Source of the DNA: an uncultured Gemmatimonadaceae bacterium | GTDB lineage: Bacteria > Gemmatimonadota > Gemmatimonadetes > Gemmatimonadales > Gemmatimonadaceae | Reading direction: 5' to 3' | DNA length: 64,000 nt | NCBI GenBank assembly: GCA_963781585.1 | Contig: CAWAGQ010000002.1 | Location: 64,001-128,000, forward strand | Part shown: piece by piece, positions 1 to 64,000 of the stretch | How the letters are laid out: every line of letters starts with the position of its first letter | How positions within the stretch are numbered: the first letter of the stretch is position 1 | The notes under the pieces: generated by a model | Databases searched by the model: none | What the model saw: only the letters and a program-made list of their open reading frames with translations | What the model was told of the DNA's origin: nothing | Position numbers and translations under genes: made by a program

Positions 1-1
1 C

Positions 2-571
2 GTGGCGGTCGCCGACCCGCTCAAGAAGTCCTCGGTGGAGGCGGTGGCGGAGTTGCGCGCGATGGGCCTCGATGTCGTGCTCCTGACCGGCGATGTGGAG
101 GCGACAGCCCGCGCGATCGCCGGGCACGCGGGCATCGAACGCATCGTGGCTGGCGTCCTGCCATCGGGGAAGGTGGACGAGATCACCCGGCTGCAGCAGG
201 AAGGGCGCGTGGTGGCGATGGTGGGCGATGGGATCAATGACGCTCCCGCGCTTGCCCGGGCCGACGTCGGGATCGCGATCGGTACCGGCACCGACATCGC
301 CATCGACGCCAGCGATATCACCCTCATGCGCGGTGACGTGCGCGGTGTGGCCCAGGCCATCAAACTGGCCCGCCGGACGATGCGCACCATGAAGCAGAAC
401 CTCTTCTGGGCGTTCGTCTACAACGTGATCGGCATCCCGATCGCGGCGGGGGTTCTGTACCCGGCCTTCGGCCTGATGCTGAGTCCCATTCTCGCCAGTG
501 CGGCGATGGCCATGAGCTCGGTCAGCGTCGTGTCCAACAGCCTGCGACTGGGCAGGTTCCGTCCTGCCTGA
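2..571 (+). CDS. copA: Cu(I)-translocating P1B-type ATPase, C-terminal part (5' truncated by window)
   Basis: TGD and [11 protein letters not shown] motifs; TM 'YN' (VYNVIG) and 'MAMSS' signatures of the Cu(I) P1B-1 subclass. Confidence 0.93.
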
Positions 572-590
572 CGACCAGGGGAGATCGTCG

Positions 591-968
591 ATGCCGACTC
601 GTGCCACGAAGCCAGACGGACGCGGTCACGCCGCCGGAGCGTGCGGATGCGCCGTGGACCACGCCGCCGCATCGGGCGGACGCAAGGCGGTTGGCGTCGA
701 CCCGGGAATCCGCGAACGTAACCTGAAACGGCTGCGGCGCATCGAGGGTCAGGTGCGCGGGCTCCAGAAGATGGTCAGCGAAGACCGCTACTGCGCCGAC
801 ATCATGACCCAGGTGTCGTCGGTGCACGAGGCGCTGCGCGCCGTGAGCCGGGAACTGATGCGAAACCATCTGCGGCATTGCGCCAGCTCGGCGATCAAGG
901 CGGGGCCCGATGACGCCGAGGCGATGTACGACGAGCTGATCGCACTCATGTATACGCACCTGCGGTAG
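591..968 (+). CDS. csoR: CsoR/RcnR-family copper-sensing repressor
   Basis: RLRRIEGQVRG...RYCADIMTQ...NHLRHC gives the C-H-C ligand set; directly follows copA; N-terminal HAAGACGCAVDH extension. Confidence 0.92.
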   Translation: MPTRATKPDGRGHAAGACGCAVDHAAASGGRKAVGVDPGIRERNLKRLRRIEGQVRGLQKMVSEDRYCADIMTQVSSVHEALRAVSRELMRNHLRHCASSAIKAGPDDAEAMYDELIALMYTHLR

Positions 969-1084
969 CGCGCCACCGGCGCAGCCACGACTCTGCCGCC
1001 GGTCATGGTTCTGCGGATCGCGGTTCTCGTCAGGCCGTTCCCAGCAATGTTCCCTGCTCGCTCACCCTCGACACTGCCGCTGTC

Positions 1085-2449
1085 GTGATACGCCTGCTTC
1101 CCCGGTACGGAACTTCGGTGCGGCATTTCGCGGTGCTGCTGCTCGCCTTGCATGCCACGTCGCTCGCCGCGCAGCAGGACGAGATGAAGATGCAGATGCC
1201 GACGGGCGTGCTTGGCATTCCGGAGACGCGCGCCGGGTCGGGCACGTCATGGCTCCCCGACTCGTCGTACATGCACGCGACGCACTTCGCGTGGGCCGGC
1301 TGGTCGGCCATGCTCCACGGCGATGTGACGGCGCAGTACGACCGGCAAGGCTCCCGGCGCGGCGACGGGCAGTTCGGCAGCGTAAACTGGGGGATGCTCA
1401 TGCTCATGAGGCCCCTGGGCGGGGTCCAGCTTCATCTGAATGCGATGGTCAGTCTCGAGCCGGCGACGCTTGGTGGGCGCGGCTATCCGTTGCTCCTGCA
1501 GACTGGCGAGTCCTACGGAGGTCAGCCGCTCCACGACCACCAGCACCCGCATGACGCATTCATGGAGCTTGCAGTGAGGGTCGACGGACCCTTGTCACGC
1601 AGTGTCGCGGTGTCGCTGTACGCCGGTGCGGTCGGTGAGCCCGCGCTTGGCCCGGTGGCCTACATGCACCGTCCGTCGACACAGAACGATCCCTTCGCGC
1701 CTCTGAGTCATCACCAGCAGGACGCCACCCACATCACTTTCGGCGTCGTGACTGCCGGCGTCTACGCCGTTCGATGGAAACTCGAAGGCTCGGTGTTCAA
1801 CGGCCGCGAGCCGGACGACCGTCGCTGGAACTTCGACTACCGCGGACGGAGCCTCGACTCGTACTCCGGCCGCGTCACGGTGAATCCAACCGGACGCATG
1901 AGTCTGTCCGGATGGTACGGATATCTGCGAAGCCCCGAGGTTCTGCATCCGGACGAATCGGTGCATCGGTTCGGTGCCTCGTTGCTATTCGCCGCGCGGG
2001 GCTGGTCCGGCGGCGAGTGGTCGTCGTCGATCATCTGGGGTGCCAACCGGACACATGGCTCAACCCGAGGCAGTCTCCTCGCCGAGTCGAATCTGGAGCT
2101 GGGGAGCAAGACGAGTGTCTTCGGTCGCCTGGAGCTCACCCGGAAAAGCGGAGAAGACCTGGATCTCCCCGCGCAGATTCGCGGTGCCACGTACGGCATC
2201 ACCGTGCTGGCGCTGGGCTCCGTGCGCGAGATCGCCTCGATCGGCGCCGGTACGGTGGGGGTTGGCGTGCGCCCGTCCATCAACTTCATCTCGAGATCGC
2301 TCGCCACCGTATACGGCACGCGGCGTCCGGTTGGCATCGACGTGTTCGTGCGTTTCCGGCCAGGCCGCATGACGATGGGCATGACGATGGATCACGAGTT
2401 GCACGGAGCTGGCGGTCCACGAGCGCGCTCTGCCATGCGAGATGAGTGA
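1085..2449 (+). CDS. Exported Met/His-rich hypothetical protein, probable outer-membrane beta-barrel
   Basis: Signal peptide (SLAA|QQ); MKMQM, HDHQHPHD, HHQQDATH and MTMGMTMDHELH segments; alternating beta-strand pattern; overlaps copCD start. Confidence 0.75.
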   Translation: MIRLLPRYGTSVRHFAVLLLALHATSLAAQQDEMKMQMPTGVLGIPETRAGSGTSWLPDSSYMHATHFAWAGWSAMLHGDVTAQYDRQGSRRGDGQFGSVNWGMLMLMRPLGGVQLHLNAMVSLEPATLGGRGYPLLLQTGESYGGQPLHDHQHPHDAFMELAVRVDGPLSRSVAVSLYAGAVGEPALGPVAYMHRPSTQNDPFAPLSHHQQDATHITFGVVTAGVYAVRWKLEGSVFNGREPDDRRWNFDYRGRSLDSYSGRVTVNPTGRMSLSGWYGYLRSPEVLHPDESVHRFGASLLFAARGWSGGEWSSSIIWGANRTHGSTRGSLLAESNLELGSKTSVFGRLELTRKSGEDLDLPAQIRGATYGITVLALGSVREIASIGAGTVGVGVRPSINFISRSLATVYGTRRPVGIDVFVRFRPGRMTMGMTMDHELHGAGGPRARSAMRDE

Positions 2450-3914
2450 CTCCCGGCGCATCCTTGCCGCCACCCTGGTGCTCGCCGCGGCGCTGATCGC
2501 GCTCTTCCCCGCGCGGCTGCTGGCGCACCCGGAGCTCAGGCGGTCGGAACCGGGAAATGGTGCACACCTTGGCGTGGCGCCCCGCCAGATCCTGCTGGAG
2601 TTCAGCGAGGGGGTGGAGCTGGCCACGTTTCGTCTCGTGATGCGCCTTCCGTCGGGAGATTCGCTCGTGTTGTCGGCATCGCGCCCTGCGGGAAATGCCA
2701 GGAGGATGGTGACCGCGGCCGTCGAAGCGGCCATGGGCGCGGGTGCGTATCGCGTCGAATGGTCCGGGATCGGCACCGACGGTCATCCGACGCGGGGCAG
2801 CATCGCGTTCGTGGTTGACCTGCCCATGGTCTCGTCGGACTCGATGAGGGCGGCAACGCCCGCCGCCGCGTCCGACACCGCCGAGCCCCCGGCCGGCGCG
2901 ACGGCGTTGCCGCGGGCCCCGCCGAGCCCGCCGCCCGACATCGTGCGGTCGCCGAGCTACACCGCGGTCCGGTTTCTGACCTACGTGGGATTGCTTGCCG
3001 GACTCGGAGCCGTCGCGATGTTGATGATCGTGTTGCCCCGGGCGCTCGGCGATGCCGCGAAACACGCCAGCAACCAGGTTGAGATTGCGGGAACCAGCGA
3101 TCCGTCTGGACCGGCGGACGGCGGCATCGCGGATCGCGTCCGAAGGGCGGGACGGCTCGGTGCCCTGGTATTGCTCCTGGCGGCGCTCGCGCGGCTTCTG
3201 TTGCAGACGTCGATGGTCGCTGTGGGACCGTCCGGCGCCACGATGGACCTCGCTACACGACTCCTCACCCAGACCACGTGGGGGCGCGCATGGCTGCTGC
3301 AGGTGGCGAGCGCGCTACTCCTCTGGAGCGCCCTGCGCGCGTCGCGCGCCCGCGTCGGGCGTCGCAGCTCGGCCGCGCTCGTCGGGTGCATTGGCGTCGC
3401 CGTCTCCGCCTCACTCTCCGGGCATCCCGTCGCTGCCCGCGACGGGCCGTGGATTGCGGTGGTCCTGGACGCCGTGCACGTCCTGGCTGCCGGCGGCTGG
3501 ATGGGGGCGCTGCTGATCCTCACCCTCGCCGCCGTCCCGGGCGTTGCCGCACTCGATTCGTCCAGGAGAGGCTCCATGGTGGCGGCCATGTTCAGGGCAT
3601 TCTCGCCGATGGCGCTCACATGCGGAACAGTGCTCGCACTCACCGGCGCGGCCGGTGCCTGGATCCAGCTCGGTGGCATCGGTCCGCTCTTCTCCAGCGG
3701 CTACGGACGTACCTTGCTGATCAAGATCGCGGCGGTCGCCGCCGTCGCGGTCGTTGGGGCGTACAACTGGCGCTCGGTGCTGCCGCGGCTCGAAGCCGAT
3801 CGTGGCACGACCAATGTTCGCCGCTCTGCCTTTGTCGAGCTCTCGCTGGCGGGGCTCGTCCTGATCGTCACGGCCGTGCTCACCGGCACGTCGCCGCCGA
3901 TGAGCGGCCGCTGA
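2442..3914 (+). CDS. copCD: Fused CopC (periplasmic Cu-binding) - CopD (inner-membrane) protein
   Basis: Mature N-terminal His (LA|HPEL) and DGH motif of CopC; multi-TM C-terminus with SGH, HVLAAGGWMG and YGRTLLIK motifs of CopD. Confidence 0.88.
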   Translation: MSDSRRILAATLVLAAALIALFPARLLAHPELRRSEPGNGAHLGVAPRQILLEFSEGVELATFRLVMRLPSGDSLVLSASRPAGNARRMVTAAVEAAMGAGAYRVEWSGIGTDGHPTRGSIAFVVDLPMVSSDSMRAATPAAASDTAEPPAGATALPRAPPSPPPDIVRSPSYTAVRFLTYVGLLAGLGAVAMLMIVLPRALGDAAKHASNQVEIAGTSDPSGPADGGIADRVRRAGRLGALVLLLAALARLLLQTSMVAVGPSGATMDLATRLLTQTTWGRAWLLQVASALLLWSALRASRARVGRRSSAALVGCIGVAVSASLSGHPVAARDGPWIAVVLDAVHVLAAGGWMGALLILTLAAVPGVAALDSSRRGSMVAAMFRAFSPMALTCGTVLALTGAAGAWIQLGGIGPLFSSGYGRTLLIKIAAVAAVAVVGAYNWRSVLPRLEADRGTTNVRRSAFVELSLAGLVLIVTAVLTGTSPPMSGR

Positions 3915-4011
3915 TGGAGCGGAGCGTGATCGCGCCCGTGAAGGACCGGGTGGAAAGTCGCAGTCGCCGATGGTAGGGGATCGCCCGACGCCGCACGTCG
4001 GGTCTTCACCC

Positions 4012-4040
4012 TTGATCCACCTGTTCGCGCGGCGTAGGGT
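4012..4040 (+). promoter_or_regulatory. Putative sigma70 promoter for the leader ORF / cus operon
   Basis: TTGATC (4012-4017), 17-nt spacer, TAGGGT (4035-4040). Confidence 0.35.
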
Positions 4041-4122
4041 CAATCGTCAGGTTGGTGGAAGTCGCAGTTGCGGTCCTTTGCGAGCACCAGGTTCCTTCTT
4101 GCACTTCTCCTTTTCGCGCTCG

Positions 4123-4527
4123 ATGCCCGGGTTGTGGCGGACGGTTGCTCTCGTCACGTCACTGGCCCTTCTGCAGACGCTGTCGGCTCCCAGCGGCTTC
4201 GCGTGCGGGGCAATGCCGGTGTCCCATGTCGGCGTGCACGCGGGGATGAGTGCGCCGACTCAGGCGACGGTTGAGCGCCACGATTGCGCAGAGGCAACGG
4301 CGAGCGTTCCGGCGTGCCCGCAGTGCACGCAGTCGTCTCACTCGTCGTGCCCGGGACTTCCGGGAACGGGGGCCTGCGGTCTCCTCGCGGGGTGCGGCGT
4401 GGCGGCGTTCGCGCCCGCGACGGCCCTTCCGGTGCTGACAGCCGCACTGCCTGACGAAGTCCCTACCCTCCGACAGCGCGGACTGGTTCGCCCCACCGCC
4501 CCCGAGCCCCCACCTCCCCGGGCGTAG
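4123..4527 (+). CDS. Cys/His-rich exported leader protein with C-terminal PEPPPPRA (DUF2946/CutF/CruR-like)
   Basis: ATG at 4123; hydrophobic N-terminal signal; CPQC plus five more Cys; Pro-rich C-terminus; immediately upstream of the TolC gene. Confidence 0.72.
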   Translation: MPGLWRTVALVTSLALLQTLSAPSGFACGAMPVSHVGVHAGMSAPTQATVERHDCAEATASVPACPQCTQSSHSSCPGLPGTGACGLLAGCGVAAFAPATALPVLTAALPDEVPTLRQRGLVRPTAPEPPPPRA

Positions 4528-4638
4528 TCTCCTTCACATCGCGGTAATGGCGTTATGCGCCGGCGGAACATCCCGCCGCGCACGCGACAGTCGCACGATG
4601 GGCCGGTTACGGCCATCGGGCACCAGAGGGAGACCTAC
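4524..4638 (+). promoter_or_regulatory. Predicted mRNA structure sequestering the cusC ribosome-binding site
   Basis: GTAGTCTCCTTC (4524-4535, includes the leader stop codon) pairs with GAGGGAGAC-C-TAC (4626-4638) with one G-U and one bulge; internal hairpin CGATGG(G)CCG-GTTA-CGGCCATCG at 4596-4618. Confidence 0.55.
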
Positions 4639-4643
4639 AGTCC

Positions 4644-6134
4644 ATGTGTGCACATGCGGGACCGCGTCGAGTCGATGTTGCGCATCGCCTGACGCTCAGC
4701 GGCATACTCTTCGCGGCGGTCATCGCCAGCACCGGCTCGCCGTGGCCGGCCCGGGCGCAATCAGCCACCGGGTCTGTCTCAGGACGGCCCATCGCTGACA
4801 GCGGCTCATCACTCACGCGCGGGTCGCCGAGGCCGTCCCCCATCCGCTCGGCCCCAGGCGTCCCCAGTGCGTCCGCCTCGCGCTCTGCGTCGACGCCTGC
4901 TCCGGACGGTGCCATCCTTCGCCTCGGCGACGTGTACGCCGGCGTGCATGACCGCAACCCCAAGGCGGCCGCCGCACGTTCGCTCGCCGATGCCGCGCGA
5001 GCGCGCGTGCCGGGCGCATCGCTGCCACCGGATCCGCAGCTTCAACTCGCGTTCATGAATTACGGCGTGCCCGATCTGCGGCCGATGGATCCCACCGGCA
5101 TGCCGCAGCTTCAGGTGATGCAGATGGTGCCCCTGGCCGGCAAACTCGGTCTCTCGGGCCGCATCGCGGCGGCGCAGGCCGATGCTGAAGGCGAGCGCGC
5201 TGCGGACGTGCAATGGGAGCTGCGCAGCGCTGCCGCGATGGCCTTCTACGACTTCTACCAGGCTGACCGTTCGATTGCCGTCGCGGTCGAGACGCGCCGC
5301 CTGCTCCAGGACATCGCCGCCGTCGCGGCGGCGATGTACGAAGTTGGCGAGGGTCGCCAGACCGACGTGCTCCGTGCACAGGTCGAAGTCGCGCGCATGA
5401 CGGAGGAGATCACACGGATGGAAGCGACGCGGGCGGCCGCTGGCGCGCGGCTCAACGCACTGCTCGATCGCGAACCCGACGCTGCGGGGGAAACGGTGTC
5501 GCTGCCCCGCTTTCCGGAAGCCCTGCCCACAGCGGATTCGCTCATGAGCATGGCGTCAACGAATCGGTCGATGATCCGTGCTGGCGAACAGGACGTGCGT
5601 GCCGCCGACGCAATGGCGACCCGCGCCAGACGCGAGCTGATCCCCGACCTGACGATCGGGCTTCAGTACGGACAGCGCAGTGCCGCCATGGGGACCGAGC
5701 ACATGGCGAGCCTCATGCTGGGCGCGTCCATCCCCGTGTTCGCGGGGCGGCGGCAGCTGAAGATGCGTGACGAGGCGGACGCGATGCGCGACATGGCGCA
5801 GGCCGACCTCCGCTACATGCGCGCCGACACGCGCGGACGCGTTGGCGAGGCGTACGCCGCACTCACTCAAGCGCGCAACCTGGAGCGCCTCTATGCCGCC
5901 ACCGTGTTGCCGCAGGCCGACGCCACGGTGGCGTCGGCGACGGCAGCGTATCGCGTGGGACAGGTGGACTTCATGACGCTGCTCGACGACCGCATGACCG
6001 TGAATCGCTACCGGCAGGAGTTCATCGCCCTCCAGGCCGCAGAAGGAAAGGCCTGGGCGGATCTGGAGATGCTCACCGGTACGGAACTCTTCAATGCCAG
6101 CACCACCGCGCTCACGAATGGAGACGCACGATGA
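4644..6134 (+). CDS. cusC: TolC/CusC-family outer-membrane efflux channel, Met-rich
   Basis: Two OEP-like repeats (LPPDPQLQL; YEVGEGRQTDVLRAQ; YRVGQVDFMTLL); first gene of the RND triplet. Confidence 0.85.
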   Translation: MCAHAGPRRVDVAHRLTLSGILFAAVIASTGSPWPARAQSATGSVSGRPIADSGSSLTRGSPRPSPIRSAPGVPSASASRSASTPAPDGAILRLGDVYAGVHDRNPKAAAARSLADAARARVPGASLPPDPQLQLAFMNYGVPDLRPMDPTGMPQLQVMQMVPLAGKLGLSGRIAAAQADAEGERAADVQWELRSAAAMAFYDFYQADRSIAVAVETRRLLQDIAAVAAAMYEVGEGRQTDVLRAQVEVARMTEEITRMEATRAAAGARLNALLDREPDAAGETVSLPRFPEALPTADSLMSMASTNRSMIRAGEQDVRAADAMATRARRELIPDLTIGLQYGQRSAAMGTEHMASLMLGASIPVFAGRRQLKMRDEADAMRDMAQADLRYMRADTRGRVGEAYAALTQARNLERLYAATVLPQADATVASATAAYRVGQVDFMTLLDDRMTVNRYRQEFIALQAAEGKAWADLEMLTGTELFNASTTALTNGDAR

Positions 6135-7634
6135 TCGACATGCGCAGTGATTCGATGACCGCAACCGCCGTTCCGGCAAATGGAGACAGCTCGGTTGCAG
6201 CTGATGCAGACGGCGCGATCGCCTCGCGGGCACGGGTGGCGGATGCGGCCGCGCTTGCAGAACCGTCGCCTTTCGGCGCGCCGAGTGGCGGTGCCGCACG
6301 GATGGTGGCTCGGATCGCCGTGATCGCCGGACTGCTCGTGGTGGCGACGGGCGCGGCCTTCTATTTCGCCCGCGGGCGAAGCACCAGTGGCACAGCGGCC
6401 GCACACAATCATGGCGCCGCCGCCGCTGCGGACGGGGCCGCTCCCGTCATGCTCGACGCCGGTGCGGCGCGCCGGATCGGAGTGACCTACGCCGGCGCGA
6501 CGATGGGGACGCTCGTGGCCGAGGTGCGGACCGTCGGCCAGATCACGTACGACGAAACGCGCCAGGCCGCGATCGCGCCGAAGATCGAGGGCTGGGTGGA
6601 TCACCTGTTCGTGGACTTCACCGGTCAGCAGGTCGAGGAAGGGCAGCCGCTCCTGAGCATCTACTCTCCGATGCTGGTTGCGGCGCAGGAGGAACTGCTT
6701 CTGGCCGCGCGGCTCGTCCCGTGATGTGGCCGATGGTACGCCGGAGGCCAGGCGCTCGGCAGACGATCTGCTCGCGGCGTCGCGTCGCCGGCTGCTGTAC
6801 TGGGATATCCCGGCGAGTGACGTGGAGCGGATCGAACGGACCGGCGAGGTCACCAAGACCCTGACGCTGCGATCGCCGGTGCGCGGCGTCGTGCTGGAGA
6901 AGTCGGTGGTTGCCGGCCAGCGCATCATGGCGGGCCAGTCGGTCTACCAGGTCGCCGACCTGAGCACGGTGTGGGTGGAAGGCGAGGTATTTGAGCGCGA
7001 CATGTCGTTCATGCGTTCCGGTGCGAGAGTGACCGTGGACGTGCAAGCGTATCCCGGTGAGCACTGGAACGGACGCGTGACGTACGTCTACCCCACCGTG
7101 GATCCCGGGACGCGTGCTGTCCGGATCCGCGTGGCGCTGCCAAACCCGGGACTTCGGCTCAAACCCGGCATGTACGCCACGATCCACGTTGCGGGAGCCC
7201 AGCGCGTGGGCGTGATCTCCATTCCTCGCGCGGCGGTGCTCGCGAGCGGCCGGCGAACCGTCGCGTTCGTGAGACGTCCCGACGGCATGCTGGAGCCTCG
7301 GGAGATCGTGACCGGCGTAGCGAACGACGATCGGGTGGAAATCCTGCGTGGTCTCGCGGCCGGCGACACGGTGGTGGCATCGGCGACGTTCCTGATCGAT
7401 GCAGAATCGAACCTCGGGGCCGCGCTCGGCGCGATGGCGGGGATGCCGGGGATGGAGAAACCCGGAGACCAAAGGCCGGCGGTCGGAGACCAGAGGACGG
7501 GTGCGGCCGGATCCGCCGCGGACGTGAAGAGGGGCACTGGCGCGGAGGTCGATGCGGCGGGTGTGCCGATGGATATGCCCGGCATGACGCAACCCGGACC
7601 CACTAGTCCCGCAGTGAAGAAAGGAAAGGAGTAG
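6131..7634 (+). CDS. cusB: CusB-type RND periplasmic adaptor (apparent +1 frameshift near 6720)
   Basis: ORF 6131-6724 ([27 protein letters not shown]) continues in ORF 6678-7634 ([24 protein letters not shown]); removing one C in CTCGTCCCGT restores the frame. Confidence 0.87.
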
Positions 7635-7638
7635 CGCC

Positions 7639-10600
7639 ATGCTCAAGCGCATCATCGAATGGTCGGTCGCCAACAAGCTGCTCGTCGTGCTGTTCACGCT
7701 CGCGGCGGCGCTGGGCGGCATCTGGGCGGTACGTCGCACGCCGCTCGAAGCGCTCCCCGACCTCTCCGACGTGCAGGTCATCGTGCAGACCGATTACAAC
7801 GAGCAGGCGCCGCAGATCGTGGAGGATCAGGTCACCTACCCGATCACCGCCGAGATGCTGAAGGTGCCCGGCGCGCGCGTGGTCCGCGGCTACTCGTTCT
7901 TCGGCGTGTCGTTCGTCTACGTGATCTTCCAGGATGGCACCGACCTGTACTGGGCGCGATCACGGGTTCTCGAGTACCTCAACGGACTCGTGGCCAAGCT
8001 GCCCGCAAGCGTCATCACCGCGCCTGGGACCGGACGCCACCGGACTGGGATGGGTCTTCCAGTACGCGCTCGAGGACACGAGCGGACGTCTCGATCTCGC
8101 GCAGCTGCGCAGCCTGCAGGACTGGTACGTGCGTTATGCGTTGACCGCGGTTCCCGGTGTGTCCGAGGTGGCGTCGGTGGGGGGATTCGAGAAGCAGTAC
8201 CAGGTGGACGTGGATCCCGAGAAGCTGCTGGCCTACGGGATTCCGGTCACGCGTGTGATGGAGGCCATCCGTAACGCGAACGCCGACGTCGGCGCGATGG
8301 TGCTCGAGCTGGCCGACCGCGAGTACATGGTGCGCGGGCTGGGGTACCTCGAATCGATTGGCGACATCGAGAACGTGGTGGTGGGCGCCACCGCGTCGGG
8401 TACGCCGATCCGGGTGGCCGAGCTGGGGCGGGTGTCGGTCGGTCCGGCGGTGCGGCGGGGCGTCGCCGACCTCGATGGGCGGGGTGACGCGGTGGGAGGG
8501 ATCGTGGTGATGCGATTCGGGGAGAACGCACTCGCCACCATCGAGCGGGTGAAGGCGAAGCTGGTCGAGGTGGAGAGAGGCCTGCCGCCGGGCGTGGTGA
8601 TCCAGCCGGTCTACGATCGCTCCGACCTCATTCACCGCGCCATTGAAACGCTGCGCGGCAAGCTGTTCGAGGAGAGCCTGATCGTCGCGCTGGTCTGTCT
8701 GGTCTTCCTCTTCCACGCCCGGTCCGCGCTGGTCGCCATTCTCACGCTTCCGTTAGGCGTGCTGATCGCGTTCATCGCCATGCGCTGGGTGGGGGTGGGC
8801 GCGGACATCATGTCGCTGGGCGGCATCGCCATCGCGGTCGGCGCCATGATCGACGCGGCGATCGTGATGGTCGAGAACATGCACAAGCACATCGAGCGGG
8901 CGCAGGGCAACGCCCCGATCGTTCGGGCGGTCCGCCCCGTCAGATTCTCGCTCGCGCGAATCCTCGGGCGCCGCTCTGCCGGAGCGGATTCGCGCGACGC
9001 GGATGTGCGGTGCACGATCCCCGCATCGCGGCGCTGGCAGATCGTCGTCGATTCGTCGAAGGAAGTGGGCCCGGCCCTCTTCTTCTCGCTGCTCATCATC
9101 ACGGTGTCGTTCCTCCCCGTGTTCACGCTGGAGGGACAGGAGGGACGCCTGTTCCGGCCGCTGGCGTTCACCAAGACGTTTGCGATGGCCGGCGCCAGCC
9201 TGCTGTCGGTGACCATCGTGCCGGTGATGATGGGCCTCTTCATCCGCGGACGGATCTACCGGGAGCGGGCCAATCCGGTGAACCGGGCGCTCATCAGGAT
9301 CTACCGCCCGGTCATCGAGTTCGTGCTCCGCCACCGGCTCGGCGTGATCGTGGCAAGCGGAATGGTGCTGATCCTCACCTGGATTCCGTGGAGCCGCATC
9401 GGCAGCGAGTTCATGCCGCCCCTGGAGGAGGGGTCCATTCTCTACATGCCCACCACGCTCCCGGGTGTGAGCGTGGCGCGCGCGCGCGCGATCCTGCAGA
9501 CACAGGACTCGATTCTCAAGTCCTTCCCGGAGGTGGAGCACGTGTGGGGAAAGAGCGGGCGCGCGAACACCGCGACCGATCCGGCCGGGCTCGACATGAT
9601 CGAGACGACGATCACGCTGAAGCCGAAGCAGGAATGGCGGAGCGGAATGACGCTACGATCGTCTCGTCGCGGCGATGGACTCGGCCGTGCGGCTTCCCGG
9701 GGTGTCCAACTCGTGGACCATGCCCATCAAGGGACGCATCGACATGCTCGCGACAGGCATTCGCACTGCCGTCGGCATCAAGATCTTCGGGCCGGACCTG
9801 GGCACACTGGAGCGCCTGGGAAAGGAAGTCGAAGATGCGGTTCGCATGGTTCCCGGAACGCGTACCGCATTCGCCGAGCGCGCCCAGTCGGGATAGTATC
9901 TCGACATCGCGATCGACCGGGCGGCGGCGGCCCGCTACGGGTTGAACGTGGGTGACGTGCAGGCCGTGATCGCCACGGCCATCGGCGGCATGACGATCAC
10001 GCAGACAGTGGAGGGTCGGGAGCGGTACGCGGTCCGCGTGCGCTATCCGCAGGAGCTGCGCGACAGTCCGGAGCGCCTGGCGAGCGTGCTGGTGAGCGTC
10101 CGGATCGGGGCGCCGTCGAAGGGCCGGTGCGCAACCGGGCGGAAATGGGAGGCAGATGAGCGGGATGGGCGCCGCGGCGCCCGCCGCCGCAGCGCGCAGA
10201 TCCCGTTAGGCCAGGTGGCGACGATTCGCGAGGTGCCCGGGCCGATGGTGGTGCGCACCGAGGGCGCAGTACCCACCGCCTGGGTCTACGTCGACATCAT
10301 AGGCCGCGACATCGGGAGCTACGTGCGCGAAGCGCAGGCAGCACGTGGAGGACATGGTGGTGCTGCCGCAAGGATACACGCTCACCTGGAGCGGGCAGTA
10401 CGAGTACATGCAGCGAGCACGCGAACGGATGAAACTGGTGGTGCCCGCCACGCTGGCCATCGTGTTCCTGCTGCTCTACTTCAACTTCAGGAGTGTGGCG
10501 GAAACGGCCATCGTCATGCTTTCGCTTCCGTTCGCGCTGGTTGGCGGCATCTGGTTCCTCTGGGCGTTGCACTACAACTGGTCGGTGGCGGTGGCGATCG

Positions 10601-11064
10601 GCTTCATCGCGCTGGCGGGCGTGGCGGCGGAAACGGGCGTCGTGATGCTGATCTTTCTCGATCTGGCGTGGCGGGCCAGGACGTCACGGGCCGGCCGTCC
10701 CACCCTGGCGGATCTGTACGACGCGGTGATCGAGGGAGCCGTGGAACGCGTGCGCCCGCGAATGATGACGACGGCCGCGATCATGGCCGGCCTCCTCCCC
10801 ATTCTCTGGGGAACGGGCGCGGGCGCGAGCGTCATGAAGCGCATCGCTGCGCCGATGGTGGGCGGCATGATCAGCAGCACGATCCTGACGCTGGTGGTGA
10901 TCCCGGCGATCTACGCGTTCTGGAAGGAACGCGAGGTGCGGGTGGCGCAGCGACGTGCCGCAGAGCGCGCCCCTGCGCTGGGCGCCGCCCTCGCCTTCGC
11001 TGGTGCATCGAACATTCCGCCGACCCCGCGGTCGCCGGGGCACGAATACAAGGAGGAGCCATGA
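7639..11064 (+). CDS. cusA: CusA/CzcA heavy-metal RND permease (several apparent frameshifts and an in-frame TAG at 9894-9896)
   Basis: [44 protein letters not shown] and [11 protein letters not shown] motifs spread over frames; breaks near 8014, 9652, 9894, ~10110-10195 and 10344. Confidence 0.88.
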
Positions 11065-11594
11065 AGCGCCGGAAATCGAAGACCACGCCAGCCGTCCACC
11101 AGGGCGATCGACGATCCGGCCGCGTACTGATGTCGAGGCGCGCCTGGTTCGGCGCCGCCGCAGGCGGAGCGGCCGTGCTGCTGGCCGGAAGGCGGTTCTG
11201 GCCGGCGACTGCAACAGCGCGCCGCGCAGGCCAGGTCACCGTGTACCGGAGCCCGCTGTGCAGCTGCTGCGGCAACTGGATCGGCGACATGCGCAAGGCG
11301 GGATTCAACGTCGATGAGGTGAGCATGGACGACGTGACGCCAATCAAGCGCACGCGCGGCGTGCCGGAGCGTCTGTACGCCTGTCACACGGCCGAGGCGG
11401 AAGGATTCGTGTTCGAGGGGCACGTGCCGCCCGATCTGGTGTCGCGGATGTTGCGTGAGCGTCCCGCGTTCCTCGGACTCGCTGTGCCGGGGATGCCGCA
11501 GAGCGCTCCGGGAATGGATATCGGTCACCAGCCGTACGACGTGATCTCGTTCACCCGGGGTGGCCAGACGGCCGTCTTTGCGAGGAGGTCGTGA
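11061..11594 (+). CDS. copG: DUF411/CopG-family periplasmic copper protein
   Basis: VYRSPLCSCCGNW, CHTA..EGHVP and GLAVPGMP motifs; AGGAGG SD; twin-arginine-like SRRAWF signal. Confidence 0.85.
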   Translation: MKRRKSKTTPAVHQGDRRSGRVLMSRRAWFGAAAGGAAVLLAGRRFWPATATARRAGQVTVYRSPLCSCCGNWIGDMRKAGFNVDEVSMDDVTPIKRTRGVPERLYACHTAEAEGFVFEGHVPPDLVSRMLRERPAFLGLAVPGMPQSAPGMDIGHQPYDVISFTRGGQTAVFARRS

Positions 11595-11716
11595 ACGATG
11601 CCGCCCACCGCCCTCGCCAGATACGAGGCGACGAGTGAGCCGGACCGTCCGCCTTGGTGGCGACGTACGCTCCCGCTACGGTGGCGATGATGGGTCCGGG
11701 CTGGCACGGGCCCGCG

Positions 11717-12211
11717 TCACGCGCCGTCTGAATCGGTCGCTCGCACGGATTCCGTGACGTCGCCTCGCTCTCCGTTCAACTCCAGGCTCCACTCGATCGG
11801 AATCGCCGGATCGAGCGAGTCGCGCACCGAGCAGTACTTGTTCACCGCCAGCTCGATCGCGCGCTCGGCGTGCTCTCGCTCGATCGCCTCGCCGGTCACC
11901 TGGAAGTCGAGACGTACACCAGTCACCCGTGCCGGGATGGCGCCGGCGCGGTCGGCATGCACATCGATGTCGAGCGACGCCGCCGGCGTCCGGCGTTTCT
12001 CGAGAATGGAAACCACGTCAATTGCGGAACAGGTCGCCAGCGCGCAGAGCAGCGTCTCGACGGGGCCGGGACCCGACTTCCCGGACCCATCGATACGAAT
12101 CCATGGACGCTCCGGGTGCCCCGCCTCGAACACCTCGTCACCGATCCAGCGCGCATGAACGTGATTGACGCGCTTCTTCCCGGTGGCGATGTACTCTCGT
12201 GTGACGCTCAT
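11717..12211 (-). CDS. OsmC/YhfA-family protein
   Basis: GPGPVETLLCALATCSAIDVVSILEK and KYCSV motifs. Confidence 0.88.
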   Translation of the reverse strand: MSVTREYIATGKKRVNHVHARWIGDEVFEAGHPERPWIRIDGSGKSGPGPVETLLCALATCSAIDVVSILEKRRTPAASLDIDVHADRAGAIPARVTGVRLDFQVTGEAIEREHAERAIELAVNKYCSVRDSLDPAIPIEWSLELNGERGDVTESVRATDSDGA

Positions 12212-12246
12212 GGGCGATGGGATTCGGTGAGGGGAAGGGAATCAAC

Positions 12247-12295
12247 CAGCTATCAGCAAGCAGCTATCAGCAAACAGCTACCAGCTCTCAGCAAA
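12247..12295. repeat. Degenerate heptamer tandem array (CAGCWNN x7)
   Basis: cagctat cagcaag cagctat cagcaaa cagctac cagctct cagcaaa; more degenerate copies at ~12342-12375. Confidence 0.8.
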
Positions 12296-12421
12296 CGCGT
12301 CAGGCCATCTCCATCGTGAAAGCCGGTCAGGGACACGGTCACCGCTACCAGCTCTCAGCGGGCAGCGACGAGCAATCAACTGGACTCCGCGCCCCGGCCT
12401 CCGGTCCCCCGGACTCCCCCG

Positions 12422-13324
12422 CTACGGCTTCTCCCCCTTCCGGATGGGAGAGCGCACCGCATTCCCCCACTCGGTCCAGCTCCCGTCGTAGTTCCGCACC
12501 TGCCCGTAGCCGAGGAGATACGTCAGCACGAACCAGGTATGCGACGACCGCTCACCGATGCGGCAGTACGCCACGACGTCATCGTCAGGTCGCAGCCCCT
12601 GCTCCTGTTCGTAGATCGCACGCAGCTCGTCGGCGGTCTTGAACGTTCCGTCCTGGTTCACGGCACGCCCCCACGGAATGCTCTTCGCGCCAGGAATATG
12701 TCCGCCGCGCAGCGTTCCCTCCTGCGGATAGTCAGGCATGTGCGTCCGCTCACCCGAATACTCCTGCGGCGACCGCACGTCCACCAGCGGCCGCTTCGCA
12801 TCCGCGTGCTCACGCACCTGAGCGAAGAAGGCACGTATGCGCGCGTCGGATCGCTCCGGAGCCACATACCGTGTCGGGGCGAACGTGGGGACCTCGGTCG
12901 ACATCGGCCGCTGCTCCAGCTCCCACTTGGTGCGGCCGCCATCGAGCACCTTGGCGTTTGCGAACCCGAACAACTGGAAGACCCAGAAGGCGTAACAAGC
13001 CCACCAGTTGTTCTTGTCGCCGTAGAACACCACCAGCGTGGAGGCGTCGATCCCTTTTCGTCGCAGCAGGTCCTGGAACGTCGCGCGGTCCACGTAGTCG
13101 CGGATGACCGGATCATTCAGGTCCTGGTGCCAATCGACCTTCTGCGCATTCGGGATGTGTCCCATGTCGTAGAGCAGAACGTCTTCGTCACTCTCGATCA
13201 CGCGTACGTTGCTGTCGTTCAGGTGGGCCGCGAGCCAGTCGGTGGTGACGAGGTATTCGGGATGGGCATAGCCCTTGTCGAGAATGGCAGGGCTGGTGAT
13301 CGGCGTCGTGGATGCAGCAGTCAT
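12422..13324 (-). CDS. sseA: Tandem-domain rhodanese / thiosulfate sulfurtransferase (SseA/CysA-like)
   Basis: GHIPNA, GHIPGA, active-site YCRIGERS, C-terminal [17 protein letters not shown] before ATG at 13324. Confidence 0.92.
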
Positions 13325-13345
13325 GTGGTCTCCTTGAAACAAGCG

Positions 13346-13372
13346 AATATCCGATAACATTAATCGGGTATT
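13346..13372. promoter_or_regulatory. AT-rich palindromic operator, Rrf2 (IscR/CymR)-like
   Basis: AATATCCGAT-N7-ATCGGGTATT (9/10 arm match), 22-48 bp upstream of the rhodanese start. Confidence 0.55.
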
Positions 13373-13665
13373 TCCGGCGTCGGGAGAGAGGAGCGAACCG
13401 GACAGTAGGCGCAGTGTGCGGCATGGCGTCGCTCGCGTCGAAGTGAGACGACGGCGAGAGCGCAGGCGGCGCGGCATTGCGGCTTCGGTTGTGTTGTTGC
13501 GGCCGATACATCGCCTGCGCGATGCGATCGAGAGCCCATCCATCGCGCCCGCCGTGCTCAACGCGGAAGCGCACGTCGTGCGCGCCGAGACGCCGAAGAA
13601 GACGCTCCTGGTGCCGCTCGCACTGGAATTAGTGCGGTGGGGCGTGCGATGATGCGTGGTGGTAT

Positions 13666-13714
13666 GGCCTATAGCCTATGACCTCTGGCCTATGACCTCT
13701 GGCCTATGACCTCC
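13666..13714. repeat. Heptamer array (GGCCTAT/GACCTCT)
   Basis: ggcctat agcctat gacctct ggcctat gacctct ggcctat gacctcc, running into the ferredoxin start codon. Confidence 0.8.
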
Positions 13715-14098
13715 TTCCCACCTCCTACGCTCGACGATCGCCGCCCCTTCATGGAGCCCTACGCGCACCACGTGCTGGTGTGCACGGGCCAATTCTGCTC
13801 GCCCAACCGGGAGGGGCGCGTGCTGTACGCGCACCTCGCGGCACTGCTCGAGCGCGAAGACCTCCTCTTCGGCCCGCGCCGCGTCAAACGCGGCGAGACC
13901 CCGTGCCTCGGCGTCTGCGCCGGAGGCCCGATCGTGGTCGTCTACCCGGAAGGCGTCTGGTACGCCGCCGTCACGCCGTCGCTGCTGGAGCGGATCGTGA
14001 TGGAGCATCTGAAGGGAGGGCGGGTCGTCGAGGAGGCGGTGTTCCATCGCCTCCACCAGGACCCGGCAGTCTCTCCACCGCCAAGCCGCTCGCGATAG
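13706..14098 (+). CDS. Thioredoxin-like [2Fe-2S] ferredoxin
   Basis: HVLVCTGQFC...PCLGVCAGGPIVVVYPEGVWY (four Cys); start may be 13751. Confidence 0.88.
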   Translation: MTSFPPPTLDDRRPFMEPYAHHVLVCTGQFCSPNREGRVLYAHLAALLEREDLLFGPRRVKRGETPCLGVCAGGPIVVVYPEGVWYAAVTPSLLERIVMEHLKGGRVVEEAVFHRLHQDPAVSPPPSRSR

Positions 14099-14117
14099 CT
14101 GTTAAGTTTGGGCGGCC

Positions 14118-14840
14118 ATGCAACTCACGCTGCGCGAGGCGGCAAAATACCTGGACGTGAGCGAGAGCTCGCTCCGCCGATGGATCACTGAACGGGATCT
14201 TCCCGTTCACACGATGAATGAGCGGCTCTACCTGAATGCCGTGGAGCTGTGGGAATGGGCTGTGGAACACGGCGTCCATGTGTCTCGCCGCCTCATGGAG
14301 CACGCACGGCGCGCTCCCGATCCGGTGCCACCCATCTCGGAATTGCTGCGCGCCGGCGGCGTGTTTCACGACGTGGAAGCCCCTGACAAGCCGGCGCTCC
14401 TCCGGGAGATCGTCGCCCGCCTGGCCCTTCCACCGGAGCAGAACCGCGACGCGCTGCTGAGTGTCCTCGAAGCACGCGAAGCGATGGGCTCCACCGGCAT
14501 CGGCGATGGGATCGCGATTCCGCACGTGCGGAATCCGATCGTTCTTCACGTAGAGCGGCCGTTCGTCGCGCTGTGTCTTCTGCGTCACGCGGTGGAGTTC
14601 GACGCGATCGACGGCCAGCCGGTACATGCGCTCTTCATCGTGGTCAGTCCCACCGTTCCCATGCACCTGCGCATCCTTGGTCAGCTTGGCTTCCTGCTGC
14701 GTGACCAGATGCTGCGACACATGCTCCGCGATCGCCTGACGGCGGACGAGATTCTCGGACGCATCGAGATGGTCGAGGCTACGCACACCACGGGATCGTT
14801 CTCGCTGGGCGCCTCCCCCGGCGCTCGGACCAGCACGTAA
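14118..14840 (+). CDS. HTH (excisionase/MerR-like) - PTS EIIA (PtsN-like) fusion regulator
   Basis: N-terminal LTLREAAKYLDVSESSLRRWI; EIIA motif REAMGSTGIGDGIAIPH with the phospho-His; TAATG coupling to the next gene. Confidence 0.88.
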   Translation: MQLTLREAAKYLDVSESSLRRWITERDLPVHTMNERLYLNAVELWEWAVEHGVHVSRRLMEHARRAPDPVPPISELLRAGGVFHDVEAPDKPALLREIVARLALPPEQNRDALLSVLEAREAMGSTGIGDGIAIPHVRNPIVLHVERPFVALCLLRHAVEFDAIDGQPVHALFIVVSPTVPMHLRILGQLGFLLRDQMLRHMLRDRLTADEILGRIEMVEATHTTGSFSLGASPGARTST

Positions 14841-16810
14841 TGGCGCTGTTCTTCGCCGGACTGGGCCTGATCATCGCCGGCGCCATCGTCGCCACGATCC
14901 TCCGGGAATGGGATGGAGCAGACGCGCTCTTTCAGGTGCTGGTCATCACCGGGTGCGTCCTGTCGGGCGCCCAAGCCGTGTCGGTGCTGGTGCAGGGCAC
15001 CCATCCCCAGTTCGTGCTGCACGCGTCTGTGCCCGGGGGCGACTGGGTATTCGGCATCGATGCGCTCTCGGCGGTGTTCCTCCTGGTCGTCCTTGTCGTG
15101 GGCGCCATCACGCTGCGCTTCGGCGTCGTGTATCTCGCGGCGTACCGCGGGCAGCGCCCGATCTGGTTTTCGCACGCGACGTACGCCGTTCTCCTTGTCG
15201 CCCTCGCTCTGGTCGTCGTCGCGCGCGCCGTCGTGCCGTTCCTCTCGGCATGGGAGATCATGGCGGTCGGTTCGTACTTCCTCATCGTCTTCGAGGATGA
15301 GAAACCCGAGGTGCGGCGTGCCGGTCTGGTGTACCTCGTTGCCACGCATGCCGGGACCCTGGCGCTCTTGGCGATGTTTGCGACCTGGGCGATGGGAGCC
15401 CACGCCGCGGACTGGTCGTTCTCGTCGCTCGCGGTCGTCGCGCCTCGGCTGGCGGGCGGCGGGTTCGTGCTGACGCTGGCCGCTGTCGGGTTCGGCGTGA
15501 AGGCCGGCCTCGTCCCACTGCATTTCTGGCTTCCGCCCGCCCACGCCGCCGCGCCCACACACGTGTCCGCAATCCTTTCCGGGGTTGTGATCAAGGCCGG
15601 GATCTATGGTCTGCTGCGGGTGCTCGCGATGCTGGGTGGCGCACCCGCCTGGTGGGGATGGGGCTTGCTGCTGGTGGGCGCCGCCTCTGGTGTGCTGGGT
15701 GTGCTGTGGGCCCTGGCGCAGCACGACCTCAAACGCCTGCTGGCGTACCACAGCGTCGAGAACATCGGCATCATCCTGATGGGAACCGCCGTCGGTGCGT
15801 TAGGCACGCACTACGGGCACCCGGTCGTGGCGACCATCGGCTACGCCGGCGCCGTGCTGCACACCATCAACCATGCGCTCTTCAAGAGCGTCCTCTTCCT
15901 GGCAGGGGGCTCGGTGTATCGGGCGACCGCGACCAGGGAACTGGAGCAGCTCGGCGGACTCGCGCGGGCGCTGCCGTACACCACGATCGCCTTTGTCATC
16001 GGTGCGGTGGCCATCATCGGATTGCCGCCCCTCAACGGTTTCGTGAGCGAATGGCTCGTGTACCAGGCCCTGTTGCGCGCGTCCCAGTCGGCCGAGGTGC
16101 TTCGTCTCGCCGTACTCGGCGTGCCGGCCCTGGCCTTGATCGGCGCGCTGGCCCTCGCGTGTTTCGCCAAGGTCATCGGGGTGGTCTTTCTGGGTACACC
16201 CCGAAGCGCACACGCGCGAGACGTGAGCGAGGTGCCGCTCCGCCCGCTCGTCGCTCCCATGTACGTGCTCGCCGGCCTTTGCGTCGTGCTCGGTGTAGCC
16301 GCGCCTCTCGGAGTGGCACCTTCACTGCGCGCCGGAGCGATCGCCGCGCACGCGTCGGCCGTGGATCTGGGAGACGCCCGTGCGCTGCTCGTGGATGCGC
16401 GCGTGATCGGCACGCTGGCCGTCGCGATGCTCGCACTCATTCTTGTGGTCTGGGTCGGCCGTGGGCTATTGCAGGCGCGCGCACCGCGGCGGACCGGCGT
16501 GACATGGAGCTGCGGATACACTCGTGTCTCCCCGCGCATGCAGTACACCGCCTCGTCGTTCGCGGCGCCTCTGCTCACCGCGTTCGGACGCCTGAGCGGA
16601 GTGCAGACCTCGCGATCACCCACCTCGTTCGCGACGCATCCGTACGATCTGGTGCTCGATCGCCTGGCCGCGCCCGTCTGGGCACGTGTCCGTCGAGCGG
16701 CCCTGCGCCTGCGCCCTCTGCAGCAGGGGCGGCTGTACGCGTACCTCATCTACGTCATGACGGCTCTGCTCGCGCTCCTCGGTTACCTCGCCCTCGCATC
16801 GCGCCCATGA
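14840..16810 (+). CDS. hyfB: Antiporter-like membrane subunit, HyfB/EhrA type
   Basis: AWEIM, KAGLVPLHFWLPPAHAAAP, DLKRLLAYHSVENIG, NHALFKS, LPPLNGFVSEW and MQYTASSF motifs. Confidence 0.9.
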   Translation: MALFFAGLGLIIAGAIVATILREWDGADALFQVLVITGCVLSGAQAVSVLVQGTHPQFVLHASVPGGDWVFGIDALSAVFLLVVLVVGAITLRFGVVYLAAYRGQRPIWFSHATYAVLLVALALVVVARAVVPFLSAWEIMAVGSYFLIVFEDEKPEVRRAGLVYLVATHAGTLALLAMFATWAMGAHAADWSFSSLAVVAPRLAGGGFVLTLAAVGFGVKAGLVPLHFWLPPAHAAAPTHVSAILSGVVIKAGIYGLLRVLAMLGGAPAWWGWGLLLVGAASGVLGVLWALAQHDLKRLLAYHSVENIGIILMGTAVGALGTHYGHPVVATIGYAGAVLHTINHALFKSVLFLAGGSVYRATATRELEQLGGLARALPYTTIAFVIGAVAIIGLPPLNGFVSEWLVYQALLRASQSAEVLRLAVLGVPALALIGALALACFAKVIGVVFLGTPRSAHARDVSEVPLRPLVAPMYVLAGLCVVLGVAAPLGVAPSLRAGAIAAHASAVDLGDARALLVDARVIGTLAVAMLALILVVWVGRGLLQARAPRRTGVTWSCGYTRVSPRMQYTASSFAAPLLTAFGRLSGVQTSRSPTSFATHPYDLVLDRLAAPVWARVRRAALRLRPLQQGRLYAYLIYVMTALLALLGYLALASRP

Positions 16811-17745
16811 ATGCGGACCTGGCAACGCGGCCGGCGCTCGTGTCGGCGTTGGTGGCGTGGGTTGTCCTGCTCCTCACTGCGCCCCTCATCCCCGGCGTGG
16901 CGACGAGGACGAACGCGCTGCTCACCGGCCGTCGTGGCGCACCCGTGTGGCAACTGTACGCGGATCTGTGGAAGCTGCTGCGACGCGGCACGGTCTATAG
17001 CGCCACGGCCACGATGATCTTCCGACTCGTGCCGGTGGTACTCGCGGTGACCACGGTGCTCGCCGCCGCGCTCGTCCCGCTCGATGGCCGGCGGTCGCTC
17101 ATCGGTTTCTCGGGAGACGCGGTCGCCTTTGTGTACCTGCTGGCGCTGGGGCGCCTGCTCCTGGTCCTGGGGGCGTTCGACACGGGGTCCAGCTTCGGAG
17201 GCATGGGTGCGAGTCGGGAAGTGACGCTCGCGAGTCTGGTCGAGCCGGGACTCTTCATCTCGCTGGCGGCCCTGGTGGTGACGACGCATCGTCTGTCGTT
17301 GACCGGCATGCTCGGCGCTCAGCTCTGGAGCCAGCCGCGGCTCGTTGCGCCAACCGTCCTGCTGCTCGCCGGCAGCATTTTCGTGCTGATGCTCTCGGAA
17401 TGCGCGCGTGTGCCCGTGGACGACCCCGCGACCCACCTCGAGCTGACCATGATCCATGAAGTCATGGTGCTCGATCACAGCGGCCCCGATCTGGCGCTGA
17501 TCCTGTACTCCGGCGCCCTCAAGCTCGGCGTGTTCGCCGCGTTGCTGGTGGACCTCGTCGTACGACGGACGACCGTCCCGTCGTGGCTCGCATCGCTCGA
17601 ACTTCTGGGCGGACTGCTGATGGCGGGTATCGCCATTGGCGTCGTGGAAGGGTCCACGGCCCGTCTCCGCCTGCCGAAAGTCCCGCTGTACATCGCCGGC
17701 GGCGCGGCGCTGGCGTTCTTCGGCTTGATCCTGGTCCTCCAGTAG
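16807..17745 (+). CDS. hyfC: NuoH/HyfC-type membrane subunit
   Basis: GRRGAPVWQLYADLWKLL, GASRE, RVPVDDPATHLELTMIHE; ATGA overlap with hyfB. Confidence 0.9.
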   Translation: MNADLATRPALVSALVAWVVLLLTAPLIPGVATRTNALLTGRRGAPVWQLYADLWKLLRRGTVYSATATMIFRLVPVVLAVTTVLAAALVPLDGRRSLIGFSGDAVAFVYLLALGRLLLVLGAFDTGSSFGGMGASREVTLASLVEPGLFISLAALVVTTHRLSLTGMLGAQLWSQPRLVAPTVLLLAGSIFVLMLSECARVPVDDPATHLELTMIHEVMVLDHSGPDLALILYSGALKLGVFAALLVDLVVRRTTVPSWLASLELLGGLLMAGIAIGVVEGSTARLRLPKVPLYIAGGAALAFFGLILVLQ

Positions 17746-17756
17746 CCGCCGGTTCC

Positions 17757-18395
17757 ATGGACTCGCTCACGCAGCTCATCCTCTTCCTGGTAGTGCTCAC
17801 GGATTTCGCGGCGCTTGGCATGTCGCGGCTCACGGCCTGCATCCGCGCGGTGGCGTTCCAGGGCCTGTTGCTGGGCGTGTTGCCACTCGCGCTGCACGCG
17901 TCGTATTCGCTGCACACCATCGCACTCGGCGCCGGGACCGTAGTCATCAAGGCGGTCGTGCTCCCCGCGTCGCTGCGCTACGCGATCCGCGAAGCAGCCG
18001 TGCGCCGTGAGGTCGAACCGCTCATCGGCTACTCCGGCTCGGTGCTGCTCGGACTCGGCGCCCTCGCGGTGGCGTTCGTCGTCTCGGGGATGCTCCCGGT
18101 GCGCGCCGCGGAATCGCCGCTGCTCATTCCGGTCGCGCTGTTCACGCTGATGACGGGCCTGGTGATTCTCATTACCCGCATCAAGGCGCTGATGCAGGTC
18201 GTTGGCTATCTGATGCTGGAGAACGGCATCTACCTGTTCGGACTCACCCAGGCGCAGCGCGTCCCGTTCCTCGTGGAGATCGGCGTTCTGCTCGACGTCT
18301 TCGTGGCCGTGTTCATCATGGGCATCGTGGTCTTTCACATCAACCGCGAATTCGATTCCATCTCGGCCGCGCGGTTGACGGATCTTCGCGAGTGA
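17757..18395 (+). CDS. hyfE: HyfE-type membrane subunit
   Basis: QVVGYLMLENGIY and EIGVLLDV motifs; position in the operon. Confidence 0.88.
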   Translation: MDSLTQLILFLVVLTDFAALGMSRLTACIRAVAFQGLLLGVLPLALHASYSLHTIALGAGTVVIKAVVLPASLRYAIREAAVRREVEPLIGYSGSVLLGLGALAVAFVVSGMLPVRAAESPLLIPVALFTLMTGLVILITRIKALMQVVGYLMLENGIYLFGLTQAQRVPFLVEIGVLLDVFVAVFIMGIVVFHINREFDSISAARLTDLRE

Positions 18396-19825
18396 TCCTC
18401 GTCCTTCTCATCCTGCTCCCAGCCGCGGCGGCGGTCGCGGCGTACCGGATTCGCAGCCTCGCGCGCAGCGCGATCCTGTTGTTCAGCGTCAGCGGCCTCC
18501 ATGCGCTCCTGACCGGGGCACTCTGGTTTCGCACCGAGGACAGCGCGCTGAACGGCTGGCTCGCTGCCGATCCCCTGGGCCGGATCGTGATTACCGTGGT
18601 GAGCCTGCTCTTCCTGGCTGTCGCGCACTACTCGATCGGGTTCCTGCGCCGCGCCGTCGCCCCGGGTGGGCGCGCGTTCGCGAGTTGCATGCTCACCTTC
18701 CTGGCGGCGTGCTCACTGGTCGCGCTGAGCCATCACCTGGCCCTTCTCTGGATCGGACTCGAAGCGACCACCCTGGCAGTAGCGCCGCTGATCTTCGACC
18801 GGCACGACCGCCGCTCGCTGGAGGCCGTATGGAAGTACCTCGTACTCTCGTCGGTGGGCATCGCGTTTGCCCTGCTCGGTGTGTTCCTGATGGCCACCGC
18901 GCAGTCCTCCGGCGCGGCCGCAGGACGCCCACTCATTCTCGATGACATGATTGCCCATGCCAGCCTGCTCGACGCCGCGTGGCTGCGCATGGCCTTCGTT
19001 TTCATCGCGATCGGTTTCGGGACCAAGATGGGTCTTGCCCCCATGCACGCGTGGAAGCCCGACACGTACGGCGAGGCGCCGAGCCTGGTGGGCGGCCTGA
19101 TGGCCGGCGCGCTCACGACATGCGCGTTCCTCGGCCTTGCTCGGGCGTGCGCCATCTGCTTCGCCGCCGGGCTCGGCCCCTTCGTACGCCCGGTGCTGAT
19201 CGTGTTCGGGCTGGTTTCGCTGCTCATCGCCGCGGCGTTCATTGTCGGACAGGGTGATGCCAAGCGCCTGCTCGCCTATTCGAGCGTGGAGCACATGGGA
19301 CTCCTCGTGCTCGGACTCGGACTGGGCGGCGTGGGCACCTATGGCGCATTGCTTCATTCGGTCAACAACGGCCTCGTGAAGGGCCTGGCCTTTCTGGCCG
19401 TCGGCAATGTGGTGCTCGTCACCGGCACGTCCAGCGCGAGCGACGTTCGCGGACTCCTGCGAACGTTGCCCGCCACCGGCGCCCTGCTCGTGGTGGCGCT
19501 GTTCGCGCTCACCGGCTCGCCTCCGTTCGGTCTGTTCCTGAGCGAGTTCACGATTCTCGGTGCCGCCTTCGGCGGTCCGCATCCATGGATCGGAATGGTG
19601 ACGATCGCGCTTCTGGCCATCAGCTTCGTCGGAATCGGGGGGATGATGCTCGGGATGGTCCTTGGGCAGCCCGACGCCGCGCCGCGCCGCGCGAATGACC
19701 GGGGCCTGTGGCTTGCACCCCTGGTGCTGGGTGGTCTGGTGCTCATGCTCGGCGTGTACGTTCCGCCGCCGCTGGCGCATGCCCTTTCGCGGGCCGCTAC
19801 AGCGTTAGGCGGCCTGGCACCGTGA
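18392..19825 (+). CDS. hyfF: Antiporter-like subunit, HyfF type
   Basis: EATTL, SLEAVWKY, GTKMGLAPMHAWKPDTYGEAP, KRLLAYSSVEHMG and PPFGLFLSE motifs. Confidence 0.9.
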   Translation: MILVLLILLPAAAAVAAYRIRSLARSAILLFSVSGLHALLTGALWFRTEDSALNGWLAADPLGRIVITVVSLLFLAVAHYSIGFLRRAVAPGGRAFASCMLTFLAACSLVALSHHLALLWIGLEATTLAVAPLIFDRHDRRSLEAVWKYLVLSSVGIAFALLGVFLMATAQSSGAAAGRPLILDDMIAHASLLDAAWLRMAFVFIAIGFGTKMGLAPMHAWKPDTYGEAPSLVGGLMAGALTTCAFLGLARACAICFAAGLGPFVRPVLIVFGLVSLLIAAAFIVGQGDAKRLLAYSSVEHMGLLVLGLGLGGVGTYGALLHSVNNGLVKGLAFLAVGNVVLVTGTSSASDVRGLLRTLPATGALLVVALFALTGSPPFGLFLSEFTILGAAFGGPHPWIGMVTIALLAISFVGIGGMMLGMVLGQPDAAPRRANDRGLWLAPLVLGGLVLMLGVYVPPPLAHALSRAATALGGLAP

Positions 19826-21333
19826 GCGACGCGGCGCTCCACCCGATCGGCAACCGGCGCACGGTGCGGCTGAGTGACGTACCGGCGCCGCCCGTGGAGC
19901 GCTTCCGCACCATCGTCAGCGATGCCGTGGCAGACGGCGCGCGAATCGTCGCCCTGTTCGGACTTCCGGAAGATCCGGCACGGCTGCGACTCATCGCCGT
20001 CCTGGCCGACGACGAGCGCAATCAGCTCGGCGTTCTCGGCACCGTGGTCGGCGATCGATACCCCGCGCTCACGCCCGACTGTCCACAAGCGTCGCTCTTC
20101 GAGCGGGAGCTCGCCGAGCAGTGTGGTGTCACGCCCGGCGGACATCCCGCCATGAAGCCGGTGCGACGGCATCCGGCGGACCACGCTCCGCCGTCATGGC
20201 CGGTCGGCGCACACTCTCGTGACGACTACCCTTTCTTCGAGCTGACCGGCGAAGAGGTGCATGAAGTGGCCGTGGGACCGGTACATGCCGGCGTCATCGA
20301 GCCGGGCCACTTCCGCTTCCAGGCGCACGGCGAGCAGGTACTGCACCTGGAGATCGTCCTCGGATATCAGCACCGTGGGGTGGAGCCGCTCCTCGAGAGG
20401 CTCCCGCGTGAGAAGGCCATCCTGGTGGCCGAGTCGATCGCCGGAGACATGGTCATCGCACACTCCAGTGCGTGCTGCGGTGCGCTGGAAGCCCTGGCCC
20501 GGAGTCACAAGAGCCCTCGCGCGCAGAGCATCCGGGGCGTCGCACTGGAACTCGAACGCGTCGCCAATCATCTCGGCGACCTTGGCGCCCTCGCCAGCGA
20601 CGTGGCGTACCAGCCCGCGGCGGCGTATTTCGGGCGTCTCCGCGGCGATTGCCTCAATCTCCTCCTGACCATCTCGGGCAACCGCTATGGCCGGGGGCTC
20701 GTCAGGCCGGGTGGGGCGGCCTTCGACCTGACCGACGAGATGGTCGAGGAAATCGATGGGCGGGTGCGCCGCCTGGAAGCCGAAGTCGAACCCGTGGCCG
20801 AACTGTTCTTCAATGCGTCATCGGTGCAGTCACGCCTGGAAGGAGTGGGCGCGGTGACACCAGACCTCTGCCGCCGGCACGGCTTCGTTGGTCCGGTGGC
20901 GCGTGCCTGCGACGTACCGCGGGACGCCCGCCACGATCATCCCTACGGGGTCTTTCGGTTCGCGCAGATTCCCGTCGCCGGCGCCTGGGGTGGCGACGTG
21001 TTGTCTCGCGCTCTGGTACGGCGCCTCGAGATTCGGCGGTCGCTCGAATTCGTCCGCGAGCAGGTGGCATCGCTGCCGCGCGGCGACGTGCGCGTCCCGT
21101 GCGGTCCGCTCGGTCCGGATGAGATGGCGGTGGCGCTCGAGGAGAGCTGGCGGGGCGAGGTGGTCCATGTCGTGCTCACCGACTCCCACGGTCGCGTGCG
21201 CAGGCACAAGGTGATCGACCCCTCGTTCCACAACTGGAGCGCGCTCGCCCTGGCCATGCCGGGAAACGAAATCTCGGACTTTCCCCTGTGCAACAAGAGC
21301 TTCAACCTGTCGTATGCCGGACACGATCTGTGA
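19822..21333 (+). CDS. hyfG: NuoC/D-like large subunit of an Ehr complex (HyfG/HycE homolog without the Ni-binding CxxC motifs)
   Basis: VAVGPVHAGVIEPGHFRF and LGYQHRG motifs; L1 region reads ESIAGD, L2 region reads DFPLCNKSFNLSYAGHDL. Confidence 0.88.
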   Translation: MSDAALHPIGNRRTVRLSDVPAPPVERFRTIVSDAVADGARIVALFGLPEDPARLRLIAVLADDERNQLGVLGTVVGDRYPALTPDCPQASLFERELAEQCGVTPGGHPAMKPVRRHPADHAPPSWPVGAHSRDDYPFFELTGEEVHEVAVGPVHAGVIEPGHFRFQAHGEQVLHLEIVLGYQHRGVEPLLERLPREKAILVAESIAGDMVIAHSSACCGALEALARSHKSPRAQSIRGVALELERVANHLGDLGALASDVAYQPAAAYFGRLRGDCLNLLLTISGNRYGRGLVRPGGAAFDLTDEMVEEIDGRVRRLEAEVEPVAELFFNASSVQSRLEGVGAVTPDLCRRHGFVGPVARACDVPRDARHDHPYGVFRFAQIPVAGAWGGDVLSRALVRRLEIRRSLEFVREQVASLPRGDVRVPCGPLGPDEMAVALEESWRGEVVHVVLTDSHGRVRRHKVIDPSFHNWSALALAMPGNEISDFPLCNKSFNLSYAGHDL

Positions 21334-21344
21334 GCGAACGCTGA

Positions 21345-22112
21345 ATGCTTGACGCGCTGCGCCTGCGGTTGGCCCAGGGGACACGCACCATTGCGTTTCC
21401 CGATGGCAAGCCATCGCTTCCCGCGCGCTACCGGGGTCGTCCCGTGCTCGAGTGCAAGGGCTGTGATGGTCCGCCCTGTCCCGCGGGCGGCGACGTCGTC
21501 CCGTCGGAGCTCGTTCGGAATGACGGCAGCGGGCGCGCGATGCTCGACCTCGGGGCTTGCCTCTTCTCACCCGAGGAGGCCATCGGAAGCGAAACGTGCG
21601 GAATCCGGTTCAGCGGCGACTATCGCATGGCCAGCCGGACGCGCGACGGCCTCGTCACGCCGGATGGCGAACTAGCACTGGCATCAGCCCTCGACCGGCG
21701 CATGCAGTCGCTGCTCGGCCGATCGCTCCGCCTGCGGTCGGTGGTGGCGGGGAGCTGCAACGGGTGCGAGGGGGAACTCACCGCGCTGGGGAACGTGGTG
21801 TTCGACATGGCTCGTTTCGGTGTGCAATTCGTGGCCTCCCCCCGGCACGCCGACGGCATCGTGATCACCGGCGCGGTGAACATCAACATGCGGGATGCGC
21901 TGGAGCGAACCTACCAGGCGGTGCCGGATCCGCGCCTGGTCATCGCCGTCGGCGCATGCGCGGCCAGCGGCGGCCCATTCCGGGAGAGTCCGGAGGTGGC
22001 GGGCGGCGTGCCCGAGACCATCCCCGTGGACTTGTGGATCCCGGGGTGCCCACCCCATCCGCTGACGATTCTGGACGGGTTGCTGCGGCTGCTGGGGCGG
22101 ATCGGGGCTTGA
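21345..22112 (+). CDS. hyfI: NuoB/HyfI-like small subunit with a degenerate N-terminal ferredoxin domain
   Basis: GSCNGCE, ASPRHAD, VGACA and IPGCPP [4Fe-4S] ligands. Confidence 0.88.
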   Translation: MLDALRLRLAQGTRTIAFPDGKPSLPARYRGRPVLECKGCDGPPCPAGGDVVPSELVRNDGSGRAMLDLGACLFSPEEAIGSETCGIRFSGDYRMASRTRDGLVTPDGELALASALDRRMQSLLGRSLRLRSVVAGSCNGCEGELTALGNVVFDMARFGVQFVASPRHADGIVITGAVNINMRDALERTYQAVPDPRLVIAVGACAASGGPFRESPEVAGGVPETIPVDLWIPGCPPHPLTILDGLLRLLGRIGA

Positions 22113-22177
22113 ACGGGCGCCTGGCTATCGGAAATTGGGGTCAGACTCGAATTCCCGGACGACGGTCGCGGCCGTTG

Positions 22178-22215
22178 GCAGAAGGCTGATCGCTGACAGC
22201 AGAAGGCTGATCGCT
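22178..22215. repeat. Heptamer array (GCWGANN)
   Basis: gcagaag gctgatc gctgaca gcagaag gctgatc gct, between convergent genes. Confidence 0.7.
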
Positions 22216-22509
22216 TCAGTGTTTCCCGACCTCGTCCATCAGGGCCCGGAGATGCCGCTTCCAGACGTGGGTGGCATAGCGGCGGAAATTGGCCAGACTC
22301 GCCGGCTCGTCCGCCAGGAACTGCGCAACGCGCCGCCGCCCCTTCCTTAGATTGCAGGCTCTACAGGCCGTCACTAAGTTGCCACCCGATCGGTCGCCAC
22401 CGCGGGAGCGCGGCTGAACATGGTCAACCGACAGCTCCTCGGGCGGCAGGACCCGGCCACAGTACACACACCGGTATTCGTCGCGCGCGAAGATCTCGCC
22501 TCGTGTCAT
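22216..22509 (-). CDS. Small HNH endonuclease (McrA-like)
   Basis: RDEYRCVYC...DHVQPRSRGG...NLVTACRACNLRKG; start could be TTG at 22554. Confidence 0.85.
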   Translation of the reverse strand: MTRGEIFARDEYRCVYCGRVLPPEELSVDHVQPRSRGGDRSGGNLVTACRACNLRKGRRRVAQFLADEPASLANFRRYATHVWKRHLRALMDEVGKH

Positions 22510-22645
22510 GGAGAATCCGTTGAGTTCGCGCCGTCTGATGATGGGGGCCGCCAAGCGCTACCTTCTTGATGCCCTCGACAAGGACCGCCCCGTGGCCGAC
22601 GACGAACCGCCCCGCCTCACCGCTCGCGCCATAGAGAGAACTCGC

Positions 22646-22828
22646 ATGCCACGGACACGGGAAAAGATTCTCGGCAATCTGGATGAGATGTATCGCGAAG
22701 CCTTCGAGCGCGCCAAGGTGTCCAGTGACGACGCGCAGATGGCCAGCCTCGATTTCGCCTATCGACGCGAGCAGCTGTACTTCGAGATCCTGCTCGACAT
22801 CCGCGACGCGATGGAGCGGCGCTCGTAA
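22646..22828 (+). CDS. Small helical hypothetical protein (60 aa)
   Basis: ATG at 22646; protein-like composition (MPRTREKILGNLDEMY...EILLDIRDAMERRS). Confidence 0.6.
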   Translation: MPRTREKILGNLDEMYREAFERAKVSSDDAQMASLDFAYRREQLYFEILLDIRDAMERRS

Positions 22829-22905
22829 CCGTCCGCGCGCGGCCCGGCCGGATTGAGTCGCAGGTCCTCCATCGTCAGGCGCGTTCCGCCTCCCTCCCTC
22901 AGAAC

Positions 22906-24589
22906 ATGCGCCGCCGCGCGGTCTTCGCCGTTCTCGCCCTCATCGCCTGGAACCCAGCCGTGACTGCGGCCCAATCGCCCAGCATCACCCTGGCCGTGGT
23001 GAACGCCCGCGTCTGGACCGGCGATCCCGCGCCGGCCGTGGGCCGACGGCCGTCGCCATCGCCGGCGACCGCATCGCCGCCGTGGGCTCCTCGGCCGAGA
23101 TCCGGAAGCTCGCCGGTCAGGCGCGAACGATAGATGCCGGCGGCCAGTTCGTGGCCCCCGGGTTCATCGACTCCCACGTCCACTTCCTCGAGGGCGGATT
23201 CCGGCTCTCGTCGGTGCAGCTGCGCGACGCCGGCACGCCCGAGGAGTTCGTTCGACGCATCCGGGAATTCGCCGCCACGGTTCCGAAGGGCGCCTGGATC
23301 ACCGGCGGCGACTGGGATCATCAGCGCTGGGGCGGGGAGCTTCCCGAGCGCTCGTGGATCGACACGGTGACCCCCGACAATCCGGTCTGGGTGAATCGCC
23401 TTGATGGCCACATGGCGCTCGCCAATTCCGCCGCGCTGCGCGCGGCAGGCAGTCACGCGCGCCACCGCCGATATCGCGGGCGGCACGATCGTGCGCGACC
23501 CGACCGGCGAGCCCACCGGCATTCTCAAGGACAACGCGCAGAACCTGGTGGAGCGCGTGGTGCCTGCGCCGCCCGCGTCACTGGAGGACCGCGCCCTCGA
23601 TGCGGCGATGGCGTACGTGGCGGCGCAGGGGGTGACGTCGGTGCACCACATGGGCAGCTGGCACGATCTGGCGGTGTTCGAGCGCGCCCATGCCGCCGGC
23701 CGGTTGCGCACGCGGATCTATGCGGCGGTTCCCCTCGCGACCTGGGCGCGGCTCCGCGACACCGTCGCCGCCCGCGGGCGCGGCGACGAGTGGCTGCGCA
23801 TCGGCGCCCTGAAAGGCTTCGTCGACGGATCGTTAGGCTCGCATACCGCGGCCATGTTCGACCCGTTCACCGATGCGCCCACGGACACGCGGGTTGTTCG
23901 TGAATACGCCCGGCGACCTCTACCAGTGGACATCCGGGGCCGACAAGGCCGGTCTCCACGTCATCGTCCACGCCATCGGGGACCGCGCCATCGCCACGCA
24001 GCTCGACATCTACCAGCGCGTCGAGCGCGAGGACGGTCCCCGCGACCGCCGCTTCCGCATCGAGCACGCCCAGCACATCGCCCCGGCCGATTTTCCGCGC
24101 TTCGCCGCGTTGGGCGTGGTGGCGAGCATGCAACCCTACCACGCCATCGACGACGGACGGTGGGCCGAGAAGGTCATCGGTCCCGAGCGGGCGAAGGGGA
24201 CCTACGCCTTCCGCACCCTGCTCGATCGTGGCGCCACGCTCGCGTTCGGCAGCGACTGGTTCGTGGCGCCGCCCACGCCGCTGGACGGCATCTACGCCGC
24301 AGTCACCCGCCGCACCCTCGACGACGCGCACCCCGATGGATGGATTCCGGAGCAGAAGATCACGGTCGAGGACGCGCTCCGCGCGTACACCGCTGGAGGT
24401 GCCTTCGCATCCTTCGAGGAAGCCGGGAAGGGCGTCCTGGCGCCCGGCAAGCTCGCCGATCTGGTCATGATCGACCGCGACCTCACGCGTATCCCATCGG
24501 TGGAGATTCGGAACGCCCATGTGGTCATGACGGTGGTGGGCGGCAGGATCATCTACGAGCGGCCGAAGCAGCCTCGCGAGTCGAATTGA
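22906..24589 (+). CDS. Exported metal-dependent amidohydrolase (YtcJ/amidohydro_3 family), apparently frameshifted at ~23030-23050, ~23451 and ~23890
   Basis: [36 protein letters not shown] and GKLADLV motifs across frames. Confidence 0.87.
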
Positions 24590-24661
24590 CACGACGCGCA
24601 CCGGGCCGTTGAATACGCGGGCGGAGACCGTCCCGACCTCCGCCTTCCGCCCTTCGGCCTG

Positions 24662-25468
24662 ATGTCCTCACGATCTCTTCCCGTACTCGAGCGCCGCGGT
24701 TTCGGCGAAACGCTGCGCCGCGACGCCTGGTGGGCGCCCAACATCCCGCCCCAGATCATCCTCACCGCGTTCCTCATCTACGCCACCTGGGCAGCGTTTC
24801 AGAACGCGGACTACACCTTCGGACCGTACCTCTCCCCGTTCTATTCACCCGAGCTGTTCGGCAGCTCGCCCCATGCGTGGTTCGGGCCAAGGCCGGGCGG
24901 ATGGCCCACGTGGCTCCCGTTTTCTCCGGCGCTGATCATCCTTCCCGTGCCCGCCCTCTTCCGCTTCAGCTGCTACTACTACCGCGGCAGCTACTACAAA
25001 GCGTTCTGGCAGGATCCTCCCGCGTGCGCCGTGGGCGAGCCGCGAAAACACTACCGCGGGGAGCGGACCTTTCCGCTCGTGCTGCAGAATTTCCATCGAT
25101 ACGGCCTGCTGCTCTCCGCGATCTTCCTCGTCATCCTCACCTTCGACGCGGCCCACGCCTTCTGGTTCACCGATCCGGTTACCGGTGCCGGGCACTTCGG
25201 CATCGGACTCGGCACGATCATCATGTTCGTCAACGTGATCCTGCTGGCCGGCTACACGTTCGGATGCCACGCCACCCGCCACATCGTGGGTGGCATTGTC
25301 GATGAGGTCTCCCTGTCGCGACCGCGGTGGCTGCTTTATGCCATCTCCAGCGTGTTCAATCGCGCCCACATGAAATGGGCCTGGGTGAGCCTGTTCTCGG
25401 TGGCGCTCACCGATCTCTACATCCGACTCTGCGCCATGGGTGTCCTGAGCGACCTGAGACTGCTCTGA
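24662..25468 (+). CDS. sdhC: Membrane anchor of Sdh1-like (type F) succinate dehydrogenase
   Basis: YLSPFYSP, FRFSCYYYRGSY, DPPACAV, GCHATRH and HMKWAW motifs resemble the mycobacterial Sdh1 anchor; coupled to sdhA. Confidence 0.82.
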   Translation: MSSRSLPVLERRGFGETLRRDAWWAPNIPPQIILTAFLIYATWAAFQNADYTFGPYLSPFYSPELFGSSPHAWFGPRPGGWPTWLPFSPALIILPVPALFRFSCYYYRGSYYKAFWQDPPACAVGEPRKHYRGERTFPLVLQNFHRYGLLLSAIFLVILTFDAAHAFWFTDPVTGAGHFGIGLGTIIMFVNVILLAGYTFGCHATRHIVGGIVDEVSLSRPRWLLYAISSVFNRAHMKWAWVSLFSVALTDLYIRLCAMGVLSDLRLL

Positions 25469-27279
25469 TGCCCGACTTCGAGTCGGTCGAACACGATGTG
25501 CTGGTGATCGGGGCGGGGGGAGCGGGACTGCGTGCCGCCATCGCCGCGGCCTCGCACGGTGCGCGGGTCGGGCTGGTGTCGAAATCGCTCCTGGGCAAGG
25601 CCCACACGGTCATGGCCGAGGGCGGAGCGGCGGCCGCGCTCGCCAACGTCGACGATCGCGACAGCTGGCGCGTGCACTTCGCCGACACCATGCGCGGCGG
25701 GCAGTACGTCAACAACTGGCGCATGGCCGAGCTCCACGCCAGGGAAGCACCCGAGCGCGTGCGCGAGCTGGAAGCGTGGGGCGCTCTGTTCGATCGCACC
25801 CCGGACGGCCGCATCCTCCAGCGGAATTTCGGCGGCCACAAGTATCCGCGGCTGGCGCACGTCGGTGACCGGACGGGTCTGGAGATGATCCGCACGCTGC
25901 AGGATCACGTCATCCATCAGGGCATCGACGTCCATATGGAGTGCACCATCGTGTCGCTCCTGAAGGACGGCGATCGGGTGGCCGGCGCGTTCGGATACGA
26001 GCGCGAGCGCGGCCGGTTTCGCCTCTTTCGTGCGGCCGCCGTGGTGCTCGCGACCGGCGGCATCGGCCGCGCATACCGGATCACCAGCAACAGCTGGGAG
26101 TACACGGGGGACGGTCACTCCCTCGCGTATCACGCCGGCGCCGACCTGAAGGACATGGAATTCGTGCAGTTCCATCCCACCGGGATGATCTGGCCGCCGA
26201 GCGTGCGGGGAATCCTGGTGACGGAAGCGGTGCGCGGCGAGGGCGGCGTGCTGCGCAACAGCCAGGGTCGCCGGTTCATGTTCGACGACGTTCCCGAGCT
26301 CTATCGCGCGCAGACGGCGGACAATGAAGAGGAGGGGTGGCGCTACACCCAGGGCGACCGCGCCGCCCGCCGTCCGCCGGAGCTGCTCACCCGCGACCAC
26401 GTGGCCCGGTGCATCCTGCGCGAGGTCCGGGAAGGGCGGGGGAGTCCCCACGGCGGCGTGTTTCTCGACATTGCCTGGATCCGGGAAAGACTGCCTAACG
26501 CCGCCGAGCATATCCGGAAGAAGCTGCCCAGCATGTACCATCAGTTCAAGCAGCTGGCCGACATCGATATCACCACCACGCCCATGGAGATCGGACCTAC
26601 CACCCACTACGTGATGGGCGGCGTGAGCGTCGATGGCGACACCCAGATGTCCACCGTGCCGGGCCTGTTCGCCTGCGGCGAGTGCGCCGCCGGCCTCCAC
26701 GGCGCCAACCGGCTCGGCGGCAACTCCCTGTCCGATCTGCTCGTCTTCGGCAAGCGGGCCGGCGACTACGCGGCGGAATTCGCGAGTGAGCACGGAACCA
26801 CCAGGGTCGACCAGCACGCGGCGGAGCAGGTTGCCGCGGCATCCCTCGCTCCGTTCGAGCGTTCCGGCGGCGAATCGCCGTTCGCCATCCAGCACGATCT
26901 CCAGGTCATGATGCAGGATCTGGTCGGCATCGTGCGGCGCGAGGAGGAGATGCGCCGGGCGCTCGACGGCCTCGCCGCACTGCGGCGCCGTGCCGAGGCC
27001 GCCGGAGTGCCGGGCAACCGGGAGTACAACCCCGGCTGGCACACCGCCCTCGACCTCGCCAACCTGTTCACCGTCTCCGAGGCGATTACCCGCTCCGCCC
27101 TGGCGCGCAAGGAAAGCCGCGGCGGACACTTCCGAGAGGACCATCCCGCGAAGGATCCGAGCTACGGGGTGTTCAACATCATCGTCCGCCGGACGCCCGG
27201 CGGCGCCATGGAGCTCGAGCGCGTGCCCATCCGCGCCATGCCTGACGAGTTGAAGAAAGTGATCGAAGAGGAGCAGTGA
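25468..27279 (+). CDS. sdhA: Succinate dehydrogenase/fumarate reductase flavoprotein
   Basis: GAGGAG, KAHTVMAEGG (FAD-His), QFHPTG, HGANRLGGNSL and RKESRGGH motifs. Confidence 0.95.
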   Translation: MPDFESVEHDVLVIGAGGAGLRAAIAAASHGARVGLVSKSLLGKAHTVMAEGGAAAALANVDDRDSWRVHFADTMRGGQYVNNWRMAELHAREAPERVRELEAWGALFDRTPDGRILQRNFGGHKYPRLAHVGDRTGLEMIRTLQDHVIHQGIDVHMECTIVSLLKDGDRVAGAFGYERERGRFRLFRAAAVVLATGGIGRAYRITSNSWEYTGDGHSLAYHAGADLKDMEFVQFHPTGMIWPPSVRGILVTEAVRGEGGVLRNSQGRRFMFDDVPELYRAQTADNEEEGWRYTQGDRAARRPPELLTRDHVARCILREVREGRGSPHGGVFLDIAWIRERLPNAAEHIRKKLPSMYHQFKQLADIDITTTPMEIGPTTHYVMGGVSVDGDTQMSTVPGLFACGECAAGLHGANRLGGNSLSDLLVFGKRAGDYAAEFASEHGTTRVDQHAAEQVAAASLAPFERSGGESPFAIQHDLQVMMQDLVGIVRREEEMRRALDGLAALRRRAEAAGVPGNREYNPGWHTALDLANLFTVSEAITRSALARKESRGGHFREDHPAKDPSYGVFNIIVRRTPGGAMELERVPIRAMPDELKKVIEEEQ

Positions 27280-28049
27280 TGCCCACGACCACATTTCGCA
27301 TCTGGCGCGGCACCGACGGGGAAGGCGCCTTCGCGAATTACCCCACCGAAATCACCGAGGGGATGGTCGTGCTCGACGCCGTGCATCAGATCCAGGCCGA
27401 ACAGGCCAACGACCTCGCGGTGCGGTGGAACTGCAAGGCCGGGAAGTGTGGCTCGTGCTCCGCCGAGATCAACGGCATGCCGAAACTGATGTGCATGACG
27501 CGGATGAGCGAGCTTCCCGCGGGCGAGCCCGTCACCATCGAGCCGATGCGCGCCTTTCCGCACGTGAAGGATCTGGTGACCGACGTGTCGTGGAACTTCG
27601 AGGTGAAGAAACGCATCCGGAAGTTCGCCCCCAGGCCCCCCGATGCTCCCGACGGCACCTGGCGGATGTTCCAGAAGGACGTCGATCGGGTGCAGGAATT
27701 CCGCAAGTGCATCGAATGCTTCCTCTGCCAGGACGTCTGCCACGTCCTCCGCGATCACCACCAGCACGACGACTTCATCGGACCGCGACACTTTGTCTAC
27801 TCGGCGGCCCTCGAGATGCACCCGCTGGATACGGAGGACCGCATCGGCGACCTGAAGGGGGAACAGGCCATCGGCTACTGCAACATCACGAAGTGCTGTA
27901 CCCGGGTGTGTCCCGAGAACATCACGATCACCGACAACGCGATCATTCCGCTGAAGGAACGCGTGGTCGACGAGTTCTACGATCCCGTGGTGAAACTGGT
28001 TCGGCTGGTACGCGGTAAAGGGAGACGCTCAACAGGACCGGGCAGGTGA
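27279..28049 (+). CDS. sdhB: Succinate dehydrogenase iron-sulfur subunit
   Basis: CKAGKCGSC..C, CIECFLCQDVC and CNITKCCTRVCP cluster motifs. Confidence 0.95.
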   Translation: MPTTTFRIWRGTDGEGAFANYPTEITEGMVVLDAVHQIQAEQANDLAVRWNCKAGKCGSCSAEINGMPKLMCMTRMSELPAGEPVTIEPMRAFPHVKDLVTDVSWNFEVKKRIRKFAPRPPDAPDGTWRMFQKDVDRVQEFRKCIECFLCQDVCHVLRDHHQHDDFIGPRHFVYSAALEMHPLDTEDRIGDLKGEQAIGYCNITKCCTRVCPENITITDNAIIPLKERVVDEFYDPVVKLVRLVRGKGRRSTGPGR

Positions 28050-28112
28050 GGAATGCAGGAAAGGACGCATCCCTGGAGCCCGGACCTGCCTCTGACCTTT
28101 GGCCTCTGACCC

Positions 28113-28619
28113 ATGACCTTCCCCTCGCTCAAACCCATCACCCTGGCCGGCGTCCCCGCCGCGCTGCAGAAGGCCAACCGCTACCGCCTCCTGAACGATT
28201 CGTCCGCCGCGGAGAGCATCTGCCTCGATATTCTCGCGGTCGATCCGAAGAACGCCGAGGCGTTGGTCGCCCTCATTCTCGCCATAACCGATCAGTTCGA
28301 TCACGGGCATGCCGACCAGCAGCGCCGCGCCCGCGACACCGCCGAGCAATTGCGGGATCCGTATGCGCGGGCGTACTACAGCGGGCTCGTCTGCGAACGG
28401 TGGGCGAAGGCCGTTCTGCGACGCGCTGTACCGGGCGCCGGCGAGCTGGCCTATGGATGGATCGAGAAAGCCATGGCGCTCTACGGGGAAGCGGAAAAGA
28501 TCCGGCCCGTTGGCGACGACGATGCCATCCTGCGCTGGAACAGCTGCGTGCGACTCATCCAGTCGGACGCACGGCTGCAGCCGCACGAGGCGCAGTCGTA
28601 CGAGCCGAGTTTCGAGTAG
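28113..28619 (+). CDS. Hypothetical TPR-like helical protein
   Basis: AESICLDILAVDPKNAEAL and AMALYGEAEKIRP repeats look TPR-like; precedes the terminator. Confidence 0.7.
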   Translation: MTFPSLKPITLAGVPAALQKANRYRLLNDSSAAESICLDILAVDPKNAEALVALILAITDQFDHGHADQQRRARDTAEQLRDPYARAYYSGLVCERWAKAVLRRAVPGAGELAYGWIEKAMALYGEAEKIRPVGDDDAILRWNSCVRLIQSDARLQPHEAQSYEPSFE

Positions 28620-28639
28620 CCTCCGCGGGGGCCGCACAA

Positions 28640-28678
28640 AATGAAGACGCCGGCGTCCACCACGCCGGCGTCTTCATT
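28640..28678. terminator. Intrinsic, probably bidirectional terminator
   Basis: Perfect 17-bp inverted repeat AATGAAGACGCCGGCGT-ccacc-ACGCCGGCGTCTTCATT between convergent genes. Confidence 0.8.
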
Positions 28679-28697
28679 CTCCCGGGCTGACGGATCG

Positions 28698-28877
28698 TCA
28701 GAGCGCGGCGCGCACGGAGACCAGGAGGAAGAGCGCCGCGGCTACGACCGCCGTCCCAAGCAGGACCAGAACCAGTCCCAACCGGCCTGAGCCGGTTGCT
28801 TTCGGCACCTGCGTTTCGGCGGCAAACTCCTTTTGCCAGAGAGGGTGTCGGTGTACTTCGAGGTGACTGATCGTCAT
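28698..28877 (-). CDS. Possible small single-pass membrane protein
   Basis: 59 aa with a C-terminal hydrophobic helix (LGLVLVLLGTAVVAAALFLLV); ends next to the terminator. Confidence 0.4.
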   Translation of the reverse strand: MTISHLEVHRHPLWQKEFAAETQVPKATGSGRLGLVLVLLGTAVVAAALFLLVSVRAAL

Positions 28878-29174
28878 GTGCCTTACGCCGTCAGGGAGCA
28901 ACCAGGGCGGGGTGACAGTCGCCCGCGGCTGTCTTGGAGCAAGCCCCGGACCGTGACGGTTTCCAGCTCTGCCCGGTCACGGAGTGGCACTCACACCGGC
29001 AGGATCGTGGCTGAGGGAACACAGTTGTGGCAGACGTGGGACAACACGAGGGTGAGCCTGGACCAATGAGGGGCAGCGACTCCGGCTGCGGCGCGAGTGT
29101 CGGCGCGGACGTCGTCGCCAGTGTCTGAGCCGACGTCGATTGGGTCGCCAGTGCCGCCCTGCCTGACGCGGGTG

Positions 29175-31284
29175 CTAGAAGCGAACGATCTCCTGATACG
29201 CCGCCACGAAAGTCGTCGACCTGGGGCAGAATCGCGTCCTCCAGCCTGGGCGCGTAGCCGACGAATGTGTCCGCCGACCCGATTCGACGCACCGGGGCGT
29301 CGAGCCAGGGGAAGCACTCGTTCGCGATCCGGCTCGCGATCTCCGATCCGTATCCCCACGACAGTGAATCTTCGTACGCCACGATCACCCGGTTGGTCTT
29401 CTTGACGGAAGCAAACACCGTCTCGCGGTCCCAGGGCGAGAGCGATCGCAGATCGATTACCTCCACCGAGATGCCCTCGTCGGCTACCTTGTTGGCGGCC
29501 GTGAATGCGCGGTGCACGGTGGCGCCGTAGGTCACCAGCGTCACATCCGTCCCTTCGCGCACCACTTTCGCCTTCCCGAACGGGATCATGAAATTCGGTC
29601 CGGGATACGCCGCCTTGTTGTAGGTCTGCCGGTACAGATGCTTGTGCTCGAGGAACATTACCGGGTCGTCGCACCGGATGGCGGTCCGCAGGAGTCCGTT
29701 TGCGTCGAGCGCCGTCGCCGGACAGATCACGCGCAGTCCGGGGCACTGGGTGAATAGCGAGGCGCCGGTCTGTGAATGGTAGATGGCACCGCGGATGTAG
29801 CCGCCGTAGGTCGTCCGCACGACCACCGGCGCGCTGAAGAAATTGTTGGATCGCCAGCGCATCGTGGCCAGCTCGTTGCGGAGCTGCATGTACGCCGGCC
29901 AGATGTAGTCGAAGAACTGAATCTCCACCACCGGCTTGAACCCACGCAGCGCGAGGCCGACCGCGCGCCCGACGATGTTCGCCTCGGCCAGCGGCGAGTT
30001 GTACACGCGATCGGCGCCGAATTCCTTCTGCAAGCCCCACGTCACCTTGAACACCCCGCCTTTCCCCTTGACCTTGCCGAGGTACTGGTCGCGCGACACG
30101 TCGGCCACATCCTGCCCGAAGACGATGATCCTTCCGTCCCGCCGCATCTCGTCGCGCATGCAGGAATTCAGCAGGTCCACCATCGTCGTCTCGTTCCCCG
30201 AGAACTGGGGATCGTCTTCGGTATCGAATTGCTCGCTGGTGGGATCGACGTCCGGGGAATAGACCCCGACGTACACCGATGCCGGCTCCGGCTGTTCCCT
30301 GCCTAACGCGTCGTCGGTCGCGGCCTGCACCACGCCCTCCACATCGCCGCGGATGCGCTCCAGGTCCGCCTCCGATGCGTGCCCCTCCTTCAGCAGCCAC
30401 GCGGGGTAGGTCGTCACCGGGTCGCGCGCCGCGTCGGCACTCCGCTCCTCCGGCGGCCGATAGAGCACCTCGTCGTCGGACAGCGAATGGGAGTAGGGAC
30501 GGATCACGTGCGCGTGCACCAGCGCCGGACCCTGTCCGCTCCGCACGTACTGCACCGCGTCCGCCATCACCGCGTGGCTGGCGACGAAGTCGCAGCCGTC
30601 GACCTCCTGGATGAGCAGCCCCGGGAATCCCGCCACCAGCTTCGAGATCGAGCCCCCCGCGGTCTGCACCTCGACCGGAACGGAGATCGCGTACCCGTTG
30701 TCCTCGACGAGATACAGCACCGGGAGTTTGAGATTGCACGCGGTATTGAGCGATTCCCAGAACTCGCCCTCGCTCGTGGTGCCGTCACCCGCGGACACGT
30801 AGACGACCTCGTCCTCATGCGCCCCGATGTCGAGCCCGAGTCGCCGGGCGCGCATGATGCCCTCCGCGCATCCCACCGCGTGCAGGAACTGCGTCCCCGT
30901 CGGCGACGACGACGACACGATGTTCAGCGCCTTGTGCCCCCAGTGGCTCGGCATCTGCCGCCCACCGGAATTCGGATCGATCGCAGCGCCCACGGCGGAA
31001 TACAGCATCTCTTCCGGCTTCATCCCGAGCTCCAGACAGAGCGCCCGGTCCCGGTAATACGGGAAGAACCAGTCGTACGACGGTCGGAGGAGCATCCCGG
31101 CCGCCGTCAGCACGGCCTCGTGTCCGGCGCCGGAAATCTGAAACCAGATCCGGTTCTGTCGCTTGAGCTGGATCTCCTTGTCGTCCAGGCGGCGCGACAG
31201 GAGCATCGTGCGGTACGCGGACAACAGCTGGTCGCGGCTCAGGTCGGTGGCGGTGGGTCGCTGGGCTTTGAGTCTTGTCGGCAT
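29175..31284 (-). CDS. 2-oxoacid (branched-chain/pyruvate type) dehydrogenase E1, fused alpha+beta; apparent frameshift at ~29210
   Basis: [17 protein letters not shown] motif, [27 protein letters not shown] and IDLRSL motifs; removing one base gives a natural end ..[13 protein letters not shown]. Confidence 0.92.
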
Positions 31285-31624
31285 GCGTGTCGATGCGTGA
31301 GTTGGGCGCGCACAGATGGGGAGGAAAATAGTGCGGGCGCGACCGCCGGACATCCGGGATTCCGCCGCTGCCCGGTCCGACAGACCGGCCGCACCGGCGC
31401 GGCGCTCCTAACAACCCGTACGGCATGGTGTTGCGTTGCCACCGCGCCTGCGGCGTTCTCGCCGCGCGCGCGCACTGAGGATCGGGACCTGAGAGCCGCC
31501 TGGCATCCGGGAGACCCGGTCCGCCGCGTCGTTCTCTCGAATCGCATGCCGCGCTCCTCTGCCGACGAATCCGGTGGCATCCGACATGCGCTATACTGAG
31601 AGGAATTCGTACCGGAGGAGCGAC

Positions 31625-32116
31625 ATGTCGGACGGCGTAGCGCACTGCATCTTCTGCGAGATCATCCGTGGCGGCGGCGAGGTCTCCATTTGCTACGAGG
31701 ATTCCGACGCCATCGCCTTCATGGACATTCAGCCGGTGAACCCGGGCCACGTCCTGGTGGTCCCGCGCGAGCATTACGAGTCACTGAACGACGTGCCGCC
31801 GGCCCTGGCCATGCACCTGTTCGAGGTCGCGCTCAAGCTCGGACCGATCATCCGCCGCGTCGGGAATTCCGATGACCTCAACGTGGTGGTCAGCAGCGGC
31901 GAGGCAGCGGGCCAGAACGTCTTCCACTACCACGTCCACGTCATCCCGCGGAAGGCAAACGACGGGTTCGATATCCCGCTGCCGTTCGGCGGTTCGCGAA
32001 TGCCCGATCGGACCTTTCTCGATGCCACGGCGGCGCGGATCATCACCGAGCTCCGTGATCCCGCGCGGCGCACCAGTCGCAAGACGCCGGTCACGCCCTC
32101 GCGCGCGGTCGTCTGA
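31625..32116 (+). CDS. HIT-family hydrolase
   Basis: CIFC, GHVLVVP, GQNVFHYHVHVIPR; GGAGGAG SD. Confidence 0.92.
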   Translation: MSDGVAHCIFCEIIRGGGEVSICYEDSDAIAFMDIQPVNPGHVLVVPREHYESLNDVPPALAMHLFEVALKLGPIIRRVGNSDDLNVVVSSGEAAGQNVFHYHVHVIPRKANDGFDIPLPFGGSRMPDRTFLDATAARIITELRDPARRTSRKTPVTPSRAVV

Positions 32117-32119
32117 CCG

Positions 32120-33034
32120 TCACCCCGCCCGCGCCGGCTGGGCGCCCCTTCGCGCGCCCGCCTTCGGCGTGAGCGGGCGCAACCGCTGCGCCCCTTCCCA
32201 CGCGAGCATCGCGCGCTTCCGCTCCAGTCCCCAGTGGTAGCCGCCTAACGCGCCGGTGTTCCGCAGCACGCGGTGGCACGGGATCACGAACGCCACCGGG
32301 TTCCGGCCCACCGCCGTCCCCACCGCGCGCACCGCGCGCGGCGACCCGATCGACGCCGCCACGTCCTCGTACGTCGTCACCGTGCCGGCCGGGATGCGCA
32401 ACAGGGCCTCCCATACCTTCACCTGGAAATTCGTGCCGCGCACCAGAAGGGCGAGTGGCACCAGTGCCGCCGGCTCACGAATCTCCAGGGGAGTGAAGAT
32501 CCGCCGGGCCACGGGTGCGGTAGCCCGCGGTCGGTCCTCGATCGTCGCGTTGGGCCAGCGTTCCGCCAGCTCCGCCATGGCGGCCGACCGGTCATCCTCG
32601 AAGAACGACAGCCCGCAGATGCCACGGTCGGTGACGGCCAGCAGACACTCGCCGAACGGCGTCTCGTGAACGCCGGCGCTGATGCGCAATCCGCTGCCGC
32701 TCGTGCGATACTCTCCCGGTGTCACCGCCTCGAGCGTCACGAACAGATCGTGAAGCCGGCCGCCACTCGACAATCCGGCGTCGTAGGTGGCGTCCAGGAG
32801 ATTGCGCGACTGTCGCAGCAGGCCCTTGGCGTAGCCGAGCGCGAGCAGCTGGGAGAACCGTTTGGGGCTGATGCCGGCCCATCGGGTGAACAGCCGCTGG
32901 AAATGAAACGGGCTCAGGCCCACATGTCGCGCCACGTCATCGAGGCTCGGCTGTGCCGGAGCACGCGCATCGAGATAACGGATTGCGCGCTCGATGCGAT
33001 GGTAGTCGGTGGTGTTGGATTCGGAGACAGGCAT
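32120..33034 (-). CDS. ada: AraC-HTH + methylated-DNA-protein-cysteine methyltransferase (Ada-like)
   Basis: LSPFHFQRLFTRWAGISPK HTH; GTNFQVKVW and IPCHRV active site. Confidence 0.9.
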   Translation of the reverse strand: MPVSESNTTDYHRIERAIRYLDARAPAQPSLDDVARHVGLSPFHFQRLFTRWAGISPKRFSQLLALGYAKGLLRQSRNLLDATYDAGLSSGGRLHDLFVTLEAVTPGEYRTSGSGLRISAGVHETPFGECLLAVTDRGICGLSFFEDDRSAAMAELAERWPNATIEDRPRATAPVARRIFTPLEIREPAALVPLALLVRGTNFQVKVWEALLRIPAGTVTTYEDVAASIGSPRAVRAVGTAVGRNPVAFVIPCHRVLRNTGALGGYHWGLERKRAMLAWEGAQRLRPLTPKAGARRGAQPARAG

Positions 33035-33144
33035 GGTTCACTCGCGGTGTGCAGCGAGATCTAGCGTCACGTGGGGGCAGGGCCAACCCGGATCTTGCGA
33101 CGCCGACACTCCGGTGGACGCGGGCTCGCAAACGTCGCTTCAAT

Positions 33145-33206
33145 CAACTAATACTCTAGTTGACAAGCCAAAAGGCGTGCGGTAGGTTCTACTAAACTGC
33201 TAGTAG
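33145..33206 (+). promoter_or_regulatory. sigma70 promoter with two BlaI/CopY-type operators
   Basis: TTGACA (33160-33165), 17 nt, TAGGTT (33183-33188); palindromes CAACTA-N6-TAGTTG (33145-33162) and CTACTA-N6-TAGTAG (33189-33206). Confidence 0.75.
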
Positions 33207-33244
33207 CACGGGTTGCGTCCGCCGGTCGCGGTTTCAGTTTGACC

Positions 33245-33300
33245 AGCCTTTGGCCTTTGGCCTTTGGCCTTTGGCCTTTGGCCTTTGGCCTTTGGCCTCC
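33245..33300. repeat. Heptamer microsatellite (GGCCTTT)6 plus two variants in the blaI 5' UTR
   Basis: agccttt (ggccttt)x6 ggcctcc, ending 3 nt before the ATG. Confidence 0.9.
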
Positions 33301-33303
33301 ACC

Positions 33304-33687
33304 ATGCCCCCCATCTCCTTCACCGCTCGCGAGCTGGACGTGATGGCCGTGCTCTGGCAGCGCGGCCCTTCCACCGTGGCCGAAGTGCGTGAGGTACTCG
33401 CCGATCCCCTCGCCTACACGACCGTCCTGACCGTGCTGCGCACGCTGGAGGCCAAGGGGTACGTCGCGCACGAGGATGAAGGAAAAGCGCATCGCTACCG
33501 CCCGCTGGTGGCCCGGGATGCCGCGGGTACGAGCGCGCTGGGTCAGGTGCTCGACAAGATCTTCGACGGCTCCCGCGAGATGCTGCTCGCGAACCTCGTT
33601 CGCGAACGCGGCATCGATGAGGCGGAGATCAAACGTTTGCGCCGGGTCCTCGACGACCGCGCGACGAGACGGAGGGACAGGAGATGA
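33304..33687 (+). CDS. blaI: BlaI/MecI/CopY-family repressor
   Basis: ELDVMAVLW..GPSTVAEV..LAYTTVLTVLRTLEAKGYV..AHRYRP. Confidence 0.92.
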   Translation: MPPISFTARELDVMAVLWQRGPSTVAEVREVLADPLAYTTVLTVLRTLEAKGYVAHEDEGKAHRYRPLVARDAAGTSALGQVLDKIFDGSREMLLANLVRERGIDEAEIKRLRRVLDDRATRRRDRR

Positions 33688-35099
33688 TCGTTATCCTGGC
33701 ATACGGCACGCTGATCGCTCTCTGCGCGGCCGTCTGTGCGCTGGCGCTGGAGCCGTTGCTGCGTGCCCTGGGATGGGGTACGCGCTGGCTCTGGTGCGCC
33801 GCGCTCGGCGTGAGCGTACTCGGAATGGCAGCCGCGATGTTCGTCCCGCTCCGTTCCGGCAGTGACGCCCCGTCTCCCCTCGCGCCGCAAGGGACCGCTG
33901 TTGTCTCCCTGGGCCACGAGTCATCGAACGGCATGGCGCTGCCCGCCTGGGGGCGCCGCCTCGATAGCGGTATTGCGGTTACCTGGGCGGCGGTGAGCGC
34001 GGTGATGTTCGGCGTCCTGTTTGCCGGGAAGCGACGCATCGACCGGGAACGACGGCGCGCGCGGCCGCTCGCCGGCAGCGGCGCGGCGGTGCTCGTGACG
34101 GAAGACCTCGGACCGGCGGTCGCCGGATTTGTCCGGCCTGCGGTCCTGGTTCCGCGCTGGGTGTTCACGCTTGAGCCCGTTCCACGCCGGCTGTTGCTGA
34201 CGCACGAAATCGAGCACCTGCGAGCCGGTGACGGGCGGCTGCTGTGGGCGGGCGCGGTCGCGGCGGCAATCCTGCCGTGGAATGCCGCCGTCTGGCTGCT
34301 GGCGCGTCGCCTTCGGCTGGCGGTGGAGGTCGATTGCGACGTGCGGGTGCTGGCCCGGATGCCCGACGTGCGGGCCTACGGGGATCTCCTCCTCATCACC
34401 GCCGCTCGGCGCGCGTCGGTTCGCGCCTCGGCGCTGGCCACCGTGCCCGGTGCTTCCACTGATCTTTCCCGGAGGATACACGCCATGATCGACCGTCGTC
34501 CGCTCTCGAAGCGTTGGCCCATCGTCCGCATCGCCGTCGCGTTAGGTGCCGTGGTCATCGCCTGCGAGTCGCCGAGGCCGGAGCCGGTCGCACCCGTCGA
34601 CTTTGCCACCGGGTTGGCCAGGGCCGGCACCAGCGACACGCTCCCCAGGGGCTATCGCGAGGTCCCAGTCCTGAAGGCATCCGACTCGGCGTTCGTGGAC
34701 TACCTTCGGCGGCTGCATCCGGAACTGCTCTCCACGACCTCCACCAGTCCCGTGGTGCGCGTCTTCACCTACGCCGGTCAACTGGTCAAGGTCGGTCGGG
34801 CGGACCCGCACGCGAACTTCATGAAGACGCTTTCCCCGAACGACATCCTGAGCATCGAGGTGATCAAGGGGCGACGGCTGCCGGCGGGGCTCAGCGGCGG
34901 CCTGATCACCATCACGCTCAAGGATCCGGTTGGAGCGCTGCCGGCCAAGCCGGCGGCGGAACACGTGTGGGACAACGGGCAGGTTCGCCGTCGCATCGGC
35001 GACGTGCCGGAACGGCGCGGCACCCCAACGGTCGTGCTTCGTGAGATTGGCAGGGTGCCGAGGATCCTGCAGAAGGGAGACACCAGCTCCCCCCGCTAA
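33684..35099 (+). CDS. blaR1: BlaR1/MecR1-like M56 metallopeptidase with a TonB-plug-like C-terminal domain
   Basis: GPAVAGFVRP, HEIEH, PWN and EVDCD motifs; C-terminal LSPNDILSIEVIKG..GLITITLK. Confidence 0.85.
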   Translation: MIVILAYGTLIALCAAVCALALEPLLRALGWGTRWLWCAALGVSVLGMAAAMFVPLRSGSDAPSPLAPQGTAVVSLGHESSNGMALPAWGRRLDSGIAVTWAAVSAVMFGVLFAGKRRIDRERRRARPLAGSGAAVLVTEDLGPAVAGFVRPAVLVPRWVFTLEPVPRRLLLTHEIEHLRAGDGRLLWAGAVAAAILPWNAAVWLLARRLRLAVEVDCDVRVLARMPDVRAYGDLLLITAARRASVRASALATVPGASTDLSRRIHAMIDRRPLSKRWPIVRIAVALGAVVIACESPRPEPVAPVDFATGLARAGTSDTLPRGYREVPVLKASDSAFVDYLRRLHPELLSTTSTSPVVRVFTYAGQLVKVGRADPHANFMKTLSPNDILSIEVIKGRRLPAGLSGGLITITLKDPVGALPAKPAAEHVWDNGQVRRRIGDVPERRGTPTVVLREIGRVPRILQKGDTSSPR

Positions 35100-35110
35100 C
35101 CGCGCGCCAG

Positions 35111-35419
35111 CTAGGTTCTGCCCCAGAACACCGCATCATCGACCCGCGCGCGCAGGGTGAGCGCGTCGCCGTCCGCCGCAATCTCCACATCCGAGGCGCG
35201 CAGCGACGCGCCGTCATCCCCCGCCAACTCGAACGTCAGGGTGTCGCGCGCCTTCACATAGCGCTCGGGATTGGTGAGCCGCAGCGTGAAGATCGGCTCG
35301 ACGAGCGCGTAGCCGGTTCCGGGATGAAACACGCCTTCCACGAACCGCGTGGACGGGTCACGGTCCTCGAGCTCCGACCTGCCGAGCAGGATGCCGTGGA
35401 GCTTCAGGGCGAACGCCAT
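35111..35419 (-). CDS. Hypothetical protein (102 aa)
   Basis: ATG at 35419; protein-like composition; follows nadE on the same strand. Confidence 0.6.
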   Translation of the reverse strand: MAFALKLHGILLGRSELEDRDPSTRFVEGVFHPGTGYALVEPIFTLRLTNPERYVKARDTLTFELAGDDGASLRASDVEIAADGDALTLRARVDDAVFWGRT

Positions 35420-35485
35420 GCGCGACTCACCGGGGAGACGCGCGGCCGCACGATCGCGCACGTGCTTTGTCCACGAGTATCGGTT

Positions 35486-37375
35486 TCAATAGTCCACGGG
35501 CCGCAGATAGGACTCGCCGATCGCCGTGTGACTCAGGAGCGCGACGGTCGGCAGCTTGCGCTTCCAGTGCGTTCCCTCGAGCCGGTTGCGGACCAGCTCC
35601 ACCTCGAACTGGTCGAACCCGCGGGACCCGAGATCGGCGACCGAGTATCCCCACAGCAGCCAGTTCAGAATCGAGTCCGCCTTCGCGTAACTGATGCCGA
35701 GGTCCGTCTCGTCGGTCTGTCCATCGACCAGGTCGGCTGTCGCCGGTTTGGTAATGATCTCCTCGGGCACGCCGAGGTGGCGCGCCAGGGCCCAGACCTG
35801 CGTCTTGAAGAGATCACCTAGCGGATTGATGGGTGGCGAATCGTCGGCGTGCCAGGTGAAGTACCCGAACAGGCGCTCGGTCTTGTTCCCGGTGCCTAAC
35901 GGGACGCCCCGCTCCGCCGCCGACAGATCGAACAGGGCGATCATCCGCATCCGGGAGATCACGTTTCCGCGCCGCGTGCCGTCGGCCGTCGGCTCCTGCG
36001 CCAGGTAGCCGTCCACCGCCGCCGTCAGGTCGATGGTGCGGGTGCGGATGCCGAGCGCGTCGATCACCATCTGCGCATGCGCGAGACTGTCGGGCCGCGA
36101 AGTGCGGTACGGCAACCGAACCCCGAGCACGTTGTCGGCCCCGATCGCGCGCGCGGCCAGAAACGTTGTCACGGCCGAGTCCACGCCTCCCGACAGGCCG
36201 ACGACGGCGCGCTCGAAGCCACGTCGCTGCATCTCGTCGCGAATGAAGCGGACGAGCCACTCTTCGACCATGGGTGCGTCGATGTCGAGCGATGGCGGCT
36301 GGCCATGCTCGACGCAGGGCACGTGCAACGCGGGAATGATCCGGCTGGCGTTCGATTGGTTGTGCTCGACCGCGGCCGGCGCACCAGATTCCCTGTCGGG
36401 GGGGGCCCCCCAGGCTCCTGATTCCGGCGACGGCCGCTCCTCCGCCGGATCGAACGCCGCCATCGCCCCCTCCCCCCGTTCCACCGCCTCCATGGCCCGA
36501 TGCAGGTGCGGCAGCGCCGTGCGCAGATCCGACAGCAGGGGCATATCCGCCCGCGCCCGGGCGATGTCGCCAAGGTCGATCGCGAGCGTCACGATTGCCT
36601 CGTCGAACGCCGGCGCCCGCACCCGCAGATCGCCACGAGGACCGGCCACGCATGATCCGCCGGCAAAGACCTTCCCGCCTTCGCTTCCCGCCAGGTTGGC
36701 CAGCGACACAAAGACCCCGTGTTCATCGGCCATGTCCCGCACCAGACGCTCCCAACGCGCCACGCTCCCCGGGCCCGGCACCCCGTCCAGCGACTGCAGC
36801 CCGCGTGCCGGCGCGGCCGACGCGAGAAAGATGATCTGTGCGTCATCCAGCGCCGCGATCGCGCTCGAGAGGCTGTGCCAGGCGTCCTCGCAGATCAGCA
36901 TCGCCGCGCGTCCCCATGGCGTGTCGAATGCACGAATATCGTGCCCCCGCTCGACAAACCGTTCCTCGTCGAACAGGCCGTACGTCGGGAGGAAATTCTT
37001 GCGATGCACGTGCAGCACCCGAGGCGCCCCCTCGCCAAGCCGGACGTACGCCGAACTGTTGTACAGCGTGTCGCGCCACCGCTCGTAAAAGCCTACCACC
37101 ACGTCAAGAGGGCGCCTGGCCCGCTCATCGCCGATGCTCTCCTCGTAGGCCGCATCCAGGTCGCGGGCCACCGTCCCCGCCGTCACCGCCACGTCTCGCA
37201 CCCCCCCCTCGACGAAGTAGCCGCTCAGCACGGTCTCCGGGAAATGCACTACGTGCGGATGCGGCGACAGCATGCGCAGTTGCGCAAATACGTCGCTCAG
37301 GCGCGCGAGGTTCGCCTCGTAGTCGCCTTTGAACGGGTGCAGCTGCGCGATGGCCAGGGTGAGCAGCCGGGACAT
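35486..37375 (-). CDS. nadE: Glutamine-dependent NAD+ synthetase (nitrilase + NAD synthase domains)
   Basis: FPE / RKNFLPTYGLFDE / ICED triad; GLSGGVDS, GTGNKTE and KPATADL motifs. Confidence 0.93.
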   Translation of the reverse strand: MSRLLTLAIAQLHPFKGDYEANLARLSDVFAQLRMLSPHPHVVHFPETVLSGYFVEGGVRDVAVTAGTVARDLDAAYEESIGDERARRPLDVVVGFYERWRDTLYNSSAYVRLGEGAPRVLHVHRKNFLPTYGLFDEERFVERGHDIRAFDTPWGRAAMLICEDAWHSLSSAIAALDDAQIIFLASAAPARGLQSLDGVPGPGSVARWERLVRDMADEHGVFVSLANLAGSEGGKVFAGGSCVAGPRGDLRVRAPAFDEAIVTLAIDLGDIARARADMPLLSDLRTALPHLHRAMEAVERGEGAMAAFDPAEERPSPESGAWGAPPDRESGAPAAVEHNQSNASRIIPALHVPCVEHGQPPSLDIDAPMVEEWLVRFIRDEMQRRGFERAVVGLSGGVDSAVTTFLAARAIGADNVLGVRLPYRTSRPDSLAHAQMVIDALGIRTRTIDLTAAVDGYLAQEPTADGTRRGNVISRMRMIALFDLSAAERGVPLGTGNKTERLFGYFTWHADDSPPINPLGDLFKTQVWALARHLGVPEEIITKPATADLVDGQTDETDLGISYAKADSILNWLLWGYSVADLGSRGFDQFEVELVRNRLEGTHWKRKLPTVALLSHTAIGESYLRPVDY

Positions 37376-37655
37376 GGCAGAGAAGTTGGGGGCTGGTGAA
37401 ATCGCGAGCAACAGCGGCCTCTCGCTCCTCGTCGCGAAGTACGGCGACGCGGCTGCCCAGGCAACACGATTTTGTGTCGCAGGTCACCCCGCCAGCCCTT
37501 GGAACGCCACGCATCAGCCGGGTACGTACGGAGCGCGCTGTCCCCGCTGGCCGCGCTGTCTCCACGACGATCCGGCCGCGCCCCACCAGTGCCGCTCTGG
37601 CCTTTGCCTCTGGCCTTGGCCTTTGGTCACCGGCCTTTGCACCCATATTTGTCTC

Positions 37656-39707
37656 GTGTTACTGCCTCGAATTCTGCCCGCGGCGCTCAGGCGCCGGGCG
37701 CGCGCCATCCGCCCGGCGCTGCTCCTCGTCACCGCGCTGTCGCAGGCCACCGCGCAGCAATCCCGACCCTCCTCAGGAGAGCCGTGGCAGATCATCCAAC
37801 CGCTCCAGTCCACCTTCGTCTTCGCGCGTGACGGCTCGCTCATCGGCGAGATCGGTCGTGAGTGGCGGTCGAGCATCTCCATCCGCACCCTGCCGAAATA
37901 CGTGCCCGAGGCGTTCATAGCGGTCGAGGATCAGCGGTTCTATCAGCACGACGGTGTCGACATCGTGGGACTCGCGGGCGCCATCAAGGACGCGGTCCGT
38001 GGGAGTCCGCGCGGCGCCAGTACGATCACGCAGCAGCTCGTAGGGAACATGCATCCCGACATCATCGATCGCCGGGACATCAGTATCGGGCGCAAGCTGC
38101 GCGAGCAGGCCGCCGCGCGAGAGATGGAGAAGCACTACACGAAGGAGCAGATCCTCGAGGCGTATCTCAACCAGCTCGACTTCGGCCACCGCTGGTTCGG
38201 CATCGAAACCGCCGCACGCCACTATTTCGGAAAAGGCGCGGCGCAGCTTTCGGTCGCGGAGGCCGCGACGCTGGCCGCCATCATCAATGGCCCGAGCTAC
38301 TACGATCCGATGACACACCCCGATCGGGCGCGCGGCCGGCGCAATCTCGTCCTGTCGCTCATGGCGGACCAGAAGTACCTGACCGCTGAACAAGCAGCCG
38401 CCGCGCGGCGCGAACCCCTGGAGATCGCGAAGGACGGAGGCTACGCCGCCCCTTCGCCGTACTTCGTGGACGTAGTGCGTATTCAGGCCGAGCGCGCCGG
38501 TGTGCCGGTCACCGCCGGAGGCTATCGTGTCTACACCACGCTCGATCCCACGCTGCAGCGCGCTGCCGTCACTGCCCTGGTCGACGGAACGCTCGAGATC
38601 GAACGCCAGCCAGGCTATCGGCATCCCACCTTTCAGAAACGGACACCGGGAAAGAGCGACTATCTGCAGGGCGCCGTGGTCGCCCTCGATCCGTTCACCG
38701 GTGATGTGCGGGCCCTGGTCGGCGGCCGCGACTACGGGGCCTCGTCATTCGACCGGGCGATTGATGCGATGCGCCAGCCCGGTTCGGCGTTCAAGCCGAT
38801 CGTCTACGCCACCGCCATCGCCGACAGCCTCCCCCCGAACCTCGTCGTACCTGACACCGCCATCGCCATTCCGCTACCGAACCATACGGTCTACAAGCCG
38901 GAGAACTCGGACGGCGCGTACCTCGGCAACCTGACCATGCGCGAAGCGCTCGCGCGCTCGCGCAACGTGGTCGCCGTGCAGATCGGCCAGCGGGTAGGCA
39001 TGGAATCGGTCATCGCGACGGCGCGAAGCATGGGAATCACCGCTCCCATCGAGCCCTATCCCTCCAGCGCGATCGGCGCCGCCGCCGTGCAGCCGCTCGA
39101 TCTCGTGGCTGCCTACGCGACGATCGCGAACCTCGGCGCGCGCGTCGAGGCACGGTTCGTCACGTACATCGAGGATGCCGCGGGACATACCGTCTGGCAG
39201 AACCCCATTGTCCAGCCGCAAGAGGTGCTCGACCCACAGGTCGCCTTCATCGTCCGTGACATGATGCGGGACGTGGTGGAGCGCGGCACCGCCACCGTGG
39301 TCCGGCGCTTCCTTCCGGAGTCGGTGCCCGTGGCCGGGAAGACCGGCACGACCAACGACAACGCCGACGTCTGGTTCGTCGGCATGACGCCCGACCTCGT
39401 GGCCGGCGTGTGGCTCGGCTTCGATCGACCTGCTCCCATTGCGCCCGGCGCCGCGGGCGGCACGCTGGCGGCCCCGATCTGGGGCAGGATGCTGGCGCTG
39501 GCGGGTGAGACCGGCGCCGGAGCGCCGTGGTCGCCGCCGGCGCAGCTGGTGTCGGCCGACCTCGATCGCGACACTGGTCAGCCGGTGACCGTCCTTACTC
39601 CGCCAGACCGCCGCTACACGGAGTACTTCCTCTCCGGAACCGAGCCGCTCTTCCTGCACCTCGACTCCTGGTCGCTCTTTCGTGGTCGTGCGCTCCAGCC
39701 TCGTTAG
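37656..39707 (+). CDS. Class A penicillin-binding protein (PBP1A family); start uncertain
   Basis: EDQRF, GASTITQQL and RKLRE (transglycosylase); SAFK, SRN and KTG (transpeptidase). Confidence 0.92.
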   Translation: MLLPRILPAALRRRARAIRPALLLVTALSQATAQQSRPSSGEPWQIIQPLQSTFVFARDGSLIGEIGREWRSSISIRTLPKYVPEAFIAVEDQRFYQHDGVDIVGLAGAIKDAVRGSPRGASTITQQLVGNMHPDIIDRRDISIGRKLREQAAAREMEKHYTKEQILEAYLNQLDFGHRWFGIETAARHYFGKGAAQLSVAEAATLAAIINGPSYYDPMTHPDRARGRRNLVLSLMADQKYLTAEQAAAARREPLEIAKDGGYAAPSPYFVDVVRIQAERAGVPVTAGGYRVYTTLDPTLQRAAVTALVDGTLEIERQPGYRHPTFQKRTPGKSDYLQGAVVALDPFTGDVRALVGGRDYGASSFDRAIDAMRQPGSAFKPIVYATAIADSLPPNLVVPDTAIAIPLPNHTVYKPENSDGAYLGNLTMREALARSRNVVAVQIGQRVGMESVIATARSMGITAPIEPYPSSAIGAAAVQPLDLVAAYATIANLGARVEARFVTYIEDAAGHTVWQNPIVQPQEVLDPQVAFIVRDMMRDVVERGTATVVRRFLPESVPVAGKTGTTNDNADVWFVGMTPDLVAGVWLGFDRPAPIAPGAAGGTLAAPIWGRMLALAGETGAGAPWSPPAQLVSADLDRDTGQPVTVLTPPDRRYTEYFLSGTEPLFLHLDSWSLFRGRALQPR

Positions 39708-41205
39708 GCTCGGAACTCCACTCTGCTGGTACGTGATGGCGGGGCTCACGGGAGCCTGCCGGGACAATCCCGCCGGCCCCCCGCCTGACGCCACCCTTAC
39801 ACTGGCCACGTCCGGCGTTCCGGGTGTGGTGGGAACGGCGGTCGTGCCCGTGCCCACCTTTGTCCTCCGCGATGCCGGCGGCCGCGCGCTGACCGGCTTT
39901 CCGGTATCGATCGCCGTGGATGCGGGCGGCGGCACCCTTCGCAATGCCCCGCGCGGCACCACCGCCGGCCCCACGCCGGTGGGTGAATGGATCCTCGGCC
40001 CGAGCGCCGGGCAGAACGCGCTCGTCGTCCGGATCGGCGCGCTCCCGCCCCTCCGCATCGAAGTCACCGCCGTGCCTGATGCGCCGGTCGACATCACGCC
40101 GGAATTCGGAACGGAGCAGGCGGGCTTCGCGGGCGACGACCTGCCGCAGCCCCTGGCCGCAAAGGTCTTCGATCGGTTCGGCAATGGCGTGCCGGGTGTC
40201 GTCGCCACGTTCGCGGTGGAGGCCGGCGGCGGCAGCCTGTCGGAATCCAGCCTGACCACCGATGGAAACGGCATCGCAGGAGGTCTGACCTGGCACCTCG
40301 GACGCAACGGGGGAAATCAGGTTGTCACCGCGACGGCCAATGGGTTGACGACGACCTTCACCGCCACCATTCGATCCAGCTTCGATCCGGTCGTTCGCTT
40401 CGTCGGCGGCGCGCCGTCACCGACCGTCGCCGCGGCGTTCGAGTACGCCGCGCAGCGCGTGCACGCGGCGATCACCGGCGACATCCCTGACGTCGCGGTC
40501 CAGGGTTTCGATCTCGCTCGCTGCGGGATCTCGGCTCCATCGCTGACCGAGGTGGTGGACGACATGGTCATCTATGCCGTGGTGGCCCCGATCGATGGCA
40601 CCGGAGGGACTGTCGGCTCCGCCTTCCCGTGCGTGCAGCGGACGCTTTCGGGCCATACCGTCATCGGTATCATGCGATTCGACGAGGCCGACCTTGATGC
40701 ACTCGCGCTGACCCAGCGACTCAACGCCGTCGTTCTCCACGAGATGTTCCATCTGGTCGGCGTCGGCATCCTCTGGAATACCGTGGGGCTCCTCGCCGGG
40801 AGCGGCACCGGCGATCCGCGATTCCTCGGTAACATCGCCACCGAGCGCTGCGTGCTGCTCGGCGGCGAGACGCCGTGTGGCATCGGGAGCGTTCCGGCGG
40901 AGAACATCGGCGGTCCGGGAACCGTCGACTTGCACTGGCGAGAGTCGGTCTTCGACTCCGAGCTGATGACCAGCTTCCTCGAGGTGACGCCCAGCATGCC
41001 GCTGTCGGAGATGACCCTCGCATCGCTGGCCGATCTTGGCCTGACTCCCAATTACCGGGCGGCAGACCCCTACGTGGTTCCCGCTTCATCTCCCGGCATC
41101 GCCCCACGTCTGAACGCAATTCCGAGCGCTCGCTGGGAGACGATCCTGCCGCCGCGTTTCGAGGTCACTCCGGAAGGCTGGGTCCGTCCGATCCGGGTGA
41201 AGTGA
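39682..41205 (+). CDS. Lipoprotein with Ig-like domains and a leishmanolysin (M8)-like zinc metallopeptidase domain
   Basis: LTGAC lipobox; Ig-like segments; HEMFHLVG..HWRE..ELMT motif set. Confidence 0.78.
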   Translation: MVVRSSLVRLGTPLCWYVMAGLTGACRDNPAGPPPDATLTLATSGVPGVVGTAVVPVPTFVLRDAGGRALTGFPVSIAVDAGGGTLRNAPRGTTAGPTPVGEWILGPSAGQNALVVRIGALPPLRIEVTAVPDAPVDITPEFGTEQAGFAGDDLPQPLAAKVFDRFGNGVPGVVATFAVEAGGGSLSESSLTTDGNGIAGGLTWHLGRNGGNQVVTATANGLTTTFTATIRSSFDPVVRFVGGAPSPTVAAAFEYAAQRVHAAITGDIPDVAVQGFDLARCGISAPSLTEVVDDMVIYAVVAPIDGTGGTVGSAFPCVQRTLSGHTVIGIMRFDEADLDALALTQRLNAVVLHEMFHLVGVGILWNTVGLLAGSGTGDPRFLGNIATERCVLLGGETPCGIGSVPAENIGGPGTVDLHWRESVFDSELMTSFLEVTPSMPLSEMTLASLADLGLTPNYRAADPYVVPASSPGIAPRLNAIPSARWETILPPRFEVTPEGWVRPIRVK

Positions 41206-41208
41206 CCC

Positions 41209-42459
41209 CTACTCGTGTCGGATCGCGTCGATTGGACTGAGTCGCGCGGCACGCCGGGCCGGATAGGTGCCGAATACGAGCCCGATGGTGATGGCGGAAA
41301 CCGCTGCCACCAACGCGGTGTTGGGAGACAGGGTCACCGCGAGTCCCTCCGGCGCCGAGAAGCTCTTGATGATCAGGATGGTGATCTCCGACAGCGCGAC
41401 ACCAAGCAGCACGCCGGTCGCGCTGCCGATGCCGGAAACGACGACCGTTTCCGTGAGAAACTGCAGGTGGATGTCGCTTGCCCGCGCGCCGACCGCCTTT
41501 CGAACCCCGATCTCCCGGGTCCGCTCGGTGACTGATGCCAGCATGATGTTCATGATCCCGATGCCACCCACCAGCAGGGAGATGCCCGCGAGCGCGCCCA
41601 GGAAGAGTTTGAAGACGAGGATGCCCTTCGCAACCTCTTCCAGCCTCGACTCCTGAGCGACGACATCGACGCGATGCTCCCATCGACCGAAGCGTCGGCC
41701 GAGCCAATCCTCGATGCCGTCGCGCATGGGACCCACATCTTCGACGCTGGGTGCCCGCAACAGGATGTTTGGCGTGGAGCGGGTCACATCGCTGCCAAAC
41801 ACGTACGCCGCAGCGCCGAACGGGACGTGGGCCTCGTATGTGCGTTCGCCCTTGTACGGCGCCAGCACGCCGATAACCTCTCGTGGCATGCCGTGCACCC
41901 GCACGAAGTCCCCGATCAGGTCGACCGGGCGACGCGCGCCGGCGATCTCGCTGGCCAGCTTGTACGACAGCACGATGACCGGTGCGTTGCGCGCGGCCTC
42001 GGCCGCCGTGAAGAAGCGGCCATCGGCGAACTCGAGGTGGAGAAAACGGTCGCTCCCGGGAGTCGACGCGGTGATCGACGCCCGGCGTTCCAGACCCGAT
42101 CGCCCCCACATCACGTCGCTCTGCCCCTGGAGCGTCATGGACACCGCCCCCACCGCAGGAATTTCGTCGGCCAGCTCGCGCGCGTCGCGTGGCGTAAAGA
42201 TCGGGTAGTTACGCACGGGAGTGAACTGGCCGTTTACATACTCATAGGTGCGCGCCCGCACGATCACCGTCTGAACATCGGTGGTACGCTCCAGCTCATT
42301 GCGGGCGAACTTCTCCATGGCGTCGCCGAGCGAGAGCACCGCCACCAGGGCGCCCACGCCAATGATGACGCCCAGCGTGGAGAGCACCGTCCGCAACGGA
42401 TTGACCCGGAGGGTGTCGAATCCAACGGCAAAGGCAGTCGCGATGGGAGCGATGCGCAC
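41209..42459 (-). CDS. MacB/FtsX-like ABC transporter permease
   Basis: NPLRTVLSTLGVIIG, GGIGIMNIMLASVTERTREIGVRKAVGA and YPARRAA motifs. Confidence 0.92.
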   Translation of the reverse strand: MRIAPIATAFAVGFDTLRVNPLRTVLSTLGVIIGVGALVAVLSLGDAMEKFARNELERTTDVQTVIVRARTYEYVNGQFTPVRNYPIFTPRDARELADEIPAVGAVSMTLQGQSDVMWGRSGLERRASITASTPGSDRFLHLEFADGRFFTAAEAARNAPVIVLSYKLASEIAGARRPVDLIGDFVRVHGMPREVIGVLAPYKGERTYEAHVPFGAAAYVFGSDVTRSTPNILLRAPSVEDVGPMRDGIEDWLGRRFGRWEHRVDVVAQESRLEEVAKGILVFKLFLGALAGISLLVGGIGIMNIMLASVTERTREIGVRKAVGARASDIHLQFLTETVVVSGIGSATGVLLGVALSEITILIIKSFSAPEGLAVTLSPNTALVAAVSAITIGLVFGTYPARRAARLSPIDAIRHE

Positions 42460-42562
42460 GGCGAGGGGCTCGGGGAATGGGTGAGGCGTACCTTCGGGTA
42501 CGATGCGCACCTGAACGACGTTTCACGAGGGCGCGCCGACGATTTGATCCTCGATGCACCTT

Positions 42563-42588
42563 CGACCCCGGGGAGAATTCCGGGGTCG
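42563..42588. terminator. GC-rich hairpin downstream of lon
   Basis: CGACCCCGG-N8-CCGGGGTCG; no clear U-tract. Confidence 0.4.
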
Positions 42589-42615
42589 CTCACGTCGGAC
42601 CTCGCGGGTCCCGGC

Positions 42616-45192
42616 TCAGGCCACGCCCGCCTCGACCACCTCAGTCTCCACGGCAGTGTCGGCCCCGGTCTCGTGCTCCGGCACGAGCGCGATGCGCAGC
42701 ACGTCCGAGAGGGTCTCGACTGGATGGAACGTCAGCTGCTGACGGACTTCCTCCGGCACATCTTCGAGGTCGCCCTCGTTGTCCTTGGGCAGGATGATGT
42801 GCGTGATGCCGGCGCGATGCGCTCCCAGTACCTTCTCCTTCAGTCCTCCGATGGGGAGCACCCGTCCGCGTAGCGTGATTTCCCCCGTCATGGCCACGTC
42901 CCGGCGCACCCGTAGGCCCGACATCTCGGAAACGAGGGCGGTCGCGATGGCGATACCGGCTGACGGTCCATCCTTGGGGATGGCGCCGGCCGGCACGTGG
43001 ATGTGGGCCTCCATCGCCCCCTCCAGCTGCTGGGGCGGAATACCTAACGATGTAGCGTTGTTGGTGGCATAGGTGAGGGCCGCGCGGGCGCTCTCCTTCA
43101 TCACGTCGCCGAGCTGCCCGGTCAGGATGAGCGACATCGGTCCTGCCTGAGGCGCCGAATCGCCGTTGTCGGACGACGGCGGACGCTGCCGGCGGCGAAT
43201 GGACGCCTCGACGAACATGATGTCGCCTCCCATCGGCGTGTAGTACATGCCGGTGGCGATGCCGACCTCATTCTTCTCGGCGGCCCGCTCCGGGTGGACC
43301 TTCGGCCGCCCCAGGAGCGCACGCACCTCGTCTGCATCCACCTGATTGTCGGCGATGATCGCCCCGTCACCGGCGGCCACCCGGCGTGCCAGCTTGCGGC
43401 ACACCGCACCGATCTGGCGCTCGAGCTGTCGTACGCCGCTCTCCCTGGTGTAGTTCGTCACCACCGACATCACCGCGTCGTCGGCGAATCCCACGCCCTT
43501 GTCGCCGAGGCCGTTCTCCTCGAGCTGGCGGGGGATCAGGTACTTCTTCGCGATCTCCGCCTTCTCCCGCTCGGTATAGCCGGAGAACTCGACCATCTCC
43601 ATCCGGTCGAACAGCGGCCCGGGGATGTTCTGCATGAAGTTCGCCGTAGCGACGAACAGCACTTCGCTGAGGTCGAACGGCACGCCCAGATAATGATCGG
43701 TGAAGCTGTCGTTCTGCGCCGGGTCGAGCACCTCGAGCAAGGCCGCCGACGGGTCGCCCTGGAACGACACGCCGAGCTTGTCCACCTCGTCGAGGAGGAA
43801 GACCGGATTCTTGGTGCCGGCCTGTTTCATGCCCTGGATGATCCGCCCCGGCATGGCCCCGACGTACGTCCGCCGGTGGCCGCGGATGTCGGCCTCGTCA
43901 CGCGCGCCGCCTAACGACACGCGTACGTACTGCCGGCCGAGTGACCGCGCGATCGACTTCGCGATCGAGGTCTTCCCCACCCCCGGCGGACCGACAAACA
44001 GCAGAATGGGGCCCTTCGCCATTGCCCGGGCCTTGGCTTCTCGCGCATCGGTGATCGTGCGGTCCTCGCCATTCCCGCCAGCCGGCGCGGTCGCCGGTTC
44101 CTCGGCCCCCTTCAGTCGACCCGCCGCGGGGAATTCCCCCGTCCGGATGACCTCCTCCGCCTGTTGGCGGGCGCGGAGCTGGCGCACCGCCAGGAACTCC
44201 AGGACGCGGTCCTTCACGTCCTGCAGCCCGTAGTGGTCCTCGTCGAGAATCCTGGCGGCGTGCGTCAGATCGAGCTGATCGTCCGACCGCTTGTTCCACG
44301 GCAATTCGGCGATCCACTCGAGGTAGGTGCGGATGACCTGCGCTTCCATCGACTCACGCCCCGTGCGCTCCAGCCGACCAAGCTCGCGTTCCGCTTCCGC
44401 CCGCGCCTCTTTGGGCAGGTCGAGCGCCCGCAGCTTCTCGCGCAGCTCCTCCACTTCCTTTGCCTGGTCGTCGTCACCCAGCTCCTTCTGGATCGCCTTC
44501 ATCTGCTCGCGCAGGAACATCTCGCGCTGGCGCTCCCCCAGCTCTTCCTGCACCTGCGACTTGATCTCCTCCTGCGCCTCGAGCATCCCGATCTGCCGCT
44601 GGACGTGCACCAGCACGCGGCGAAGGCGCTCCTCCACGCTCAGCGTCTCCAGGAGCCCCTGTTTCTCCGGAACCGGGAGCTCGATGTACCCGGCAACCAG
44701 ATCGGCGAACCGTCCCGGCTCCTCCACCGAGTCGAGCACCTGATGCACGACCTCTTCGGGAAGCCCGCGCTTCTCTCCGAGTTCCGCGGCCCGCTCACGT
44801 GTCTCCTTGTGAAGTGCCTCGAACGCGGAATCCGCCTCGTTCAGCGGATTCATTTCCTCGGTCGGCATGACCACCGCGTTGAGGTATCCCTCGTTCATCG
44901 TGTATTGCAGGGAGGTGGCGCGCTGCTCGCCCTGCAGGAGAAGCTGCACGCCTCCCAGCCCGCGCTGGATCTGTCCGATGCGCGCGATCACGCCCATCGA
45001 GTAGAGGATTTCCGGGGCGGGCTCGTCGGTATTGTCGCGCTGCGCCACGGCGAAGACGAGCCGGTCCCCCTTCAGGGCCGCCTCGATCGCACGCAGCGTC
45101 CCGGGCCGGCCCGCTGCAATCGGCGCGGTCAGTCCCGGGAAGATCACCGTTCCTCGCAGCGGAAGAACGGGAAGCGTCTGACGTTGAGCCAT
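42616..45192 (-). CDS. lon: ATP-dependent protease La (Lon)
   Basis: LPVLPLR N-domain; GPPGVGKT; LLDEVDK; KDGPSAG catalytic Ser; GGLKEK catalytic Lys. Confidence 0.96.
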   Translation of the reverse strand: MAQRQTLPVLPLRGTVIFPGLTAPIAAGRPGTLRAIEAALKGDRLVFAVAQRDNTDEPAPEILYSMGVIARIGQIQRGLGGVQLLLQGEQRATSLQYTMNEGYLNAVVMPTEEMNPLNEADSAFEALHKETRERAAELGEKRGLPEEVVHQVLDSVEEPGRFADLVAGYIELPVPEKQGLLETLSVEERLRRVLVHVQRQIGMLEAQEEIKSQVQEELGERQREMFLREQMKAIQKELGDDDQAKEVEELREKLRALDLPKEARAEAERELGRLERTGRESMEAQVIRTYLEWIAELPWNKRSDDQLDLTHAARILDEDHYGLQDVKDRVLEFLAVRQLRARQQAEEVIRTGEFPAAGRLKGAEEPATAPAGGNGEDRTITDAREAKARAMAKGPILLFVGPPGVGKTSIAKSIARSLGRQYVRVSLGGARDEADIRGHRRTYVGAMPGRIIQGMKQAGTKNPVFLLDEVDKLGVSFQGDPSAALLEVLDPAQNDSFTDHYLGVPFDLSEVLFVATANFMQNIPGPLFDRMEMVEFSGYTEREKAEIAKKYLIPRQLEENGLGDKGVGFADDAVMSVVTNYTRESGVRQLERQIGAVCRKLARRVAAGDGAIIADNQVDADEVRALLGRPKVHPERAAEKNEVGIATGMYYTPMGGDIMFVEASIRRRQRPPSSDNGDSAPQAGPMSLILTGQLGDVMKESARAALTYATNNATSLGIPPQQLEGAMEAHIHVPAGAIPKDGPSAGIAIATALVSEMSGLRVRRDVAMTGEITLRGRVLPIGGLKEKVLGAHRAGITHIILPKDNEGDLEDVPEEVRQQLTFHPVETLSDVLRIALVPEHETGADTAVETEVVEAGVA

Positions 45193-45580
45193 GCTGTCGT
45201 GTCCTCGTGATTCGTGCCCCAAGGTCGTGACTGCGACAGATCCCGATCACCGTCCACGCATGTGCCACCAGTGCGTCACACGCGAAACGGCGCGGATTCC
45301 GGGCGGTTGGCACCTCATGCAGATATCGCGCTGCTGAATTACGCCACAGTGGCGGCAATTGCAACTTTCGCGGGCCAATGTGACGTAGTGCCACTGACAG
45401 CCGACCCGGCCACGAATATGGCCTCTGGGCTGATGGCCGCCGGTGGACGACTCGATCGTGAAACTGCGGGTTTCGAGTCGCCAGCCGTCGGCCGTGGGAC
45501 ACTCGAAAGTCGGGGGTCGTGGCGCCCGGGTTCGGCGCTCGTCATAAGCGCCCGGCTCGTTTCGCTTTACCCTGCAGCAG

Positions 45581-47584
45581 ATGAGTGCTACACTACTCGA
45601 CCGCCGGCTTGTCGTACCCACGAAAACCAAACGCGTGCCCGATCCCGTCGTCTCGTCGTCCGACCCCGAGCTGCGCGCGCATGTCGAGCGCGTCCTGAGC
45701 AACAACTACGAGCTCGACCAAGAGATTGGGCGCGGTGGTATGGGCATTGTCTACAAGGCCAGGGACCGCCGGCTGAAGCGCTCCGTCGCCGTCAAGGTGC
45801 TCCCGCCGGAGCTGGCCTTTCGCTCGGAGATCCGAACGCGCTTCCTGCGCGAGGCCGAGACGGCGGCGCAACTGAGCCACCCGAACATCGTCCCCATCTA
45901 CAGCGTGGACGAGCACGACGGCATCGTCTACTTCGTGATGGCGTTCGTGGACGGCGAAAACGTGGCGATGCGGCTCAATCGCGAGGGGGCGCTGCCGCCC
46001 GACGAGGTGCGCCGGATCATGCTCGAGGTGGGGCGCGCGCTGGCCTACGCCCACGAGCGCCACGTGGTTCACCGTGACATCAAACCTGACAACATCCTGA
46101 TCGAACGCGGCGAAGGCCGGGTCATGGTCACGGATTTCGGGATCGCCCGGGCGATCACCGACGGCGCGGACGCGCGTCTTACCGCCACCGGAATGGCGAT
46201 CGGTACTCCCGCGTACATGTCCCCCGAGCAGTCGATGGGCGACCGGGAGATCGATGGTCGGAGCGACCTCTATTCGTTGGGTGTGGTCGGCTATCAGATG
46301 CTCACCGGCGACCTGCCGTTTGAGGCACCGAGCACGCCCGCCCTGCTGGTGAAACACCTCTCGGAGCGTCCGGAACCGGTGGAAGAGCGGTGTCCGAACG
46401 CGCCCCCCGACCTCGGCCGCGCGGTCATGCTCCTGCTCGAGAAGGAGCCGGCCAACCGGTTCCCGAGCGCCGGGGCGCTGGTCACCGCGCTGGAGACCGG
46501 CGAGGTGCCCGCTCTGCCGGAGGCGACGTCGCCGCCGGTCGCTACGCCGGCACGGCGACACGAGGCGTATGACTCTGCGCCGGCCCCGGCGGGCGGATAT
46601 CAGCCCACGCCGGAGGAGCTGGCGCGCTGGAACGCGCCACCGGTGGTGGCGTTCCGGAAGAAGCTGGCGCCGTTCTTCGCGTTCAGTGTCGTCTCCGTTA
46701 TCCTGTCGATCTTCAACGTGATGGACGCGCTGGTGAGTATCGCCGGCATCTGGAGCATCTTCATCGCGTTCAAGTACGCTCGCCTCTGGACCGAGAACTA
46801 CGACTGGCGCGACGTCTTCAAGCAGCCGCGTGACCGGTTGTTCTTCGACGTGGTCGCCGAGTGGGTGGATAACGTCCGCGCGCTCTGGGATCGAAAGAAG
46901 CGCTCCGAGGTCCGCGAGCGCTCGCGATTGCGCGGTCGGGGCAATGTGGGTCTGTTCGCCCCGGACGACCGGCGCGGCGCGCTCACGGCCGGTGGCTCGA
47001 TTCCCACTCATGAGCTGACGGCGATTGCCGGCCCGCACGCTGCATCGGTGCGCCAGGCGGCGCGGCTGCGCGATGACATCCAGCGACAGTTAGGGACGCT
47101 CTCGAAGCATGATCGCGAAGTCATTCACGATGTGCCGGCCACCGCCGAGGCGCTGTATCGCCGCGTGGAAGCGCTTTCCGTGAATCTCGCCGACCTCGAA
47201 CGCACGGTGTCGCCTAACGCCGCCGAGGCGGTGGAGGCCGAGATTTCGGCGCTGGAGGCGCAGGCAAATCCGCTCGACCTGCGGGCCAGCGAGCAACGCG
47301 TGCGGCGTCTTGCCTACCTGAAGCGACAACGTCGCGCCATCGTCGACCTCGACACCAAGCGCGACAAGGCGCGCGACAAGCTGGACAGCTGTCTCCTCGC
47401 GCTCCGCAACATTCAGCTCGACGTCGTTCGGCTGAAAGCCGGCGGACAGTCGCTGCAGCAGATTACCCAGGTCGCCGAGCAGGCGATGGCCCTCGCCCGC
47501 GAGGTGGACAACGCCGTCTACGTCGCCAACGAGATGGCGAAGTTGATGCCAGGGTCCCGGGACTCGCGACCCGGGGTGCGTTAG
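45581..47584 (+). CDS. Hanks-type Ser/Thr kinase with 2-TM hairpin and C-terminal helical domain (paralog 1; start may be GTG 45635)
   Basis: GRGGMG, VAVK, HRDIKPDN, DFG and GTPAYMSPE intact; two hydrophobic helices; coiled-coil tail. Confidence 0.93.
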   Translation: MSATLLDRRLVVPTKTKRVPDPVVSSSDPELRAHVERVLSNNYELDQEIGRGGMGIVYKARDRRLKRSVAVKVLPPELAFRSEIRTRFLREAETAAQLSHPNIVPIYSVDEHDGIVYFVMAFVDGENVAMRLNREGALPPDEVRRIMLEVGRALAYAHERHVVHRDIKPDNILIERGEGRVMVTDFGIARAITDGADARLTATGMAIGTPAYMSPEQSMGDREIDGRSDLYSLGVVGYQMLTGDLPFEAPSTPALLVKHLSERPEPVEERCPNAPPDLGRAVMLLLEKEPANRFPSAGALVTALETGEVPALPEATSPPVATPARRHEAYDSAPAPAGGYQPTPEELARWNAPPVVAFRKKLAPFFAFSVVSVILSIFNVMDALVSIAGIWSIFIAFKYARLWTENYDWRDVFKQPRDRLFFDVVAEWVDNVRALWDRKKRSEVRERSRLRGRGNVGLFAPDDRRGALTAGGSIPTHELTAIAGPHAASVRQAARLRDDIQRQLGTLSKHDREVIHDVPATAEALYRRVEALSVNLADLERTVSPNAAEAVEAEISALEAQANPLDLRASEQRVRRLAYLKRQRRAIVDLDTKRDKARDKLDSCLLALRNIQLDVVRLKAGGQSLQQITQVAEQAMALAREVDNAVYVANEMAKLMPGSRDSRPGVR

Positions 47585-47599
47585 GATCCGAGGCGCCAG

Positions 47600-49675
47600 G
47601 TGTCTCCCGGTCCCGTCCAGGTGCCTGATCCGCTTCGCGACCGCGTCACCGTCGCGCTCGGTGACAGCTACGCGCTCGAATCGGAGATTGGGCGAGGGGG
47701 CATGGGAGTCGTCTACCGGTGCCGTGACGTCAAGTTGCGGCGGCTGGTGGCCGTCAAAGTCCTGCCTCCCGAGCTGGCGTTTCGCGAGGAGGTTCGCATC
47801 AGGTTCCTTCGGGAAGCGGAGACCGCCGCCCAACTGAACCATCCCAACATCGTCCCCATCTATTCGGTCGACGAACGCGAAGGTCTCGTCTGGTTCGTCA
47901 TGGCACTGGTGGACGGAGAAAGCCTCGCTGCCCGGCTCGCCCGCGAACCCCGGCCACCGCTTGGCGACGTGTGCCGCATACTCCGCGACGTTGCCGACGC
48001 GCTCGCCTATGCCCACGCGCACGGCATCGTGCACCGCGATATCAAGCCGGACAACATCATCATCGATCGCGTGACCGGACGGCCGATGGTGACGGATTTC
48101 GGCATTGCACGCGCCGTGGAAGGCGATTCGCGTCTCACCATCACCGGAAGCACCGTCGGTACGCCGGCGTACATGTCGCCCGAACAAGCCACCGGAGAGC
48201 GCGACGTCGACGGTCGCAGCGACCTGTATTCGCTCGCGGTCGTCGGATATCAGATGCTGTCGGGCGACCTGCCGTTCAGGGCGACCAACACCCCGGCCAT
48301 GCTGATGAAGCACATCAGCGAACCGGTGCCGCCGCTGCGCGTTCTCCATCGCGACATCCCGGAATCGCTGGCGACCGCAATCGAGCGGGCGCTGGAAAAG
48401 AAACCATCGGATCGGTGGCCGGGCGCCGGAGAATTCCGCGACGCGGTGGCCGCGACCCCCACGCCCCCCGCCTCCTCACCACAGTCGGCCCCGTGGCCGG
48501 TGGCCCCGGCTTCATTGCCTCGGCCAGCCGACAGGGCATCCGCCGCCTGGAAGCGGCCGGCGCAGCATCCTGTCGAGCCGAGATCCGGCGTCCGTGACGA
48601 GCGCAACGACCCCGCGCGGCACCGTCCGCGCGGGTCACCGCGTGATGCCGTGGAGGCCTCGAATATCGGATGGGACCATCGAACACCGACGTTCGGGGTG
48701 CGCGAAGTCGCGACGCCACTCCCTCCTGTTCCACCATGGATGCCGGAATCCTGGCGCGACGCCCGCCGCCAATGGCGTGAGCAACATCGAGCAAGTCGCA
48801 GCGAACGCCGGCGCCTGCGGCGTGGCGATGAGCCCCTGGTGCAGTTCGGCGAAATGCCGCGCGAACAGCGAATCCGCCGCTTCCGTGGGCGGGCCGCGAG
48901 TACCGTCCTGACCGTGGGAATGCTGGCCGGCATCAATCTGATGTTCTCGCCCGGATTCCCCTGGTTCGTCTTCCCGGCTGCCTTCATGTCGTTCGGGCTG
49001 CTGCGCCGGGGTGCGTCGTTGTGGGCCGATGGGATTCGCCTGCGTGACGTATTCGGCAGGGAAGCGCGTGAACAACTGCGGCGTGACGCCCATGTCGCGC
49101 GCGATGCCCGGCCGGCCCTGGCCCCATCCCCCGAAGCGGAGGCGGAGAAGCTCGCCCCGCCTGACGTGCTGGCCGGACCGTACGGCGCCATTGTTCGGCG
49201 CGCCGCCGTCGACCACGCCGCGGCGACCACGGCGCTGGCCAAGCTCGCCCCGGCGGACCGCGCGCTCATCCCGGACGTGGCCCCTACCGTGAAGGCGCTG
49301 GCGGTGCGGGTTGGAGCGATCGCCAGCACGCTCCACCGGATGGACGAAGACGTCACTCCCGATGCCCGCGCGTCCATCGAGCGCCGCATCGCCGAAGCCA
49401 AGGCTCAACCGGAGTCCTCGGAGCGGGAGAAGAAGCTGACCCTGCTCGAGCGCCAGCGGGCAACGATGGCCGATCTCCTGGCGCGCCGCGATGCCCTGAA
49501 AACGCAACTCGACAGCGCATCGCTGATGCTCGAGAACATGCGACTCGACCTGCTCGCCCTGGGGTCGGCAGGTGTGCAGTCGGCGATCAACGACGTGTCG
49601 AGCGCCACCCAGGAGGCCCGCGCGCTCTCGCGGGACATCCAGATCGCCCTGGAAGCAGCCAAAGAGGTCCGTTAG
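47600..49675 (+). CDS. Hanks-type Ser/Thr kinase with 2-TM hairpin and C-terminal helical domain (paralog 2)
   Basis: Same intact kinase motifs; 2TM-like LAGINLMFSPGFPWFVFP; tail homologous to paralog 1. Confidence 0.93.
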   Translation: MSPGPVQVPDPLRDRVTVALGDSYALESEIGRGGMGVVYRCRDVKLRRLVAVKVLPPELAFREEVRIRFLREAETAAQLNHPNIVPIYSVDEREGLVWFVMALVDGESLAARLAREPRPPLGDVCRILRDVADALAYAHAHGIVHRDIKPDNIIIDRVTGRPMVTDFGIARAVEGDSRLTITGSTVGTPAYMSPEQATGERDVDGRSDLYSLAVVGYQMLSGDLPFRATNTPAMLMKHISEPVPPLRVLHRDIPESLATAIERALEKKPSDRWPGAGEFRDAVAATPTPPASSPQSAPWPVAPASLPRPADRASAAWKRPAQHPVEPRSGVRDERNDPARHRPRGSPRDAVEASNIGWDHRTPTFGVREVATPLPPVPPWMPESWRDARRQWREQHRASRSERRRLRRGDEPLVQFGEMPREQRIRRFRGRAASTVLTVGMLAGINLMFSPGFPWFVFPAAFMSFGLLRRGASLWADGIRLRDVFGREAREQLRRDAHVARDARPALAPSPEAEAEKLAPPDVLAGPYGAIVRRAAVDHAAATTALAKLAPADRALIPDVAPTVKALAVRVGAIASTLHRMDEDVTPDARASIERRIAEAKAQPESSEREKKLTLLERQRATMADLLARRDALKTQLDSASLMLENMRLDLLALGSAGVQSAINDVSSATQEARALSRDIQIALEAAKEVR

Positions 49676-49676
49676 G

Positions 49677-50300
49677 TCACGGACGGGGCACCACGGCCGG
49701 CAGCCACTTCTCACCGCCGAGCGCGAATCCCACCAGCCCGCCGACGACGGCGCCTATCGCGGCACCAGTCGGAAAGGCGCTGGCAATATCTCCAAAGTCC
49801 GGATTGCGTTGTGGGAGATTCCCGAGCCCCCACAACAGTCCGCCGATCAACGACCCGAAGATCACGCCCCGCACCGTGGACCGCTGCGACGAGCGGCCTC
49901 CACTGACCTCGATCTCGCGAATCGCGGACAGGCGAATGCTGACGTGACGATACTGGTCGACCAGGACGGGCCCCATGTCGAGACCAAGGCGGCTTCGCTG
50001 GCCTGCGGTGTCGAGTACCATTTCCGTCACGTCGAGCGAGTCCACGCGACCCACGTACCGATCGTCCCGGAGATCCGGTGCGAACACGCGGACGCGCGAT
50101 CCGACGAACACATCGTGCGGGGCCGATTGCTGTGCCCCGGCGACCACGACCGCGCCCCCCGATCCCAATACCGTGATCGCGACCCGCAGCAATCTCCTTG
50201 CCGTCTTCAATGCGGCCTCCCGTGGGTCCCGACCGATAGCGCCAAGCCTCGCCTCAATCCGCGTGTGCGCGTGAAAGGTGCGTGGGCCTCGTGGCGTCAA
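49677..50300 (-). CDS. Hypothetical exported/membrane protein with glycine-zipper helices
   Basis: GVIFGSLIGGLLWG and GAAIGAVVGGLVG; overlaps the stop of the upstream hydrolase. Confidence 0.65.
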   Translation of the reverse strand: MTPRGPRTFHAHTRIEARLGAIGRDPREAALKTARRLLRVAITVLGSGGAVVVAGAQQSAPHDVFVGSRVRVFAPDLRDDRYVGRVDSLDVTEMVLDTAGQRSRLGLDMGPVLVDQYRHVSIRLSAIREIEVSGGRSSQRSTVRGVIFGSLIGGLLWGLGNLPQRNPDFGDIASAFPTGAAIGAVVGGLVGFALGGEKWLPAVVPRP

Positions 50301-51118
50301 CGATCCAGAAGGTCGTTCACGACGCTCGCCACACGCTCCGGCGCCTCCTCGGGCGAAAAGTGTCGCACGTTGTCCACGATGTCGAGCGTGGCGTGCGGCA
50401 ATGCAGTGAGTAGCCGCCGGGCGACGGACGGCGGAGAGAACCTGTCGTCCGATCCCCAGATGATCGCCACGGGATGGGTAACGCGCTCGAGATCGGCGGC
50501 CATGGCCGTCATCTCGTCCTCGCGCAGCGCCACCAGATGCCGGAGAAAGTTGCGCCTGCCTCGCGGTGTCGAGAACGGCCGGAGAAACTGATCCAGAGAG
50601 CGTCTGCCTCGCTCCGCGTCACAATAGCGGTGGAGCATGTCCGCCTGGACCGCGCGCAGCAGCGCGTGCGTCGGGATCAGCCGCGTGAAGGGGAGAAAGG
50701 CTCGCATGAGGGCGAGCGTACCCGTCACGGTGAGATCAAAACCGATGGAATCGATCAGGCACAGCCGCGTCACCCTCCTGGCCCAGCGCATCGCCATGAC
50801 CTGCGCAATGCCGCCACCCATGTGATGCCCCACGAGAGTCGCCGACTGAATGCCGAGGACATCCATGAAGGTGACAAGGCGCTGCGCGTGGGCGGTAAGC
50901 GAGAGGCCGGCCACGCCCGGGGGATCGCTTCTGCCGAACCCGAGCAGATCGACCACCAGCACCCGATGCCCGGGAGACATGAGCGGGACGAGCTCACCCC
51001 ACAGATGGCCGGATGTCGGGAAGCCGTGAAGGAGAATCACCGGCTCCCCCGCACCGCGGGTCCCGGAGGCGTAGTAGTACAGCCGCATCCCGCCGACGTC
51101 TATGAACTCGCCACGCAT
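50297..51118 (-). CDS. Alpha/beta-fold hydrolase with an atypical nucleophile elbow
   Basis: LLHGFP, DLLGFGRSD, GHHMGG, IIWGSDD and HFSPEE motifs. Confidence 0.88.
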   Translation of the reverse strand: MRGEFIDVGGMRLYYYASGTRGAGEPVILLHGFPTSGHLWGELVPLMSPGHRVLVVDLLGFGRSDPPGVAGLSLTAHAQRLVTFMDVLGIQSATLVGHHMGGGIAQVMAMRWARRVTRLCLIDSIGFDLTVTGTLALMRAFLPFTRLIPTHALLRAVQADMLHRYCDAERGRRSLDQFLRPFSTPRGRRNFLRHLVALREDEMTAMAADLERVTHPVAIIWGSDDRFSPPSVARRLLTALPHATLDIVDNVRHFSPEEAPERVASVVNDLLDR

Positions 51119-51143
51119 GACACGGGAGGAATCGGCGCGGGCA

Positions 51144-51243
51144 GCGCCTCTGAACGCGGCGAAGGTGCAGCTGCCCGCGCCTCTGAACGCGGCGAAGGTG
51201 CAGCTGCCGCGCCTCTGAACGCGGCGAAGGTGCAGCTGCCGCG
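51144..51243. repeat. Three contiguous 32-33 bp tandem repeats
   Basis: GCGCCTCTGAACGCGGCGAAGGTGCAGCTGCC(C) x3 without spacers. Confidence 0.92.
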
Positions 51244-51416
51244 ACTATACGGTTCCGGCAGAGCCAAGATGCGCGCAGTTCGTTGTAGTAACAAGACTTG
51301 CGCCTCGGCTACTGGCGTTTTGATTGAAACATGCTATCCTTACGCGCCCTTCATTCAGGCGACCTCGTCATGGTGCATATAGCGTTGTGAAATAACGGTT
51401 TATACGCTCGAAGCCC

Positions 51417-52553
51417 GTGACCATACCGACTGCGCCAGAGACAACCGCGCTTCCGCCGCCGCCGCCGCCCCCGCCCGAACCAGTTCATTTTCCACTTTCC
51501 TGGATGCTGGAGCACGGGGCGGGGTCGCTGCAATTCCGCGCCCTGCAGGACGTCGCCAGGTTCGAAAACGCTCGGGATCGGTACTTCGCGATGGCGTTGT
51601 CGTTTCCGCCCGCGCTCATGCTCGCCATCGAGCAGGGTCCGGAGGGGGTCTGGAACAATGCGCTGCTGTCCGTCCCCTCCAGCAGAGCGGTTGGTTTCGA
51701 GGGAGTGGGCACCATCCCGGCGTACCGCCGCCTCCTTGAGTACGGTTGGGATCGAGAGGCTCCGACATTGGTGCACGCGCGTCGTGTTCTCTTCCGCCTC
51801 CTGGCCGAGGACGACGACCCGGCGTTCCTGTTCGAGCTGGGCGCGAAGGGAAGGATGGACGCCGACCTGGTCCACCGGGGCCGGGTCATGCTGCGCGAGG
51901 CGGCAGCCGCGGCACTTGCGCACGCCGGATACGAAGGAGATCCGCGCCTTCGCGGAGCGGCCCGGCGAATGCTCAATCGCTCGGATGAGTACCTGCGGTC
52001 GCCAGTCGCGCAGAAGCCGTGGGTGCGTGTGGGAAACAAGCAGGTGCTGTCGCCCGATGCGGCGCCGCCGTCGATCTATCTCCTTTCGATGATCGCCTAC
52101 ATGCCGCTGTTTCGCAGCGAGAACCACTCCACCATCGAGCATCTCTACGGTCATCTGTCACAGCCGCTGCCCCGACAGGAGTCGCAGCAGCTGGTTGGCA
52201 AGCACATCGTGTCACAGCCACATCTGGTCCTGGGTGACATGCTGCCGAATCGGAACGCGGCGGACGCGGATGTTCCGTTTGCTCTCACGTGGCTGGAACT
52301 GATGGCGCGGCTCCAGTATCTCCGCCGCAACGAGGGATGGTTGAGCTTGTATGAGCGATTCCTCGATGATCGCGACCGCGACTTCGTCTGGCATCCGCAC
52401 CGCGGAACGGCGATGCCACGCAGCACGCACCCGGCGGTGTGGCCGTATTTTCCGCTCGAACCGCAGGCGAGCGGTGACGATCGGTGGACCGACGTGACGT
52501 TTCGACTCGGTCTGATTGCGCGACTGCTCGGACGGCCGATCGAGCTCGTCTGA
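51417..52553 (+). CDS. Hypothetical protein, possibly alpha/alpha-toroid (prenyltransferase-like) fold
   Basis: Long ORF with good codon pattern; QGPEGVW and DRDFVW resemble QW-type repeats (weak). Confidence 0.65.
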   Translation: MTIPTAPETTALPPPPPPPPEPVHFPLSWMLEHGAGSLQFRALQDVARFENARDRYFAMALSFPPALMLAIEQGPEGVWNNALLSVPSSRAVGFEGVGTIPAYRRLLEYGWDREAPTLVHARRVLFRLLAEDDDPAFLFELGAKGRMDADLVHRGRVMLREAAAAALAHAGYEGDPRLRGAARRMLNRSDEYLRSPVAQKPWVRVGNKQVLSPDAAPPSIYLLSMIAYMPLFRSENHSTIEHLYGHLSQPLPRQESQQLVGKHIVSQPHLVLGDMLPNRNAADADVPFALTWLELMARLQYLRRNEGWLSLYERFLDDRDRDFVWHPHRGTAMPRSTHPAVWPYFPLEPQASGDDRWTDVTFRLGLIARLLGRPIELV

Positions 52554-52817
52554 CCCGTGTGGCCCGCCGCGGTCGCAACCGGTCGACGTGACGGCTGATT
52601 CGCCTGCCGACTGATGCAGGCCCCGTTGATCGGCGCCTGACCCATCATTCCGACAATTCCCGACAAGCCTTCCCGCACCGGCTGATGGCAGGTGCGGCGT
52701 GCAGGGTGTAAGAATGAACCAGGAGGAACCTGCGCGACTCGTCGCGCGCAGCACGCTGCTCTCCGTGGCGAACCGAGTCGTGGCGCGGCCGTCGAAGGCG
52801 GTCGGGAGGTCGAGACA

Positions 52818-53957
52818 ATGATGACGTACGAGGAACTCGTTCAGCTTCACCGGCGCACCGATGGGAGTCGTGTGCTCAGCGTCTATCTTCCCGGTCCGGC
52901 ACATGATCCCGCCTTGCGTGACGAGTCGATCACGCTGCTGGAACGCGGAGCGTCGCGCATCAGACAGGCGTTGTCCGAGGCCCCGCACCACGAGCGGGAA
53001 GCGTTTCTGGCAGCGACCGAACACGCGGTTCGCGCGCTGCAACGGGAGACGCGTCCCGGCGGCCGCGAAGGTATCGTGATCTTCTCCCAGGCTGAGGCGG
53101 TGCGGCACGTCGGATGGTTGTTCGCGAGTGCGCCCGTGGTGGTGGAGTGGCGCGACGGAATTGTCGTCGCGCCGTATCTGCGCTCTCTCGCGGACACGCG
53201 GCCGTCGATCGTGGTCCTCGTGGACTCACGTGCGGCACGCGTGCTCCGCCTGGAGGAGGCCGCTCTGGAGCCACTCGACTCCTTCGCGGTGGAGGTCCAC
53301 AGCGCCGAGCCGGTGCATATGGGGGAAGCGCCCCGGCCCGGGTTTCATCACGGCGTGCACGGAGCCACGGGCACTGACGAGACCATGCGGCGGGAAGCGG
53401 CGGCATTCAACCGCATGCTCTCGGAGCTGGTCCATCGCGTGGCGAGTCTGATGAGCCTGGACGTCTGGCTCGTGGTGGGCGGTATGCCAGAGAGCGTTCG
53501 GCACCTGGTGGCCGCGCTCCCCAGGGGGATGAACAGCAGGGTGCAGGTCGTCGGTGGGCTGACGACCACATCGAGTGACGCGGGCGTTGTCCGTGCCGCG
53601 ACGGTGGCGATCGAGGAACTGGCGCGACGCCGCGACAGCGTGCTTGTCGAGCTTGTTCTCGATCGGGCAAAGGCCGGCGGACGTTCGGCCAGCGGCTGGC
53701 GTCAGACCCGGATCGCTCTCGAAGAGCGGGCGGCGAGCGAGGTCCTGCTGTCTCGCCGCCTGCTGGAGGGTTCCCTGGAACGAGCCGAGACCCTGGCGCG
53801 GATGGCGATGGATGGGGGTGCGCGCGTGGACGTCGTTACCGGCGAGGGTGCACTGCACCTCGATCGCGACTCCGGCGGCGTCGCTGCCGAGCTACGCTTT
53901 CCCTTGCCCTTCGATGCCCTGTTCGCCGGAGCGCTGAACGCTGTGGTGAAAGGCTGA
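52818..53957 (+). CDS. Bacterial archaeo-eukaryotic release factor (baeRF) family protein
   Basis: VLSVYL N-terminus; VVLVDSRAARV middle domain; eRF1 domain-3-like GARVDVV..GGVAAELRF. Confidence 0.75.
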   Translation: MMTYEELVQLHRRTDGSRVLSVYLPGPAHDPALRDESITLLERGASRIRQALSEAPHHEREAFLAATEHAVRALQRETRPGGREGIVIFSQAEAVRHVGWLFASAPVVVEWRDGIVVAPYLRSLADTRPSIVVLVDSRAARVLRLEEAALEPLDSFAVEVHSAEPVHMGEAPRPGFHHGVHGATGTDETMRREAAAFNRMLSELVHRVASLMSLDVWLVVGGMPESVRHLVAALPRGMNSRVQVVGGLTTTSSDAGVVRAATVAIEELARRRDSVLVELVLDRAKAGGRSASGWRQTRIALEERAASEVLLSRRLLEGSLERAETLARMAMDGGARVDVVTGEGALHLDRDSGGVAAELRFPLPFDALFAGALNAVVKG

Positions 53958-54087
53958 ACACGCGTAGGTCTTTCCCGGTCGCCGAATCCGCAATCGCACG
54001 GACAGCGCAGCGGGGCGCGTCGATGCACTATGTACGAGCACGGAAGAAGGCACTCATACAATGCAGGGAACAGCAGGGAGGGGACAC

Positions 54088-54567
54088 ATGACAAGGCTTA
54101 CGTTGACGCGGCCGACGCCGCTCTTTCCGAGCGTCGCTCGCGAAATGGATGAGATGCAGAATCGGCTCCGCAGGTTCTTCGGCGAAAACTTTCCAACCGA
54201 GAACCTGGGCTCCGCCGAGCCTCTGGTGTGGCTGCCGGTCGTCGAGATCGCTGAGGTGGACAACGAGCTCGTTCTGACGGCTGAGCTGCCGGGCATGACA
54301 AAGGAGAACGTGGATCTCACGTTCGAGGACGACGTGCTGACGATTCGTGGGGAGAAGAAGGAGGAGAAGGAGGAGAAGAACGGCGAGAAGCGGTATCATC
54401 TGTTCGAGCGCACCTACGGGGCGTTCCAGCGCTCGTTCACCCTTCCCCGGACGATCGACTCCACCAAGATCGCCGCGGCGTTCAAGGACGGCGTGCTGAC
54501 GGTGCGCCTGCCCAAGACGGAACAGGCCAAGATCAAGGGACGGAAGATCGACATCCTCACGAAGTAG
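54088..54567 (+). CDS. Hsp20/alpha-crystallin small heat-shock protein
   Basis: AELPGM, LTIRGEK, ERTYGAFQRSFTLP, FKDGVLTVRLPK, and IDI tail. Confidence 0.95.
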   Translation: MTRLTLTRPTPLFPSVAREMDEMQNRLRRFFGENFPTENLGSAEPLVWLPVVEIAEVDNELVLTAELPGMTKENVDLTFEDDVLTIRGEKKEEKEEKNGEKRYHLFERTYGAFQRSFTLPRTIDSTKIAAAFKDGVLTVRLPKTEQAKIKGRKIDILTK

Positions 54568-54671
54568 GGTGCGCACCTCTCCGAGGAGAGACGGATGAGG
54601 ATCTGAGATCTGCATCCATGCGCACGCAGCGGCGGGCTCGTCCAACGATGCCCGCCGCTTAGTTTTGCCGG

Positions 54672-55568
54672 ATGCGGATCCGCCGCGAGGCTCCGACGAC
54701 CCCCCTTCCACCTGACGAGTGGTACCCGGCGGGGATCCAGGGTCTGACGGCACGGGTGATCGACCTGCCTACCCGGGAGCGGGTGCGCGTGGTGGAAGCG
54801 GGCCCGGGCAACGGCGCGGCGATCCTGCTGCTCCACGGGTGGGGGGCGTCGGCCTATAACTTCCGGCACGTGCTTCCTCTGCTTGCTGCAGCGCGACTGC
54901 GGGGAATAGCCCCCGACCTTCGCGGCCATGGACTCACCGCCAAGCCGGCCGAACCGGCGCTGTACTCGTCCGCGGCAATGGTCCGGTTCGTGCTCGATGT
55001 GATGGACGCGCTGGACCTCAGACGGGTTGTGGTCGTCGGGCAGTCGATGGCGGGAGCGCTGGCGCTCGACGCGATGCTGGCGGCCCGGAGCCGGTTTACA
55101 GGCGCAGTCCTGCTCGCCCCCATAGGGCTGACCAGCATCCGTCGGGTGTCTGTCGCGCGTCTCGTGCGCGCCGACCGCTGGCTTCGCGGGCCCGTGTCGC
55201 GGATGGCCATCGAGCTTCTCCTGCGACGCGTATACGGCACCATTCGTCGATTTACCGACCGCGACGTTGACGAATACTGGGCGCCGTCGCAGCAGCCTGG
55301 CTACCTCGCCGCACTGATGGCCCTGGTGATGCGCTTCGACTGGTCGCCGCGTGTCCCCGAATCTCTGCATTCCATCGGGGAGAGCGTACAGATCCTGCTT
55401 GGTCAGCGAGACAAGCTGATCCCCGCGTCACGCGCGGCCGAGGTTGCGAGAAGCGCCGCGGTTGCGTCGGTCGAGATCGTCCCCGGCGCCGGGCACCTCG
55501 TGGCCGAGGAGGCGCCCGAACGTGTCCTGCGGGCTGTTGGACGAGCTCTGCGCCGGGGGCTGGCTTAG
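54672..55568 (+). CDS. Alpha/beta-fold hydrolase
   Basis: LLHGWG, DLRGHG, GQSMAG nucleophile, GAGHLVAEE. Confidence 0.88.
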   Translation: MRIRREAPTTPLPPDEWYPAGIQGLTARVIDLPTRERVRVVEAGPGNGAAILLLHGWGASAYNFRHVLPLLAAARLRGIAPDLRGHGLTAKPAEPALYSSAAMVRFVLDVMDALDLRRVVVVGQSMAGALALDAMLAARSRFTGAVLLAPIGLTSIRRVSVARLVRADRWLRGPVSRMAIELLLRRVYGTIRRFTDRDVDEYWAPSQQPGYLAALMALVMRFDWSPRVPESLHSIGESVQILLGQRDKLIPASRAAEVARSAAVASVEIVPGAGHLVAEEAPERVLRAVGRALRRGLA

Positions 55569-57004
55569 CGCGCCACGGTTGTCGCCTTCAGCACCAGGAT
55601 CGGTCCCAGATGCAGGGCCTCGATGCCGCTGCGTATCTTCGACAAGTCACCCACCACGACAACCGTCGCGGCGTCGGGCCTCAGATACTCGCGCGCCACC
55701 CGCTGGACGTCGGCCGGTGTCACGGTGCGCACGCGGGCCGCGAATTGCGGTAATTCTTCGAGCGTCAGTCCGAAGTCGCCCAGCGACGCGATCTGCGCCG
55801 CCACTTGCGATGTGGACTCGAGTCCAGTCGGCAGGCGCAGCTGAACGTAGGCTTTGGCGCGCGCCAGCTCGTCCTCCGGAACCGGCTCGTCGCGCAGCGC
55901 ACGCAGCTCCTTGAAGAACTCCACGAGGGAACTGTCGGTCACATTGGTCCGTACAGCCGCCGACGCAGTAAAGGGCCCGGGCACGACCCGGTACGCAAAT
56001 CGTGAATTGGCGCCGTAGGTGTAGCCCCTCTTCTCGCGCAGGTTCATGTTCAGGCGCGAGGTGAACGCGCCGCCGAGCAGCGAGTTCATCACCGTGAGGG
56101 ATGCGTAGTCGGGCGAACGGCGATCGGCACCGGTCCACCCGATGATGATCACGCTCTGCGCGGCGTCGGGCTTGTCAACCATAACGACCTGGGTCGACGT
56201 GGCGGGCGCGACAGCTTGCACTGGTGCCGGTGACGCAGCTGCGCCGTGTGCGCGCCAGTCCGCAAACCGCGCCGAGATGAGGGACCACGCCTGCGACTCC
56301 GTGATATCGCCGACGACGATCATCCGTGCGCGATCAGGGCGCATGACGTCGGCATAGAATCCGCGCACCCGGGTCGAATCGAACGCTGCCACGGAAGCGC
56401 TGTCGCCCTGCGTGCTGTTGTGATACGGATGGTCCGCGGGATACAGCGTCTGATTGAACGCGAGATCGGCCAGTGCATTGGGCGAGTCGCGTTGCTGCAG
56501 TAGACTGGTCAGGCGCAGGCTGCGCTGTCGCTCCACCTCGGCGGCTCGAAAGGTTGGTCGCAACACGACATCGGCCATGAGATCCAGTGCCGCTGCCAGC
56601 GAGCGCGTCGGCACCTTGAGACTCACGGTGAAATCGTCCCAATCCGCTCCAGCAAAGAAGTTGGCGCCAAGGAAGGCGAATTCGCTCTGGAGAGTCGTGG
56701 CGTCTCGGCTTCCCGCACCTTGCCGCATCATGTTGGCGGTGAACGAGGCCAGGCCCGGGACATCGCCATCGGATCGTGATCCGCCCGTCACCACGAGAAG
56801 AACCTGCACCAGCGGCAGCTCGTGCTGTTCCACGACTTCGACCTGCAGCCCGCTCGGCATGGTGCGTGTTCGCACCGTCGGCACCGCGAGCCGTGGAGGC
56901 GGTGGCACGGCCGGCGGAGTCGGGTACGCGGACGTCTGAGCGCCCAGCAGGGCGGGCCCGAGCACCGCTGGGAGGATGAGGTGACGACAGAATCGCATGG
57001 TCAC
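55565..57004 (-). CDS. M16B peptidase, non-catalytic subunit
   Basis: Lacks HxxEH; has SRLNMNLREKRGYTYG (R-Y pair); signal peptide. Confidence 0.88.
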   Translation of the reverse strand: MTMRFCRHLILPAVLGPALLGAQTSAYPTPPAVPPPPRLAVPTVRTRTMPSGLQVEVVEQHELPLVQVLLVVTGGSRSDGDVPGLASFTANMMRQGAGSRDATTLQSEFAFLGANFFAGADWDDFTVSLKVPTRSLAAALDLMADVVLRPTFRAAEVERQRSLRLTSLLQQRDSPNALADLAFNQTLYPADHPYHNSTQGDSASVAAFDSTRVRGFYADVMRPDRARMIVVGDITESQAWSLISARFADWRAHGAAASPAPVQAVAPATSTQVVMVDKPDAAQSVIIIGWTGADRRSPDYASLTVMNSLLGGAFTSRLNMNLREKRGYTYGANSRFAYRVVPGPFTASAAVRTNVTDSSLVEFFKELRALRDEPVPEDELARAKAYVQLRLPTGLESTSQVAAQIASLGDFGLTLEELPQFAARVRTVTPADVQRVAREYLRPDAATVVVVGDLSKIRSGIEALHLGPILVLKATTVAR

Positions 57005-58365
57005 TGGATTGGCCCCCGGGTTGCCGCAAGCTCCCGCTTGCCGAGCGGTACGATGCTGAGCGTGACACGCGGCGCGAGGAGATACGTCTTCACCACACGT
57101 TTGACGTCTTCGGCCGACACAGCGCGCAACCGGTCGAGCTCTGCCTGAAAGCCGTCGGGCTTGCCGGTGAAATAGTAGTAGGCGTTCAGTTGCTCCGCCT
57201 TTCCGTTCACGGACTCCAGACGACCAAGAAACGATGCTTCCTTCGCGTTCTTCGCTTGCTCGAGCTCGCGCGGCGTCGGTCCCTCGTCGGCGAGCCGGCG
57301 CAGCTCGCGATCGATCGCCGCGCGCAGGGAATCGAGGACCTGGCCGGGTCGCGCCGTGGCGATCACATAAAAATCGCCATCGAGCCGTTTGGAATCATTT
57401 CCTGCGACAACGTCGCGCGCGATTTCCCTCTCATAGACGAGATTATTGGTGAGGCGCGCATTGCGGGCGCCCGTGAGCAGATATTCCACGATGTCGAGGG
57501 CAGGGTCGTGCTCGCTGTATGCCTTGATGGTGTGCCACGCCAGGTAGATGCGCGGAAGCTGCACGCGGTCTTCGGCCACAATGTTCGTGTCGCGCAGGGC
57601 GAACGGGGCGGGGGCGGGACGCGTGATTGCCGGGCCTCGCGGAATGCCGGAGAAGTATGCCTTCACCAGGCGGCGCACCGAATCGGCCTTCACATCGCCG
57701 GAGACGACGATCGACGCGTCGTTCGGTGCATAGTATCGACGGAAAAACTCCTTCACGTCGTCCAGCGACGCCGCCGACAGGTCGGTCATCGAGCCGATCA
57801 CCGACCAGGAGTACGGATGGTCCTTCGGGTAAATCGCGCTGGGAAGTATGTCGGTGTCGATTCCGTACGGCGGGTTGTCCACGCGTTGCCGCCGCTCGTT
57901 CTTCACCACGTCGCGCTGAAGGTCGACCTTCGGTGCGTCCATGGTCGGGAGCAGCCAACCCATCCGGTCCGCCTCGAGCCACAGCATCATCGCGAGCGCG
58001 CTCGACGGCCCCCACTCGTAGTACGACGTCCGATCCTCACTCGTGGTGCCGTTATTGCTGGCGCCAGCCGCCTCGAGCAGCCGATCGAACTGGGGATACG
58101 GTGCGTGCTCGGAACCCATGAACATCAGGTGCTCGAACAGGTGGGCGAACCCGGTCCGTCCGGGTTTCTCATCGCCCGAGCCGACGTGAAACCACACGTT
58201 GGTCGCAACCATCGGGACCGAGTGGTCCTCGTTCACGATCAGCGTGAGTCCGTTCGGGAGCGTGTCGACGGTCACCGGCACGCGAATTCGGGTTCCTTGC
58301 GCCACGGCAGGCGACGCAAGGAGGGCGAACAGCATCCCGCTCGAGACTGTCGTGCGAACGTTCAT
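57001..58365 (-). CDS. M16B peptidase, catalytic subunit
   Basis: GFAHLFEHLMF (HxxEH), NGTT and VVKNERRQR motifs; signal peptide. Confidence 0.92.
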   Translation of the reverse strand: MNVRTTVSSGMLFALLASPAVAQGTRIRVPVTVDTLPNGLTLIVNEDHSVPMVATNVWFHVGSGDEKPGRTGFAHLFEHLMFMGSEHAPYPQFDRLLEAAGASNNGTTSEDRTSYYEWGPSSALAMMLWLEADRMGWLLPTMDAPKVDLQRDVVKNERRQRVDNPPYGIDTDILPSAIYPKDHPYSWSVIGSMTDLSAASLDDVKEFFRRYYAPNDASIVVSGDVKADSVRRLVKAYFSGIPRGPAITRPAPAPFALRDTNIVAEDRVQLPRIYLAWHTIKAYSEHDPALDIVEYLLTGARNARLTNNLVYEREIARDVVAGNDSKRLDGDFYVIATARPGQVLDSLRAAIDRELRRLADEGPTPRELEQAKNAKEASFLGRLESVNGKAEQLNAYYYFTGKPDGFQAELDRLRAVSAEDVKRVVKTYLLAPRVTLSIVPLGKRELAATRGPIQ

Positions 58366-58552
58366 CGCGTTTCCTCACATGGGCGATCGAGTGCGAGCGG
58401 CAGGCGCTCCTGGACGATGGTACGCTCGGTCGCAAAGCGCCGGAACCGCGTCCGCCGCGGAGGGGGCGAACCGATTACGTTTCGTCAATGTATTCGCTCG
58501 TGACATCCTCACGCGCCCCCGCACCGGCAGCCGCGACGCCTTCCCGAACCGC

Positions 58553-59761
58553 ATGACGGTACTCGAGACGCCCTCATCTGATTCCCTTTCGACGGCCGTC
58601 GATGAGGCCGTCACCGAAGCGCCGACTTCCGCATTCGATGACCTTGGCCTGGGCCCGGAGCTGCTGCGGGCAGTGCGCGACGCGGGTTACACGGAGCCGA
58701 CCCCGATCCAGCGCGACGCCATCCCGCTCGTGATGGCGGGACGCGACGTCATCGGTCTCGCACAAACGGGAACCGGGAAGACCGCTGCCTTCACACTCCC
58801 GATAGCCCAACGGCTCTCACGAGGGCCCAGCCGTATACGAACTCTGGTCCTCACGCCAACGCGGGAGCTCTGTCAACAGGTGGAACGGAGCTTCAAGGCC
58901 TACGCCAGCCACACCAACCTGCGCATCTCTTCCATATATGGCGGCGTTCCCATGGGTCCGCAGGAACGCGCACTGCAGGCGGGCCTGGATGTCGTGGTTG
59001 CCACGCCGGGACGCCTCATCGACCACGTTGAGCGGCGAAACGTGTCACTGGAGTATCTCGAGATCCTGGTGCTGGACGAAGCCGATCGGATGCTCGACAT
59101 GGGCTTCGCTCCGCAGATCAACCGGATTGTGGCGGTCATTCCTCCGTATCGTCAGACCCTGCTGTTCAGTGCAACCATGCCTCCCGAGGTGGAGGTGCTC
59201 GCCAGGAAGTACATGCGTCGACCGGTGGTGGTGCAGGTGGGACGCCGATCCATGGCAGCCACCACGGTAAGCCATGCCGTGTATCCCGTGCGGCGCGATC
59301 GGAAGAGCGACCTCCTGGTTGAGTTGCTCAACAAACCGGAGATGGACGCCGTCCTGGTTTTCACCCGAACGAAGATCGGCGCTGACCGCGTTGTCAGGCA
59401 GCTTCACCGCGCAGGGATCGAGGCAACCGCGCTGCACGCAGACAAGCGGCAGGCCGAACGCGACCGCGCGCTCGACGATTTCAAGCACGGACGGATCCGC
59501 GTACTGGTTGCGACCGACATCGCTCAGCGCGGCCTCGACATCAGCGGCATCTCGCACGTGATCAACTACGACGTGCCACAACAGGTCGAGGACTACGTCC
59601 ATCGGATTGGCCGCACCGGGCGAGCCGCGCAGACCGGTGATGCCTATACCTTCATGTCACCGGACGAGATCGCCATGGTGCGGCTCATCGAGCGGGTGAT
59701 CGGGCAGGAGATCGAACGGGTTTCGGTTCCCGGGTTCGACTTCGGAACCATCGCCGAATAG
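58553..59761 (+). CDS. rhlE: DEAD-box RNA helicase (RhlE-like)
   Basis: Q motif, AQTGTGKT, PTREL, TPGR, DEAD, SAT, RGLD and HRIGRTGR. Confidence 0.92.
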   Translation: MTVLETPSSDSLSTAVDEAVTEAPTSAFDDLGLGPELLRAVRDAGYTEPTPIQRDAIPLVMAGRDVIGLAQTGTGKTAAFTLPIAQRLSRGPSRIRTLVLTPTRELCQQVERSFKAYASHTNLRISSIYGGVPMGPQERALQAGLDVVVATPGRLIDHVERRNVSLEYLEILVLDEADRMLDMGFAPQINRIVAVIPPYRQTLLFSATMPPEVEVLARKYMRRPVVVQVGRRSMAATTVSHAVYPVRRDRKSDLLVELLNKPEMDAVLVFTRTKIGADRVVRQLHRAGIEATALHADKRQAERDRALDDFKHGRIRVLVATDIAQRGLDISGISHVINYDVPQQVEDYVHRIGRTGRAAQTGDAYTFMSPDEIAMVRLIERVIGQEIERVSVPGFDFGTIAE

Positions 59762-59859
59762 GCGAACGCAACGATCCGGCGCTCGTAGTCTGGTGGTCCG
59801 ACGGCACGGCAGTCTCGTGGAGGGGCCGTCGACCCGACAATTGACCTCGCCGGGAAATG

Positions 59860-60279
59860 CTATCGACGCACGCGTCCCAGTCTGGAAACGGTGATGGTGT
59901 CGGCGGCCCCGCCTTTGGCCACGATCAGCCGAGTGTTCGCCGCTCCGAATCCCATGCCATTGGGCGCGTATGCGATGGAGTCGCGCGTTGCGACAAGGCG
60001 CACGCCGTGGGCGGCGCCCAGTGCCCGGCGCAAAATGGTGTCCGGTCCGGCAAAGACGGTCATGGTGGCCGTTGCCGAGTCGGCGGTGACAGCGGTGGTG
60101 ACGCCGCGCCGGATGGCGGCATGTCGGGCCGTTGCGAGCAGTGCCACGACCGATGCCGCAGCGGCGTCAGCGGCAACGCGGTCCCGCATGGCGGTGAACC
60201 GCGGCACGGCGATGAGTGTCATGAGCCCGATCACCGAGAGTGCCACGCCGAGCTCTATCAATGTTGTACCGCGGCGCAT
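59860..60279 (-). CDS. GspH/FimT-family pseudopilin
   Basis: MRRG|TTLIEL prepilin site, hydrophobic helix, ARHAAI, C-terminal TVSRLGRVR. Confidence 0.85.
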   Translation of the reverse strand: MRRGTTLIELGVALSVIGLMTLIAVPRFTAMRDRVAADAAAASVVALLATARHAAIRRGVTTAVTADSATATMTVFAGPDTILRRALGAAHGVRLVATRDSIAYAPNGMGFGAANTRLIVAKGGAADTITVSRLGRVRR

Positions 60280-60477
60280 GATGATCTTCCTCCGAGCGTG
60301 CGGGCCAACATGGCACAGCGGGCCCCCGCGAGCGCCATCATCCGAGCGCACCCGGTACCTTCTGTACGCGTTGCGGTGCTCGACGTGTGGGGGGGCGGGC
60401 TCCCGCCGAGCACGCCTGACCTGTATCCTCTGAACAGGCCATAGGTCATAGGCCTACGCCCCTACCACACCTCCATC

Positions 60478-60714
60478 ATGCGCATTCGTCCGGCGGTTCC
60501 GCTCCTCATACTCGTGGTGTGGTCGTGCCTGCCCTCGAAACAGGACGTGGACTCGGCGCAGGCGATCATCGAAATCGGTGACGCACTGAACGACATACGC
60601 CAGACTCAGTCAGACCTCCAGGAGCAGATCGATTCGCTGCGTGTCGAGGTCGCAAAACGCGATTCTGTTGTCCGGCAGTTGGCGAATCTGGCGGGTGTGG
60701 TAATTCCACCCTGA
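60478..60714 (+). CDS. Small coiled-coil lipoprotein
   Basis: Hydrophobic signal with VWSC lipobox-like site; heptad-rich tail. Confidence 0.65.
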   Translation: MRIRPAVPLLILVVWSCLPSKQDVDSAQAIIEIGDALNDIRQTQSDLQEQIDSLRVEVAKRDSVVRQLANLAGVVIPP

Positions 60715-60759
60715 GAAATAGGTTCTTCTCGACAGGTGTTCACCTTCGTCAACGTGGCC

Positions 60760-60996
60760 ATGCACATCACCATCCGCTATTGCGTCGTCTGACACTACGA
60801 ACCACGGGCCGTCAGTTTGGCGGCCGAGATTCGCGAACGGTACCCCGAAGCCAGGATCGATCTGTTCGAGGGAAGTGGCGGCGTCTTCGAGGTGACGCGC
60901 GACGGCGTGCTGATCTTCTCGAAGCGGCAGCTGCATCGTCACGCAGCCCCCGGCGAGGTGATGGCGCTCCTGGCCTCCGGCGGCTCGGCGCATTGA
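60760..60996 (+). CDS. SelT/SelW/SelH (Rdx) family selenoprotein, CxxU, 78 aa
   Basis: MHITIRYCVV-TGA-HYEPRAVSLAAEI..GSGGVFEVTRDGVLIFSK; TGA at 60790-60792 occupies the second redox position; hairpin follows. Confidence 0.88.
60807..60825 (+). promoter_or_regulatory. Putative bacterial SECIS element
   Basis: GGCCGTCA-GTT-TGGCGGCC stem-loop starting 14 nt after the UGA, with G first in the apical loop. Confidence 0.72.
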
Positions 60997-61075
60997 CGCG
61001 ACCCTCCGCCGGATTCAGAGCGCCGCGCCTGCGCGGGGGACGTCCGCGCCGCCTGCTCCGCAGGAACTGAGTTCG

Positions 61076-62155
61076 ATGCGAATCGCCATCTCGACCGGCG
61101 GCGGCGACGCGCCAGGACTCAACGCGGTGATTCGCGCGGCGGCTCTCTCAGCGATCAGCCGCGGTTGGGAGGTCCTCGGGATCTGTCGAGGCTACTACGG
61201 CCTGCTGGGTGAGGACGAGATCATACCGCTGACGCGCGAACGGGTACGTGGTATCGCGCACCTCGGCGGCACCATTCTCCGCACGACCAATCGTGGCAAC
61301 CCCTTCCTGTTTCCGGTGCGACAGGCCGATGGCACGCATCGATCGGTCGACCGCTCCGATGACATCCTCAGCAACGCACGCGGGCTCGGTGTCGAGGCGC
61401 TGATCTCGATCGGTGGGGACGGATCGCTGGCGATTGCCCAGCGGCTGTTCGAAAAGGGGATGCACGTGGTTGGTGTGCCCAAGACGATCGACAACGATGT
61501 GAGCGGGACGATCACGACATTCGGATTCGACACTGCGGTCAACACCGCCATCGAAGCAATCGACAGGCTGCACACTACCGCCGAGAGTCACGACCGCGTG
61601 ATCGTGATGGAAGTCATGGGCCGGCATGCGGGATTCATCGCGCTGCACGCGGGTGTGGCGGGAACTGCGGATGTGATCCTCATTCCCGAGATTCCCTACC
61701 AGATAGAGCGTGTCTGCGACAAGATCTGGTCCCGGGATCGCAGCGGACGGCACTTTTCGATCGTGGTCGTCGCAGAGGGCGCATTCCCCGTGGGAGGACA
61801 GGCGGCCTTTGTGGGCGATGAGGTGCCGGGCGAAGAGCGTCGCGTTGGAGGGATCGCGGGCCGGATTGCGTGGCAGATTCAGGAACGAACCGGGAAGGAG
61901 GCGCGTTCGCTGGTCCTGGGCCACCTGCAGCGCGGTGGACCGCCAACTGGTTACGATCGGTTGCTGGCCACCCGATTTGGTGGAGCCGCGGTGGAGGCGG
62001 TTGAGCGGGAACAGTGGGGGTTCATGGTGGCACTGCAGTCGCCCCACATCGTCGCCATTCCCATCGCGGAGGCGATCCGCGAGCCCAAGCGCGTGGATCC
62101 GCAGCACGACGTGGTGCGGACGGCGCGGGCCACAGGCATCTCGTTTGGTGACTGA
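61076..62155 (+). CDS. pfkA: 6-phosphofructokinase (PfkA family, group III-like)
   Basis: TGGGDAPGLN, GGDGS, PKTIDND, MGR and LGHLQRGG motifs. Confidence 0.95.
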   Translation: MRIAISTGGGDAPGLNAVIRAAALSAISRGWEVLGICRGYYGLLGEDEIIPLTRERVRGIAHLGGTILRTTNRGNPFLFPVRQADGTHRSVDRSDDILSNARGLGVEALISIGGDGSLAIAQRLFEKGMHVVGVPKTIDNDVSGTITTFGFDTAVNTAIEAIDRLHTTAESHDRVIVMEVMGRHAGFIALHAGVAGTADVILIPEIPYQIERVCDKIWSRDRSGRHFSIVVVAEGAFPVGGQAAFVGDEVPGEERRVGGIAGRIAWQIQERTGKEARSLVLGHLQRGGPPTGYDRLLATRFGGAAVEAVEREQWGFMVALQSPHIVAIPIAEAIREPKRVDPQHDVVRTARATGISFGD

Positions 62156-62444
62156 GGGATGGTCGCGGCGATGCTGCCGGGTCCTCGGGCTGCGGCCTCA
62201 CGGGACCCCCGGCGCGGGTGCCGGTGTACAGCCGAACGAGCCCGAGGACGGGTGTCCTGCTTGACCGATCGCACTGTCCCCCTGTGCGGACGTCCTCGGG
62301 CTCAACTTTTTGCCCGTGCCTATCCCGAAGTGACTGCCGCCACTATGTTTACAGCGCGACAGCTGGGGATGAGCGATGGGCACCGATCGTGCGGAGGCAG
62401 TTAACTCCGGTATGTGTCAGTCGATTGGTCGCTGGAGCAAGCCG

Positions 62445-62832
62445 ATGCCGCACCGAATCCTCAAGGTCGTAAGCAGTGCCGGAGCTCTCTGGTTGGCGGT
62501 CCCGGTCGCGGGCGCACAGAAGCCCGTGCCCAAGCCGCTGGTGCCGACGCCACCGCCGTCCCAGGTGGAGGTTCCCCGCGACTTCCGGCCGCCTCAGGGC
62601 ATGTGCCGGGTCTGGATCGACAAGGTCCCCGCCGGTCAGCAAGCCTGCGCCCACCGACTGCGCCAGCGCGATTCGTAACCGGCCGCCTAACGCGCGGGTG
62701 ATATTCAGCGAGGATTCGCAGCGGCGCATCAGGTCGAAGGGGCGGGACAGCGTGGAGGACGGCAAGGCCGCCCCCCGCAAACCCGCAAGCCGCAAGCCGG
62801 TCAAGAAGCCTCCCGAGCCGCCGGGATCCTGA
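62445..62832 (+). CDS. Small secreted hypothetical protein (apparent frameshift ~62642)
   Basis: Signal peptide; PPQGMCRVWIDKVPAGQQ continues as PAPTDCASAIRNRPPNARVIF in the next frame. Confidence 0.55.
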
Positions 62833-62943
62833 ACGACCGCGCCCCATACCCGGGCGCCGAGAACGCGCCGGCGCGAGCACCCAGACTCGCGCCGGCGCGT
62901 TCGACTGCGCACCTTCCGGTTGTGCTGCGCGACGTTCACGACC

Positions 62944-64000
62944 ATGCTCTTCCGCCCGATCACGGAGCCTTCGTCGCCGGCGGACCGCCCAGCGGCCGCA
63001 TCATCGTCATTGCACCCACGCGCGCCGCCTGCGAAACGATCGAGCTCGCGCTGGCTCTGCATCTCGACACCGTGCTCGAGCGAGAGCATGGAGCCGAGAT
63101 CCGTGCCCTGGCACGGGAACGCCGGGCGTTTGGAATCGTTGCCGGCACGGGGACGGGCAAGACCCTTGCCATCCGGCTCATCGCCGAGGAACTCCTGGCC
63201 ACCACCACGCTGCGCGTCGGGGTGGTGAATCGCGAGCGGGAGGCAACGCCGGAGACGCCGACCTGGAACGTCATCATCGTGACCACCGGGATTGCGCGGC
63301 GCTGGTTCGAGGATGGAGACATCCTCCCGGCCGACACCCTGGTGGTCGACGAGATCCACCAGACGTCCGCCGAGCTGGAACTGTGTCTCGCCCTTGGCCG
63401 TCGCGTGGGATGTCGGTTCATCTGGCTCTCGGCCACGGTCGACCCGCGGTTCTACGCGCGATACCTGAATTCGGCAGCAGTGATCGACAGTCGTGCGTTC
63501 GACCCCGCAAGAGCTGCCACCGTGAAGGTGGTGCGCGACGACCCCGCCACCTTTCTCAGCGATCGGTTCCTGCAGCACGTCGTGCGGCGTCGCCGCGGTG
63601 TGGGCGTGTTCCTCCCAACACGGGCGTCGGTGGAGAGCGTCGCGGCCGACGTTGCGGCGCGCTTTCCCAGGATCACGGCCGCGTTCTACCACGGAGGCGA
63701 GCCGATTCGCGTCATCCGTCCGTTTCTCGAGGACGGCGTGGCGAAACCCTACCTCCTCGCCATGACTGCGGCGGGCCAGAGTTCCATCAACGTGAAGGGG
63801 CTGGATACCGTCGTCATCGATGATTCACGCTTCGCCAACGTCGTGGAGCACGGGCGCAACGTGCTGACGCGCCTGCATCTGGGCGCCAACGAAATCCTGC
63901 AGATGGCCGGGCGCGTTCATGGACGCGTCGAGAACGGGGAAGTCTTCATCCTCAGCGATCGCGACCTGCATTTCGACGCGCTGGAGCCGACCGAGCCGGA
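62944..64000 (+). CDS. DExH-box helicase (HrpA/B-like), 3' truncated by window; start uncertain (GTG 62922, or ATG 62944 with a frameshift)
   Basis: Open frame with AGTGTGKT, VVDEIHQ, LSAT, FLPTR, YHGG and QMAGRV; absent from the ORF track because it has no stop in the window. Confidence 0.85.

Follow-up and report, generated by a model that had tools for sequence, protein, structure and literature searches.

Organization of the leader-cusCBA locus

The window (the whole stretch of DNA that was analyzed, 64,000 nucleotides in length) carries copper and heavy-metal genes in the order CopA fragment, CsoR and CopC-CopD, followed by a small leader gene, cusC, cusB, cusA and a DUF411 domain (Table 1). 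Judged by their profile matches and gene order, the genes downstream of the leader make up a heavy-metal RND system that lies within a copper island. The earlier note on this DNA, made from the letters and open reading frames, had described them as a cusCBA-copG operon; upon inspection, we found cusC intact and the DUF411 domain downstream as described, but cusB is interrupted by one frame break and cusA by three. The break in cusB was confirmed by tblastn with the CusB protein of the sole related DNA locus available for comparison, which lies in a Gemmatimonadaceae MAG (locus L001). Because cusB and cusA are frame-disrupted, the switch considered below may be a relic in the window genome, or the assembly may carry errors.

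At L001, a divergently transcribed OmpR-type regulator and a histidine kinase are followed by the leader, a 119-nt spacer and cusCBA, and genes for OEP, MFP and RND proteins thus come after the leader in both of the loci for which we have DNA. Window CusC is 73.5% identical to its L001 orthologue, and the CusA orthologue at L001 passes the curated cut-off of TIGR00914 (CusA/CzcA family). When CusC was compared with plasmids by tblastn, five distant TolC matches were returned.

Translation of the leader gene bears out the protein first described, an ORF of 134 amino acids with a CPQC motif, five further cysteines and a C-terminal PTAPEPPPPRA that ends at the stop codon. The seven cysteines are C28, C55, C65, C68, C76, C85 and C91, the PPPP run occupies residues 129-132, and the N-terminus, for which a signal peptide had been claimed, is basic and hydrophobic. 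As the start codon, ATG 4123 is favored over an upstream ATG at 3970 by the family alignments (A1 and A3) and by the alignment with L001 (A4). No recognizable Shine-Dalgarno (SD) sequence precedes the leader itself in either the window or L001, and scans of positions 3800-4750 for sigma-70 promoters and intrinsic terminators found nothing. The leader ends in UAG at both loci, which we do not read as a signal because TAG ends 10 of the 28 confident genes in the window. The leader protein has no match in NCBIfam or, even at E <= 10, in Pfam; across the whole 64-kb window, Rfam at the gathering threshold gave no match and a tRNA search gave none.

Table 1. Coordinates of the leader gene, its protein and RNA features, and the downstream genes in the window
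Feature	Position	Strand	Description
Leader gene	4123..4527	+	134 aa plus TAG stop (4525-4527); unnamed family found in Gemmatimonadota
Export-signal-like N-terminus, residues 1-27	4123..4206	+	Basic and hydrophobic; ends at near-invariant Cys28 in GFAC
CPQC, C65-C68	4315..4326	+	Unconserved in the family (A3); second Cys position alone loosely common
Cx5C, C85 to C91	4375..4395	+	Family-invariant; followed by a hydrophobic stretch to about residue 109
Tail TAPEPPPPRA plus UAG stop	4495..4527	+	Invariant; candidate arrest module
Closing helix, 5' arm (anti-SD)	4524..4535	+	Last base of the Ala134 codon, UAG stop, UCUCCUUC
Two inner hairpins	4541-4594, 4596-4618	+	Enclosed by the closing helix (predicted lowest-energy fold)
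Closing helix, 3' arm	4626..4638	+	Contains the cusC SD, GGGAGA, 4628-4633
cusC-like outer-membrane efflux protein (OEP/TolC)	4644..6134	+	Intact; Pfam OEP, E = 3.5e-34
cusB-like membrane-fusion protein	6131..7634	+	One +1 frame break near 6715; Pfam HlyD_D23 split over two frames
cusA-like heavy-metal RND pump	7639..11064	+	Three +1 frame breaks, at about 8000-8106, 9652 and 10331-10345
DUF411 (CopG-like) domain	11376..11516	+	Pfam DUF411, E = 3.8e-20, within frame 9942-11594; downstream of cusA

Conservation of the leader family

An exhaustive search of 1.84 billion cluster representatives recovered six relatives of the leader, all of which end in APE[PL]PPPRA, and profile searches for the family gave 18 matches and later 180 at E <= 0.01. 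A word-index search with the single leader sequence produced 241 candidates, none of them at E <= 0.01, and tblastn of the leader against 72,556 plasmids gave one irrelevant match (E = 4). Gemmatimonadota is the taxon of all five taxon-labelled matches and of the single related DNA locus. At least 598 stretches in the genome collection fit the tail pattern and one was confirmed as a leader relative; these stretches are not countable as family members because chance alone could give some hundreds, by a rough estimate for a Pro/Ala/Arg-rich 10-mer in 596 Gb of six-frame sequence. The string EPPPPRA was absent from the literature searched, where matches to PPPPRA were unrelated eukaryotic proteins, and a literature search on copper arrest peptides in Gemmatimonadota returned nothing on the leader family. 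Three supplementary text files of PMC9973294, a set that does not include the full protein lists, contain neither the tail motif nor the string "Gemmatimonad".

Tail and cysteine statistics were compiled for 124 family matches among those listed (120 listed of the 180 profile matches). Among them, 120 of 124 end in PE[PL]PPP[RK]x-stop and 105 of 124 in APE[PL]PPPRA, figures that are partly circular in that the search profile weights the tail heavily; PEL replaces PEP in five of the 22 members aligned in A3. In the same alignment, Cx5C is present in all 22 members and C28 is near-invariant. The distance from Cx5C to PPP is 38-42 residues in 119 of the 120 tail-bearing members among the matches listed, whereas outside the tail and the cysteine spacing the proteins are only about 24% column-identical. 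By these alignments, the tail and the Cx5C-to-tail spacing are the strongest constraints on the family. Between the window and L001, the ten tail codons differ by four synonymous and no non-synonymous changes (alignment A2); with only synonymous differences, the tail appears to be selected as a peptide. On this comparative evidence, the leader ORF is a real, conserved and translated gene, and the earlier note's expectation of conservation was borne out by the relatives found in profile searches, with the tail as their most conserved part. Its choice of CPQC as the key motif was misplaced, for CPQC is unconserved and the invariant motif is C85-x5-C91.

The N-terminus has the character of an export signal. 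AlphaFold2 predicts a confident helix at residues 4-21, and 113 of 121 members passed a hydropathy heuristic for signals, in which the window protein scored 1.79, just under the threshold of 1.8. The signal helix is the sole confident part of the AlphaFold2 model (mean pLDDT 58), residues 59-112 score below 50, and no globular fold is predicted for the leader protein.

The nearest named neighbors in a protein-language-model search were the DUF6660, DUF2946 and CzcI clusters (0.93-0.94), which we take as a lead only. A link to DUF2946 had been suggested on the strength of CruR; it found no support in Pfam, where the DUF2946 profile (PF11162) gave no significant match to any of 22 family members and matched one of the 22 at E = 0.12. 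With the CzcI (PF28244) and DUF6660 (PF20365) profiles, nothing was found among the same number of members at E <= 10, and homology of the leader to DUF2946, CutF or SilD was undetectable in the profile comparisons made here. The RAPP motif of the CruR type is absent from the leader tail APEPPPPRA. In a PEP-CTERM sorting signal, the C-terminus carries a PEP motif, then a transmembrane helix and a basic cluster; this was ruled out for the leader, whose tail has only PPPPRA behind its P-E and no hydrophobic helix there.

A predicted RNA helix joins the leader stop to the cusC Shine-Dalgarno sequence

The lowest-energy fold of positions 4500-4660 contains the closing helix that the earlier note had proposed for this locus, with 12 base pairs, one G-U (U4533-G4628), one bulged C and smaller hairpins inside, and the cusC SD is found in its 3' arm as was claimed, 10 nt before the cusC ATG at 4644. 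The duplex of the two arms has an energy of -18.2 kcal/mol in the window, and among 42,656 sampled 16-nt windows from both strands of the 64 kb, a fraction of 6.3e-4 match or surpass it in pairing with the SD arm. In the window ensemble, the probability that the SD is paired with the stop-proximal arm is about 1.0. The fold of the whole region is only moderately unusual (z = -2.18; 4 of 200 shuffles as stable). Predicted folding leaves hardly any base unpaired in the spacer between leader and cusC (116 nt in the window). When the window mRNA was masked to 10 nt past the stop, five of seven SD bases became unpaired with probabilities of 0.81-0.98 and two stayed at 0.02-0.18. In the predicted fold, a ribosome on the last leader codons could thus reach the SD-pairing helix, as in a switch of the CutF/SecM/MifM type.

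At L001, a closing helix again joins the leader stop to that locus's own SD (arm duplex -16.2 kcal/mol), with a probability of about 1.0 that the SD is paired with the stop-proximal arm. From the stop onward, 18 of 20 bases are identical between the two loci, whereas elsewhere the spacer sequences have diverged; at the place of the window's two inner hairpins, L001 has three that differ from them in sequence. The single difference in the arms, U to C, turns the G-U pair into a G-C pair, and the position of the bulge differs between the two helices. With two loci, no pair has changed on both sides, and the SD sequence in itself also limits how far either arm can vary. The closing helix was missing from the RNAalifold result for a MAFFT alignment of the two spacers, and the whole-region fold of L001 has a modest z of -2.65. 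Masking the stop-proximal arm of L001 freed the SD only partly (unpaired 0.03-0.44), since the cusC coding region is predicted to offer other pairing partners. Overall, folding of the individual sequences predicts the SD-sequestering closing helix with near-certainty in both loci.

Comparison with CutF and CruR

The leader locus looks like a Gemmatimonadota version of the CutF and CruR copper-sensing leader peptides, which are compared here as described in the available parts of the cited papers. Like CutF of Rhodobacter capsulatus (cutFOG; PMC9973294), the leader is a small, apparently exported protein whose gene comes first in a copper operon, with several cysteines including a short Cys motif, a C-terminal PPP tail and a stem-loop before the next gene that would sequester its SD. 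In the logic proposed for CutF, metal lengthens the stall, the helix opens and translation of the downstream gene follows, and CutF stalling is reported to be PPP-dependent in the available part of bioRxiv 10.1101/2025.02.05.636593. Unlike CutF, whose next gene encodes a multicopper oxidase and whose motif is CxxxC, the leader is followed by cusC, an RND outer-membrane factor, and carries Cx5C. In contrast to CutF, too, the invariant APEPPPPRA ends exactly at the stop, the helix is long-range (about 100 nt, with two or three hairpins enclosed) with a 5' arm that overlaps the stop, the phylum is Gemmatimonadota, there is no Pfam DUF2946 match, and the system is known from sequence and predicted fold alone.

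Against the rule-based filters for CutF-like proteins in PMC9973294 (lists B and D), as given in its available part, the leader has 134 aa (limit below 150) and a PP within 15 residues of the C-terminus; its spacer of 116 nt in the window and 119 nt at L001, with an OEP gene downstream in both, also falls within those filters, while most CutF-type spacers are shorter than 100 nt. In the same source (Ozturk et al. 2023), the gene most often seen downstream of CutF-like proteins is of the OEP/CusC type from an RND system, and SilD and CusD are labelled as CutF-like; its available part describes no RND-operon experiment. On that account, RND efflux genes downstream of CutF-like leaders are already known, and the earlier note went too far in saying that it knew of no description of such a switch ahead of RND efflux genes.

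CruR (Bp2923 of Bordetella pertussis, DUF2946/PF11162; available part of PMC9426467) is likewise an upstream ORF with an export signal (a putative one in the leader) that heads a copper-related operon, has a long spacer before the regulated gene, and places a Cys motif at a fixed distance from a proline-containing C-terminal arrest motif (45 plus or minus one or two residues there, 38-42 here). The motifs themselves differ, CruR having CXXC and a RAPP three residues before its end whereas the leader has Cx5C and PPPRA-stop. CruR acts through Rho-dependent termination, with copper relieving the arrest, and controls uptake by a TonB-dependent transporter; at the present locus, what is conserved in the RNA is the sequestration of an SD, and the putative target is an efflux system. 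According to the available parts of PMC9973294 and PMC9426467, CutF and CruR leaders have been tested in only two Pseudomonadota, on an oxidase and on an uptake transporter.

A candidate translational switch on cusC

On balance, we lean towards the reading that the leader is a cis-acting sensor-leader protein, a CutF-type arrest-peptide switch on cusC translation. The copper-sensing leader gating cusC that was originally suggested is retained in this reading through the conserved gene, the tail spacing, the recurring helix and the copper and heavy-metal context, whereas CPQC, DUF2946 and the novelty for RND operons have dropped out of it. We infer stalling, the direction of control, copper as the ligand and the dependence on export. 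The N-terminal signal would target the leader for export, and its Cys-rich part (the invariant Cx5C together with C28 and C76) would sense copper, or a different thiophilic metal, either beyond the cytoplasm or at the translocon. This reading of the metal would set the dwell time of the ribosome on the tail APEPPPPRA-stop, and the pause would come on the PPPP run or else once UAG had entered the A site; some arrest peptides are described as stalling with a stop codon in the A site in the available part of PMC10987492. The first base of the helix's 5' arm is the one just ahead of the stop codon; a ribosome halted over the final codons of the leader would therefore cover the anti-SD (4524-4535), leaving the cusC SD free for initiation by a second ribosome. 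Without a pause, the helix would re-form after termination and cusC translation would stay low.

We would advance a more specific version only tentatively, and think it possible but doubtful: that APEPPPPRA-stop is an independent arrest module that arose in Gemmatimonadota apart from DUF2946. The ribosome would then be arrested at termination once PPPP had been made, Ala occupying the P site and UAG the A site, and the Cx5C lying 38-42 residues back, roughly one exit-tunnel length, would sense metal while emerging into the translocon and not via a folded periplasmic domain, with the long-range helix unmasking a ribosome-binding site about 100 nt away. If so, the independent module, the tunnel-length Cx5C and the long-range helix would make up a distinct and compact design for metal-gated translation of an RND system.

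CutF and CruR leaders are a recently discovered way of coupling an extracytoplasmic metal signal to expression via the translating ribosome. The locus described here defines a family outside the reach of Pfam, in a phylum that has received little study and ahead of a heavy-metal RND efflux operon, and its features are unusually clean: a 10-residue invariant tail at the stop, Cx5C at 38-42 residues and an anti-SD that overlaps the stop. If the proposed switch is real, the mechanism would extend to efflux pumps and to Gemmatimonadota, arrest-peptide researchers would have a further motif to take apart, and a hidden translational layer would exist in metal-resistance operons whose annotated regulation is purely transcriptional.

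Alternative explanations

The leader may instead function as a mature exported or lipid-anchored copper-binding protein, that is, as a periplasmic Cu(I) buffer or chaperone feeding CusCBA, with the proline tail as a structural or interaction motif and the helix incidental or providing mild coupling. Such a role would suit the conserved cysteines, the His/Met-rich stretches in many members and the conserved Cys that comes right behind the signal-like segment and might belong to a lipobox-like site, and it has a precedent in CusD, which the available part of PMC10304878 presents as a copper-binding lipoprotein that passes Cu(I) to CusF and CusCBA. A binding protein should conserve its fold, however, and in this family the strongest conservation lies in the last 10 residues up to the stop and in the 38-42 spacing, AlphaFold2 shows no fold across residues 59-112, and the anti-SD abuts the stop codon in both loci. 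The available part of PMC10304878 also has cusD alone expressed without added metal, which fits a leader. We consider the mature-protein explanation unlikely.

Less probable still is constitutive translational coupling, by which each terminating ribosome would open the helix and metal control would be transcriptional only, through the CusRS-like pair at L001 and through CsoR or others in the window. The geometry of the helix would suffice for this without any arrest, a regulator and a kinase adjoin the L001 leader, and csoR is present in the window, yet coupling of this kind leaves the invariant tail, the fixed-spacing Cx5C and the putative export signal unexplained in about 120 otherwise divergent proteins.

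We give a poor chance to attenuation of the CruR type, in which a ribosome at the tail would govern the access of Rho to the 116-nt spacer and the output would be premature termination before cusC. While the spacers are long (116-119 nt, compared with 162 nt for cruR-bfrG in the available part of PMC9426467) and the design of a Cys motif with an arrest tail at fixed spacing is the same, they do not combine abundant C with scarce G (40 C and 36 G among the 116 nt of the window spacer; 41 C and 34 G among the 119 nt at L001), the spacer is predicted to be almost fully paired and would thus be a poor loading site for Rho, the scan of positions 3800-4750 for intrinsic terminators found none, and the conserved RNA element is specifically the anti-SD paired to the SD.

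A chance ORF with a chance helix in GC-rich DNA is effectively refuted: spurious long ORFs are abundant in GC-rich genomes, codon-position GC gives a weaker signal in the leader than in its neighbor genes (0.78 at third and 0.66 at second positions), and Pfam, NCBIfam and Rfam are all without a match, but well over 100 relatives share the reading frame and the C-terminus, the tail differences between the window and L001 are all synonymous, and the helix recurs in L001.

Other arrest peptides and small proteins of metal operons

Arrest peptides that sense translocation force (the SecM/MifM mechanism, as described in the available part of PMC10951233) resemble the proposed switch in having an exported or membrane-targeted leader with a conserved C-terminal arrest motif, in the opening of an SD-sequestering structure by arrest, and in that some classes stall at poly-Pro and some with a stop in the A site. 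They differ in sensing translocation force and not metal, in having secA, secDF or yidC downstream, and in motifs that are RAPP-like or otherwise different.

CzcI, encoded upstream of czcCBA in Cupriavidus metallidurans, is a small periplasmic protein that also heads a heavy-metal RND operon, and its cluster is a language-model neighbor of the leader at 0.93. In the available part of PMC9973294 it is without a C-terminal proline motif, and its Pfam profile has no match here.

SilD and CusD of C. metallidurans are small, signal-bearing proteins rich in Cys, His and Met that are encoded directly upstream of silC or cusC in an RND operon. As noted above, CusD has been interpreted as a mature copper-binding lipoprotein (available part of PMC10304878), and a leader role for SilD and CusD is hypothetical. 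SilD differs from the leader family in an hhalign probability of only 17.7%, in the 12 residues that follow its proline stretch and in a spacer of 72 nt. Its likeness to the leader lies in an AYAC after the signal (compared with GFAC here), a CxxxC, a PRPPPRP near the C-terminus, and a stop-codon region that is predicted to pair with the silC SD region in the fold of a single silD-silC spacer (z = -3.26).

A leader gene ahead of cusC and its family

Judged by sequence comparison, the leader ORF ahead of cusC is a genuine gene and is conserved across a family that has no name. In the window, which has a base composition of 67% G+C, its translation starts with a basic and then hydrophobic N-terminus, contains seven cysteines (C28, C55, C65, C68, C76, C85 and C91) and ends in PTAPEPPPPRA. 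Translation and the fold of 4500-4660 bear out the earlier note on the presence of this ORF, its Cys residues, its tail and a predicted helix that links its stop codon to cusC's Shine-Dalgarno sequence (SD); CPQC (residues 65-68), which that note listed, is not conserved in a 22-sequence protein alignment of the family. A longer version of the frame would begin at ATG 3970; the start at 4123 was favoured by the family alignments and by comparison with L001, a related DNA locus from a Gemmatimonadaceae MAG.

The leader had no Pfam match even at E <= 10 and no NCBIfam match, and a single-sequence word-index search returned no relatives. An exhaustive phmmer search of 1.84 billion cluster representatives recovered six proteins (E 2e-12 to 6e-4), all six ending in APE[PL]PPPRA, while profile searches gave 18 matches first and later 180 at E <= 0.01 (120 of them listed). 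Among the 124 family matches examined for motifs, PE[PL]PPP[RK]x-stop is the C-terminal end in 120 and APE[PL]PPPRA in 105, counts that are partly built in because the search profile weights the tail strongly; two of the four exceptions have the motif plus a short extension. Less subject to this bias are the first six single-sequence matches and the fixed position of a Cx5C motif: in 119 of 120 members its second Cys precedes PPP by 38-42 residues (38 residues in 15, 39 in 78, 40 in 20, 41 in 3 and 42 in 3). Mean column identity in the 22-sequence alignment is only 24%, with C85, C91, A126, P127, E128, P130-P132 and R133 invariant and C28, P63, P77, T125 and A134 nearly so.

By a heuristic hydropathy test for a predicted signal (a basic residue, then a hydrophobic N-terminal segment), 113 of 121 members passed; three of the eight failures are N-terminally truncated gene calls, and the window protein fell short by 0.01. 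An AlphaFold2 model of the leader based on the 22-sequence alignment reached a mean pLDDT of 58, with residues 4-21 as the sole confident helix, values below 50 over residues 59-112 and no globular domain predicted. All five taxon-labelled proteins among the matches listed (P0016, P0049, P0114, P0120 and P0125) are from Gemmatimonadota, as is L001. Members are named 'hypothetical protein' except for a 131-aa match that its source calls a 'Mrp family chromosome partitioning ATPase', and another has a precomputed DsbD-type Pfam domain, PF02683 (P0087, P0122); the former is likely a mis-annotation and the latter a fused or mis-called ORF.

Features of the window and of the related locus L001
Locus	Feature	Position or length	Strand	Remarks
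Window	P-type ATPase, C-terminal part	2-571	+	
Window	CsoR-type repressor	516-968	+	
Window	454-aa ORF	1085-2449	+	between csoR and copCD; no Pfam/NCBIfam match
Window	CopC-CopD fusion	2442-3914	+	then 208-nt gap, then leader
Window	Leader gene	ATG 4123 to TAG 4525-4527	+	134 aa (translation)
Window	Inner hairpins	4541-4594; 4596-4618	+	inside closing helix, lowest-energy fold
Window	Leader-cusC spacer	116 nt		
Window	cusC, OEP/TolC-type	4644-6134	+	then CusB-type adaptor, CusA/CzcA-type RND pump, DUF411 (CopG-like) domain, all +
L001	OmpR-type regulator and histidine kinase	3417-5564	minus	divergent; adjoins leader-cusCBA
L001	Leader	GTG 5788 (probable start), stop 6205-6207		
L001	Downstream genes			119-nt spacer, then OEP, CusB, CusA, all intact

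A predicted helix from the leader stop codon to the cusC SD

In the predicted lowest-energy fold of 4500-4660, bases 4524-4535 pair with 4626-4638 in a 12-bp helix that contains a single G-U pair and a single bulged C. Its 5' arm (the anti-SD) takes in the third base of the Ala134 codon, UAG and then UCUCCUUC, and its 3' arm includes GGGAGA, 10 nt before the cusC ATG. The arm-to-arm duplex energy is -18.2 kcal/mol; when 42,656 16-nt windows were sampled from the 64-kb sequence, a fraction of only 6.3e-4 paired equally well with the SD arm. Across the structural ensemble, pairing between the SD bases and the stop-proximal arm has a probability of about 1.0, and the fold z-score of the whole region is a modest -2.18. 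Masking the mRNA to 10 nt past the stop freed most of the SD, with five of seven bases unpaired at 0.81-0.98 and the remaining two staying paired (unpaired 0.02-0.18).

The DNA context of the leader comes from two loci, the window and L001, the one locus confirmed as a relative by a genome scan (among the matches listed). Its CusA scores above the curated threshold for the CusA/CzcA heavy-metal family; identity between the loci is about 59-88% over tblastn segments for CusCBA and only about 36-43% for the leader. The ten tail codons show four synonymous third-position differences and no non-synonymous one, which argues that the tail is conserved as a peptide. Beginning at the stop, the loci share 18 of 20 bases, whereas the remaining spacer is roughly half identical, a pattern pointing to constraint on the anti-SD at the level of RNA. 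L001 likewise folds into a closing helix between stop-proximal sequence and SD, here around three inner hairpins (z = -2.65, 0 of 200 shuffles as stable; duplex energy -16.2 kcal/mol; SD pairing with the stop-proximal arm at a probability of about 1.0). The single arm difference, U to C, turns a G-U into a G-C pair, and the bulge position differs. No changes on both sides of a helix pair were present in the two sequences compared, and RNAalifold did not recover the closing helix from a MAFFT alignment of the two loci. Masking in L001 freed the SD only partly (unpaired 0.03-0.44), since the SD has other predicted partners in the coding region.

Upstream, a recognisable SD of the leader itself is absent in both loci, while cusC has a strong one. 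A block just 5' of the leader start (CCAGGT...CTT...GCA...TTTCG) is common to window 4085-4125 and L001 5750-5790. Between copCD and the leader, the window also holds a direct repeat with the core AAGTCGCAGTYGC at 3955-3967 and 4059-4071, 104 nt apart (wider extent about 3949-3969 and 4054-4073), which was not found 5' of the L001 leader and may serve as an operator or promoter element; the core has four matches in the window at <=1 mismatch versus 0.23 expected. The transcriptional layer differs between the loci (regulator and kinase in L001, copCD and csoR upstream in the window) while leader and helix are kept.

Regulatory interpretation

The footprint of a ribosome reaches about 12-15 nt beyond the codon being decoded, in the downstream direction. 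The entire 5' arm would thus lie within a ribosome that has UAG in its A site, and part of the arm within one that has PPPP codons in its P and A sites; a pause at either position would release the SD, which lies 100 nt downstream but is drawn close by the helix. We regard this geometry relative to the stop codon as the strongest argument for the mechanism. The invariant tail at the stop, the fixed Cx5C-tail distance, the predicted export signal and the lack of a predicted fold point to a sensor that acts as a nascent chain, not to a folded protein.

Known leaders, as described in excerpts of the papers cited here, offer close parallels. CutF combines a signal peptide, Cys motifs and PPP with a stem-loop that shields the SD, and copper prolongs its stalling (PMC9973294; bioRxiv 2025 preprint); in CruR, CXXC and RAPP are set a constant 45 residues apart (PMC9426467); and in other leaders arrest was shown both with the stop codon in the A site and at LPPP (PMC10987492). 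The leader fits the rule-based filters for 'CutF-like' proteins (PMC9973294, excerpt) in having fewer than 150 aa, a PP no more than 15 residues from the C-terminus and a same-strand gene <1000 nt away, its signal peptide being judged heuristically. Unlike CruR and CutF, the family is without RAPP and without a conserved CXXC or CxxxC, and by sequence it does not belong to Pfam DUF2946: none of 22 members had a significant match (one at E = 0.12). SilD of C. metallidurans pMOL30 (NC_007971.2), labelled CutF-like and encoded upstream of silC, shares the design (signal, A-Y-A-C, CxxxC, PRPPPRP); profile comparison with the leader family gave a non-significant probability of 17.7%. At 19940-20050 (minus strand), the 72-nt silD-silC spacer folds with bases around the silD stop codon paired to the silC SD region (single fold, z = -3.26), so that the geometry of the window is seen again in a CutF-like leader of a proteobacterium before an RND operon. 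The nearest named neighbours in a language-model search, leads only, were DUF6660, DUF2946 and CzcI clusters at 0.93-0.94.

Because of the helix geometry, the sensor features and these parallels, we lean towards a CutF-type switch in which metal would induce translation of cusC, and probably of coupled cusBA; we infer all of the stalling, the identity of the ligand, the direction of control and the dependence on export. That the product instead works as a mature protein that binds Cu, the role proposed for CusD (PMC10304878, excerpt), appears unlikely, and constitutive translational coupling of leader and cusC seems less likely again. Lower still we place CruR-type Rho attenuation: the spacer shows no C-richness relative to G, base-pairing is predicted over nearly its whole length, and a search for an intrinsic terminator found none. 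A chance ORF and helix would be a very improbable account.

The earlier note's view that such a switch had no precedent in an RND operon stands only as regards experimental demonstration; the switch principle and its association with RND outer-membrane factor genes are already in print, OEP being the commonest neighbour of CutF-like proteins (PMC9973294, excerpt). What appears new is the leader family itself, without a Pfam or NCBIfam model, its motifs Cx5C and APEPPPPRA-stop, the phylum Gemmatimonadota and the long-range helix overlapping the stop codon. Within the literature collection searched, 'EPPPPRA' occurred in no paper, and a search on arrest peptides in Gemmatimonadota found nothing.

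Genomic context and reading frames

The gene order around the leader identifies the region as a copper island. Leader, spacer and cusC are uninterrupted in the window, as are most genes further along. When compared by tblastn with L001, where the orthologues are intact, the reading frame is broken once in cusB (near 6715) and three times in cusA (about 8000-8106, 9652 and 10331-10345), each time by a +1 shift, reflecting either decay of the pump genes (pseudogenisation) or assembly indels or sequencing errors. An amidohydrolase ORF (23837-24589) covers only Amidohydro_3 profile positions 260-472, its N-terminal part missing or in another frame, and two same-strand ORFs, 14840-16810 and 15652-17745, overlap; together these suggest that the first third of the window holds further frame breaks. 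The 454-aa ORF has a signal-like N-terminus, His/Met-rich stretches and a coding-type GC3 of 0.80, and may encode an undescribed outer-membrane or periplasmic copper protein.
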